In this document: positions 1 through 25,929 of the stretch, piece after piece
How the letters are laid out: each line of letters opens with the position of its first letter
How positions within the stretch are numbered: position 1 is the stretch's first letter
NCBI GenBank assembly: GCA_964469945.1
Contig: CAYYBU010000001.1
Coordinates: forward strand, 1-25,929
Direction of reading: 5' to 3'
Origin: an uncultured Planctomycetaceae bacterium
GTDB lineage: Bacteria; Planctomycetota; Planctomycetia; Pirellulales; Thermoguttaceae
Length of the DNA stretch: 25,929 nt
Notes under the pieces: generated by a model
What the model was told of the DNA's origin: nothing
What the model saw: only the letters and a program-made list of their open reading frames with translations
Database searches by the model: none
Program-made: the position numbers and the translations under genes

Positions 1-42
1 AAGAGGAAGGTTGAAAACAGGAAACGGGCGCCCGGAAAATCT

Positions 43-311
43 CCCCTCTCCCTTCGGGAGAGGGGCCAGGGGTGAGGGCGCGACGGGGAAATCGCGGGGA
101 TAAAAACCACGTTGCACCCGGAGGAGCCGCTGTAGGGAACGCCCTCCGTGGCGTTCCGTTTTACCGGTACGCCCGGAACGCCACGGAGGCGTTCCCTACA
201 GGGTTAGCTTGCGAACCTCCTGGAATCAACGGTATAGTTTGACGCCGAGCCGTGCCGATGGTTCTTCTCCGCTTCCCCCTCACCCCGACCCTCTCCCGGA
301 GGGAGAGGGGG
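43..311. repeat. Pair of inverted CCCTCACCCC..CCCTCTCCC..GGGAGAGGG palindromic repeats (43-78 and 275-311) bracketing a second repeat
   Basis: 43-78 (cccctctcccttcgggagaggggccaggggtgaggg) is the near reverse complement of 275-311; each arm has an internal ccctctccc/gggagaggg hairpin. Confidence 0.8.
131..200. repeat. REP-like GTAG palindrome, family A (TGTAGGGAACGCCCTCCGTGGCGTTCCG ... inverted copy)
   Basis: 28-bp arms in inverted orientation (one base missing in the right arm); the same arms recur at 10741-10812 and 14072-14158. Confidence 0.9.
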
Positions 312-363
312 ACCTGAGCAAGCCGACCGCTCCCCTTCTTCCACCCCCACGTGGGGATTCTAA

Positions 364-393
364 TTGACATGGTAAAATAGGCGAAGTTATACT
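364..393 (+). promoter_or_regulatory. sigma70-type promoter TTGACA-N18-TATACT
   Basis: TTGACA at 364-369 and TATACT at 388-393 in an AT-rich patch about 70 bp upstream of ATG 465. Confidence 0.75.
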
Positions 394-464
394 TAGTTTA
401 CTGTAGTGCGGCAGTTTCAGCGAGCTCATTTTCCGCATCGGTCAGAGAAGCAGAGGCCACCCTT

Positions 465-1343
465 ATGAACCTCGTCGGCAAGATCTTTACCATCCTCATC
501 TTCGTGATGAGCCTCGTGTTCATGTCCTTTGCCGTCATGGTCTATGGGACGCATAAGAACTGGCGGCTGGTGGTCGACAATCCGCCCACGTCGGTTTCCC
601 TGGAAAAACCGCTCGGCCTTTCGCAGCAGTTGGGCGACGCGCGGAAGCTCAACCGGCAACTGACCGACGAGTACGATCGCGTGAACCGCGATCTGGCCAC
701 GCTGAAGGTCGAGAAGCAAGAGTCGCTGGCCAAGCTGGAAACCGAGAACGACCGCCTCAAGCAGGAGCGGACGGAAAACGAGACGAAGATCCGCGAGTCG
801 GAAAACAAGGCGCGCGACGCCGTGGCCGCCATGAAGGCCACGCAGGAGACGCTGGCCCATCTGCGCGACGAAGTGGCCCTGGTGCGGACGCAAATCACCA
901 AGGCGACGACCGATCGCGAGGCCAGCTTCAAGGAAGTGGTCCGCCTGACCGACGAATTGCACGGCGCCGTCGACGCCCGCACGCAGTTGAACGAGCGCAA
1001 CGTGGAGCTTTCCGCCGACTTGGCCCGGGCGCGCGAGGCCCTGCGGTACTTCAAGGTCAACGAGAAGAGCGACTACAAGGCCAAGACGCCGCCGGCCGGA
1101 TTGGAAGCGGTCGTACTGGCCGTTCCGGACAAGGGCCTGGTGGAGATTTCCCTCGGTGAAGATGATGGCCTGCGGCAGGGACACAAGCTCGAAGTGGTGC
1201 GGGTTAGCGGCGGCGCCAGCGCCTACGTCGGCCGCATCGAAGTGGTGCGCGTCACGCCCGACCGGGCCGTCTGCCGCGTGATCCCCGACATGCTCAAAAT
1301 GCCCATGCAGGTAGGTGACCGTGTCTACAGCAAGCTCGACTGA
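465..1343 (+). CDS. Membrane-anchored coiled-coil protein with C-terminal beta domain (FlgT-C-like), 292 aa
   Basis: N-terminal hydrophobic helix (IFTILIFVMSLVFMSFAVMVY), long E/K/R/A/L heptad region, C-terminal VEISLGEDDGLRQGHKLEVVR...VGDRV; host-like codon usage. Confidence 0.85.
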   Translation: MNLVGKIFTILIFVMSLVFMSFAVMVYGTHKNWRLVVDNPPTSVSLEKPLGLSQQLGDARKLNRQLTDEYDRVNRDLATLKVEKQESLAKLETENDRLKQERTENETKIRESENKARDAVAAMKATQETLAHLRDEVALVRTQITKATTDREASFKEVVRLTDELHGAVDARTQLNERNVELSADLARAREALRYFKVNEKSDYKAKTPPAGLEAVVLAVPDKGLVEISLGEDDGLRQGHKLEVVRVSGGASAYVGRIEVVRVTPDRAVCRVIPDMLKMPMQVGDRVYSKLD

Positions 1344-1566
1344 CAAAGCCGCGACCGTCTACCGTAAGCCTCGCACGAACGTCTACACGGTGCTGTTGGT
1401 GATCTCGCTGTTGGCGATCATCGTGGGCTGCGTGTTTCTCTATCTGTTCATGGCGGACTACGATTTCAAGATCAAAGGCGGTCCCACGGCGTCGCAATGG
1501 CGGCCAGCCGCCCTAGCTCAAGCGAGCACGGATGCTGCCACGCCTGTTTCAATACTTCCGCTGTGA
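1321..1566 (+). CDS. Small single-pass membrane protein (KPRTNVYTVLL motif), about 81 aa
   Basis: GTG at 1321 with AGGT SD-like site upstream (alternative GTG 1315); one TM helix VYTVLLVISLLAIIVGCVFLYLFM; overlaps both neighbours. Confidence 0.7.
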   Translation: MSTASSTDKAATVYRKPRTNVYTVLLVISLLAIIVGCVFLYLFMADYDFKIKGGPTASQWRPAALAQASTDAATPVSILPL

Positions 1567-2581
1567 CCTGGCCCTCGACCTGGGAACGGCCAACACGCTG
1601 ATCGGCGTGGCCGGCGAAGGGATCGTGGTCGATGAGCCCTCCGTGGTGGCAGTGCAGCATGGCACCGGCCGGATTCTCTCCGGCGGTTACGCGGTCGGGC
1701 ATCTGGCCCGGCAAATGGAGGGCCGCACGCCGGAATCGATCGCCGTGGTGCGGCCGCTCTGCGATGGCGTGATCGCCGATTTCCAGCTTTGCGAGGCCAT
1801 GCTGCGCTACTTTCTCCGCAAGGCGCAGCCGCCGGGCTGGCGGCTGAAGCCGCGCGTACTGGTGGGCGTGCCGGGGCGCATCACGCCGGTGGAGAAACGC
1901 GCCGTGTTCAACAGCGTTGCTCGGGCCGGCGCCCGGCAGGTGTGGCTGCTCTCCGAGGCGATGGCGGCCGCCATCGGCGCCGGCCTGCCCATTGCCGAGC
2001 CGCTGGCCAGCATGGTTTGCGACATCGGCGGCGGCACCACCGAGATCGCCATCCTCAGCCTCGCCGAGACCGTGGCCGAGCAGTCTATCCGCGTGGGCGG
2101 CGACGTCATGGACCGGGCCATCGTCGATTACCTCCGCCGCCACTACAGTCTGCGGATCGGCCTGCCGGCGGCCGAGCGGCTGCGGATCGACATCGGCAGC
2201 GCCTACCCGCTGGAGGAGGAACTGGTCGCGGAGGTCAGCGGCGTGGACACGCAGAGCGGGCTGCCGCGGAAAGCGACCATCACCAGCGAAGAGATCCGCC
2301 AGGCGCTGGCCGATCCGTTGGAAGCGATTCTGGCGGCGATCAAGACCACGTTGGATCACGGCAGCCCCGATCTGGCCGCCGACCTGATGGACCATGGCAT
2401 GGTGCTTTGCGGCGGCGGCGCGCTATTGCGCCGCCTGGACCGCTTTCTCAACGAGCAGACCGGCCTGCCGGTGCGGCTGACGCCCGAGCCGCGGGCGACG
2501 GTCGCCAAGGGGATGCTCATCTGCTTGGAACATTTTCGGCAGTGGCAACCGCTGCTGCAATCGAGCGACGACGACGTGTAG
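1532..2581 (+). CDS. mreB: MreB-family actin-like ATPase, 349 aa
   Basis: Phosphate-1 DLGTANT, EPSVVA, phosphate-2 DIGGGTTE, GGDVMDRAI, AERLRIDIGSA, adenosine GGGALL; N-terminal amphipathic MLPRLFQYF. Confidence 0.95.
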   Translation: MLPRLFQYFRCDLALDLGTANTLIGVAGEGIVVDEPSVVAVQHGTGRILSGGYAVGHLARQMEGRTPESIAVVRPLCDGVIADFQLCEAMLRYFLRKAQPPGWRLKPRVLVGVPGRITPVEKRAVFNSVARAGARQVWLLSEAMAAAIGAGLPIAEPLASMVCDIGGGTTEIAILSLAETVAEQSIRVGGDVMDRAIVDYLRRHYSLRIGLPAAERLRIDIGSAYPLEEELVAEVSGVDTQSGLPRKATITSEEIRQALADPLEAILAAIKTTLDHGSPDLAADLMDHGMVLCGGGALLRRLDRFLNEQTGLPVRLTPEPRATVAKGMLICLEHFRQWQPLLQSSDDDV

Positions 2582-2669
2582 CGGCCGCTGCGACGCGAGC
2601 CACTACAGGCCGCCGACGACTATCTCCCCGCTCCCGCGAGCAGGCGAGGGGAAATGGAAAAATCGTCTC

Positions 2670-2699
2670 TTGAAAACAGGCCAGGGCGTGTGTTAAGGT
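2670..2699 (+). promoter_or_regulatory. Putative sigma70 promoter TTGAAA-N18-TAAGGT with extended -10 TG
   Basis: TTGAAA 2670-2675, TG 2691-2692, TAAGGT 2694-2699, immediately upstream of leader motif copy 1. Confidence 0.55.
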
Positions 2700-2713
2700 C
2701 TGTGTCACAAGCG

Positions 2714-2795
2714 GGTATCCGCAGAGCCTGATTCGACAGGTATCTCCAAGAGCCCGCCGCTGGAACTGATTTCCGGCGGCGGGCTCTTTTTGTTT
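2714..2795 (+). promoter_or_regulatory. Structured leader RNA motif, copy 1 (candidate attenuator/antitermination site)
   Basis: GGTAT-ccgc-AGAGCCTG-attcga-CAGGTATCT-ccaa-GAGCCC...ctgat loop...GGGCTC-TTTTTTGTT; the same fixed elements in the same order recur at 11116-11202. Confidence 0.7.
2748..2795 (+). terminator. Intrinsic terminator upstream of the first cluster gene
   Basis: 18-bp stem aagagcccgccgctggaa/ttccggcggcgggctctt (one G-U), 5-nt loop ctgat, followed by a U-tract. Confidence 0.85.
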
Positions 2796-2848
2796 GGCAC
2801 CCAACCAAGGCGCTCGCGTTGCGCCTCGAAGCAACCGGAGAATTCACA

Positions 2849-3262
2849 ATGCTTGCACCCTTCCTGGTGGACGAAATCCGCCGCCTGCTGGCGGAAGACA
2901 AACTGAGCTATCGCAAGATCGCCCAGCGCCTGGGCGTCAACCGCGCTACGGTCGGGGCCATCGCGGCGGGGCGACGGCCCGATTACGAGCGGCTTCGCCA
3001 TGTCCGCCACGACGATCCGCTGGAACCTACCGGACCGCCCGCGCGCTGCCCGCAGTGCGGTGGCATGGTCTATCTTCCCTGCCGTTTGTGCCACCTGCGG
3101 AGCACGATGCCGCGGCCGGCCGAGCCACGACGCCGCGACAGGGTTGGAGAAATCGTGCAATTGCAGTTGAAGGAGGAACACCGCCTGCGCTACGAAGAGG
3201 TTCGTGCCCAACGGCAACGCGCTGAAATGGAAGCTTGCCTGGAACACATGAGACTGTCCTAG
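2849..3262 (+). CDS. HTH plus Zn-ribbon protein, putative transcriptional regulator, 137 aa
   Basis: ATG 2849 with GGAG SD; HTH-like LSYRKIAQRLGVNRATVGAIA; CPQCG...CRLC four-Cys motif. Confidence 0.8.
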   Translation: MLAPFLVDEIRRLLAEDKLSYRKIAQRLGVNRATVGAIAAGRRPDYERLRHVRHDDPLEPTGPPARCPQCGGMVYLPCRLCHLRSTMPRPAEPRRRDRVGEIVQLQLKEEHRLRYEEVRAQRQRAEMEACLEHMRLS

Positions 3263-3281
3263 CCGTTCACAAGGAGAAACC

Positions 3282-3369
3282 TTGTCGGGTGGGTCGAGCG
3301 GAGCGAATTCCACCCGAACGCGGGCAACTAATCCATGGTGGGGCTCGCTCCGCTCGACCCACCCGACAA
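3282..3369. repeat. REP-like palindrome, family C variant (GTCGGGTGGGTCGAGCGGAGCGA)
   Basis: ttgtcgggtgggtcgagcggagcga...tcgctccgctcgacccacccgacaa inverted arms; related to 9175-9258. Confidence 0.85.
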
Positions 3370-3393
3370 ATCACTTCTACAGGAGACTGAGCC

Positions 3394-5007
3394 ATGCAAC
3401 GCTCGAAACTCGGTGTGTCATGTCTGGAAGTCATGGTGGCGATGGTCGCCGGCGCCGCCTTCGCGCTGGGGACGGCCGGCACCTGCTGGGCATCGCTTTC
3501 GGACTGTATCGATGCCACCTGCCGCATCACGACGGCCGACGGCAGTTGCGGCACCGGTTGCGTGTTCGAGATCGATCAGGGATCGGTCTACGTGCTCACG
3601 GCCGCGCACGTGGTGGGCAACGATCCGGCGGTGCAGTGCGAGTTCTGGCGGCAAGGACACCAATCGGCGCCGCTGGCCGGCCAGGTGCTCAGCCGCTCGG
3701 AAGAGGCCGACGCGGCCATTGTCGCCGTGCCGGAAACGGCCCTGGGCGGGCTGCTGCCCAGCGTCATTCCGCTGGCCCCCCGCGACACGGTGATTCGCCC
3801 GGGAGATACGCTCACTTCGGTCGGCTGCGCCAACGGCGCCTGGTCGACCAGTTGGAAGGGTCACGCCCTGGAGGTCGAGGACGGCGACCTGCACTTCCTT
3901 CCCACGCCGGCCAATGGGCGGAGCGGCTCGGCCGTTTTCGACGCCGAGGGACAACGGATCGTGGGCGTGCTGCGGGCCCGCACCGGCGACGGCGCGGAAG
4001 GCATCGCCACGCCGATTCAAACGATCTATCGTGCCTTTGACGTGGCCCCGCAGTCGAGCAAGACCGCCGTGCCGCGGAGTGCTATGTACGCGGCCAAAGC
4101 ACTGGCAGAGCCAGTGGCACGCGACGAATGGGCAGCGCGCCTCGATATGGTGCCGGTACAGTGCGGCCCCGGCGGATGTTGCCCGCAACAGCAACAGCAG
4201 CAGCCGCAGCCTTGGCAAAACCACTTGCTGCCGTACCGTTCCCGCCACGACACGCCGAAGCCGAGCAGCCCGTGGCCGAGCCTGCCGCCGGTGGTGGTCA
4301 AGCCGGCGGTGGACATCTCGCCGCTGGACGAGAAGCTGGGCCGCATCGCCGCCATGCTGGAAGACATGAAGAAAAGCGATGTGGCCGGCGCGGCGCAGCG
4401 CGCGGCCGCCACGGCGACGCCCGGGACCGAGCCGCCCAAAGCGGCGGTCGACGAACCGGCCCGCAAGGCCGCCGAAACGGCCCTTGGCCAAGTGGCCGAG
4501 CTGCGCAACGAGTCGGAGCGGAACCTGCACGACGTGAAAACGGATGTCGCCAAGGCCAACGAAGCCGTGGGTGGATTGACCACGGCCGTGGAGCGAATCA
4601 AGGAGTCGATGGAGGAGAACGGCACCCTCTCGCAGCGCTTCCATGCCCGCGTCGACAAGGTCAAAGCCGAACTGGAAGAAAAGCTGGGACACGAGGCTTC
4701 CAACCACGAAGTGCGCATCGCCTACCTCAAGGACCTGATCCAGGACAAACTGGGCGACGGCGGTGCGATGAAGATGCTCCTCATCCCGGCCGTGCTGGTG
4801 CTGGTCGTGTGGCTGATCGCCCGCGACGTGAAGAACAAAGTCGAATTGGGCACGCCGCTGGCGGTGGAGCGGCTCGTCACGCTGGTCGAGAGCAAGTTCG
4901 GCGCGCTGCACGATCGGGTCGATGCGTTGAAGGACCGCCTGCAAAGCACCACCGCCGCGCCGGCGGCGCCGGCGGCGCCCGCCGCCGCGCCCAAGACCGG
5001 GCCGTAA
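3394..5007 (+). CDS. Trypsin-like (S1) serine protease with N-terminal export signal and C-terminal coiled coil plus TM helix, 537 aa
   Basis: AGGAG SD; catalytic motifs VLTAAHV (His), ADAAIV (Asp), NGRSGSAVF (Ser); Gln/Pro linker; TM LLIPAVLVLVVWLIA. Confidence 0.85.
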   Translation: MQRSKLGVSCLEVMVAMVAGAAFALGTAGTCWASLSDCIDATCRITTADGSCGTGCVFEIDQGSVYVLTAAHVVGNDPAVQCEFWRQGHQSAPLAGQVLSRSEEADAAIVAVPETALGGLLPSVIPLAPRDTVIRPGDTLTSVGCANGAWSTSWKGHALEVEDGDLHFLPTPANGRSGSAVFDAEGQRIVGVLRARTGDGAEGIATPIQTIYRAFDVAPQSSKTAVPRSAMYAAKALAEPVARDEWAARLDMVPVQCGPGGCCPQQQQQQPQPWQNHLLPYRSRHDTPKPSSPWPSLPPVVVKPAVDISPLDEKLGRIAAMLEDMKKSDVAGAAQRAAATATPGTEPPKAAVDEPARKAAETALGQVAELRNESERNLHDVKTDVAKANEAVGGLTTAVERIKESMEENGTLSQRFHARVDKVKAELEEKLGHEASNHEVRIAYLKDLIQDKLGDGGAMKMLLIPAVLVLVVWLIARDVKNKVELGTPLAVERLVTLVESKFGALHDRVDALKDRLQSTTAAPAAPAAPAAAPKTGP

Positions 5008-5012
5008 GCATC

Positions 5013-5068
5013 GTGTCCGGCACACGCCGTGTGCCGTTGGCCGGCCGCACACGGAGTGTGCCGGATAC
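5013..5068. repeat. Palindromic repeat family B (GTATCCGGCACACTCCGTGTGCCG ... CGGCACACGGAGTGTGCCGGATAC)
   Basis: Inverted arms with a few mismatches; further copies at 5773-5828, 17829-17883 and a half copy at 10831-10848. Confidence 0.85.
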
Positions 5069-5192
5069 TTTGACGCTCGACCATTTCCTCTTCCCCGGCG
5101 GCCGTGCTGGAAAACAGGGTGCATTGCCCGAGGGCTCCCCCGCTCCAGCCGCGCCGCCGGAAGAGGAATTTTTTCCACAAGGAGAATAGGCG

Positions 5193-5759
5193 ATGCAAAT
5201 TCGCGATCGCGTGAAGGAATTGCGGCGCGTGAAAGCCGGCCTGTTGCGGCCGCATCCGCAAAACTGGCGCATGCACCCGCAGGCGCAACAAGACGCCCTC
5301 CGCGGCGTGCTGGCGGAAATCGGCTATGCCGGCGCGCTGCTGGCCCGCGAATTGTCCGATGGCAGCCTGCAACTGCTCGACGGCCACTTGCGCGCCGAAA
5401 CGACGCCGGACATGGAAGTGCCGGTGCTGGTGGTGGACCTCGACGAGCGGGAGGCGGCCAAGCTGCTGGCCGTTCACGACCCCTTGGCGGCCATGGCGGA
5501 AGCCAACGAGCAGATGCTGGCGGAATTGCTCGCCGGCGTGGAGACCGACAGCGACGCGGTGCAAAGTCTTTTGGACCAGATGCTCGCCGACGCGGAAACG
5601 CTGCCCGAGGAATCGCCGGCCGAGGCGACGACGCCGGCGGAAATCGAGGTGCCGGAGTGTTTCCAGGTCGTCGTCGAGTGCGAGGACGAATCGCAGCAGC
5701 AAGAGGTTTACGAGCGAATGTGCCAAGAGGGGTTCAAGTGCCGTTTGTTGACGCTGTGA
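5193..5759 (+). CDS. ParB/Srx N-terminal domain protein, phage-type, 188 aa
   Basis: LRPHPQNWRMH...IGYAGALLAR...LLDGHLR is the ParB-N signature; acidic linker and short C-terminal VVVECEDE domain; AAGGAG SD. Confidence 0.85.
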   Translation: MQIRDRVKELRRVKAGLLRPHPQNWRMHPQAQQDALRGVLAEIGYAGALLARELSDGSLQLLDGHLRAETTPDMEVPVLVVDLDEREAAKLLAVHDPLAAMAEANEQMLAELLAGVETDSDAVQSLLDQMLADAETLPEESPAEATTPAEIEVPECFQVVVECEDESQQQEVYERMCQEGFKCRLLTL

Positions 5760-5772
5760 GAAGGCTTTGAAC

Positions 5773-5828
5773 GTATCCGGCACACTCCGTGTGCCGTTGG
5801 CCGGCGGCACACGGAGTGTGCCGGATAC
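5773..5828. repeat. Palindromic repeat family B
   Basis: gtatccggcacactccgtgtgccg / cggcacacggagtgtgccggatac perfect inverted arms. Confidence 0.9.
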
Positions 5829-5858
5829 ATGGAGAGGCGAGATCAAGGAGAACGTGCC

Positions 5859-7034
5859 ATGCCTTTGCTCGACGTGACCGTGGAATGCCCGGTCTTCGAT
5901 TCCTTCCGCGTCCAGCAAGTGGCGGGAATGTTCGACGTGCCGCTGTCGCAACGGGCGACGCAACGCTTCCGCGTCGAACTGCCGGCCGATCTCCGCGGCG
6001 CGGATTGGCGCGTGGGGCTGATCGTGGGGCCGTCCGGCAGCGGCAAGAGCACGATCGCCCGCAACATGTTCGGACCCAGCGTCTATCGTCCCAAGGAGTG
6101 GGCCGGCGACCGCGCCGTGATCGACGGCTTGGGGGAACATCCCATCAAGGACATCACCGGACTGTTTACGGCCGTCGGCTTCAGTTCGCCGCCCAGTTGG
6201 GTGAAGCCGTACCACGTGTTGAGCAACGGCGAGCAGTTCCGTTGCGATCTGGCCCGGGCGCTGGCCCAATGCGGCCGCGGGGAGACCGCTGAGGATCGCC
6301 GCGAAGGGGACAGTCCCAGTTTCGGCGTCGCCGCCGGAGACGCGGAACGAAACTCGGGACAGTCCCCACTGGTGGTCTTTGACGAATTCACCAGCGTCGT
6401 GGACCGCAACGTGGCCCGGGTGGTTTCGGCGGCGACCGCCAAGGCGATTCGCGGCGGCCGCATTGCCGGGCGTTTCGTGGCCGTCACCTGCCATTACGAC
6501 GTCACCGACTGGCTGCAACCCGATTGGGTCATCGACATGGCCACCGCCACTTTTACCCGGAGGTGTCTTCCACGACCGCCGATCGAGTTGGAAGTCTTTC
6601 GCAGCCGGCGCAGTGCGTGGTCGCTGTTTGCGCGCCATCACTATTTGAGCGGCGCGCTGAGCACGGCGGCACGCTGCTTCCTGGCCCTGTGGGGCGAGCG
6701 GCCGGTGGCCTTCTGCGCCACCGTGTCGCTGATCGGGCGCAAGAAGCGTTGGCGTCTGAGCCGCCTGGTCACGCTGCCCGACTACCAGGGCATCGGCATC
6801 GGCATGGCGGTGGCCGAGGCCGTGGCCGACCTGCACTTGCAGGAAGGCCACCGCTTGAACGTGACGGCCAGCCACCCGGCGCTGTTGGCGCACTGCCGCC
6901 GCTCGCCGCGCTGGCGGGCGGTGCAAGTGCGCAAGACCGGTTCGCAGATGGGGACGAACTTCGTGAAGAACTACCGCAGCTCGGCGGGCCGGGCCGTGGT
7001 CTCCTTCGAGTACCTGGGACACAAGGAGTCATAA
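5859..7034 (+). CDS. ABC-type ATPase fused to a GNAT acetyltransferase, 391 aa
   Basis: ATG 5859 with AAGGAG SD (preferred over 5829, which abuts the repeat); Walker A GPSGSGKS, signature LSNGEQFR, Walker B LVVFDEF; GNAT motif [15 protein letters not shown]. Confidence 0.9.
6304..6367. repeat. GGGACAGTCCC-type palindromic repeat inserted in frame in the ATPase gene
   Basis: aaggggacagtcccagtttc...gaaactcgggacagtcccc; encodes [22 protein letters not shown] between the ABC signature and Walker B. Confidence 0.75.
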
Positions 7035-7037
7035 GGC

Positions 7038-7559
7038 GTGGGCAAACGCGGCCGGCCTCCGGTACTCGACGAAGCGAAGCGGCGGGAGATCCTGGCGATC
7101 ATCACCGTGGGGTGCAGCCGCACCATGGCCGCCACCTACGTCGGCTGCGCGGTCAGCACGATCCAGAACACGGCCGAGCGCGATGCCATCTTCGCGGAAA
7201 AGCTGCGGCAAGCGACCTACAACACCGAGGTCGGCCTGCTGAAGAGCATTCGCAACGCGGCCCAAAAAGAGGAGTATTGGCGGGCGGCCGCCTGGGCGCT
7301 GGAACGCCGCTTCCCCGAGCGTTACGCCCGCCGCGGCGCCCACGTCATGACGCTCGACCAGATCGCGCTGCTGCTGGGCCAGCTCAGCGACATCGTGGCC
7401 GCGGAAGTGCCCGACCGCTGCCGCAAGCGGGTGCTCAAGCGGCTGGAAGACTTGACTCGGGGGCTGGGCGATTCCGCGGCGAACAACCGCCAGCGATTGG
7501 AAGACCTGACCGACGAGCTAAGCAATTTGCCAGGAAAGGCCGCCGATGAGCCGCAATGA
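7038..7559 (+). CDS. Putative terminase small subunit (HTH), 173 aa
   Basis: GKRGRPP start, HTH-like segment, WRAAAWALERRFPERY motif typical of phage TerS-like proteins; overlaps terL start. Confidence 0.7.
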   Translation: MGKRGRPPVLDEAKRREILAIITVGCSRTMAATYVGCAVSTIQNTAERDAIFAEKLRQATYNTEVGLLKSIRNAAQKEEYWRAAAWALERRFPERYARRGAHVMTLDQIALLLGQLSDIVAAEVPDRCRKRVLKRLEDLTRGLGDSAANNRQRLEDLTDELSNLPGKAADEPQ

Positions 7560-9171
7560 CCCCTTCCCGGCGGCCTGCTTGTTGGCGCCGGAGCAACTGG
7601 CGCCCATGATTCGATTCTTTCGCGATGATCTGGCGCGAAAACATGGCCAAGCGCGGCGCATGCAACATGCCGGCGACCGCAGCGGCGGACTGCTGGCCTG
7701 GGGACGCCAGTATCTGCCGGCCCATTTCACCCGCCCGCCGTCGAACTTGCACCGCTGGCTGGCCGAGGAGTTGGATGCCATGCGGACGCAGCGCGGCTCG
7801 CGGCTCAACGTGCTGGGGCCGCGCGGCACGGCCAAATCGACCGTGGGCACGCTGGCCTTCCCCTTGCGCGCGGCCCTGGAGTGCTGGGAACCTTACGTGT
7901 GGATCGTCTCCGACACGCGGCACCAGGCCTGCGCCCACTTGGAGAACCTCAAGGCCGAGCTGTTGGACAACCGGCTGCTGGCCGAAGCCTATCCGCAGGC
8001 GACCGGCCGCGGCCTGGTGTGGCGATCGGGCTCGATCGTGCTCCGCAACGGCGTGGCCATCGAGGCCTTCGGCACCGGGCAGCGCATCCGCGGCCGCCGC
8101 CGCGGCGCGCATCGCCCCACGCTCATCATCTGCGACGACCTGCAGAACGACGGCCACATCCAGTCGGCCGTGCAGCGCGAACACTCGCGAAGCTGGTTCC
8201 ACGGCACGCTCATGAAGGCCGGCACGGCGCGGACCAACGTGGTCAACCTGGCCACGGCGCTGCACCGCGAGGCGCTGGCGATGGAGCTGCACCGGCGGCC
8301 CGGCTGGACATCGCGGCTGTTCAAGGCCATTCAGCGCTGGCCGGAGAACATATCGCTGTGGCAGGAGTGGGAAGCGCTCTTCACGGACGTGCAGAACCCG
8401 CGCTACCGCCGCACGGCCCGCGCCTTCTACGAACAGCACCAGCCGGCCATGGACGCGGGGGCCATCGTGCTGTGGCCGGAGGAGGAAGACCTGTACGCGC
8501 TGATGTGCATGCGCGCCGAGGGGGGCCGCACGGCATTCGAGCGGGAGAAACAGAATTCGCCCATCAACCCGGAACTGTGCGAATGGCCGGAGTCGTATTT
8601 CCACGAGGGGATTTGGTTCGATGCCTGGCCGGAGCATTTGCAGGTCAAGACGCTGGCGTTGGATCCGAGCAAAGGGGGCGATGCCCGGCGGGGCGACTAC
8701 TCGGCGCTGGTCATGCTGGGCGTGGATCGGCAGGGGATCGTCTACGTGGAGGCCGACTTGGCGCGGCGACCGACGCCGCAGATGGTGGCCGACGGCGTGG
8801 AGTGCTGCCGGCGTTTTCACCCCGACGTGTTCGGCATCGAGGCCAATCAGTTCCAGGATCTGCTGGCCGGCGAGTTCGAGGGGGAATTCCGCCGCCAGGG
8901 CGTGTTGAACGCACGGCCTTGGCCGCTGGACAACCACACCAACAAACAAGTGCGCATCCGCCGCCTGGGGCCCTATCTTTCCTCGCGGCGATTGCGATTC
9001 AAAAACGGCAGTGCGGGGACGCGGCTGCTGGTCGAACAACTGCAACAGTTCCCCATCGGCGACCACGACGACGGCCCGGACGCGGCGGAAATGGCCCTGC
9101 GCCTGGCGGCCGACCTGTTGGAAGGGCGCCGCAGCCGCGACGGCCTGGGCCATCGTCTGCCGCTGGGATGA
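7546..9171 (+). CDS. terL: Terminase large subunit, 541 aa
   Basis: Walker A PRGTAKST, Walker B IICDDLQ, RNase H-like nuclease LALDPS...DYSAL...IEANQFQ...HDDGPDA. Confidence 0.95.
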   Translation: MSRNDPFPAACLLAPEQLAPMIRFFRDDLARKHGQARRMQHAGDRSGGLLAWGRQYLPAHFTRPPSNLHRWLAEELDAMRTQRGSRLNVLGPRGTAKSTVGTLAFPLRAALECWEPYVWIVSDTRHQACAHLENLKAELLDNRLLAEAYPQATGRGLVWRSGSIVLRNGVAIEAFGTGQRIRGRRRGAHRPTLIICDDLQNDGHIQSAVQREHSRSWFHGTLMKAGTARTNVVNLATALHREALAMELHRRPGWTSRLFKAIQRWPENISLWQEWEALFTDVQNPRYRRTARAFYEQHQPAMDAGAIVLWPEEEDLYALMCMRAEGGRTAFEREKQNSPINPELCEWPESYFHEGIWFDAWPEHLQVKTLALDPSKGGDARRGDYSALVMLGVDRQGIVYVEADLARRPTPQMVADGVECCRRFHPDVFGIEANQFQDLLAGEFEGEFRRQGVLNARPWPLDNHTNKQVRIRRLGPYLSSRRLRFKNGSAGTRLLVEQLQQFPIGDHDDGPDAAEMALRLAADLLEGRRSRDGLGHRLPLG

Positions 9172-9174
9172 GAA

Positions 9175-9258
9175 GTAGGGTGGGACGAGCGCAGCGAAGG
9201 CCCACCAGGATTTGCGAGAGGTCGATGGTGGGCCGTCGCTTCGCTCGTCCCACCCTAC
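9175..9258. repeat. REP-like GTAG palindrome, family C
   Basis: gtagggtgggacgagcgcagcgaaggcccacc...ggtgggccgtcgcttcgctcgtcccaccctac. Confidence 0.9.
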
Positions 9259-9285
9259 GCAACACCAACACCAAGGAGCCGATTC

Positions 9286-10677
9286 ATGGAACCGCAGCCA
9301 CATTCTCATGACACCACCGCCGCGCCGCCCGATCCGCGCTTGGCCGGCTTGCAGCGGCACTTGTCCGAGGCCTTCGACGACCTGTGGGACAGCTTCGTCG
9401 ATCGCGACGAGGCGCTGTACGACGTCGATGGAATGCCTTGGGCCCGCCTCGACAACGACACCATGCCGGGCAAGACGGCCGGCGTGGTCTTCACCCAGGT
9501 GCAACTGGCCGAGATCCGCGGCGAGTGCCGCGCCCTGGCCGTGAGCAACCCGTTTGCCATCAACGGCCACGAGAACCGCGTCAGCTACATTGTCGGCAGC
9601 GGCCACAACTACCAGGCGTCGGCCCGCCGCGGCGGCGCCGCCGGCGACGACCTGCCGGCCGAGGTCCAGACCGTGCTGGACGAGTTCGTCCGCGTCAACA
9701 AGTGGCACCAGCGGCAGCAGGAAATCGTCCGCCGCAAGGACCGCGACGGCGAATGCTTCCTGCGCCTGTTCGCCGCGCCGGACGGCGCCACGCGGGTGCG
9801 GTTCGTCGAGCCGGGCCAGGTGGCCGCGCCCCCCGAGCGCGCCGGCGACCCGACGGCGGCCTTCGGCATTCAAACCGCCGCCAACGACGTGGAGAATGTC
9901 CGCGGCTACTGGATCGACGGCCGGCTGGTCGGCGCCGAAGACGTCCAGCACCGCAAGGAAAACGTGGACGCCAACGTGCGCCGCGGGCTGCCGCTGTTCT
10001 TTCCCGTCCGGCAAAACCTCCGTCGCGCCGAAAAGCTCTTGCGCAACATGAGCGCCGTGGCCGAGATCCAGTCGGCGATCGCCTTGATCCGCAAGCATCA
10101 GGCGACCAGCGGCGCCGCCTTGGACCAGTTCGTGCAAGGCCAGGCCGATTTCAACGTGACCAGCCCCGTGACCGCGCGGACCAGCTACTTCCGCCGTTAT
10201 GCGCCGGGCACGATCCTGGACACCATGGCGGGCACGGATTACGAGTTCCCGGCGTCGGCCATCAATGCGGCCAGCTACGTGGCCGTGTTGCAGGCCGAGC
10301 TGCGCGCCATTGCCGCCCGGCTGGTGATGCCGGAGTTCATGCTCAGCAGCGACGCCAGCAACGCCAACTACAGCTCGACGATGGTGGCCGAGGGACCGGC
10401 GGTGAAGATGTTCGACCGCTTGCAGCACGACATGATCGAGGACGATCTGGAATTGCTCTGGCGCGTGGTGGGCCACGCGGTAGCGGTGGGCCGGCTGCCG
10501 GCCGAGGCGCTCGCGGCGGTGGACATTCGCGCCGTGCCGCCGACACTGGCGGTGCGCGATCGGCTGCGCGACGCCCAGGCCGACCAGATCCTGCTCCGCA
10601 ACGGCGCCATGTCGCCGGCGACGATGGCCATGCGCCACGGGCTGGAGCCGGCCGATGAGCAGCAGGCGGGCTTATAA
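9286..10677 (+). CDS. Phage portal protein, lambda-like family, 463 aa
   Basis: Position after terL; RDGECFLR, VRRGLP, LSSDASNANYSS motifs; AAGGAG SD. Confidence 0.9.
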   Translation: MEPQPHSHDTTAAPPDPRLAGLQRHLSEAFDDLWDSFVDRDEALYDVDGMPWARLDNDTMPGKTAGVVFTQVQLAEIRGECRALAVSNPFAINGHENRVSYIVGSGHNYQASARRGGAAGDDLPAEVQTVLDEFVRVNKWHQRQQEIVRRKDRDGECFLRLFAAPDGATRVRFVEPGQVAAPPERAGDPTAAFGIQTAANDVENVRGYWIDGRLVGAEDVQHRKENVDANVRRGLPLFFPVRQNLRRAEKLLRNMSAVAEIQSAIALIRKHQATSGAALDQFVQGQADFNVTSPVTARTSYFRRYAPGTILDTMAGTDYEFPASAINAASYVAVLQAELRAIAARLVMPEFMLSSDASNANYSSTMVAEGPAVKMFDRLQHDMIEDDLELLWRVVGHAVAVGRLPAEALAAVDIRAVPPTLAVRDRLRDAQADQILLRNGAMSPATMAMRHGLEPADEQQAGL

Positions 10678-10740
10678 CCGCGACCGGGAAGGACTGGCAG
10701 AGCCAGTGGCGCCCGGCCGGTACGATTCCGAAGGAATCGT

Positions 10741-10848
10741 TGTAGGGAACGCCCTCCGTGGCGTTCCGGACGTACCGGTACAAACGGAACGCCACGGAGG
10801 GCGTTCCCTACAGGAGTATGCCGGCGGCGGACGGAGTGTGCCGGATAC
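10741..10848. repeat. Family A palindrome (10741-10812) plus half copy of family B (10831-10848)
   Basis: Perfect 28-bp inverted arms, then acggagtgtgccggatac. Confidence 0.9.
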
Positions 10849-10878
10849 GTCATGGGAAAAATGGCTCAAAAAGAAAGC

Positions 10879-10907
10879 TTGAAAACCGACCGGCCTTGAG
10901 GTATCTT
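10879..10907 (+). promoter_or_regulatory. Putative internal sigma70 promoter TTGAAA-N17-TATCTT
   Basis: TTGAAA 10879-10884, TATCTT 10902-10907; same CTTGAAAAC context as the promoter at 2670; ATG follows 8 nt after the -10 box. Confidence 0.55.
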
Positions 10908-10915
10908 TTTTCTCG

Positions 10916-11098
10916 ATGATCACGCACGGCACAACACCTGCAAACGCGAAGAAAGTGGCGCAGCTCCACGCGGCGCTGGCCGAGCTGTTGGCCGACACGC
11001 TGCGGCGCGGCTTCTTCGGCACGGCCGCCGTGGAACTGAACATTCAGGACGGGACCATCCAGCATATCCGCCGCATGGTGGATCGGATCGAGAAGTAA
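10916..11098 (+). CDS. Small basic 60-aa protein, DUF2292/YezD-like
   Basis: LRRGFFGTAAVELNIQDGTIQHIRR resembles the (F/Y)G-V-x-(I/L)-xx-DG-xxxx-I pattern; no SD, probably leaderless. Confidence 0.65.
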   Translation: MITHGTTPANAKKVAQLHAALAELLADTLRRGFFGTAAVELNIQDGTIQHIRRMVDRIEK

Positions 11099-11115
11099 CG
11101 AGACGAAACTGAATT

Positions 11116-11202
11116 GGTATTGGCGAGAGCCTGTCGCGCGCCGACAGGTATCTGGCCGAGCCCACCGCGAGCCCCGATGGCTCCAGGTGGGCTTTTTTTG
11201 TT
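11116..11202 (+). promoter_or_regulatory. Structured leader RNA motif, copy 2
   Basis: GGTAT-tggcg-AGAGCCTG-tcgcgcgccga-CAGGTATCT-ggcc-GAGCCC...ccgat loop...GGGCT-TTTTTTGTT. Confidence 0.7.
11158..11202 (+). terminator. Intrinsic terminator directly upstream of the capsid genes
   Basis: agcccacc/ggtgggct outer stem, gagcc/ggctc inner stem, ccgat loop, T7 tract. Confidence 0.8.
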
Positions 11203-11242
11203 GCCGCAATCGATCGCACGTGAATCCAGGAAAGGAAAGGCG

Positions 11243-12187
11243 ATGACAGAAACGCTCCAGGAATTTTTCGATTCGCGCGGCGTGGCCGTGCGCGTGGACC
11301 GCCCGGCGGGCGTGATCCGGGGAGTGAAAATCCTCGGCCTCCGTTCGCGCAACGGCCGCAGCTATCTGCCCGAGGCGCTCGTGCAGGCCGCCGCGCTGTA
11401 TGAAGACGCCAAGGTCAACGTGAACCATCCCAAGGGCAACCCGGGCGGACCGCGCGACTACCAGGACCGCATCGGCGTGATTCGCAACGTGGCGGTGCAA
11501 GGCGAGGGCTTGTTCGCCGATTTTCATTTCAACCCCAAGCACGGCCTGGCGGAGCAGCTTCTCTGGGACGCCGAACATGCCCCGGAGAACGTCGGCTTCT
11601 CCCACAATGTCGAAGCCCGCACGGTCCGCCGCGGCCAGGACGTGGTCGTGGAGGCCATCACGCGGGTGCAGAGCGTGGACTTGGTGGCCGATCCGGCCAC
11701 GACGCGCGGGCTGTTCGAGGGGCAAGCCGGCCGGGAAACGCCCGCCGCCGGCGCCCGTGCGGCCCTCTCCCTCGATGACCTGAAACGCGACTACCCCGAA
11801 CTGGTCGAGGCGCTGTGCCAGGAACAGGCCGCCGAGTTGCGGCGGTTGGAAGGCGAACTGACGCGGCTGACGGAAGCGGCGTCGCTCTGCCGCAAGCAGG
11901 AAACCGCGCGGAAGCTGCTGCGCGAATTCCACTTGCCGGAGTGCGATGCGACCGACCCGCGGGCCGCGGCCATCACCAGCCCGCGGTTCATGCACACCTT
12001 GTTGGCGGCGGCCGACGAACCGGCCATGCGCGAACTGGTCGAAGAGCGGGCCCGGCTGGTCCGCACGCTGGGCGGCGCCGAGGCGGCGCAGGCCGCGGCG
12101 TGCGGCAGGCCGCTCTCGCGCGATCAACACCTCGTCGACGGCGCGGGGCCGTGCGACATGCGAAGCTTCGTGGCAGCGATTACCTGA
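11243..12187 (+). CDS. Prohead protease with C-terminal scaffold region, 314 aa
   Basis: ATG 11243 after AAAGG SD (ORF-track start 11114 lies in the leader); VNVNHP (His), VGFSH (Ser), VQSVDLVADPAT as in HK97/U35-like maturation proteases; helical C-terminus. Confidence 0.8.
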   Translation: MTETLQEFFDSRGVAVRVDRPAGVIRGVKILGLRSRNGRSYLPEALVQAAALYEDAKVNVNHPKGNPGGPRDYQDRIGVIRNVAVQGEGLFADFHFNPKHGLAEQLLWDAEHAPENVGFSHNVEARTVRRGQDVVVEAITRVQSVDLVADPATTRGLFEGQAGRETPAAGARAALSLDDLKRDYPELVEALCQEQAAELRRLEGELTRLTEAASLCRKQETARKLLREFHLPECDATDPRAAAITSPRFMHTLLAAADEPAMRELVEERARLVRTLGGAEAAQAAACGRPLSRDQHLVDGAGPCDMRSFVAAIT

Positions 12188-12228
12188 ACTTTACTTTCTT
12201 CCCACCTTTTTTTGGAGAGAACGAACCC

Positions 12229-12720
12229 ATGAGTGACAAGATGCGTTGGCGATATGGCGACACCAATCCCGTGGTGGCGAACGTGGCGGCGACGACCGTG
12301 ATCGAAATCGGCGATCTGCTCTGGCAGGACGCCGACAACGCCAAGCCGGCCGCGATGTTGCCCGACCGCGGCAGCAAGGCGGCCAATCAAGAGGCCTTCG
12401 CGGCGAATTTCCTGGGCGTGGCCATGACGCGCAGCCGCCAGGGGGAGATTGCGCCGGTGCGCGTGGCGACCACGGGCGTGATCGAATTGGACTGCCCGAG
12501 CAGCACCTTCGAGCTGGGCGACCTGATGAGCGTGGACAGCGCGGCCGCGGGCGCGCCGCTGTTGAACCAGCAGGCGATCAAGACGGCGGCGAGCCGTTAT
12601 GCCGTTGGCCGCGTGGCCAAGCGGCAGCCGTTGGCCGGCACCGGCGTGTTGGTCGACATCCGTTCGACCATCATGACGGGCGGCGTTCTCGGCGGCCGCA
12701 GCAGCGGCAGCGGCGTGTAA
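12229..12720 (+). CDS. Head decoration / capsid cement protein (DUF2190-like), 163 aa
   Basis: ATG 12229 with GGAG SD; IEIGDLL...FLGVAM...VRVATTGVIEL...GDL pattern; lies between protease and capsid. Confidence 0.75.
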   Translation: MSDKMRWRYGDTNPVVANVAATTVIEIGDLLWQDADNAKPAAMLPDRGSKAANQEAFAANFLGVAMTRSRQGEIAPVRVATTGVIELDCPSSTFELGDLMSVDSAAAGAPLLNQQAIKTAASRYAVGRVAKRQPLAGTGVLVDIRSTIMTGGVLGGRSSGSGV

Positions 12721-12770
12721 CGCGCCGCGGCGCAGAACCCCAGGACCCATTATCCAAGGAGAAGTCCAAC

Positions 12771-13964
12771 GTGACCGCGATCAAATACCGCGAACTGAAA
12801 CAGATGTACCAGAGCAACGGCCCGGAGCGGACGGTCAAGCACCTCCGCGAGGCGTTGCGGGAAGGGGAGTTGAAGGCGGAGGATTTCAGCCTGCGCGAGT
12901 TGGCCGAGGCGACCGTGGGCCCCGAGTGGGTCAAACGGCTCGACCCGCGCAGCGACGACGGCGTCCCTTTGCTCGAGGCCGGCGACGCCGTGGACGTGAC
13001 CGCCTTTGCCAACATTACCGGACAGATCATCTACTCGACCATCCTGGAGGCCTACACGCAAGAGGCCTTCGTGGTGTCGAAGTTGGTCGATACGGTGCCC
13101 ACGCGCTTCGACGGCGAGAAGATTCCCGGCATCGGCCGCGTGCGCGACGAAGTGGCCGAGGTGCGGCCCGGGATGCCGTATCCCAGCCTCGGGCTGAGCG
13201 AGGACTACATCGAGACCCCCTCGACCACCAAGCACGGTTTCATCGTGCCGGTGACGCGGGAGGCGATCTTCTTCGATCGCACGCACCTGATCGTTCAGCG
13301 GGCGTCGGAGGTCGGCGAAGTGCTGGGCGTGAACAAGGAGAAGCGGTTGTTGGACCTGGTGCTCGGCATCACCAACAACTACAAGTGGAAAGGCGCCAGC
13401 TACAAGACCTATTATGGCTCCGCCGACAACGGGCCGTGGGTGAACGAACTCGGCGAGGAACTGGTCGACTGGACGGACATCGACGCGGCCGAGCAACTGT
13501 TCGCCGAGATCCTCGATCCGTCCACCGGGGAACCGGTGCTGGTGTACCCCAACACGGTGCTGGTGATGCCGGCCTACAGCCATGCGGCGAACCGCGTGCT
13601 CAAGGCCACGGAAATCATCTACGACAGCGCGGCCACCGCGGACGGCCACACCATGACGGCGGCCGCCAACCCCTTGGATTCCTATCGGGTGGCGGAGAGC
13701 CGGCTGGCCTATCGCCGCATCATCGCCGCCGGCATCGCGCCGGAGGAGGCCAAGCGGTGGTGGTTCCTGGGCGACTTCAAGAAGGCCTTCGCCTACATGG
13801 AGAACTGGCCCATCACGGTTACCCAAGCGCGGACCAACAGCGAGGCCGAGTTCAACCAGGACATCGTGCTGCGCTTCAAGGCCAGCGAGCGCGGGGCCGC
13901 CGCGGTCATTAATCCCCGCTACGTCGTCAAGAGCACGGGCGTCAGCCGGGGCAGCGGCCAATAG
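12771..13964 (+). CDS. Major capsid protein, HK97 fold (Mu gpT-like), 397 aa
   Basis: GTG 12771 with AAGGAG SD; size and position; FANITGQII, TTKHGFIVPVTREAIFFD, PNTVLVMP, WFLGDFKKAF, ERGAAAVINPRYVVK. Confidence 0.85.
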   Translation: MTAIKYRELKQMYQSNGPERTVKHLREALREGELKAEDFSLRELAEATVGPEWVKRLDPRSDDGVPLLEAGDAVDVTAFANITGQIIYSTILEAYTQEAFVVSKLVDTVPTRFDGEKIPGIGRVRDEVAEVRPGMPYPSLGLSEDYIETPSTTKHGFIVPVTREAIFFDRTHLIVQRASEVGEVLGVNKEKRLLDLVLGITNNYKWKGASYKTYYGSADNGPWVNELGEELVDWTDIDAAEQLFAEILDPSTGEPVLVYPNTVLVMPAYSHAANRVLKATEIIYDSAATADGHTMTAAANPLDSYRVAESRLAYRRIIAAGIAPEEAKRWWFLGDFKKAFAYMENWPITVTQARTNSEAEFNQDIVLRFKASERGAAAVINPRYVVKSTGVSRGSGQ

Positions 13965-14037
13965 CCGCTTGGTTCGTATGCGAAGGCGCGGCCGCCGGTG
14001 GTCCATGCCGGCGGCCGCGACCGAAAATGAGGTCTTA

Positions 14038-14205
14038 GGCGTCGGAAGACAATTAACTACCGACTTCGTTCTGTAGGGAACGCCCTCCGTGGCGTTCCGT
14101 GACGTGCGAGAAAGGCCTTTTTCCGAGGCACGGAACGCCACGGAGGGCGTTCCCTACAAGGACGCTTTCATCGTCGATTGCGGTAGTTAATTGTCTTCCA
14201 ACGCC
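14038..14205. mobile_element. MITE-like element with 25-bp TIRs and TTA target-site duplication, containing a family A palindrome
   Basis: TIRs ggcgtcggaagacaattaactaccg (14038-14062) and cggtagttaattgtcttccaacgcc (14181-14205), one mismatch; TTA at 14035-14037 and 14206-14208. Confidence 0.7.
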
Positions 14206-14279
14206 TTAGGTCTTGGGAAAGACGAAGAACCGAGGCCCAAACCCCGAACCCTAAGACCCAAGACCACTTGGAGCTAATC

Positions 14280-15509
14280 ATGACGCGATCCACGCAAGCC
14301 TATCAGGGCGGATATATCGAAACCAATCCGGGCAGCACGGATCTCGACAAGCTGCTACAGAATTTCGGTCCGTTGCTGGACGCCGCGCCGCCGAGTTGCC
14401 AGGCCGCCGCGGACCCCGGCGCCGGCGACGACTCGGCGGGTACGGCCGGCCAGGGCACGTTTTTCGTCTTTTCTAAGTGGCTCAACACGGCCAGCGGCGC
14501 GCTGTGGATCTGTACCGATGCCACGCCCACGGCCGCGGTGTGGACACGGTATCGCGGCCCGGCCGGCCCGGCGGGGGCCGATGGCGCAACAGGGCCGGCA
14601 GGCGCGGCAGGTCCAGCAGGCGTTGCCGGGGCCAATGGGGCAACCGGAGCCACCGGTGCTGCGGGACCCAATCTCGTCAACGGCACGACGGCCACGACGC
14701 TGACCGGCCTGCTCAAGGGCGACGGCGCCACAGTCGGCGCGGCGACGGCAGATACCGATTACCTCACGCCGACCGGCGACGGCAGCGGATTGAGTGGTGT
14801 CCTCGGTACGGACGGCGGGACCATTTCGACGAGCACGGACGGCAGCGGCACCCTGACGGCTACCTGTTTTTGCGGTGACGGCTCGCAACTCGTCAATCTG
14901 CCCGGGCCCGCCGCGCTGAATTGCAGCGACCCTAGCTCCCTCGATCACGGCTTAATCGCGACGGACGGCGCCGGCGACCTGACGATGGCCGGCAACCTGA
15001 GTGCCAGTTCCTATGCCTCCACGGGAGCCGATACCTTCTGGGTCGATTCTTATTTATACACAGACCCCCCGCTGAACGAAATGTATGGCTTCACGTATCT
15101 CGGCATGGCAGTTTCTAACAGTAGTGGGTGGTCCGGGAGCGGTCTCGTTCTCGCGAACACTTTTGGTGGCGGTTCTCGGGTAGCGGGAATATCTTTCAGC
15201 GACGACACGCTGTGGTTCTGCTCGGTCCTCGACGATCAACGCTGGGTGGGAATCAGCGGAGATGGGTGCTACGACTTTCTCCAGCAGGGATCTTTGGGCA
15301 CCGGGTTTCTGAATGTCAACAATGTCGCTCACATCGGCACACCCTACGATGACGGCAGCGGGGCGGCCTTGCAGGTGGCCGGCAGCATCAGAGTCACCGG
15401 ATACGCCGAGACCGGCAGCGAGCCCGAAGGCATGATCTATTACGACACGGTCCATCACCGCCTGCGGGTAATGACCAACGCGGGCTGGAAAACGGCCACG
15501 CTGAGTTGA
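14280..15509 (+). CDS. Collagen-like fibre protein (head or tail fibre), 409 aa
   Basis: ATG 14280 with GGAG SD; 13 consecutive Gly-X-Y triplets (GPAGPAGADGAT...GPN); G/S/T/D-rich beta region; C-terminal EGMIYYDT...GWK. Confidence 0.8.
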   Translation: MTRSTQAYQGGYIETNPGSTDLDKLLQNFGPLLDAAPPSCQAAADPGAGDDSAGTAGQGTFFVFSKWLNTASGALWICTDATPTAAVWTRYRGPAGPAGADGATGPAGAAGPAGVAGANGATGATGAAGPNLVNGTTATTLTGLLKGDGATVGAATADTDYLTPTGDGSGLSGVLGTDGGTISTSTDGSGTLTATCFCGDGSQLVNLPGPAALNCSDPSSLDHGLIATDGAGDLTMAGNLSASSYASTGADTFWVDSYLYTDPPLNEMYGFTYLGMAVSNSSGWSGSGLVLANTFGGGSRVAGISFSDDTLWFCSVLDDQRWVGISGDGCYDFLQQGSLGTGFLNVNNVAHIGTPYDDGSGAALQVAGSIRVTGYAETGSEPEGMIYYDTVHHRLRVMTNAGWKTATLS

Positions 15510-15551
15510 GAAAACCGAACACCGATAACTCCATAACCGAAAGGACGCATC

Positions 15552-15917
15552 ATGACGACCCCCAATCCGTTTTTCCCCGTCCAGACTCCCAGCGCGCCCC
15601 AACCGACCCAGGCCCAACTCTTGGCGGCGGCACAGAACCACATGAGCCTGGATGGCCGTCAACTGCTCGCGCAGATGGTCAGTGTCATCCAACGCAACTG
15701 GTCGGCCGTGTGGGCAAACCCCAACTTCACCCCGGCACAGTACGTGGCGCAGCTCGGGACCAGTGCGGCGGAGGTCTTTCGTTGTGCCGGCCTATTGGTG
15801 GGCTGCATTGCAGCCATCAACCCCACGTTGCTCGATCCGAAGTACCTCAGCGCCGCGCAGGCCTACACGGTCCACCCCGACGGTACCGTGACCCTCAACT
15901 CGTCCAGCGGCAGTTGA
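15552..15917 (+). CDS. Hypothetical protein, possibly fibre-associated, 121 aa
   Basis: AAGGA SD, co-oriented, plausible composition; no family recognised. Confidence 0.7.
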   Translation: MTTPNPFFPVQTPSAPQPTQAQLLAAAQNHMSLDGRQLLAQMVSVIQRNWSAVWANPNFTPAQYVAQLGTSAAEVFRCAGLLVGCIAAINPTLLDPKYLSAAQAYTVHPDGTVTLNSSSGS

Positions 15918-15928
15918 TTGGCACACCC

Positions 15929-16063
15929 ATGAATCTCGACCAACTCGCAACCATGCCCCTCGATCAACTTTGCGACGGCAGCCTGTTCTGGTGGGAAGGC
16001 CGCTATGAGATTGCCGCCGGCGAAGTGACCGCCGCCGGAGCGCAGTGCGGCCGGGTGGCCTGA
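15929..16063 (+). CDS. Possible 44-aa hypothetical protein
   Basis: ATG 15929 to TGA 16063 fills the gap (MNLDQLATMPLDQLCDGSLFWWEGRY...); no clear SD. Confidence 0.3.
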   Translation: MNLDQLATMPLDQLCDGSLFWWEGRYEIAAGEVTAAGAQCGRVA

Positions 16064-16106
16064 ATTTGCTTTACGGAACCGAAAAAACCAGGATCGGTGG
16101 TCTACC

Positions 16107-16505
16107 ATGCCGGCGACATGCGATATCTACGGAACGGTGTTCGAGGGCGGCACGTGTACGCTGCTGGCCCGCATTGTCGACAGCAGCGGCGCGTGCCTGG
16201 CGCCATCCGCCCTGGCGACGCTGACTTATTCGGTCTACCTGCTGGATGACGACGATGCCGACCGGCGCACGCCCGTGGCCGGCCACGAGGCGGTTGCGCT
16301 GGTTATTGCCGGCGTGGTGCTCGACCAGCCGCGCGTGGACGCGACCTGGACGATCGACACGATCGGCTACAACTTTTGCCACCTGCTGGACGTCTCGGCC
16401 AGCCCGGCGTTTCCCACGGCCGGACGGAAATATCTGGTCGAATACCGGCTCACGCCCAGCAGCGGACAAGTGGTCCTGCTGCGGTTTCGCGTGAACGCCA
16501 TTTAG
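16107..16505 (+). CDS. Hypothetical virion-associated protein, 132 aa
   Basis: Co-oriented, beta-rich, host-like codons, lies in the head-completion region. Confidence 0.7.
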   Translation: MPATCDIYGTVFEGGTCTLLARIVDSSGACLAPSALATLTYSVYLLDDDDADRRTPVAGHEAVALVIAGVVLDQPRVDATWTIDTIGYNFCHLLDVSASPAFPTAGRKYLVEYRLTPSSGQVVLLRFRVNAI

Positions 16506-16529
16506 AACTTTATTGCAAGGCGACCTGCT

Positions 16530-16745
16530 ATGCCCACGGACATCGAACGACTGGCCACCATCAAGGCACAGGCTTTGGCTTTGATCGCCGAAATCACGGC
16601 CCAGCCGAAGCCGACGTACCAGATCGACGGCCAGAACATCTCCTGGGGAGAATATCTCGGGCAGTTGCAGAGCACCGTGCAGTGGTGCGACCAGCAAGCG
16701 GCGGCCGGCGCGCCGGTCGAGGTGCGGTCGCAGGGATACACGTAA
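16530..16745 (+). CDS. Head-to-tail joining protein, lambda gpW-like, 71 aa
   Basis: Helix-hairpin-helix pattern with PTYQIDGQNISW; size and position. Confidence 0.65.
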   Translation: MPTDIERLATIKAQALALIAEITAQPKPTYQIDGQNISWGEYLGQLQSTVQWCDQQAAAGAPVEVRSQGYT

Positions 16746-16751
16746 GAAAGG

Positions 16752-17405
16752 ATGAAGATGGACCCGACTTCCGATTTCGCCGCCGTTTGCGACGGTCTCG
16801 AAGCGGTGACGCTATGCCGGCGCGGCAGCATTCCCGGCGGCCCGGGCACGGTCATTCCCCATGCCCTCCGCCGCCAGGTGACCACGCGCGAGGCCGCCGC
16901 GTCCAACGGAAAATACACGGCCAACGACGTCACCTGGCACCTGCCCGCGGCGGAACTGCACGATGCGCCGCGCCTGGGCGACGTGGTCCTCAGCGGCGAG
17001 GGATGCCAATGGACGGTCTTGGACGTGCAACGCACGACGCTGGGCTCGCGCTGGCGCTGCACGGCGCGCAACGCGACCGTGGTCTATGGCCTGGACGACT
17101 GCATCACGATCGTCAAGGCGATCTACCGCAAGGGAGCTGGCGGGGCTGCCGAACCCACCTGGCTGCCTTGGAAGACGGGCGTTCGCGCCCGCATCCAGCC
17201 GGCCGAGATGCGCGTGGGCAGCCAACACGAGGCGCGCGAGGCAACCACGCGCTGCCAAATCTTCGTCGCCGAGGAACTTGTCCTGGACCAAACGCACCGC
17301 ATCCAGGCAGCCGATGGCACCCTCTACAAGGTGCTGGGCACGAGCCGTGCCCAACGCATTGGGGAACTATTGACCATCGACGCCGAAGTGACGCCCTGGC
17401 CATGA
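16752..17405 (+). CDS. Head closure / head-tail connector (gpFII/SPP1 gp16-like, possibly two tandem domains), 217 aa
   Basis: PRLGDVVL...WTVLDVQ...RWRC and RIQPAE...LYKVLG...LLTIDAEV both resemble head-closure beta barrels. Confidence 0.55.
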   Translation: MKMDPTSDFAAVCDGLEAVTLCRRGSIPGGPGTVIPHALRRQVTTREAAASNGKYTANDVTWHLPAAELHDAPRLGDVVLSGEGCQWTVLDVQRTTLGSRWRCTARNATVVYGLDDCITIVKAIYRKGAGGAAEPTWLPWKTGVRARIQPAEMRVGSQHEAREATTRCQIFVAEELVLDQTHRIQAADGTLYKVLGTSRAQRIGELLTIDAEVTPWP

Positions 17406-17427
17406 CAAACCACGAGGAGCAGGCCCC

Positions 17428-17829
17428 ATGAATCTGGCTCAAGTCATCCATCAGCGTTGGGCGGCGGCCGCGGCGTTGAACGCCCTGCTGCCGGCCGCGC
17501 GGGTCTATACCGGCATGAGCGTGGATCCAACCGTGCCGTTCGCCACCATCAACAAGGAAAGCGAACGTCCGGCGGCATACCTCAATGACGGCTCGTCGGT
17601 GGCGACGGTCGGCTTGCGCATCGACGTGTTCCACGCTCAGCATGACGCCGCGGCCGCGATCGTGGCGCAGATCAAGGCCGTCTTCGACCGCAGCGCGTTC
17701 GCCCTGGCCGGCAGCGATAAGGTCGTCGACGTGCTGTGGGTCAACGACTTCGAGCGGCAAACCGCCGACAGCGTTTGGCAATGCACCTGCGAGTTGAATT
17801 GCACCGTGCAGTTGGCCGCGGGCCAGTAG
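17428..17829 (+). CDS. Tail terminator / tail completion protein (DUF3168-like), 133 aa
   Basis: ALNALLPAARVYTG...PFATI...LRIDVF...AAAIVAQIKAVFD pattern; directly before the tail tube gene. Confidence 0.75.
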   Translation: MNLAQVIHQRWAAAAALNALLPAARVYTGMSVDPTVPFATINKESERPAAYLNDGSSVATVGLRIDVFHAQHDAAAAIVAQIKAVFDRSAFALAGSDKVVDVLWVNDFERQTADSVWQCTCELNCTVQLAAGQ

Positions 17830-17883
17830 TATCCGGCACACTCCGTGTGCCGTTGCGGGCGGCACACGGAGTGTGCCGGATAC
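17829..17883. repeat. Palindromic repeat family B
   Basis: gtatccggcacactccgtgtgccg...cggcacacggagtgtgccggatac overlapping the stop codon. Confidence 0.9.
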
Positions 17884-17927
17884 ATTGAAACGACTTCACT
17901 ATCAACCTTAGCAAGGAGAAGCATGGC

Positions 17928-18326
17928 ATGGCCGTATTAAGCGGAAAAAGCGGCACCCTCTACCTGAACAGCGACGAGGTGACTCCCGTCTCGAACTGGA
18001 AATTCACCATCACCAGCAACAATCCGTCCTACGCCGCCAATGACACCGGCGGCTGGAAACAACGTGCCGCGGGCGTGTGCGATTCCACGGGCTCGTTCCA
18101 GGTCAAGGTCGACGACAGCGGACATTGCCCCGTGGCCGAGGGAGACGCCGCCACGCTGCAATTGCACGTCGACAACAGCGGCAACAACTACTACCAGGTC
18201 CCCGCGATCATCGACAAGATCGAGGTCGATGTCGATCTGAGCGCCGGCAAGATACTCGCCTACGCCGTGGAGTTTTCCGGCAACGGCGCGGTGACGCCGA
18301 ACGGCATCGTGGCCAAGGCCAGTTAG
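17928..18326 (+). CDS. Major tail tube protein (siphovirus type), 132 aa
   Basis: AAGGAG SD; MAVLSGKSGTLY...W...DTGGWKQRAAG...TGSF...YAVEFSGNG tube pattern. Confidence 0.8.
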   Translation: MAVLSGKSGTLYLNSDEVTPVSNWKFTITSNNPSYAANDTGGWKQRAAGVCDSTGSFQVKVDDSGHCPVAEGDAATLQLHVDNSGNNYYQVPAIIDKIEVDVDLSAGKILAYAVEFSGNGAVTPNGIVAKAS

Positions 18327-18335
18327 GGGGAAGAA

Positions 18336-18410
18336 GGGGACAGGTCCATATTTTCGGACCGCATCACGTCTGCGAGCCAGGTCGATTGGCCGAAAAATGG
18401 ACCAGTCCCC
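18336..18410. repeat. GGGGACAGGTCCATATTTTCGG / CCGAAAAATGGACCAGTCCCC palindromic repeat
   Basis: Imperfect inverted arms 18336-18357 and 18390-18410. Confidence 0.8.
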
Positions 18411-18451
18411 GCGCACCTCGTGAACGCTTACGTGGAAAAAGAGATGTTGCC

Positions 18452-19258
18452 ATGCATACCCGATCGTCGTCACAAACTGTCCCCTCCACGTCGTCCGAAG
18501 GCGCTGTGGCGGATAGCATTGAGCGTGCCCGGGATTCCCTCGACGTTCTGAGCGAGACGGTCCGCAGCGTGGTCGAAAGCCTCAGCAGCATGATGGCAAT
18601 CCTGCGCGCGGTGGCCGACCACGGCGCCGAGGAGAGCGGCGACTCGGCGCGGCAGCCGTTCGTGCGGCAAGGCGAATCCCCGCAACCCGTGGAGGATCGT
18701 GCGGCGTCGGCGCCGGCCCGGTTGCGAGCGACCGAGGAGGACCGCGGCCCGGATGAAGCAGCCGACCGTGGCGACGAGGCGCGCCGGCCTTTTCCCGAGA
18801 AGGCAGACGCGGGGGCACCCCCGTCCAGGCTGCGCGGGGAGGATGCTGACGAGCAAGACGCAGAGAATCGCCCGGCCTACAGTACGGCCGCGCCGAGCAC
18901 CGCACCCGAGAATGCCCATGAAGAGCAAGCGTCCGATGCCGCTGACCCGCTGTCCTCCACGCCTGCCGCGCAGGGGGCCGATGACGTACAGTCGGCGCTG
19001 CCGAGCCAGTCGCTTCCCGGGCCAAGCGACGATGTCCAGCAGTTTCCCTCGCCGTATGCCGATGCGGCATCGTCCGTCATGCTGCCGCCTTTTCCGGCCG
19101 CCAGCGTCATGGATCTCCAGGGACTTTTCCAAGACGTGGCCACGCACAGCGATCAGCAGGAGCAGATCCGCATTGCTCGCGAGCAACTGGCCGAACAGAA
19201 AGGCATTCGCGAAGCATTGGCCAACCAAGGCAGCGCGGAAGCCGCCTGGGGAGAGTGA
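18452..19258 (+). CDS. Low-complexity protein with helical ends, candidate mini tape measure, 268 aa
   Basis: ATG 18452 in the 18077 ORF frame; helical N- and C-termini flanking an A/P/S/D/E-rich centre; stop 2 nt before the next ATG. Confidence 0.55.
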   Translation: MHTRSSSQTVPSTSSEGAVADSIERARDSLDVLSETVRSVVESLSSMMAILRAVADHGAEESGDSARQPFVRQGESPQPVEDRAASAPARLRATEEDRGPDEAADRGDEARRPFPEKADAGAPPSRLRGEDADEQDAENRPAYSTAAPSTAPENAHEEQASDAADPLSSTPAAQGADDVQSALPSQSLPGPSDDVQQFPSPYADAASSVMLPPFPAASVMDLQGLFQDVATHSDQQEQIRIAREQLAEQKGIREALANQGSAEAAWGE

Positions 19259-19259
19259 C

Positions 19260-19958
19260 ATGGACGGTTTGAGCCAGTTGACCGCCGCCGGCCACACCGT
19301 GACGTGCGGCGGCCGCACCTACCACCTGAGTCCGTTGACGTTGGCGGACTATGGCGAGATCGAGAACCAGATCGTTGCCGCGCGTGCCGATCCACGCGGC
19401 GGACTGCGGCAGCGGCTGGCCGGCATGAGTGCCGAGGAACAGGAACAGGAATTGGAGCGGGTCTTCGACCAGGCCGTGGCGGCGCGGCGCGTGACCCTCG
19501 GCGATCTGGACCAGTGGTGGCAGACGTGGGCGGGTCTCTGTTACCGCTTCTGGCTGATGATCCGCAAGCGGCAGCCGAGCGTGGAGCTCGAAGAGGCCGC
19601 GGCGATCCTCGCACGTCTGTCCTTGGAGAGGCGGGCGGAGCTGGTCCGCCGCATGGAAGCCTGTTACGGATTGCCGGTGGACCAGCCGATGGGCGGCCCG
19701 GCTGAGGAGCGCGACGCCGCCTGGCGCGATGCGGCGCCGCCGTGGGGCCAATGGGCGTGCCGTTTGAGCCGCCTCTACGGCTGGTCGCCCGCCGAACTCG
19801 CCGCGCTGACGATCGCGCAGATGTGGACTTATTTGACCGAATCGTGCGGGCCCGGCGCGTGCAAACGCATGGCGGTGGCCGACGGGCTGGCTTATTGCGC
19901 ACGGCGGCGCCGGCAACGCGAACAATGGATTCGCCAGATGATGGAGAAACGATCATGA
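19260..19958 (+). CDS. Tail assembly chaperone, G and T-like regions in one frame, 232 aa
   Basis: ATG 19260 after GGAG; GRTYHLSPLTLADYGEIE (G-like) and LSRLYGWSPAELAALTIAQM (T-like). Confidence 0.65.
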   Translation: MDGLSQLTAAGHTVTCGGRTYHLSPLTLADYGEIENQIVAARADPRGGLRQRLAGMSAEEQEQELERVFDQAVAARRVTLGDLDQWWQTWAGLCYRFWLMIRKRQPSVELEEAAAILARLSLERRAELVRRMEACYGLPVDQPMGGPAEERDAAWRDAAPPWGQWACRLSRLYGWSPAELAALTIAQMWTYLTESCGPGACKRMAVADGLAYCARRRRQREQWIRQMMEKRS

Positions 19959-20830
19959 CCGTGTTGTTCAAGGAACTGGCCGGCTCGCCCACGGAAACTT
20001 ATGGGCCGGAAGGCATGGCCGCCCAACGGCGTTTGCTCTGTGCCTATGAAGATCGGCTGAGCGTGGTGGCCGCGCTGTTGGGCACCGCCAACGCAAGCGA
20101 CGGCCCCTGGCAGGCCCAATATCCGGGCCACCCCGGCGTGATGGCCACGCGGGTGCGCGTGGAACCGTTCGAGAAGAAGCCCGACGATCAGGGCGCATTC
20201 CTGGATCTGACGGCGGATCTGAACAGCTACAGCAATCAGTTCGCCCAGGTCGTGGTCAGCTACGAGTTGATCGATGGGGGCGGTTATCCGAAAATGCCCG
20301 GCGCGCAGCCGGGCACGATCCTCACCTACCGTATGGACTTTGCCGGCGAATATCTCACGCTGCCCGGACAGAGCTTGCAGTGGCAATCCGACGCCACGCT
20401 GCCGGTGCCGCCGGACGCCGTGCCCACGCTGCGGATCCCCATCGTCGAGCACCAACTCACCTGGCGGCACGTGATCGATCCGCCCTGGGACGCCATTCGC
20501 GATTGCGCGGGCACGGTCAACAACGCGCTTTTCATGGGCGCGGCCGCCGAGACCGTGCTATTCGATGGCGCCAGGGCCGATCGCGAGTTCGTCGGCCTGG
20601 ACGACTTTCAGCAACCGCAGTTCGGCTGGCGCATCACTTACGTCTTCCGGGAAAAGGCCATCAAGATCCTCGACGGCATTTTCGGCGAGACCACCTACGG
20701 TTGGAACCACTGTTACTGCGACGTGCCCTTTCCCAATTCGTGCTGGGACCGGCTGGTCGATCAGAACGGCAACTCCCTCTATGCGACGGAGGATTTCGAT
20801 GCCCTGTTCGAGTTCACGGCGATATCGTAA
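19955..20830 (+). CDS. Putative distal tail / hub protein, 291 aa
   Basis: ATGA overlap with the preceding stop; aromatic beta-rich sequence; position in the tail module. Confidence 0.6.
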   Translation: MTVLFKELAGSPTETYGPEGMAAQRRLLCAYEDRLSVVAALLGTANASDGPWQAQYPGHPGVMATRVRVEPFEKKPDDQGAFLDLTADLNSYSNQFAQVVVSYELIDGGGYPKMPGAQPGTILTYRMDFAGEYLTLPGQSLQWQSDATLPVPPDAVPTLRIPIVEHQLTWRHVIDPPWDAIRDCAGTVNNALFMGAAAETVLFDGARADREFVGLDDFQQPQFGWRITYVFREKAIKILDGIFGETTYGWNHCYCDVPFPNSCWDRLVDQNGNSLYATEDFDALFEFTAIS

Positions 20831-20859
20831 AGATCGGCGGAAAAATAATATCCGCAAAT

Positions 20860-20913
20860 CGTAGGTCAGGCTGTGCCTGACACCCCAGACTGTCAGGCAC
20901 AGCCTGACCTACG
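20860..20913. repeat. REP-like GTAG palindrome (CGTAGGTCAGGCTGTGCCTGACA)
   Basis: Perfect 23-bp inverted arms 20860-20882 and 20891-20913. Confidence 0.9.
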
Positions 20914-21017
20914 GGGGACTGGACCTTCCGCCCAAGTCCGGAAGTTATTACTCGGCCGATCCCAAGGATCGGCAGATGAACGGTTGTTACATTACAACGC
21001 TCCGCAGTGAGTTCCCC

Positions 21018-22136
21018 ATGACGATCGAACGTGTCCATCGCGGCGATCCACTGAGCGCCGCTTGTCAGAACGAACTGATCGACCAGGTCAATGCCCTGGG
21101 TCGTCCCGGGACTGCCGGAGAGGCCCAGTACGGCAGCGGCGGCATCACGTTTTTCGGCCCGCGGCGGACGCCCCTGGCGATCTTCCAACTGCTCGAGGAG
21201 TTGAACTACCCGAACCTGACCGACGCCCCCAGCGATCATTTCGATCGCGAGCCGACGGCCTATGCCACGGCGCAGATGGTCTGGTGTCAGCAGTTCCAGG
21301 CGACGGATGTCGCGCCGGACGGCCAGGCGGTGCGCAGCTACGGTGGCAGTCAGCATTCCGCCGTGGTCACCATCTGGCATCCTTGTGCGCCGTGCAACGC
21401 CGCCGGCTACGCCGTGGGGCCATCCCCCTTTGCCGCGGGTAGCCGTGTGGTTTGCCAATGGGATCGCCAGAGCGGCCGTTGGGAGATCCTCGGCGACGGC
21501 CCGCCGTGGGTGGTTTCCTACGCCAAAGTGCAGGCCGGCTGCGGGTACACGAACTTCGGCATGATGGCCGGCTTTTGTCAAAACTCGACATCCGTCCCCG
21601 TCATGCTGTGCGACGCGGACGGTTCCAATGAGGTGGGCGGCGTCATGAACCTGCCGCTGCCCAGTCTTGGAGACACCTGCAGCGTGCCGCCCTCGCGTTC
21701 GCCGGCCTTGTTTCCCGGCGACGTGATCAAGCTCGGCCGCGATCAGACCGGGCAGTGGACGATTCTCGACTACGGCGCGCACATCGACGATGCCGGCGGT
21801 ACGGTGCGCATGCAGATCTATGCACAGATCCCCCGCGGCTGGTCGGCTTATGCGCTGATGACGGATCGCATGCCCATCGGCGCCGGCGGCCAGTATGCCC
21901 CGGAGTGGACCGGCGGAGGCATCTACCCGGACCATCGGCACGCCCTGGACACGACCACCTTCGGCACCGCCTGGGTCGCGGCGGGAAACAACGTCAATGC
22001 GCTGACCTCGGTGGGACAGGTCGTCGCGACCGGCGATGAGGAACCGATGCCGAACCCCACCCCGCCGTATCTCGAACAGCCGCCGACGTATATGCCGCCC
22101 TACTGCCCCTTGCAGTTCATCCAGCGCAGCAGTTGA
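21018..22136 (+). CDS. Putative tail tip / fibre protein, 372 aa
   Basis: N-terminus VHRGDPLSAACQNELIDQVN resembles fibre-anchoring segments; the rest is G/P/W/Y-rich; start 21018 preferred over 20976. Confidence 0.55.
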   Translation: MTIERVHRGDPLSAACQNELIDQVNALGRPGTAGEAQYGSGGITFFGPRRTPLAIFQLLEELNYPNLTDAPSDHFDREPTAYATAQMVWCQQFQATDVAPDGQAVRSYGGSQHSAVVTIWHPCAPCNAAGYAVGPSPFAAGSRVVCQWDRQSGRWEILGDGPPWVVSYAKVQAGCGYTNFGMMAGFCQNSTSVPVMLCDADGSNEVGGVMNLPLPSLGDTCSVPPSRSPALFPGDVIKLGRDQTGQWTILDYGAHIDDAGGTVRMQIYAQIPRGWSAYALMTDRMPIGAGGQYAPEWTGGGIYPDHRHALDTTTFGTAWVAAGNNVNALTSVGQVVATGDEEPMPNPTPPYLEQPPTYMPPYCPLQFIQRSS

Positions 22137-22167
22137 TGGCCCCGATCCGTACCGTGCGATCTTCACC

Positions 22168-23196
22168 ATGAGAGTTTTCGTCATCGGCTATCCCTCGGCG
22201 ATCGGTGGGGCCAACACCGAACTGTGGCACACGGTGAAACTGTGGCGCCGCTTCGGCTGCGACGTCGCGCTGCTGCCCACCTGGCAGGCTGACCCCGCCT
22301 GGCAGTTGCGCCTGGAGAATCTGGGTTGTCGCACCATCGAGAGCCAGCCCGATGATCTGGATCGTGTGCCCGGGCTTGCCGGCGGCATCGTCGTGGTGTT
22401 TTGCAATACGCGATTTCTGGCGGCCGCCGAGCGTTTTCGCCGGCTCGGCTGCCGCGTGGTCTGGCTGGGTTGCATGAATTGGCTTTTTCCCGAGGAACGG
22501 CTGCATTATCGGCAATTCGGCCCCTTCGCCCGGCACGTCTTCCAGAGCCGTTACCAGCACGACGAACTGACACCGCAACTACGCCCTTATGGATATGAAG
22601 ACGGTCGGGGACGAATCATTCGCGGCGCCTGGGATGCCGACGAACTGGCTTTCGCGCCTCGCCCCCATGCGGCGGGCGAAGTTTTCGTCGTCGGGCGAGT
22701 CAGCCGCGCCGATCCCGATAAGTTCTCGCCCACGCTGTGGAAAACCTACGGACGGATTCCGCATCCGATCCGGGCTCGCGTGCTGGGCTGGCAACAGGAC
22801 ATACAGGCGCGGCTGGGACCGCCGCCACCGTGGGCCGAGTGCTTTCCCGCCGGGGCACAGACGCCCGCGCAACTGCTCCACTCGCTCCATGCCCTGGTGC
22901 AGGCCAACGCCGCGGCAGTGGAAAACTGGCCGCGGGTCGGCCTGGAAGCCATGGCCGCGGGCGTGCCCCTGGTGGTCGATGCCAAAGGCGGCTGGCAGGA
23001 GATGATCCGCCACGGCGAGACCGGTTACCTCTGCACGACCGACGACCAGTTCGCCTACTATGCCGCACGCTTGGCCTATGACGAAGAGCACCGCCGGCAA
23101 CTCATCCGCCAGGCCCGGCACGCGCTGCTCCACGAATTGGCCGAGCCCCGGGCGATCTGGTCGCAGTGGCAGGCGTTGTTTGAGGAATTGTCATGA
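22168..23196 (+). CDS. Glycosyltransferase, GT-B fold (GT4-like), 342 aa
   Basis: MRVFVIG...GGANT start; ENWPRVGLEAMAAGVPLVV...GGWQEMIRHGETGYL signature. Confidence 0.9.
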   Translation: MRVFVIGYPSAIGGANTELWHTVKLWRRFGCDVALLPTWQADPAWQLRLENLGCRTIESQPDDLDRVPGLAGGIVVVFCNTRFLAAAERFRRLGCRVVWLGCMNWLFPEERLHYRQFGPFARHVFQSRYQHDELTPQLRPYGYEDGRGRIIRGAWDADELAFAPRPHAAGEVFVVGRVSRADPDKFSPTLWKTYGRIPHPIRARVLGWQQDIQARLGPPPPWAECFPAGAQTPAQLLHSLHALVQANAAAVENWPRVGLEAMAAGVPLVVDAKGGWQEMIRHGETGYLCTTDDQFAYYAARLAYDEEHRRQLIRQARHALLHELAEPRAIWSQWQALFEELS

Positions 23197-23912
23197 AAAT
23201 CGCCGCCGTGTGCGTCACTTACCTGCGTCCCAGGCAATTGGGCTGGATGATCCAATGCTTTCTTCGCCAGGATTATCCGGCCGCGAAACGGGAGTTGGTC
23301 ATTCTGGACGATGCGGGCCAATACGACGACGCCTCGGGAGCGGGCTGGCGGTTGATTTCCACGGCGACGCGGTTTCCCACCCTGGGGGAAAAACGCAATG
23401 CGGCGGCCGCCCTAGTGGCCGCCGACACCGACGCCCTGGCCGTCTGGGACGACGACGATTTGTATCTGCCCTGGGCGCTGTCGGCCTCGGCCGCTGCCTT
23501 GAAACGTGCCGCCTGGTCGCGTCCCTCCCTGGTCCTCCACCGGCAAGACGACGGCCGGCTACAACAACATCACACCGGCGGACTGTTTCACGGCGGTTGG
23601 GCCTATCGGCGCGACCTGTTCCGCCGCCTCGGCGGCTATCCGGCCATGGACAACGGCGAAGACCAGGCCCTGGCCGCGCGGTTCCGCGGCGCCCGCATTG
23701 AGCCGGCCGACCCCTGCACGCTTGAATGGCCGCCCTTTTACATCTACTGTTGGAGCGGCCACGGCTGGCACCTGTCGGGCATGGGCGGCGACGGCTATCG
23801 GCGGTTGGGCGCCTTCCGCGGAGAGAAAACGCCGCTGGAAATCGTCGATCCGCCGGGCATCGATCTGTGCCATCCGCCGATCGTGCCCGGCGTACATCCG
23901 AGGATATTTTGA
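23193..23912 (+). CDS. Glycosyltransferase, GT-A fold (GT2-like), 239 aa
   Basis: CVTYLRP, FLRQDYP, ELVILDD, LGEKRN, WDDDD (DxD), GEDQAL; ATGA coupling to the previous gene. Confidence 0.9.
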   Translation: MKIAAVCVTYLRPRQLGWMIQCFLRQDYPAAKRELVILDDAGQYDDASGAGWRLISTATRFPTLGEKRNAAAALVAADTDALAVWDDDDLYLPWALSASAAALKRAAWSRPSLVLHRQDDGRLQQHHTGGLFHGGWAYRRDLFRRLGGYPAMDNGEDQALAARFRGARIEPADPCTLEWPPFYIYCWSGHGWHLSGMGGDGYRRLGAFRGEKTPLEIVDPPGIDLCHPPIVPGVHPRIF

Positions 23913-23929
23913 AGGAAAACGGTCAAACC

Positions 23930-24775
23930 ATGAAGCCGATTCGCTTGATTCGCGCGGTTTCCGCCCAAACCGGTCGCGGCCCGGGCAACGGCCAGTATGC
24001 CTTGCAAAAGGCCTTGCGGGAATTCGGGCCGCCCTGGCTCCGCATCGGCGGCATCTTGCAGAAGAAGGAAATTCCCTGGTTCTGGTGCTGGGAAGACGGC
24101 GAGGCGGCCGCACTGTGCGCACGAACCGGACAACCCTTCGTCGCCGGCCCCAATATCCTCTTTGCCCAGAGCCGCCAGCCCTGCCACAACGAGGCCGAGC
24201 GGGCGATCTGCGCGGCGGCCAGTTGCCGACTGCTCTTCACCGAATCGCACTGGTACCGGCGGCTCATCGAGCAGTATCGCGGTCCGGCCAACCGCGCGCC
24301 GCTGGTGGTGTGGCCCTATCCGATCGATCCGCATCCCGGCGGCCCGCTGCCCGCCGAGCACGACTTGTTGATCTACGAGAAATCGGGCGTCGCTGCGGAG
24401 ACCGTGGCACGGTTGCAGCAAGCCTGGCCGCGGTCGGTCGTCATTCACTATGGGCGTTATCGGCGCGACGATCTGATCCAGGCCGCGCGGCGGTCGCGAT
24501 GTTGCGTGTACCTGTCCGATGATGATCGCGGTCCGTTGGCCTTGGCGGAAATTCTTTTGTCCGGCTGTCCGGCAGTGGGAATACCGCGCGGCGCGCCGTT
24601 CATTCGGCCCGGCCGCACGGGCGTGTTGCTGGACCGACTCGACGGGCAGGCGTGCGTGGAGGCGGTGGCCCAGTGCCGGCTTTTGGATCGCAAGGCCGTC
24701 GGCGCGCTGGCGGCCAGACAATTCGATGCCCGGCGGATTGTGGGGATCATCGTCGCGGCGCTGGGGGAGGTGTAG
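23930..24775 (+). CDS. Glycosyltransferase, GT-B-like, 281 aa
   Basis: ATG 23930 after AAGGA; DDRGPLALAEILLSGCPAVG...GRTGVLL is a degenerate GT4-type C-terminal motif. Confidence 0.7.
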   Translation: MKPIRLIRAVSAQTGRGPGNGQYALQKALREFGPPWLRIGGILQKKEIPWFWCWEDGEAAALCARTGQPFVAGPNILFAQSRQPCHNEAERAICAAASCRLLFTESHWYRRLIEQYRGPANRAPLVVWPYPIDPHPGGPLPAEHDLLIYEKSGVAAETVARLQQAWPRSVVIHYGRYRRDDLIQAARRSRCCVYLSDDDRGPLALAEILLSGCPAVGIPRGAPFIRPGRTGVLLDRLDGQACVEAVAQCRLLDRKAVGALAARQFDARRIVGIIVAALGEV

Positions 24776-24796
24776 CGAAAGTAACCGTTTAGGCTC

Positions 24797-24897
24797 GGCC
24801 GAAAAATAACTTCCCGATTTGCCCGTACTCGTCACGCTCCGCCGTGAGGAATTGCATCACGACGGAGCGTGACGAGTAGGGAAGTTATTCTTCGGCC
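24797..24897. repeat. Long composite palindrome at the 3' end of the cluster
   Basis: ggccgaa/ttcggcc, aataacttccc/gggaagttatt and 22-bp tactcgtcacgctccgccgtga/tcacgacggagcgtgacgagta nested arms. Confidence 0.85.
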
Positions 24898-25020
24898 GGC
24901 CCTTACAAGAGAAAAAGGGAGAGAGTCGCGATTATCGACGACGGGAAAGAAATGGCCCAAATATGTCAATAAGCGCGCCCGTCCCCCTTCCTCCCCCAAC
25001 CTGCAAAAATCAGTGATGTC

Positions 25021-25314
25021 CCGTACTCCGGTCCCGACGCTTTCCTATACAGCGGTGGGGTCATGCACGACCTAAACAACTTGATACCTTCCAATGCTGG
25101 ATGGACACTTACTTACGCTTTTGACATCAACGACTCGGGGCAAATCGTTGGTATGGGGATAAATCCCCACGGTCAGTAGGACGCATTTCTCCTCAACCCC
25201 GTCCCTGAACCTTCCACTCTTGTCCTATTGGCTGTCGGGGCTGGTGGTCTGATTGGCTACCGTTGGCGAAGGAAGCGGGCGAATGGTTGCCGAGAGCTAC
25301 GCGCCACGTTTTAG
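25021..25314 (+). pseudogene. 3' remnant of a HAF-repeat / PEP-CTERM exported protein gene
   Basis: Frame from 25021: PYSGPDAFLYSGGVMHDLNNLIPSNAGWTLTYAFDINDSGQIVGMGINPHGQ*DAFLLNPVPEPSTLVLLAVGAGGLIGYRWRRKR; in-frame TAG at 25177-25179; upstream stop at 24970 and no 5' part. Confidence 0.85.
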
Positions 25315-25402
25315 GACGCGATCAAAGGGGTCGGGACGCGATCAAAGGGGTCGGAAGTCGTTTCACAAGCGCGATCAAAGGGGTCGGAAGTCGTTTCACA
25401 AG
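25314..25402. repeat. Tandem direct repeats of a GGGGTCGGAAGTCGTTT-type element
   Basis: 20-bp unit twice (25314-25353), 33-bp unit twice (25337-25402); inverted partner aaacgactcccgacc at 25506-25520. Confidence 0.8.
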
Positions 25403-25669
25403 GCCCGCGCACCGATCGGGGGCGTGGCAAGCCATCCCGCCCACGGCTACACAAATCCACCGTGACATGCCCACCAGCGTACCAGAAACGCCCCACGTGT
25501 CAATAAAACGACTCCCGACCGCACTTCAACAGTTCTGAGGCCCTCGCTTGCGCTTCGGGCTCCCATGAGACGCCAAGGACCGGCGAGTCAATAGCTGTAC
25601 TCATCGCGCTCCGCCGCGATGAAAAGGCATCATGGCGGAGCGTGGGAACATGCCAAGCGGGCGTCGCTG

Positions 25670-25929
25670 TCAGCCCTTGGTCGCCCCGGCGAGTTTGACA
25701 CCAAGGGCCTTGAGTTGTTCCGTGCCTTGGCCGTCAGGACGGCCTTGCACCACCACGGGCTCGGCCACTTTCTTGAACTTGAACGTCGTCGCGACCGACT
25801 CGATGCTGGCAATTGCCTTTCCCTTGCCTCCGTGGGTCACGAAGGCTACGTAAGGCTTATCGGTCACCTCATCATGTGTGGGATAGAAGCTGCGGTCGAG
25901 GAAATCCTTAAGCGCACCGCCCATGTAGC
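25670..25929 (-). CDS. Flavodoxin / NAD(P)H-dependent FMN reductase-family protein, 5' end outside the window
   Basis: YMGGALKDFLDRSFYP...KPYVAFVTHGGKG...LKALGVKLA is a flavodoxin-fold C-terminal half; TGA at 25672-25670. Confidence 0.8.
   Translation of the reverse strand, partial: YMGGALKDFLDRSFYPTHDEVTDKPYVAFVTHGGKGKAIASIESVATTFKFKKVAEPVVVQGRPDGQGTEQLKALGVKLAGATKG

Follow-up and report, generated by a model that had tools for sequence, protein, structure and literature searches.

A conserved leader RNA with a candidate antiterminator helix ahead of two phage-derived operons in Planctomycetota

Two copies of one leader element

In an uncultured Planctomycetaceae bacterium, the two operons of a cluster of phage-derived genes are each preceded by a copy of the same structured RNA element, which may act as a cis-acting attenuator that keeps the genes behind it off by default. 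The window, that is, the whole stretch of DNA analysed here, comprises 25,929 nucleotides (contig CAYYBU010000001.1). In both of its copies of the element, at 2713-2795 and 11116-11202 (about 85 nt each), a GGUAUC box comes first and is followed by a hairpin P1 (GAGCC…GGUAUC, one A bulged out); after a linker of 4 nt, the element closes with a strong intrinsic terminator T. The box can pair with GAGCCC in the basal part of the terminator's 5′ arm, giving a helix P0 that encloses P1, and since GAGCCC is common to P0 and T, the two are mutually exclusive. We give an even chance to the reading in which each element is a terminator/antiterminator attenuator in an operon leader, with read-through when a factor stabilises P0-P1. 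The RNA family is new, while the kind of mechanism is already known. Much about how Planctomycetota regulate their genes is still uncharted, and the element, if the reading is correct, would be a defined and widely conserved cis-regulatory RNA for the phylum that is absent from Rfam. As a switch that gates both operons, it would offer a handle on when and how the cluster is turned on, and its compact P0/P1/T design makes specific predictions open to mutation.

Copy 1 starts with box a, GGGUAUC (GGGTATC in DNA, 2713-2719, + strand as for all features below), which would supply the 5′ strand of P0, the proposed antiterminator helix; the partner of the box, GAGCCC, lies at 2750-2755. After the spacer CGC follows hairpin P1 (2723-2745), which in both single-sequence and alignment folds is formed by AGAGCCUG, the loop AUUCGA and CAGGUAUCU with A2742 bulged out (in DNA letters AGAGCCTG at 2723-2730, ATTCGA and CAGGTATCT at 2737-2745). 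The linker CCAA leads to GAGCCC, which is at once the base of T1 and a strand of P0. Terminator T1 (2748-2795, terminator scan) has an 18-bp GC-rich stem, the loop CUGAU (CTGAT in DNA) and the tail U5GU3; TTTTTGTTT follows the stem and reaches 2795.

Copy 2 is built in the same way. Its box a, GGUAUU (GGTATT in DNA, 11116-11121), was read from the sequence and lies in the covariance model match; the spacer is GGCG. Hairpin P1 (11126-11153) was obtained by the same two kinds of folds and consists of AGAGCCUGUCG, CGCGC and CGACAGGUAUCU, corresponding to AGAGCCTGTCG at 11126-11136, the loop and CGACAGGTATCT at 11142-11153 in DNA letters. Behind the linker GGCC, GAGCCC at 11158-11163 is again common to P0 and the base of the terminator. 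T2 (11158-11202, folding and terminator scan) reads GAGCCCACC…GGUGGGCU, with a stem of 9+5 bp, the loop CCGAT and the tail U7GUU, and TTTTTTTGTT ends the copy at 11202.

The full-length RNAs fold as P1 plus terminator hairpin, with -50.8 kcal/mol for copy 1 and -51.2 kcal/mol for copy 2 (z-scores against shuffles of -6.1 and -5.0). Both T1 and T2 show the GC-rich stem-loop and immediate U-tract of an intrinsic terminator on the transcribed strand, and the terminator scan found no other strong + strand terminators within the cluster. GGTATCT was counted 4 times, with 0.71 expected.

An RNA family confined to one gene cluster

With 17 homologous copies as its basis, a covariance model scored 85.8 bits for copy 1 and 82.7 bits for copy 2 (E ~1e-24), and a scan of the window gave no further match on the + strand. 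The shared ordered architecture that a preliminary description had proposed for the two stretches is thus borne out by reading, folding and the model alike. In related Planctomycetota loci (Thermoguttaceae/Pirellulales-like), the model identified 73 distinct copies, always located 5′ of a gene for an HTH/Zn-ribbon protein or 3′ of a 60-aa ORF. The element was seen only at these two positions of a single phage-derived cluster family. Exact-pattern scans of IMG/VR returned 72 stretches for the hairpin core and 27 for box plus core, nearly all of them chance matches without the element's layout; contigs of the cluster family were alone in fitting the model. One locus, L034, carries a loosely similar hairpin and terminator (24 bits).

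The earlier statement that the element belongs to no recognised riboswitch class agrees with Rfam 15, in which no family matched at gathering score. The best sub-threshold match reached 26.8 bits, with 52 required, and covered the terminator hairpin only.

Genes and putative promoters around the two copies

Upstream of copy 1 we could identify a putative promoter P1 (2670-2699) with the -35 hexamer TTGAAA at 2670-2675, an 18-nt spacer containing TGn and the -10 hexamer TAAGGT at 2694-2699. Among the upstream regions, 37 distinct ones keep its consensus, tCTTGAAAtTGGGCCA…TGnTAAGGT, each time with GGTATC following 14 nt later. Promoter P2 (10879-10907; -35 TTGAAA at 10879-10884, -10 TATCTT at 10902-10907), found by promoter scan, lies 8 nt upstream of the ATG of the 60-aa ORF, here called s60 (10916-11098), and in relatives the consensus GGTGGCCAAAAAGAAnnCTTGAAAA…TATGGT is kept 7-8 nt before this ATG. 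Both are predicted to be conserved promoters of the sigma-70 type, and s60 is probably translated from a leaderless mRNA. Both copies do lie between a putative promoter and genes, as had been described; however, the promoter of copy 2 is not adjacent to it, being located 5′ of s60 and about 200 nt away.

The first gene behind T1 (2849-3262) encodes a 137-aa protein with an HTH (Pfam matches), a CxxC-N7-CxxC zinc ribbon and a C-terminal helix, and an alignment of its family shows four invariant Cys residues. The element is found directly 5′ of this gene in 46 of 80 metagenome loci with homologues. s60 has relatives in about 300 clusters at 70–85% identity; the element lies downstream of s60 in 12 of 14 further loci, with 9 to ~120 nt between the s60 stop codon and the box among relatives. 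In one relative (L179), P2 and s60 are present and the element is absent altogether, indicating that the control is dispensable. Behind T2, a 314-aa gene of the head-assembly region (11243-12187) comes first and is followed by capsid and tail genes.

T1 thus precedes the genes from the HTH regulator to the portal, and T2 the head and tail genes, all without promoters of their own. In several loci, only 4–30 nt separate the element from the start codon, which leaves no room for other promoters, and the genes downstream consequently need read-through. In several genomes the cluster occupies the same chromosomal place, next to mreB. This constant place, together with the lack of any integrase in the window, suggests that the cluster may be a domesticated particle or a GTA-like system.

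Compensatory changes in P1 and T

The preliminary description regarded the element as a selected RNA structure, and compensatory changes in P1 and T across 57–73 distinct copies support this view. For P1 and T together, 92.9% of the cells are paired and both sides change in 19 of 26 pairs, which was reached in none of 500 shuffles; the both-side changes affect 8 of 10 pairs in P1, and covariation is seen in 11 of 16 pairs of the T stem. The two spacers are kept at 4–6 nt while the apex of P1 varies in length: its loop ranges from 4 to ~100 nt with variable sequence, and in L109, L114 and L159 it accepts insertions of 60–100 nt. Two details of the preliminary description did not hold. The C(T/C)GAT loop of the terminator is not conserved in relatives, and the sequence taken for a separate second GGTATCT box belongs to P1, as its 3′ arm, and changes together with its partner.

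Box a is nearly invariant across the 73 copies. The GAG at the base of T is also conserved; it mostly faces U (G.U in 40 cases, G-C in 13), and T alone therefore does not explain its conservation. Some purines of the internal loop are fairly conserved among close copies, A17 in 47 of 58 and A139/A140 in about 50 of 58. In diverged copies, this loop varies in sequence and length, and the helices are kept in sequence.

A proposed helix P0 in competition with the terminator

P0 comprises 5–6 bp with a bulged A, and its two strands, the box and GAGCC(C), are ~30–45 nt apart. The base of P1 repeats the P0 sequences in inverted order (GAGCC/GGUAUC, again with a bulged A), resulting in one extended, pseudo-symmetric hairpin. 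P0 cells are paired in 92.9% of cases versus 91.2% in shuffles, none of 1000 of which reached the observed value. At pair 11-47 we found UA 61 times, UG 6 times and CG 6 times, with no C.A, and the variants at pair 12-46 include UA (in L120 and L187). On alignment A4, both sides differ in 5 cells where 0.7 are expected (0/500 shuffles). Taken together, the covariation of P0 derives from two pairs and largely from one clade. On a tree of the HTH proteins, copies with C-G are interspersed with copies carrying U-A (L127) and U.G (L147), which implies at least two change events. Pair 6-51 is unpaired in most copies at the second position, and outward extension of P0 by pairs 5-52 and 4-53 stayed at or near expectation.

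When cut after the 5′ arm of T, the nascent RNA is predicted to adopt the P0+P1 form in 38 of the 56 copies and not in the other 18. The calculated free energies of the P0+P1 form are -18.8 and -28.5 kcal/mol, compared with -50.8 and -49.7 kcal/mol for the terminator form; by these predictions P0 is short and weak relative to the terminator. The element has the general makeup of an attenuator, namely two exclusive helices that have one strand in common, each with comparative support, which is modest for P0.

Other pairings fared worse. Neither a:b, a′:b′ nor a:a′ exceeded shuffles or showed compensatory changes. Tandem mini-hairpins (GGUAUC-N4-6-GAGCC twice), reminiscent of ANTAR substrates, are compatible with the sequence, but they lack covariation and are broken where P1 covaries; their pairings a:b and a′:b′ are disrupted in 7–12 copies. 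The two tandem hexaloop hairpins of ANTAR substrates, with A1 and G4, are not present either, as the loops here have 4–6 nt and are not conserved. Pairing of the box with the second box is likewise sequence-compatible without covariation, and a 4-bp hairpin (GCGG/CCGC) around the box of copy 1 is not conserved.

A possible mechanism and its alternatives

From this layout we infer default termination and a factor-dependent switch. Transcription would start ~7 nt before the box at promoter P1 (near 2706), and at the beginning of the 60-aa ORF at P2 (10914-10916), in each case ~7 nt behind the -10 element; terminated transcripts would end at about 2790-2795 and 11197-11202. In the emerging RNA, the GGUAUC box would pair with GAGCC(C), and P0 would form around P1. 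Once the 3′ arm has been made, the far more stable terminator would displace P0 and RNA polymerase would stop at the U-tract, leaving the genes behind T1 and T2 silent. Read-through would take place if a factor locks P0-P1. This factor would most likely be a sequence-specific, probably dimeric RNA-binding protein, similar to LicT/BglG on the RAT; a small ligand seems less likely in this role.

The RAT hairpin recognised by LicT, SacY and BglG is imperfect and pseudo-symmetric, with bulges and an internal loop, and is clamped by a dimeric protein, which leads to local antitermination. Here, too, the leader hairpin shares its 3′ end with the 5′ base of an intrinsic terminator, and termination would be the default. 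However, the likeness is one of architecture alone: the element has no sequence similarity to the RAT or its consensus and no Rfam match, it overlaps T by only ~6 nt, the cluster proteins gave no match to CAT/PRD, and there is no link to sugar or PTS genes here.

A processive antitermination signal of the nut, put or LoaP kind, in which the single-stranded box and P1 make RNA polymerase ignore the adjacent terminator, either by themselves or through a recruited factor, and the P0 complementarity is incidental, appears to us unlikely. As with lambda nutL and nutR, one copy sits right behind a promoter and the other behind a small ORF, a linear box and a hairpin precede a terminator, and early and late phage gene blocks would be gated; moreover, changes in the 5′ arm of P1 leave the box as GGUAUC. 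Yet the box is GGUAUC and there is no boxA (CGCUCUUA-like), nor is there a boxB with a 5-bp stem and GNRA-like pentaloop. In contrast to nut sites, the terminator is 4 nt away from the hairpin and has sequence in common with a competing helix, pointing to local rather than processive control. The leaders of the LoaP-dependent dfn and mln operons, too, share with each other a nearly identical small hairpin followed by an intrinsic terminator (PMC12691694), a pattern of two long-operon leaders that recurs here, with a presumed need for a specific factor. LoaP itself is a NusG paralogue encoded beside its target, and the hairpin it depends on carries a UNCG tetraloop and forms without competing with the terminator (PMC12691694), whereas the P1 loops are not UNCG and vary in length and sequence, which also sets them apart from boxB. 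Antitermination is known in GTA clusters, where GafZ, like Q factors, loads at DNA elements in or beside the promoter (PMC11150451). The present cluster resembles these systems in being phage-derived, structural and presumably kept off by a terminator near the operon start, but its signal is a transcribed RNA structure at +8 and ~+200. Each copy has a single terminator, and no further strong ones inside the operons would require processivity. Finally, a processive signal leaves the compensatory changes of box and GAGCCC and the conserved GAG unexplained.

It is rather improbable that T1 and T2 are constitutive and simply define RNA ends, a ~90-nt small RNA from promoter P1 and a monocistronic s60 mRNA from P2, with box and P1 serving stability, processing or base-pairing and downstream expression arising by leak only. 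A promoter followed by ~85 nt and a terminator does resemble a small-RNA gene, and a single-stranded 5′ box could serve as a seed. However, essential structural genes (terminase, portal, capsid) lie directly behind the terminators without own promoters, and the competition between P0 and T would have no explanation. The window contains no excess of sites complementary to the box.

We see a slim chance for a metabolite- or ion-sensing riboswitch in which a small aptamer made up of P0, the internal loop and P1 binds the ligand, stabilising P0 and switching expression on. The pbuE adenine switch has the expression platform of an ON-type riboswitch, and as in such switches the 3′ strand of the closing helix is common to the 5′ arm of the terminator. 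The conserved purines of the internal loop and the failure to find a cognate protein also fit. Nevertheless, a variable loop between sequence-conserved helices is the opposite of what a ligand pocket would show, no conserved ligand-binding core or Rfam class is apparent, the element is very small, and it occurs in one phage-derived cluster only and not with metabolic or transport genes.

A DNA-level signal is very unlikely: GGTATC is present as a direct repeat, the distance from -10 to box is fixed at the first position and the first gene codes for a DNA-binding protein, but the repeat spacing ranges from 24 to >120 bp, the second repeat reads GGTAGC in just those copies in which its RNA partner has changed (C19-G39), the box is unlike the -10 elements of these promoters, and copy 2 is far from its promoter. 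A role of the box as a sigma-dependent pause element was discounted, as the pattern TAnnnT seen in the nearby -10 elements is missing from it. Translation-coupled attenuation was rejected, given that no ORF precedes copy 1 and that the distance from the s60 stop codon to the box is variable.

Search for the factor

For the attenuator, a protein factor is more likely than a metabolite, since sequence conservation is seen in the helices and is poor in the internal loop. Pfam and PHROG searches of the cluster proteins revealed no N-type arginine-rich antiterminator and no Q-, NusG- or LoaP-like protein. No NusG/KOW (NGN-KOW) match was seen in the window; a host-encoded paralogue could be located elsewhere. 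Neither the HTH/Zn-ribbon protein nor s60 resembles a known antiterminator or RNA-binding fold, and structure predictions of both, with fold and sequence searches of the PDB, gave generic HTH matches or nothing. A suspected resemblance of s60 to DUF2292 was not borne out by Pfam. Some HTH homologues match the N-terminal 85 aa only; they occur in another context without the element and hence provide no co-evolution information.

It is conceivable, though we consider it doubtful, that a small cluster-encoded protein, with s60 and the HTH/Zn-ribbon protein as candidates, clamps the P0-P1 hairpin and represents a new class of protein-RNA antitermination switch, or else that the hairpin is an orphan riboswitch of minimal size that responds to a stress signal. 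Through such a P0-P1 clamp, Planctomycetota would time or trigger the making of phage-like particles, possibly gene transfer agents. Of the two candidates, s60 would be translated from a leaderless mRNA terminating at T2.

A structured terminator leader at two positions of a phage-derived cluster

The window has a G+C content of 65% and every gene lies on the + strand. A phage-derived cluster begins after a FlgT-like gene and mreB. Its first gene (2849-3262, +) encodes an HTH/Zn-ribbon protein; genes follow for trypsin-like, ParB-like and P-loop/GNAT proteins, the small and large terminases, a lambda-type portal, the 60-aa ORF s60 (10916-11098, +), a 314-aa protein, the capsid, a collagen-like fibre, tail completion and three glycosyltransferases, all on the same strand. 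The RNA element is found twice on this strand, as copy 1 (2713-2795) upstream of the first cluster gene and as copy 2 (11116-11202) between s60 and the head genes.

Reading the sequence at both sites bore out the common layout proposed in the preliminary description. Copy 1 runs GGGTATC (2713-2719), CGC, AGAGCCTG, loop ATTCGA, CAGGTATCT, CCAA, GAGCCC…GGGCTC (terminator stem of 18 bp) and T5GT3. Copy 2 runs GGTATT (11116-11121), GGCG, AGAGCCTGTCG, loop CGCGC, CGACAGGTATCT, GGCC, GAGCCC…GGGCT and T7GTT. Both are predicted to fold far more stably than shuffled sequence (z = -6.1 and -5.0), as a small hairpin, P1, followed by the terminator hairpin, T. Across copies the spacers on both sides of P1 are kept at 4-6 nt, while its apex accepts insertions of 60-100 nt. 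The terminators of the two copies were the only strong + strand terminators that a scan detected in the cluster. Judged by its sequence, the element has the defining features of an intrinsic terminator.

Rfam 15 gave no match at gathering score for either copy, in line with the earlier remark that the element resembles no familiar riboswitch class; permissive searches returned far sub-threshold matches only, all to the terminator stem. The element represents a new RNA family, whose proposed mechanism is of a kind already known.

Distribution among related loci

Portal-based searches of Thermoguttaceae/Planctomycetia genomes and IMG/VR yielded 24 related loci, with the motif seen at both positions. 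A covariance model trained on 17 copies found exactly two + strand matches in the window (85.8 and 82.7 bits), and in the relatives' loci it matched the same two positions and none elsewhere. Exact-pattern scans of IMG/VR recovered this cluster family alone, amid chance matches. A genome-wide repeat outside the cluster, which would have spoken against the original proposal, was therefore not seen in the sequence searched. Metagenome scans for the HTH family produced 80 loci, 46 of them with the element immediately 5' of the HTH gene; scans for the s60 family added 14 new loci, and in 12 the element lies 20-140 nt 3' of s60. The merged set comprises 73 distinct copies.

Several loci depart from this arrangement. 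L179 (1680-1880) retains s60 and its promoter, with simple repeats and no terminator in place of the element. At the first position of L081 (1580-1642) the element lacks P1, as though deleted between two GGTATC repeats, and L161 (547-675) is a natural variant with two terminators in series. An unrelated 60-kb IMG/VR contig (L034, 1190-1290, - strand) carries GGTAT, AGAGCCTG…CAGGTATCT and a terminator 14 nt beyond; this stretch scores 24 bits with the covariance model and is either a chance match or, possibly, a distant relation of the element.

A proposed pair of mutually exclusive helices

The preliminary description held that the RNA structure is under selection, and the comparison of 57 distinct copies agrees: P1 and T are 92.9% paired, with both-side changes in 19 of 26 pairs (equalled by 0/500 shuffles), and pairing falls to about 45% in slid-partner controls. 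A DNA operator is a very improbable explanation. Covariation in P1 extends down to the conserved foot of the helix, A19-U39 being replaced by C-G in seven copies of one clade. The first box stays GGUAUC where this pair changes; its conservation therefore does not reflect pairing with P1's 5' arm.

The box is complementary instead to GAGCCC, the sequence at the foot of T's 5' arm. The helix they would form, P0, has a bulged A, encloses P1 and excludes T. Among the 73 copies, pair 11-47 is UA in 61, UG in six and CG in six, never C.A; the variants of pair 12-46 include U-A (L120 and L187). P0 pairing overall was reached by 0/1000 shuffles, and a tool count on alignment A4 gave five both-side cells versus 0.7 expected (0/500 shuffles). 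On the HTH-protein tree the C-G copies are scattered among U-A and U.G copies, which indicates at least two events. The rival pairings a:b, a':b' and a:a' showed no excess over shuffles and were rejected. For RNA ending after the 5' arm of T, P0+P1 is the predicted fold in 38 of 56 copies; at full length, P1+T is favoured by a predicted 20-30 kcal/mol. In most copies the GAG of GAGCCC faces U in T, so the terminator by itself does not account for why this GAG is conserved. The element also has the defining structural features of a two-helix attenuator, for which the comparative support is modest.

Proposed mechanism and alternatives

A terminator/antiterminator switch is the best-supported reading, and we hold it with middling confidence. 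P0-P1 would form first on the emerging RNA; T would then displace P0 and halt transcription (the OFF state), and read-through would require a factor that locks P0-P1. P0 and P1 present the same sequence in inverted order and are both conserved in sequence; the internal loop that separates them varies among diverged copies. This pattern favours a protein clamp over a metabolite pocket, and the factor is probably a sequence-specific, dimeric protein, a logic resembling that of RAT/LicT.

It is also possible, but unlikely, that the element is a signal that modifies the polymerase. Its layout resembles that of the LoaP dfn/mln leaders (PMC12691694) and of nutL/nutR in phage lambda, but the element and its cluster lack the sequence and protein hallmarks of N-nut, Q/GafZ and LoaP, and likewise those of RAT/BglG and ANTAR. 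We consider it improbable that the two copies simply end transcripts without regulation or belong to a small RNA. A small riboswitch is less probable still.

For the switch, examination of the HTH/Zn-ribbon protein and s60 identified no protein factor locking P0-P1. The former carries an HTH domain, a zinc ribbon of invariant CxxC-N7-CxxC pattern and, at its C-terminus, a conserved helix (LxLKxEHRxRYEEVR); over 150 homologues occur in metagenomes of Pirellulales type, and structure prediction with fold and sequence searches matched generic HTH folds only. A sub-family sharing the first 85 aa alone occurs in another context, behind an acidic 'GDFW' ORF. The s60 product is the most conserved protein of the cluster (70-85% identity across some 300 database clusters, each of 60 aa). 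Its predicted fold is a helix and a beta-hairpin, and Pfam and PDB searches gave no match. One distant homologue belongs to a phage operon that lacks the element, and this makes a dedicated regulatory role for s60 less likely.

Promoters and probable dependence on read-through

Each copy had been placed between a promoter and the genes it would block. Conserved putative promoters do lie upstream of both, but that of copy 2 precedes s60. Before copy 1, tCTTGAAAtTGGGCCA…TGnTAAGGT (2670-2699) ends exactly 14 nt 5' of GGTATC. Before s60 (10879-10907 in the window), the conserved sequence is GGTGGCCAAAAAGAAnnCTTGAAAA…TATGGT, with its -10 element 7-8 nt 5' of the ATG, so the s60 mRNA is probably leaderless and would run into copy 2. 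At several loci only 4-30 nt separate the element from the next start codon, from which we infer that the downstream genes lack their own promoter and rely on read-through. A (T)GGCCA motif is conserved beside the -35 of both promoters (2669-2685, 10862-10893), as TTGGGCCA after it before copy 1 and as GGTGGCCAAAAAG before it at s60. It could be the operator of a common regulator.

Other features of the cluster and its surroundings

In several MAGs the whole phage-like cluster stands behind the same host genes, FlgT-like and mreB (381-24775 in the window; L073, L074 and L083), and its proteins diverge about as much as mreB. Within the window no genes for integrase, replication or lysis were recognised. 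The cluster could represent a domesticated particle or a GTA-like system in Planctomycetota. The three glycosyltransferase genes after the tail genes (22171-24775) occupy the same place in the distant relative L081 (18529-21166), and the cluster may have a link to glycosylation of particles or of the cell surface.

The portal-s60 gap is highly variable among relatives (0.1-2 kb). Long perfect or near-perfect intergenic palindromes of the GTAGG…CCTAC type (10741-10812, 20860-20913, 24823-24881), with similar ones in L119 and L134, look like REP-type elements. A PEP-CTERM protein fragment (25042-25314; …VPEPSTLVLLAVGAGGLIGYRWRRKR) with an in-frame stop at 25177-25179 is probably a pseudogene. 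The non-coding stretch 25314-25402 holds two overlapping perfect tandem repeats with periods of 20 and 33 nt, in two copies each.

Follow-up and report, generated by a model that had tools for sequence, protein, structure and literature searches.

A 60-residue protein and a repeated leader RNA motif as a candidate antitermination cassette in a phage-derived gene cluster of Pirellulales

Known antitermination systems and the planctomycete locus

Antitermination past a terminator that follows the first gene is an established form of control in GTA clusters (PMC11150451; bioRxiv 10.1101/2024.11.20.624540). The CcGTA has its terminator after the first gene, gtaT, and the antiterminator GafZ is encoded elsewhere (PMC11150451). 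The clusters controlled by GafYZ (Caulobacter GTA) and BrrG (Bartonella GTA) are phage-derived, have a terminator immediately behind the leader or first gene, need read-through for their structural genes and coordinate several loci (PMC11150451; bioRxiv 10.1101/2024.11.20.624540). Both GafZ and BrrG are Q-like and load at a DNA site within the promoter or close to it. In the lambda N/nut system, a small basic protein is encoded downstream of an early promoter and ahead of the first terminator, the same transcript contains a conserved hairpin RNA element and copies of the site occur at several operons, and one protein can switch on all site-bearing operons after a delay. A third group, BglG/SacY/LicT with the RAT site, HutP and the ANTAR proteins, works on leaders that terminate by default. 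There the 5' arm of the terminator overlaps by a few nucleotides with an alternative hairpin, which a small dimeric RNA-binding module stabilises, and the target in the RNA has symmetry or repeats.

At a locus of the Planctomycetota we find part of this layout, a gene located between a promoter and the first terminator and one RNA site that recurs at several operons; the regulatory steps there are predicted. The window, by which we mean the whole stretch of DNA analysed (25,929 nucleotides from an uncultured Planctomycetaceae bacterium), contains packaging, head and tail genes adjoining mreB and no integrase. The genes that matter most for the following are:

2849..3262, + strand: HTH and zinc-ribbon protein, 137 aa, first gene after terminator A
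10916..11098, + strand: ORF60, a 60-aa protein with putative leaderless translation (from the open reading frame, codon position, homologues, dN/dS, hhalign and fold prediction)
11243..12187, + strand: first gene after terminator B, 314 aa, phrog_29592, in the head protease/scaffold position, with the SD aggaaaggaaagg
12246..13964, + strand: major capsid protein gene, with Phage_capsid_4 in its C-terminal half

The HTH gene is followed by a packaging operon (protease, ParB-like, ATPase-GNAT, TerS, TerL and portal) that extends up to 10677. We find the head operon in at least 136 species, and the packaging operon is located elsewhere or inverted in many. The cluster is phage-derived and probably domesticated. 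GTAs are phage-like structural clusters that lack replication and lysogeny genes, are inherited vertically and are frequently split between loci, and their particles take up random host DNA and do not propagate. The split layout and wide conservation of the present cluster suggest that it may be a GTA. A literature search found no planctomycete GTA.

The differences from the described systems are as clear as the likenesses. ORF60 has no sequence or fold similarity to lambda N and no arginine-rich N-terminal motif, and its RNA motif, in which no boxA was noticed, is a different one, located downstream of the gene and abutting the terminator with an overlap of 5 nt. This overlap suggests local competition between hairpins rather than a processive modification of RNA polymerase. 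Searches of Pfam and NCBIfam and a fold search detected no CAT, ANTAR or HutP domain in ORF60; the motif is unrelated to the RNA targets of those proteins and absent from Rfam, and the putative regulator, apparently leaderless, is encoded inside the leader itself. Compared with GafZ and BrrG, the conserved element is in the RNA beside the terminator, whereas the 17-nt promoter spacer is not conserved in sequence across loci, and the fold search gave no detectable similarity to Q proteins.

ORF60, its promoter and its relatives

The sequence in front of ORF60 carries two further elements:

10862..10873, + strand: upstream element TGGCTCAAAAAG, from a consensus built on 49 promoters of ORF60 and 22 motif modules close to a promoter, and from an alignment by eye
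10879..10907, + strand: sigma-70-like promoter with -35 box TTGAAA (10879-10884), 17-nt spacer and -10 box TATCTT (10902-10907), from sequence and conservation

The 8 nt between the -10 box and the ATG at 10916 (10908-10915, ttttctcg) contain no purine-rich SD. The initial annotation had described this promoter, the ATG, the open frame and, after a gap of 17 nt, the RNA motif and terminator, and we recover all of them to the base.

ORF60 is a real gene under purifying selection, because it has homologues, a dN/dS of about 0.2 (median 0.20 in 1257 pairs), and a start codon and -10-to-ATG spacing of 6-8 nt that are conserved. We detected 297 homologues in a 90%-clustered database and 339 clusters at 50% identity, and the gene is present in at least 136 Pirellulales species genomes (104 + 32 species-representative genomes), including the cultured Aeoliella sp. 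SH292, Aeoliella straminimaris ICT_H6.2 and Lacipirellula limnantheis I41, which carry the cassette. Protein identity is 45-85% across more than 130 species with 18 invariant residues, 77 of 80 loci encode a protein of 59-61 aa, and GC at the third codon position (0.84) is similar to that of the neighbouring genes. A position upstream of an attenuator is also what one expects of leader peptides, so that the frame could be thought a chance one or a mere translated leader with a functionless peptide in ribosome-mediated attenuation. We find this hardly credible: the conservation of the protein refutes it, and the distance at which the motif follows the ORF60 stop codon is anything between 6 nt and about 1.9 kb, with unrelated repeats inserted, which rules out coupling to the position of a ribosome.

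Translation of ORF60 is apparently from a leaderless mRNA, as the initial annotation had proposed for this locus, and the corresponding geometry is conserved in two Pirellulales families. The conserved start codon and spacing support this. The start is ATG in every locus displayed, and the -10-to-ATG spacing is 5-10 nt with a mode of 8 in 64 of 80 loci; the Lacipirellulaceae clade has TGcTATAGT, then 6 nt, then ATG (32 loci). SD-like 4-mers precede ORF60 in 9 of 80 loci and in 4 of 32 Lacipirellulaceae loci, compared with 11 of 12 for the next gene. The exceptions are the distant homologues L195 and L228, which carry a leader and an SD. A literature search on leaderless mRNAs in Planctomycetes found nothing.

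The promoter match alone is not beyond chance (6 promoter-like sites in 20 kb, compared with 2.0 +/- 1.4 in shuffled sequence), and it is conservation that raises the promoter above chance: the pattern GG.CCAAAAAG-N5-CTTGAAA-N17-TAnnnT is shared at a fixed distance from the ORF60 ATG. Only two promoters of this type are found in the window, both with the RNA motif. A sigma-54 promoter, considered on account of TGGCAC-like upstream elements, was rejected since these lie about 11 nt and not 5 nt from TTGAAA, and a clear -10 box is present.

The protein has a mass of 6.6 kDa, a pI of 9.7 and a net charge of about +1.8, and is predicted to fold into a helix (8-28) and a beta-hairpin (35-57). Basic and surface residues are conserved (K12, K13, R31, R52, R53), as are the motifs RGFFG and QDGTIQ. 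We found no family match in PHROGs, NCBIfam or Pfam; a DNA_Packaging_2 match was insignificant (E = 0.058). A PDB sequence profile search returned hairpin-motif noise only, and Foldseek with two ORF60 models, one of low confidence (pLDDT 64) and one good (pLDDT 87), gave no match better than E ~1.4. Across Pfam, PHROGs, NCBIfam, the PDB profile and the fold search there was likewise no homology or fold match to known RNA-binding or antitermination proteins. A tblastn search against 50,697 genomes of cultured phages also gave no match.

The resemblance to DUF2292/YezD proteins that had been noted at the outset holds as a remote homology and not as a Pfam assignment. The PF10055 (DUF2292) model does not match the ORF60 protein of the window even at E <= 10, and of 50 ORF60 relatives it matches 3, the best at E = 0.15, which is below the gathering threshold of Pfam. 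Profile-profile comparison by hhalign of the 50 relatives (alignment A2) with 28 YezD proteins (A4) gives a probability of 89.7% (P = 1.8e-6, 48 columns). In A4, 24 proteins have a precomputed PF10055 annotation; the other 4 were translated from plasmid records, and 3 of these are annotated YezD/DUF2292. With only six YezD members the probability is 76.5%, and with the shallow ORF60 alignment A1 it is 57.9%. ORF60 is thus probably a remote YezD/DUF2292 relative, judging from these profiles. Both are about 50-60 aa long, the similarity covers nearly the full length, a hydrophobic-G turn is followed by the hairpin motif V-x-D/E-G-x-I/V-x-x-I, and each is a small gene that frequently opens its operon. 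They differ in surroundings: YezD/DUF2292 genes are found in sulfate-assimilation operons adjoining cysH (PAPS reductase) or a sulfate ABC transporter, whereas ORF60 is located in phage-like head or early modules. Our literature search found no reported function for DUF2292/YezD, and because YezD itself has no known function this kinship gives no mechanism.

The upstream element has the consensus GG.CCAAAAAG about 5 nt 5' of the -35 box; an activator might bind there, or it could serve as an UP element. ORF60 might instead be a small DNA-binding transcription factor that acts at the element, which the promoters of this module all have in common, and so autoregulates its regulon at the level of initiation, with the RNA motif handled by another factor. 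The element is as well conserved as the motif and always travels with the module, ORF60 is small, basic and probably oligomeric, and the weak top rows of the fold search, none of them significant, include MADS box and HU-like helix-plus-hairpin proteins. We nevertheless hold this to be rather improbable. No DNA-binding fold is recognisable in ORF60, the A-tract may be nothing more than an UP element, and the HTH protein encoded in the cluster is a more obvious candidate for binding DNA. Such a factor would also leave unexplained why invariant GGUAUC/GAGCC repeats are found in a covarying hairpin beside a terminator.

The leader RNA motif and its terminator

The motif downstream of ORF60 (copy B) starts 17 nt after its TAA and is made of two units around an apical hairpin:

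11116..11162, + strand: leader RNA motif, copy B (from alignment A3, covariation and folds; covariance-model match of 75.9 bits)
11116-11131, + strand: unit 1, GGUAUU-ggcga-GAGCC
11132-11146, + strand: P1 apical hairpin
11147-11162, + strand: unit 2, GGUAUC-uggcc-GAGCC
11158..11199, + strand: intrinsic terminator, a GC-rich stem opening with GAGCC(2), then T7 at 11193-11199

GAGCC(1) pairs with GGUAUC(2), and according to the computed folds GGUAUU(1) can in addition pair with GAGCC(2), which would give one long dyad-symmetric hairpin, a candidate antiterminator. The outermost helix of this hairpin shares 5 nt, GAGCC(2), with the start of the terminator stem. In computed folds the terminator state is favoured over the antiterminator state by a median of 9 kcal/mol. 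Termination is therefore the default, and a positive factor would be needed for read-through. The RNA thus has the build of an antiterminator/terminator pair, which fits the idea of promoted read-through in the initial annotation.

The computed support differs between the helices. The P1 hairpin is established by compensatory changes in 8 of its 10 pairs, and the segments between the two units covary as well (76 pairs, compared with 59 +/- 5.4, a value equalled in 1 of 5000 shuffles). For the outer helix, GGUAUC(1) pairs with GAGCC(2) in 44 of 44 folds of truncated RNA instances, and the helix is 99.6% paired, but both of its sides are nearly invariant and only 2 sequences have a compensatory change, from C-G to U-A, which is too little covariation to prove a helix. 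Its formation is what we infer from these folds, and the invariance could equally result from a DNA site or another binding partner.

In the window no Rfam family reaches its gathering threshold, and at E <= 10 the leader gives only chance-level matches. Riboswitch-type sensing was considered and found no support: besides the paired hexamers, no conserved junction resembles a ligand pocket. Ribosome-coupled attenuation was likewise rejected because of the highly variable distance described above. The module of promoter, motif and terminator could be a free-standing small RNA gene; we favour a cis-acting leader because the module lies consistently upstream of co-oriented ORFs.

A second copy of the leader, implied by the initial annotation, is located at 2670-2794, where it heads the packaging operon:

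2670..2698, + strand: promoter of leader copy A, with TTGAAA (2670-2675), 17-nt spacer and TTAAGG (2693-2698)
2714..2794, + strand: leader motif copy A and terminator (covariance-model match of 74.2 bits)
2714-2719 and 2739-2744, + strand: GGUAUC of the two units
2724-2728 and 2750-2754, + strand: GAGCC of the two units
2748-2788, + strand: terminator stem of copy A, then a T-run

Ahead of the copy A promoter, ATGGAAAAAT represents the upstream element in weaker form, and the motif follows the -10 box at a distance of 15 nt, without an intervening ORF. Such modules head further operons in other genomes, with at least 11 copies in one MAG, so that a restriction of the proposed control to both terminators of the window, as first supposed, is too narrow. 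ORF-less modules before other operons are as expected for the targets of a trans-acting factor.

Linkage of ORF60 to the motif and its possible function

The coupling of ORF60 to the RNA motif, put forward in the initial annotation for this locus, is borne out across genomes. Of 134 loci, about 88% have the motif and terminator after ORF60. They follow it directly in all 32 Lacipirellulaceae loci, in about 66 of another 80 loci and, among viral contigs scanned with the A1 alignment, in 20 of 22. About 12% of loci keep ORF60 without the motif directly downstream, and there is no motif between ORF60 and the next gene in L016, L024, L026, L028, L030, L033, L038, L050, L053, L074 and L153. The linkage is kept in distant homologues. 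The homologue P0218 is part of a prophage-like early region beside a serine integrase and a primase, and downstream of it a promoter precedes two motifs in tandem, with an HTH gene after them. P0250 has a motif downstream. P0255 (35% identity) lies between a portal gene and a degenerate motif with terminator, and P0260 precedes a different repeated hexamer (GUACCC) and terminator, then an HK97-type capsid gene. Since ORF60 and the motif are parts of one conserved element, their co-occurrence alone is no proof of interaction.

Our preferred reading is that ORF60 is a trans-acting RNA-binding antiterminator, the protein half of a regulatory cassette heading the capsid operon, to which we assign a probability of roughly 0.4. 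In this reading the mRNA is predicted to be translated without a leader and the outer helix to form, and ORF60 is predicted to bind RNA, to favour read-through and to act in trans. The sigma-70-like promoter with its A-rich upstream element would start transcription at or beside the ATG, and the mRNA for ORF60 would lack a leader and as a rule stop at the terminator (11158-11199). The two copies of GGUAUC-N5-GAGCC before the terminator would pair antiparallel into a long hairpin with two-fold symmetry, whose outermost helix would take up the GAGCC with which the terminator stem opens (5 nt). When no factor is bound, the terminator would win. ORF60, probably a dimer with a YezD-like helix and beta-hairpin, may bind the symmetric RNA and hold the antiterminator hairpin, and RNA polymerase would then read into the head genes. 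The same action in trans could operate at ORF-less leaders, that of the packaging operon (2714-2794) and those of other operons in other genomes. A small basic protein with conserved basic and surface residues fits such a binding function. That ORF60 brings about positive feedback and bistability is conjecture.

One argument against ORF60 as the antiterminator is that, should the promoter be constitutive, an antiterminator gene upstream of its own terminator makes no obvious switch. The antiterminator could instead be the HTH/zinc-ribbon protein (2849-3262) or a host factor. The former may regulate by binding DNA, in competition or in partnership with ORF60; by sequence it shows generic HTH similarity only, with no Q-like match.

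The same linkage and the same short terminated transcript would suit a protein that binds the leader RNA and promotes termination. ORF60 is in a good position to limit read-through by negative autoregulation, comparable to TRAP or PyrR, and single-stranded GGUAUC repeats could be its binding sites, the lethal structural genes being silenced until another signal arrives. We regard such negative feedback as highly improbable, since a terminator already so strongly favoured needs no helper and the downstream genes would never be expressed without a positive factor.

ORF60 could also be a head-assembly or structural accessory protein, for example associated with the portal or scaffold, that is incidentally first in the head operon, while the attenuator is run by the HTH/zinc-ribbon protein, a host factor or a Q/GafZ-like antiterminator. 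The phrog_29592 gene always directly follows ORF60 in the head operon, and ORF60 is always directly upstream of a protease/scaffold-like gene and the capsid gene. Distant homologues keep the order portal, ORF60, 292-aa protein and decoration-like protein, or ORF60 and HK97 capsid, and an ancestral position between the portal and the protease/capsid genes fits a role in head assembly too. In some loci there is no motif and ORF60 is directly followed by the next gene. In the CcGTA, too, a terminator follows gtaT and GafZ is encoded elsewhere (PMC11150451). We still consider this reading unlikely. A purely structural role is less likely because some ORF60 homologues are found outside head modules: P0218 and P0248 have integrase, primase or regulatory surroundings with no head genes nearby, and P0218 still has the motif after it. 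No PHROG or Pfam structural family matches ORF60. Moreover, its own promoter and leaderless start before a strong terminator would yield far more ORF60 than capsid protein, an imbalance that is difficult to explain for a structural component.

If ORF60 is an antiterminator, it would form with its RNA motif a new protein and RNA pair for attenuation, neither of them in Pfam or Rfam. More broadly, we tentatively suggest that the ORF60 family may be a new class of dimeric RNA-binding antiterminators of about 60 residues, which act on a symmetric GGUAUC/GAGCC duplex and switch a terminator-guarded regulon of the Pirellulales that includes a GTA-like particle cluster. If this is true, it would provide the first functional lead, as a testable hypothesis, for the widespread orphan family YezD/DUF2292, of which ORF60 is probably a remote relative. 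Gene regulation in the Planctomycetota is almost unexplored, and the cassette would reveal what keeps a phage-derived particle cluster of wide conservation silent and then switches it on. It would also mean that antitermination control of GTA-like elements extends from the Alphaproteobacteria to the Planctomycetota, by a different, RNA-based route.

Layout of ORF60 and the surrounding cluster

The initial annotation had described a promoter, an 8-nt gap without a Shine-Dalgarno (SD) sequence, a 60-aa ORF, an RNA motif and a terminator ahead of the capsid genes, and this layout agrees exactly with the sequence. The 60-aa protein, here called ORF60 (10916-11098), reads MITHGTTPANAKKVAQLHAALAELLADTLRRGFFGTAAVELNIQDGTIQHIRRMVDRIEK, with a pI of 9.7 and a net charge of about +1.8. 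The motif and terminator behind it form leader copy B; leader copy A is its ORF-less twin before the packaging operon.

Features of the cluster, in order along the window (G+C content 65%; forward-strand coordinates)
1532-2581: mreB, preceding leader copy A
2654-2664 and 10862-10873: upstream element GG.CCAAAAAG (consensus)
2670-2698: promoter resembling that of ORF60
2714-2794: motif and terminator of leader copy A, directly behind that promoter
2849-3262: HTH plus zinc-ribbon protein, behind leader copy A; then a trypsin-like protease and a ParB-like protein
5829-7034: ATPase-GNAT, a 401-aa P-loop ATPase fused to a GNAT acetyltransferase (phrog_11143, E = 2e-98), between the ParB-like and small terminase genes; then the small and large terminase subunits
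9286-10677: lambda-type portal, ahead of ORF60 and leader copy B
10879-10884 and 10902-10907: ORF60 promoter as read from the sequence, TTGAAA and TATCTT with a 17-nt spacer
10916: ORF60 ATG, 8 bases past the -10 box, no purine-rich Shine-Dalgarno between
11096-11098: TAA ending the 60-codon ORF
11116: GGTATT of leader copy B, 17 bases past the stop, followed by a hairpin and a second GGTATC at 11147
11158: start of the GC-rich stem of the copy B terminator, T7 at 11193-11199
11243-12187: 314-aa protein in the protease/scaffold position, next gene past ORF60 and copy B
12246-13964: capsid protein, unusually long at 572 aa, with a Phage_capsid_4 match limited to residues 251-563; then a collagen-like fibre protein, head-tail connector and tail-completion proteins

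Genes for an integrase or for replication were not seen within the window. In the loci compared, ORF60 always lies immediately upstream of the genes for the 314-aa protein and the capsid. In many genomes the packaging operon, which has a leader copy of its own, lies elsewhere or in inverted orientation: packaging genes are missing from the 10 kb upstream in L001, L002, L004, L005, L009, L013, L020 and L022, and the operon is inverted in L032, L034 and L044. Many species thus have the phage-like cluster in a split or rearranged form, a feature of domesticated GTA-like elements. Its wide vertical conservation, its split across loci and the lack of lysogeny genes in view make it plausible that it is a gene transfer agent (GTA).

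Several repeat families are also present in the window. The palindromic family TGTAGGGAACGCCCTCCGTGGCGTTCC and its complement, apparently a REP/MITE-like element, makes long hairpins in three gaps between genes (118-190, 10728-10813 and 14059-14169); one copy lies past the portal gene and ahead of the ORF60 promoter. A second palindromic family, GTATCCGGCACACTCCGTGTGCCG..., lies between cluster genes at 5012-5073, 5772-5833, 10820-10853 (just 5' of the ORF60 promoter) and 17829-17888. A third family, GTAGGGTGGGACGAGCG..., is found at 3282-3369 and 9175-9258, and tandem direct repeats of a 33-nt unit, CGCGATCAAAGGGGTCGGAAGTCGTTTCACAAG, occupy 25317-25402 near the window end.

The ORF60 family and its probable leaderless start

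The G+C content at the three codon positions of ORF60 (0.64/0.41/0.84) is similar to that of neighbouring genes and its median dN/dS is 0.20. Together with conservation among its relatives, these coding signals indicate that ORF60 is a gene. The family comprises 297 homologues in a 90%-clustered protein database, nearly all of 59-62 aa, and 339 clusters at 50% identity. Relatives occur in 104 + 32 species-representative genomes, all of Planctomycetota except for a few mis-binned MAGs, and cultured carriers include Aeoliella sp. SH292, A. straminimaris ICT_H6.2 and Lacipirellula limnantheis I41. Among 34 close relatives 18 residues are invariant; the family-wide core is G35, D45, G46, I48 and Q49, inside the motifs RGFxG and QDGTIQ.

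The likeness to DUF2292/YezD proposed in the initial annotation holds as a remote similarity but not as Pfam membership. ORF60 has no significant match in Pfam, PHROGs or NCBIfam. When 50 diverse family members were scanned against Pfam, PF10055 came top by count, yet with only 3/50 and a best E of 0.15. To obtain a genuine YezD set we went from a consensus to plasmid genes annotated as YezD/DUF2292, and used one of these to seed a database search whose matches all carried PF10055. Profile-profile comparison of the two families gave a probability of 89.7% (P = 1.8e-6) across 48 columns, which is almost the entire length, and 76% and 58% with shallower profiles. Because of this match without a significant Pfam hit, we regard ORF60 as a probable remote relative of YezD. 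YezD genes adjoin cysH or sulfate-transporter genes, and we found no function for YezD in the literature. The plasmid genes (L233 100-243, L236 73-228, L235 61-243) lie immediately 5' of the phosphoadenylyl-sulfate reductase gene (cysH) or just past a sulfate ABC-transporter ATPase gene, as small first or linking genes in sulfur-assimilation operons.

Structure prediction, also proposed at the outset, gave a confident AlphaFold2 model from a 150-sequence alignment (pLDDT 87; helix 8-28, beta-hairpin 35-57), but Foldseek found nothing better than E ~1.4 among solved structures. The modelled helix and beta-hairpin would probably need to oligomerise.

Promoter-like sites number 6 in 20 kb, against 2.0 +/- 1.4 expected, and the lone ORF60 promoter match is not significant; our case is therefore built on comparative data. 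Within the window there are only two promoters of the module type (promoter, leader motif and terminator, with or without ORF60), each accompanied by the motif. A TTGNNN-N16-18-TAnnnT promoter ends 5-10 nt (mode 8) ahead of the conserved ATG in 64/80 loci, and in the Lacipirellulaceae clade TGcTATAGT is separated from the ATG by 6 nt. The promoter spacer is not conserved. SD-like 4-mers ahead of ORF60 are rare (9/80 and 4/32 loci) and precede the next gene in 11/12. Such a fixed geometry across divergent sequences is what we would expect of a transcription start on the A of the ATG or right beside it, and we infer leaderless translation of ORF60. Because the distant homologues L195 and L228 have an ordinary leader and an SD, we assign the leaderless start to ORF60's clade and not to the whole family.

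About 5 nt 5' of the -35 box, the element GG.CCAAAAAG is conserved like the -35 itself in all module promoters (loci L001-L080), and may act as an UP element or be bound by an activator. ORF60 might instead be the DNA-binding factor for this element, a reading that fits such conservation but that we think quite unlikely.

The leader RNA and its linkage to ORF60

An alignment of 45 instances of the leader motif, which is without an Rfam match, shows two units of GGUAUC-N4-6-GAGCC. GAGCC of the first unit and GGUAUC of the second form the base of an apical hairpin (P1) with a bulged A. The upper P1 stem covaries freely, with compensatory changes at 8/10 pairs, and the segments between the hexamers show a tendency to pair (76 pairs against 59 +/- 5.4, a level reached in 1/5000 shuffles). 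The second GAGCC doubles as the first 5 nt of the terminator stem. When the RNA is cut right past it, one long hairpin is predicted in 44/44 parsable instances, with the first GGUAUC paired to the second GAGCC. This outer helix is 99.6% paired and almost invariant; two sequences (L023 and L058) carry a compensatory C-G to U-A change. Since both strands read GGUAUC-N5-GAGCC, the duplex is two-fold symmetric, a shape that a homodimer would be well suited to bind.

In the full RNA the terminator beats the state with an enforced outer helix by a median of 9 kcal/mol (range 0.4-19). The terminator state being more stable, termination should be the default, and from these folding energies we infer that read-through would call for a positive factor. 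ORF60 as an RNA binder that promotes termination would fit the same linkage to the leader, but with termination already the expected default we consider this improbable.

The co-occurrence of protein and motif put forward in the initial annotation was found in most loci. With a covariance model made from the leader-motif alignment, the motif lies directly behind ORF60 in about 66 of the first 80 loci, 32/32 Lacipirellulaceae loci and 20/22 metagenomic viral contigs, but in 11 loci (L016, L024, L026, L028, L030, L033, L038, L050, L053, L074 and L153) the next gene follows ORF60 directly. Those with enough sequence (L026, L028, L050 and L153) have a motif copy elsewhere in the cluster. The spacer from stop codon to motif varies from 6 nt to ~1.9 kb, often with unrelated repeat hairpins, which rules out coupling through ribosome position. 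In many genomes the inserts are long hairpins of short simple-sequence repeats (GTGGATA, CAATGTT and GGGATTA units), as in L004, L006, L009, L017, L025, L027, L031, L039 and others; in L006 they displace the motif ~1.9 kb downstream.

The best evidence that ORF60 and the attenuator act together comes from distant homologues. The neighbours of P0218 (40% identity) include a serine integrase and a primase-like gene, in what resembles the early region of a prophage; downstream of P0218 come a promoter of the module type, the motif twice in tandem, and an HTH gene. A tandem pair of motif and terminator before an HTH gene is seen at L220 10478-10682 (= L195 4316-4522), where the ORF60 homologue has a normal SD. 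The surroundings there have the look of an early prophage region, with genes for a serine integrase and a primase-like protein. P0250 has the motif downstream, and P0255 (35%) has a lambda-type portal on one side and, on the other, a degenerate GGCAUC/GAGCC motif with terminator. P0260 is flanked by genes for a large AAA protein and an HK97-type capsid. Behind P0260 the repeated hexamer is another one, GUACCC, but here too its second copy opens the terminator stem. P0248 stands alone near a tyrosine integrase. Homologues outside head modules, and a repeat-plus-terminator design kept despite a changed hexamer, suggest that protein and attenuator work together. They also count against ORF60 as part of the capsid. 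Its constant place before the head genes could otherwise mean that ORF60 is a head-assembly protein and that the antiterminator is another factor, which we regard as unlikely.

Candidate regulon and proposed antitermination mechanism

A module pattern scan of species-representative genomes gave at least 119 matches. The few from outside Planctomycetota have no terminator and are apparently fortuitous. Of the real matches, about half have ORF60 upstream. The others, like copy A in the window, have the conserved promoter 14-16 nt 5' of the first GGUAUC and precede an HTH gene, terS, terL, portal or parB, but also genes unrelated to the cluster (trypsin-like proteases, a radical-SAM protein, a mannosyltransferase and proline-rich unknowns). 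That a genome has many targets but a single ORF60 fits a trans-acting factor. The MAG JAFGFF01 (Pirellulales Zod_Metabat.1299) holds at least 11 nearly identical modules (L107, L124, L128, L134, L136, L140, L146, L151, L156, L165 and L170), many exactly at contig ends, which suggests that they are part of a repeated, possibly mobile, sequence.

We consider it rather likely that ORF60 has a regulatory role of some sort linked to the leader, and give a probability of about 40% to a specific mechanism that sharpens the antiterminator idea of the initial annotation. ORF60 would be produced from the short, leaderless, terminated transcript and would bind the symmetric GGUAUC/GAGCC duplex, holding the antiterminator hairpin; polymerase would then continue into the head genes, and action in trans would open the other guarded operons to it as well. 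Positive feedback and bistability are conjecture; they would require the promoter itself to depend on a product made downstream of a terminator, for example the HTH/zinc-ribbon protein.

The proposed scheme is similar in logic to lambda N and in RNA design to attenuation of the BglG/LicT type. GTA clusters are already known to be under antitermination control (PMC11150451; bioRxiv 10.1101/2024.11.20.624540). With Caulobacter GafZ, polymerase passes a terminator placed right behind the first gene, gtaT (PMC11150451), and the Q21-like BrrG of Bartonella has the same action on its GTA cluster (bioRxiv 10.1101/2024.11.20.624540). Whereas GafZ and BrrG are loaded at DNA sites within the promoter or close to it, the conserved element at ORF60 loci is an RNA beside the terminator, with a 60-aa YezD-like protein as the candidate factor. 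Neither this protein family nor the RNA motif is described in the libraries searched.

Follow-up and report, generated by a model that had tools for sequence, protein, structure and literature searches.

The DNA stretch studied here (25,929 nucleotides, called the window) comes from a peat bacterium of the Pirellulales (Thermoguttaceae) and carries a phage-derived gene cluster. Toward its tail end, this cluster has two distal tail genes followed by three genes encoding glycosyltransferases (GT1, GT2, and GT3), and nested palindromic repeat elements lie between the two tail genes and directly after GT3. The features on which the analysis rests are the following:

12229 to 12720, + strand: capsid cement/decoration protein (Pfam Phage_cement_2, 25.3 bits against a cut-off of 24; domain end at residue 143)
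19955 to 20830, + strand: g19955, a conserved distal-tail (Dit-like) gene found in 95 of 401 genomes of the order
20834 to 20958, no strand: nested palindromic repeat element in the gap between g19955 and tail20976 (sequence; genome-wide repeat families)
20976 to 22136, + strand: tail20976, a variable distal tail gene (386 amino acids) directly upstream of GT1
22137 to 22167, + strand: 31-nt stretch joining the last tail gene to GT1, read directly
22168 to 23196, + strand: GT1, a soluble GT-B (GT4-like) glycosyltransferase of 342 amino acids (Pfam, EX7E motif, PDB matches)
23193 to 23912, + strand: GT2, a soluble GT-A fold glycosyltransferase of 239 amino acids (AF2 model, Foldseek, invariant DDDD)
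23930 to 24775, + strand: GT3, a compact GT-B glycosyltransferase of 281 amino acids (AF2 model, Foldseek, D199-X7-E207)
24791 to 24903, no strand: nested palindromic repeat element directly after GT3 (sequence; genome-wide repeat families)

The last tail gene ends with a TGA at 22134 to 22136 and GT1 starts with the ATG at 22168, leaving a gap of exactly 31 nt, and neither a promoter-like nor a terminator-like site was predicted around positions 22100 to 22200. Alignments of GT1 homologues begin at residues 1 to 3 of the protein starting at 22168, supporting this start; they do not begin at the upstream in-frame ATG at 22036, which was rejected. The GT1 stop and the GT2 start overlap in the ATGA at 23193 to 23196, and 17 nt separate the end of GT2 (23912) from the start of GT3 (23930), after which no further gene was found before the repeat element. 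None of the three proteins has a predicted transmembrane segment (maximum 19-residue Kyte-Doolittle score of 1.58, compared to 2.5 to 2.6 for the window's two membrane-anchored proteins), and the open reading frames scanned in the window include no gene for sugar-nucleotide synthesis or a flippase. Sequence reading and site prediction thus bore out the short gap, the junction free of promoter and terminator, and the ATGA coupling described in a first-pass annotation of this DNA, and hydropathy analysis and the scanned reading frames agreed with its statement that membrane segments, sugar synthesis, and flippases are missing.

The 145 nt between g19955 and the block formed by tail20976 and the three glycosyltransferase genes contain a perfect 23-bp hairpin (20860 to 20913), and a similar hairpin lies 3' of GT3 (24823 to 24881). 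Both belong to palindromic repeat families that recur across the genome, with dozens to about 100 copies (arm searches allowing up to 3 mismatches gave 97 and 202 matches); since the same palindromes are spread through the genome, the inverted repeats around tail20976 and the glycosyltransferase genes were rejected as cassette borders. The downstream element likely marks the 3' end of the transcription unit, and the upstream one is possibly a partial terminator or an RNA-stability element. Metatranscriptome contigs matching perfectly within tail20976, GT1, GT2, and GT3 were sparse and could stem from DNA carry-over; one of them (23138 to 23233) covers the GT1/GT2 junction, and none spans the junction at 22136 to 22168. 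The first-pass view that the glycosyltransferases are cotranscribed with the virion genes therefore holds in part, in that no promoter or terminator is predicted between tail20976 and GT1, but the repeat hairpin splits the block from the preceding operon, so that cotranscription with the whole virion operon is not established.

GT1 matched the Pfam model Glycos_transf_1 (PF00534) over its C-terminal Rossmann domain with 50.4 bits (2.4e-13; cut-off, 26.4). Its EX7E motif is formed by E252 and E260 (ENWPRVGLE, residues 252 to 260), the first glutamate being present in 54 and the second in 53 of 55 homologues, and its sequence matches in the PDB are GT4 enzymes, e.g., BshA. GT2 stayed below the Pfam cut-off by sequence (PF00535, 17.3 versus 23.3 bits), and PF00535 is present in some of its homologues of 60 to 70% identity. 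Its AlphaFold (AF2) model (pLDDT of 90.6) has a GT-A fold, in which residues D86 to D89 (DDDD), invariant in homologues, contain the DxD metal/nucleotide-sugar motif, and Foldseek aligned this model with the GT-A enzymes AvpGT, WrtF, and TarS/TarP (E of about 1e-8). We found 547 GT2 homologues, mainly in Thermoguttaceae/Pirellulales.

GT3 was likewise below the Pfam cut-off by sequence (PF13692, 23.7 versus 27 bits; PF00534, 17.6 bits), and a few of its homologues carry a precomputed PF13692 match. Its AF2 model is a two-Rossmann GT-B fold (pLDDT of 93.8; pTM of 0.90) with an invariant D199-X7-E207, a DX7E variant of the EX7E motif. Foldseek matched the model to GT4 structures (probability of 1.0; E of about 1e-8), including SdgB, GtfA/B, and GtfC, whose O-glycosylation targets are Ser-repeat proteins, with GT4 enzymes all scoring alike. 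The catalytic motifs of the trio are invariant across hundreds of homologues at 59 to 77% identity, and GT1, GT2, and GT3 are real, intact enzymes; Pfam, motifs, and models together confirmed the earlier description of a GT-B, GT-A, and GT-B-like trio behind the last tail gene. No curated family in NCBIfam scored above its cut-off for the cassette. Membership of a defense system was rejected, as PADLOC returned no match for the three proteins and the Pfam GT4-conflict model scored 16.2 bits against a cut-off of 26.

The order GT1-GT2-GT3 follows g19955 or tail20976 in all nine Pirellulales loci found by means of GT1. Close GT1 homologues are patchy, being present in 13 of 41 relatives, and the same order after tail genes was seen in at least 9 of these 13; in many relatives GT1 follows g19955 directly, within 7 to 30 nt of its homologue in loci L025, L026, L029, and others. 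We examined 48 IMG/VR contigs that encode a GT2 homologue; 39 carry GT1 upstream in the same orientation, and in at least 31 of these tail-tip genes stand directly upstream of GT1. In some phages, the virion module itself contains the cassette, which is flanked by tail-tip genes on one side and genes for giant Ig-repeat proteins on the other, all on the same strand. Downstream flanks vary between loci, and the glycosyltransferase genes remain attached to tail genes, an adjacency kept in more than 12 genera and dozens of viral contigs. GT1 identity follows g19955 identity (r = 0.86, n = 18), and the GT1 tree separates a window-type group from a tape-measure-phage group with a support of 97/91. 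Both physical position and evolutionary history thus link the cassette to tail genes, and they do so in three lineages of phages or phage-like clusters.

The glycosyltransferase genes have a GC content of 65 to 67% and a GC3 of 0.76 to 0.80, resembling the cluster and the genome (64%) and arguing against a recent foreign insert. This host-like composition, together with the generic GT4 and GT2 folds, would also fit common polysaccharide genes of the host that have the cluster as a neighbor by chance. We consider this very unlikely, since adjacency to tail genes persists with differing downstream neighbors, since the patchy distribution of close GT1 homologues is unlike that of core envelope genes, and since most of these close homologues adjoin tail genes wherever the context was checkable. 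Synteny, codivergence, and composition thus agree with the first-pass assignment of the trio to the particle cluster.

The cassette is nevertheless accessory and not core. Linkage to its genes was seen for 12 of the family's 37 homologous clusters and for 13 of the 95 in the order, i.e., they are missing from two thirds of the family's clusters and from nearly all of those in other families, indicating that they are dispensable for particle formation; the absence of the trio from most homologous clusters, which the first-pass annotation had named as speaking against its reading, was thus observed. The cassettes of relatives contain inserted methyltransferases, additional glycosyltransferases, and a pyruvyltransferase, giving three to six transferases besides the methyl- and pyruvyltransferases, and their first gene is always GT1, the proposed initiating enzyme.

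Candidate substrates came from sister lineages that possess a tape measure, to whose prophage Dit proteins g19955 is weakly similar (29%, E = 4e-6). There, the tail-tip protein encoded 6 to 29 nt upstream of GT1 consists of 18 to 42% serine and includes 40-residue windows of 70 to 100% serine. Across 51 dereplicated Dit-family loci, 22 had both a poly-Ser protein and GT1, 27 had neither, and the two mixed states were represented by 1 locus each (Fisher P = 3e-12), with at least five changes of the joint state on the Dit tree. In the two tape-measure-bearing lineages, the cassette and the poly-Ser tail-tip protein thus switch on and off together, which is our strongest argument that a virion protein is O-glycosylated in the cytoplasm, as against modification of DNA or of the envelope. 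A comparable division of labor is known from Gram-positive bacteria and their serine-rich-repeat (SRR) glycoproteins (GtfA/GtfB, GtfC, and SdgA/SdgB, the last pair acting on SD repeats), in which cytoplasmic GT-B enzymes start and additional GT-A or GT-B enzymes extend O-glycans on long tracts rich in serine. The match of the GT3 model to SdgB, GtfA/B, and GtfC and the pairing, in sister phages, of the cassette and proteins with as much as 42% serine are in line with such a system; in contrast to it, there is no accessory Sec system here, the proposed acceptor is a phage tail protein instead of an adhesin, the window lacks a Ser-rich repeat protein, and the fold matches do not discriminate among GT4 enzymes.

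The same covariation bears on the two targets other than a particle protein. Packaged DNA, which the first-pass annotation had offered as an alternative target, could be glycosylated on modified bases as in T4, whose glucosyltransferases are also soluble GT-B enzymes. Nothing else spoke for this possibility, which we regard as extremely unlikely: no modified-base gene, such as one for a hydroxymethylase, was found in the window, the three to six transferases and the methyl- and pyruvyltransferases of relatives point to the building of an oligosaccharide, and the cassette covaries with a poly-Ser protein.

A serious rival, although on the unlikely side in our estimate, is modification of the host surface in the manner of lysogenic conversion, whereby the soluble enzymes would decorate a cytoplasmic envelope polysaccharide intermediate or a surface glycoprotein of the host, masking the particle receptor of producer cells or altering how susceptible they are to other phages. 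The cassette lies at the extreme end of the tail module, and lysogenic-conversion genes classically occupy the site that follows the last tail gene, so that the cassette resembles prophage surface-glycan modifiers such as GtrABC and TarP in having glycosyltransferase genes at the tail-module edge of a temperate element. TarP, a soluble GT-A enzyme encoded by Staphylococcus aureus prophages, modifies wall teichoic acid, and both TarS and TarP are among the fold matches of GT2. The GT4 and GT2 folds are moreover typical of polysaccharide synthesis, the nearest NCBIfam matches are EPS, LPS, and thiol enzymes and, among curated families for GT1, EPS, LPS, and PEP-CTERM-system glycosyltransferases, all far below cut-off, the varying enzyme content of the accessory cassette recalls surface-glycan loci, and the window's lineage offers no obvious acceptor protein. 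Unlike the Gtr seroconversion genes, however, the cassette has no GtrA-type flippase, no membrane GtrB/GtrC or other transmembrane enzyme, and no promoter or terminator of its own, being tightly coupled to a tail gene instead (31 nt, ATGA). A host-directed function would predict neither that the cassette covaries with a poly-Ser protein of the virion in sister phages, a feature that also sets it apart from Gtr and TarP, nor that it can precede giant Ig-repeat proteins within the virion module.

An acceptor for the glycosylation of a particle protein was sought in the window's own lineage. No poly-Ser protein was found in the cluster, where the maximum Ser fraction of any 30-residue stretch is 0.30, and no poly-Ser open reading frame was found in window-type loci; elsewhere in the genome (68% complete), neither a convincing poly-Ser protein nor a convincing second prophage turned up. 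The tail gene tail20976, which has no match in Pfam or PHROG, contains 6% serine and is conserved in relatives only in its N-terminal part (about residues 39 to 173); homology to the poly-Ser tail-tip proteins was rejected as not significant (E = 0.6 to 1.7). The S/T-rich fibers that the first-pass annotation had named as candidate acceptors did not hold up as conserved substrates: GT-bearing clusters elsewhere have no detectable homologue of the collagen-like fiber (14280 to 15509), and in two of them (L028 and L044) a fiber gene would not fit. Particle-protein glycosylation as such thus gained support from the poly-Ser covariation in sister phages and lost its proposed fiber acceptor.

The lack, in the window-type lineage, of the poly-Ser partner of its sister lineages is also what a relic would show, i.e., a cassette that served the poly-Ser tail protein of a phage ancestor, lost its acceptor as the cluster became reduced and domesticated, and has since been drifting or acting on unrelated host substrates. 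Loss of the glycosyltransferases from most clusters and a GT3 split across frames in one close relative (G016) would fit such decay. We nonetheless judge it improbable, as the catalytic motifs are invariant over hundreds of homologues, most loci retain both intact reading frames and the coupling, and the well-supported window-type GT1 group codiverges with the tail gene across many genera.

As a lead and not a result, the best candidate acceptor in the window's lineage is the C terminus of the cement protein, a tail rich in serine (LGGRSSGSGV, residues 154 to 163). All GT-bearing clusters examined have a Ser/Thr-bearing cement tail, and two show SSSSSS expansions there; the tail is missing in several GT-less clusters, and several other GT-less clusters carry the same tail. 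In each of two samples that are partly independent of each other, the S/T count of the cement tail was associated with the presence of the glycosyltransferases (Mann-Whitney P = 0.001 and 0.002), an association drawn from about 27 exploratory comparisons and confounded by relatedness. A weaker association was seen for g16752 (P = 0.015 to 0.024), and none for the C-terminal tails or S/T content of the capsid, portal, protease, connector, tail-tube, and Dit proteins. The glycans of Che8 are reportedly located at the C termini of capsid and tail-tube subunits, to which the Ser-rich cement tail would be analogous.

Taken together, the reading that we prefer, and to which we give about an even chance, is that the trio is an intact, co-inherited glycan-building cassette for O-glycosylation of particle proteins at the tail end of the phage-derived cluster. 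The soluble enzymes would be produced together with the late genes, and GT1 would transfer a first sugar onto serine hydroxyls of an acceptor that we infer to be a particle protein, in the cytoplasm. GT2, an inverting-type GT-A enzyme with a DxD motif, and GT3, a GT-B enzyme, would then presumably act in this order to extend the sugar to a short O-glycan before or during assembly, so that released particles would bear a glycan coat. In the window, the acceptor would be the tail of the cement protein (12229 to 12720) or another particle protein.

To our knowledge, mycobacteriophages are the only bacteriophages whose particles have been shown to be glycosylated, and our literature search retrieved neither a glycosylated phage or phage-derived particle from Planctomycetota nor a gene transfer agent (GTA)-like element with its own glycosyltransferases. 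The parallel to Che8 drawn in the first-pass annotation is sound as an analogy, both cases involving soluble glycosyltransferases of a phage or a phage-derived element and a proposed cytoplasmic O-glycosylation of virion proteins. It does not extend to membership of the same group, since GT1 and GT2 show no detectable sequence relation to the Che8 gp110/Corndog gp38 group and gave no tblastn match at E ≤ 1e-3 against 50,697 GenBank phages, mycobacteriophages included, and the top 50 viral fold matches of GT2 include none from a mycobacteriophage. In addition, the host here is a planctomycete, and the carrier looks domesticated and not like a free phage. Virion glycosylation of the mycobacteriophages Che8, Corndog, and Myrna was described by Freeman et al. 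2023, whose work is summarized in PMC12363180 and PMC11256854. The glycosyltransferase genes of Che8-like phages lie near the other genome end (PMC11256854), unlike the tail-coupled genes studied here.

The comparative data, in which the cassette is tied to tail genes and switches with poly-serine tail proteins, provide a concrete enzyme-substrate hypothesis. If it is true, virion glycosylation would extend to environmental phages and domesticated particles, the varying cassette content among orthologous clusters would be explained by diversification of surface glycans, and the cassettes would be a source of new soluble protein O-glycosyltransferases. More tentatively, and with less confidence than the reading above, we suggest an order-wide, domesticated GTA-like Pirellulales particle with its own variable cassette, whose sugars would sit on the cement tail; the cassette may derive from an undescribed phage system, with the GT-B "initiator" and a poly-serine tail protein forming a portable pair. 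We know of no GTA reported to carry its own glycosyltransferases. Like RcGTA-type GTAs, the cluster appears to be a compact, single-copy set of head and tail genes only, and it occurs in about half of the order's genomes. The capsid protein is found in 28 of 41 relatives at 66 to 86% identity and the cement protein in 187 of 401 genomes of the order, each being single copy in nearly all carriers. Host repeat elements lie inside the cluster, and IMG/VR also includes window-type contigs among its viral entries.

The source genome, a Pirellulales/Thermoguttaceae metagenome-assembled genome of 64% GC and of peat or wetland origin, carries a compact phage-type module on the + strand between about 5.2 kb and 22.1 kb of the window, followed by three glycosyltransferase (GT) genes:

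First part of the module, + strand: ParB-like protein, ATPase-GNAT protein, small and large terminase, portal
Middle part, + strand: protease-like protein, cement (decoration) protein (12229-12720), major capsid protein, collagen-like fibre (14280-15509)
Next part, + strand: head-tail attachment and tail-completion proteins, probable tube protein
Distal part, + strand: Dit-like protein (g19955, 19955-20830), then variable distal tail gene (tail20976, 20976-22136)
22168-23196, + strand: GT1 (GT-B), 3' of the variable distal tail gene
23193-23912, + strand: GT2 (GT-A), 3' of GT1
23930-24775, + strand: GT3 (compact GT-B), 3' of GT2

The junctions, namely, a 31-nt gap before GT1, an ATGA overlap and a 17-nt gap, were all read in the sequence, the first two as the first-pass annotation had described them, and site prediction agreed with it in placing no promoter-like or terminator-like site at the tail-GT1 junction. 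In most window-type clusters (compared in the homologous loci L013, L015, L017, L019, and L020), the tube-like gene g17928 is directly followed by the Dit-like gene. Two extra genes of the window at 18452-19958, encoding a disordered 268-aa protein and a 232-aa chaperone-like protein, are missing from most of these clusters, which therefore hold no tape-measure candidate at all.

Strong GT1 homologues were found in 13 of 41 related genomes, and in at least nine of these 13, GT1 lies directly 3' of g19955, usually with GT2 next. The order tail gene, GT1, GT2 (and GT3) recurred in all nine Pirellulales loci of a species-level genome collection, while the downstream flanks of the cassette varied. 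Identity to the window rises together for GT1 and g19955 (r = 0.86, n = 18), and the GT genes are like the cluster in GC and GC3. Accessory status was assessed in 401 evenly sampled genomes of the order Pirellulales, with g19955 present in 95 and close GT1 homologues in 36. Linkage of the two in 13 genomes, against 95 with g19955, means that the trio is absent from most homologous clusters, an outcome that the first-pass annotation had named as speaking against its proposal. Conservation with the cluster held in part: the coupling is tight and conserved where the trio is present, and linkage extends to 12 of 37 clusters in the window's family. Such coupling argues for a functional tie despite absence elsewhere. 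Judged from these comparisons, the trio does belong to the particle cluster as a conserved accessory, and the cassette is dispensable. In the closest relative (L013/L014; genome G016, contig C1, about 609800-610600), whose GT1 is 77% identical, the reading frame of the GT3 homologue is broken in two, owing to a frameshift (decay) or to a misassembly.

GT1 clearly belongs to the GT-B/GT4 type, scoring 50.4 bits on Pfam Glycos_transf_1, and nearly all of 55 homologues retain its EX7E motif. The GT2 and GT3 sequences fell below Pfam thresholds; their AlphaFold models have a GT-A fold (pLDDT 90.6, invariant DDDD) and a compact GT-B fold (pLDDT 93.8, invariant D-X7-E), respectively. As had been claimed, all three lack a membrane segment. 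None matched a curated NCBIfam or PADLOC defence family, and GT1 and GT2 had no relative among 50,697 GenBank phage records. For GT2 and for GT3, metagenomes contain hundreds of homologues, the best 120 of each being about 59 to 77% identical; nearly all of the matches listed carried either no name or a Thermoguttaceae/Pirellulales label. Fold matches of GT3 include SdgB, GtfA/B, and GtfC, enzymes that glycosylate Ser-repeat proteins, and these score much like the other GT4 enzymes matched.

GT1 homologues from other families that seemed to have no link to the cluster actually lie behind tail genes belonging to another kind of prophage, in the order tape measure, Dit (about 261 aa), tail-tip protein of 530 to 870 aa, GT1, and further GT-A and GT-B enzymes. 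Extra cassette genes in relatives encode FkbM-type methyltransferases, a radical-SAM protein, or a pyruvyltransferase. In IMG/VR, a GT2 homologue was found on 48 viral contigs, 39 of which have a same-strand GT1 upstream, and at least 31 of these 39 carry a recognisable tail-tip gene directly 5' of GT1. In some viral contigs (among them L060:11753-20067 and L066:11741-18452), the cassette is enlarged to five to six transferase domains, together with one methyltransferase and one pyruvyltransferase. Same-strand genes next to it on the 3' side encode proteins of 770 to 1,350 aa built from repeats of the He_PIG Ig-like, Calx-beta, and cadherin-like types, so that the cassette lies within the virion module and not at its terminus; these proteins may be glycosylated fibres. 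The 135-kb IMG/VR contig L072 (GC 46%) encodes a GT2::GT3-like fusion behind two 600-aa GT-B plus GT-A fusion proteins, a glycosylation island that probably lies in a phage of a different host.

In these lineages, the tail-tip protein ending 6 to 29 nt 5' of GT1 contains 18 to 42% serine, with 40-residue windows of 70 to 100% serine. Its tracts are runs such as SSSGSSSGSSS... and pure poly-Ser, separated by a conserved Cys-rich motif, TDVRCE..L.VY.R.V....G.L....G.W...H.AGCC. Such proteins occur in these tape-measure-bearing planctomycete phages and prophages:

L062:6171-8267, poly-Ser tail-tip protein
L066:6776-8422, poly-Ser tail-tip protein
L042:9842-12013, - strand, poly-Ser tail-tip protein
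About 25 further loci, poly-Ser tail-tip proteins

Coincidence was tested on 80 viral loci gathered through the Dit protein, regardless of GTs, which, combined with earlier Dit-bearing loci, gave 51 dereplicated loci with a readable state. Both the poly-Ser protein and GT1 were present in 22 and neither in 27, with one locus for each alone (Fisher's exact test, p = 3e-12). On the Dit tree, the well-supported branches can be reconciled only with five or more changes of the joint state, showing that the two traits repeatedly switch in step. An enzyme-acceptor pair would predict this pattern, and such a pair would also fit the fold matches of the modelled GT3. Joint switching is not predicted for a DNA-modifying enzyme, nor for a host-directed conversion gene. 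On balance, the comparisons point to protein O-glycosylation as the role of the GTs, with a particle component as acceptor, a reading that we consider about evenly poised. A role at the host surface is less likely but still a serious rival. Genome G101, of the window's family, has three separate GT1-led cassettes (contigs C4, C163, and C189) and a GT-less window-type cluster on another contig; in both of the cassette contigs examined (C4 and C189), GT1 follows a poly-Ser tail protein of 27 to 32% Ser.

In the GT1 tree, the window-type group stands apart from the tape-measure-phage group (support 97/91), indicating that the association of the GTs with the reduced cluster is old. Window-type clusters have no poly-Ser protein 5' of GT1 (3 to 8% Ser); none was found elsewhere in window-type loci or in the window's incomplete genome. 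The initial proposal of particle glycosylation fared unevenly, in that the trio is tied to the cluster and protein glycosylation is favoured, but its suggested acceptor, the collagen-like fibre (20% Ser+Thr), is unsupported: homologues were undetectable in other GT-bearing clusters, two of which have no room for one.

Nine conserved particle proteins were compared between clusters with and without GTs, and one of them, the cement protein (Pfam Phage_cement_2), was a clear outlier. All GT-bearing clusters examined (about 18 genomes or contigs) have a short Ser/Thr-bearing tail after the conserved TGGV (consensus EGSSPSGV; LGGRSSGSGV in the window), expanded to runs of four to six serines in two genomes. 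Several GT-less clusters end at TGGV, whereas several others keep the same tail. Tail Ser/Thr counts differed (p = 0.001 in one sample and p = 0.002 in a second, partly independent one), these values being picked from about 27 comparisons and ignoring the relatedness of clusters; g16752 showed a weaker difference (p = 0.015 to 0.024). The cement tail is thus the best lead from these comparisons for a candidate acceptor in the window-type lineage. The C-termini of capsid and tube subunits are reportedly glycosylated in Che8-type phages, and the cement tail resembles those sites. The Che8-type work (Freeman et al. 2023) is described in PMC12363180 and PMC11256854.

The capsid protein occurs in 28 of 41 genomes from many families, at 66 to 86% identity, and the cement protein in 187 of 401 Pirellulales genomes, both as single copies in nearly all genomes having them. 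The head-tail cluster (5193-22136) appears close to universal in the order and looks like a vertically inherited, domesticated element, a candidate GTA-like element rather than an ordinary prophage. Its intergenic spaces hold genome-wide palindromic repeats, and the window contains three nested elements with outer arms around different inner hairpins:

20834-20958, nested palindromic element
24791-24903, nested palindromic element
25597-25644, nested palindromic element

Two of them lie inside or beside the cluster. The outer arm family is CGGCCGAAAAATAACTTCC / GGAAGTTATT.TTCGGCCG, and copies of each arm family number from dozens to about 100 across the 3.7-Mb assembly, identifying these as REP/MITE-like repeats. 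Inverted repeats bracketing the tail20976-GT block were ruled out as cassette borders, since these genome-wide elements account for them. Given the hairpin 5' of tail20976, read-through from the main operon into this block is putative. Two wetland metatranscriptomes yielded perfect-match contigs in tail20976, GT1, GT2, and GT3, one spanning the GT1/GT2 overlap and none the tail-GT1 junction. The signal over the block is sparse, about equal to that of the structural genes, and may include DNA carry-over.

Relative to published knowledge, the cassette would represent a previously undescribed version of phage virion glycosylation. It differs from known cases in having GTs that are unrelated to the known enzymes, belong to a new host phylum, and are coupled to tail genes, in the poly-serine partner of sister phages, and in its location in a probably domesticated element. 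Just 3' of the cassette, at 25021-25314, lies the remnant of a PEP-CTERM-type C-terminus (VPEPSTLVLLAVGAGGLIGYRWRRKR) that contains an in-frame stop, followed by stuttered direct repeats at 25317-25402.
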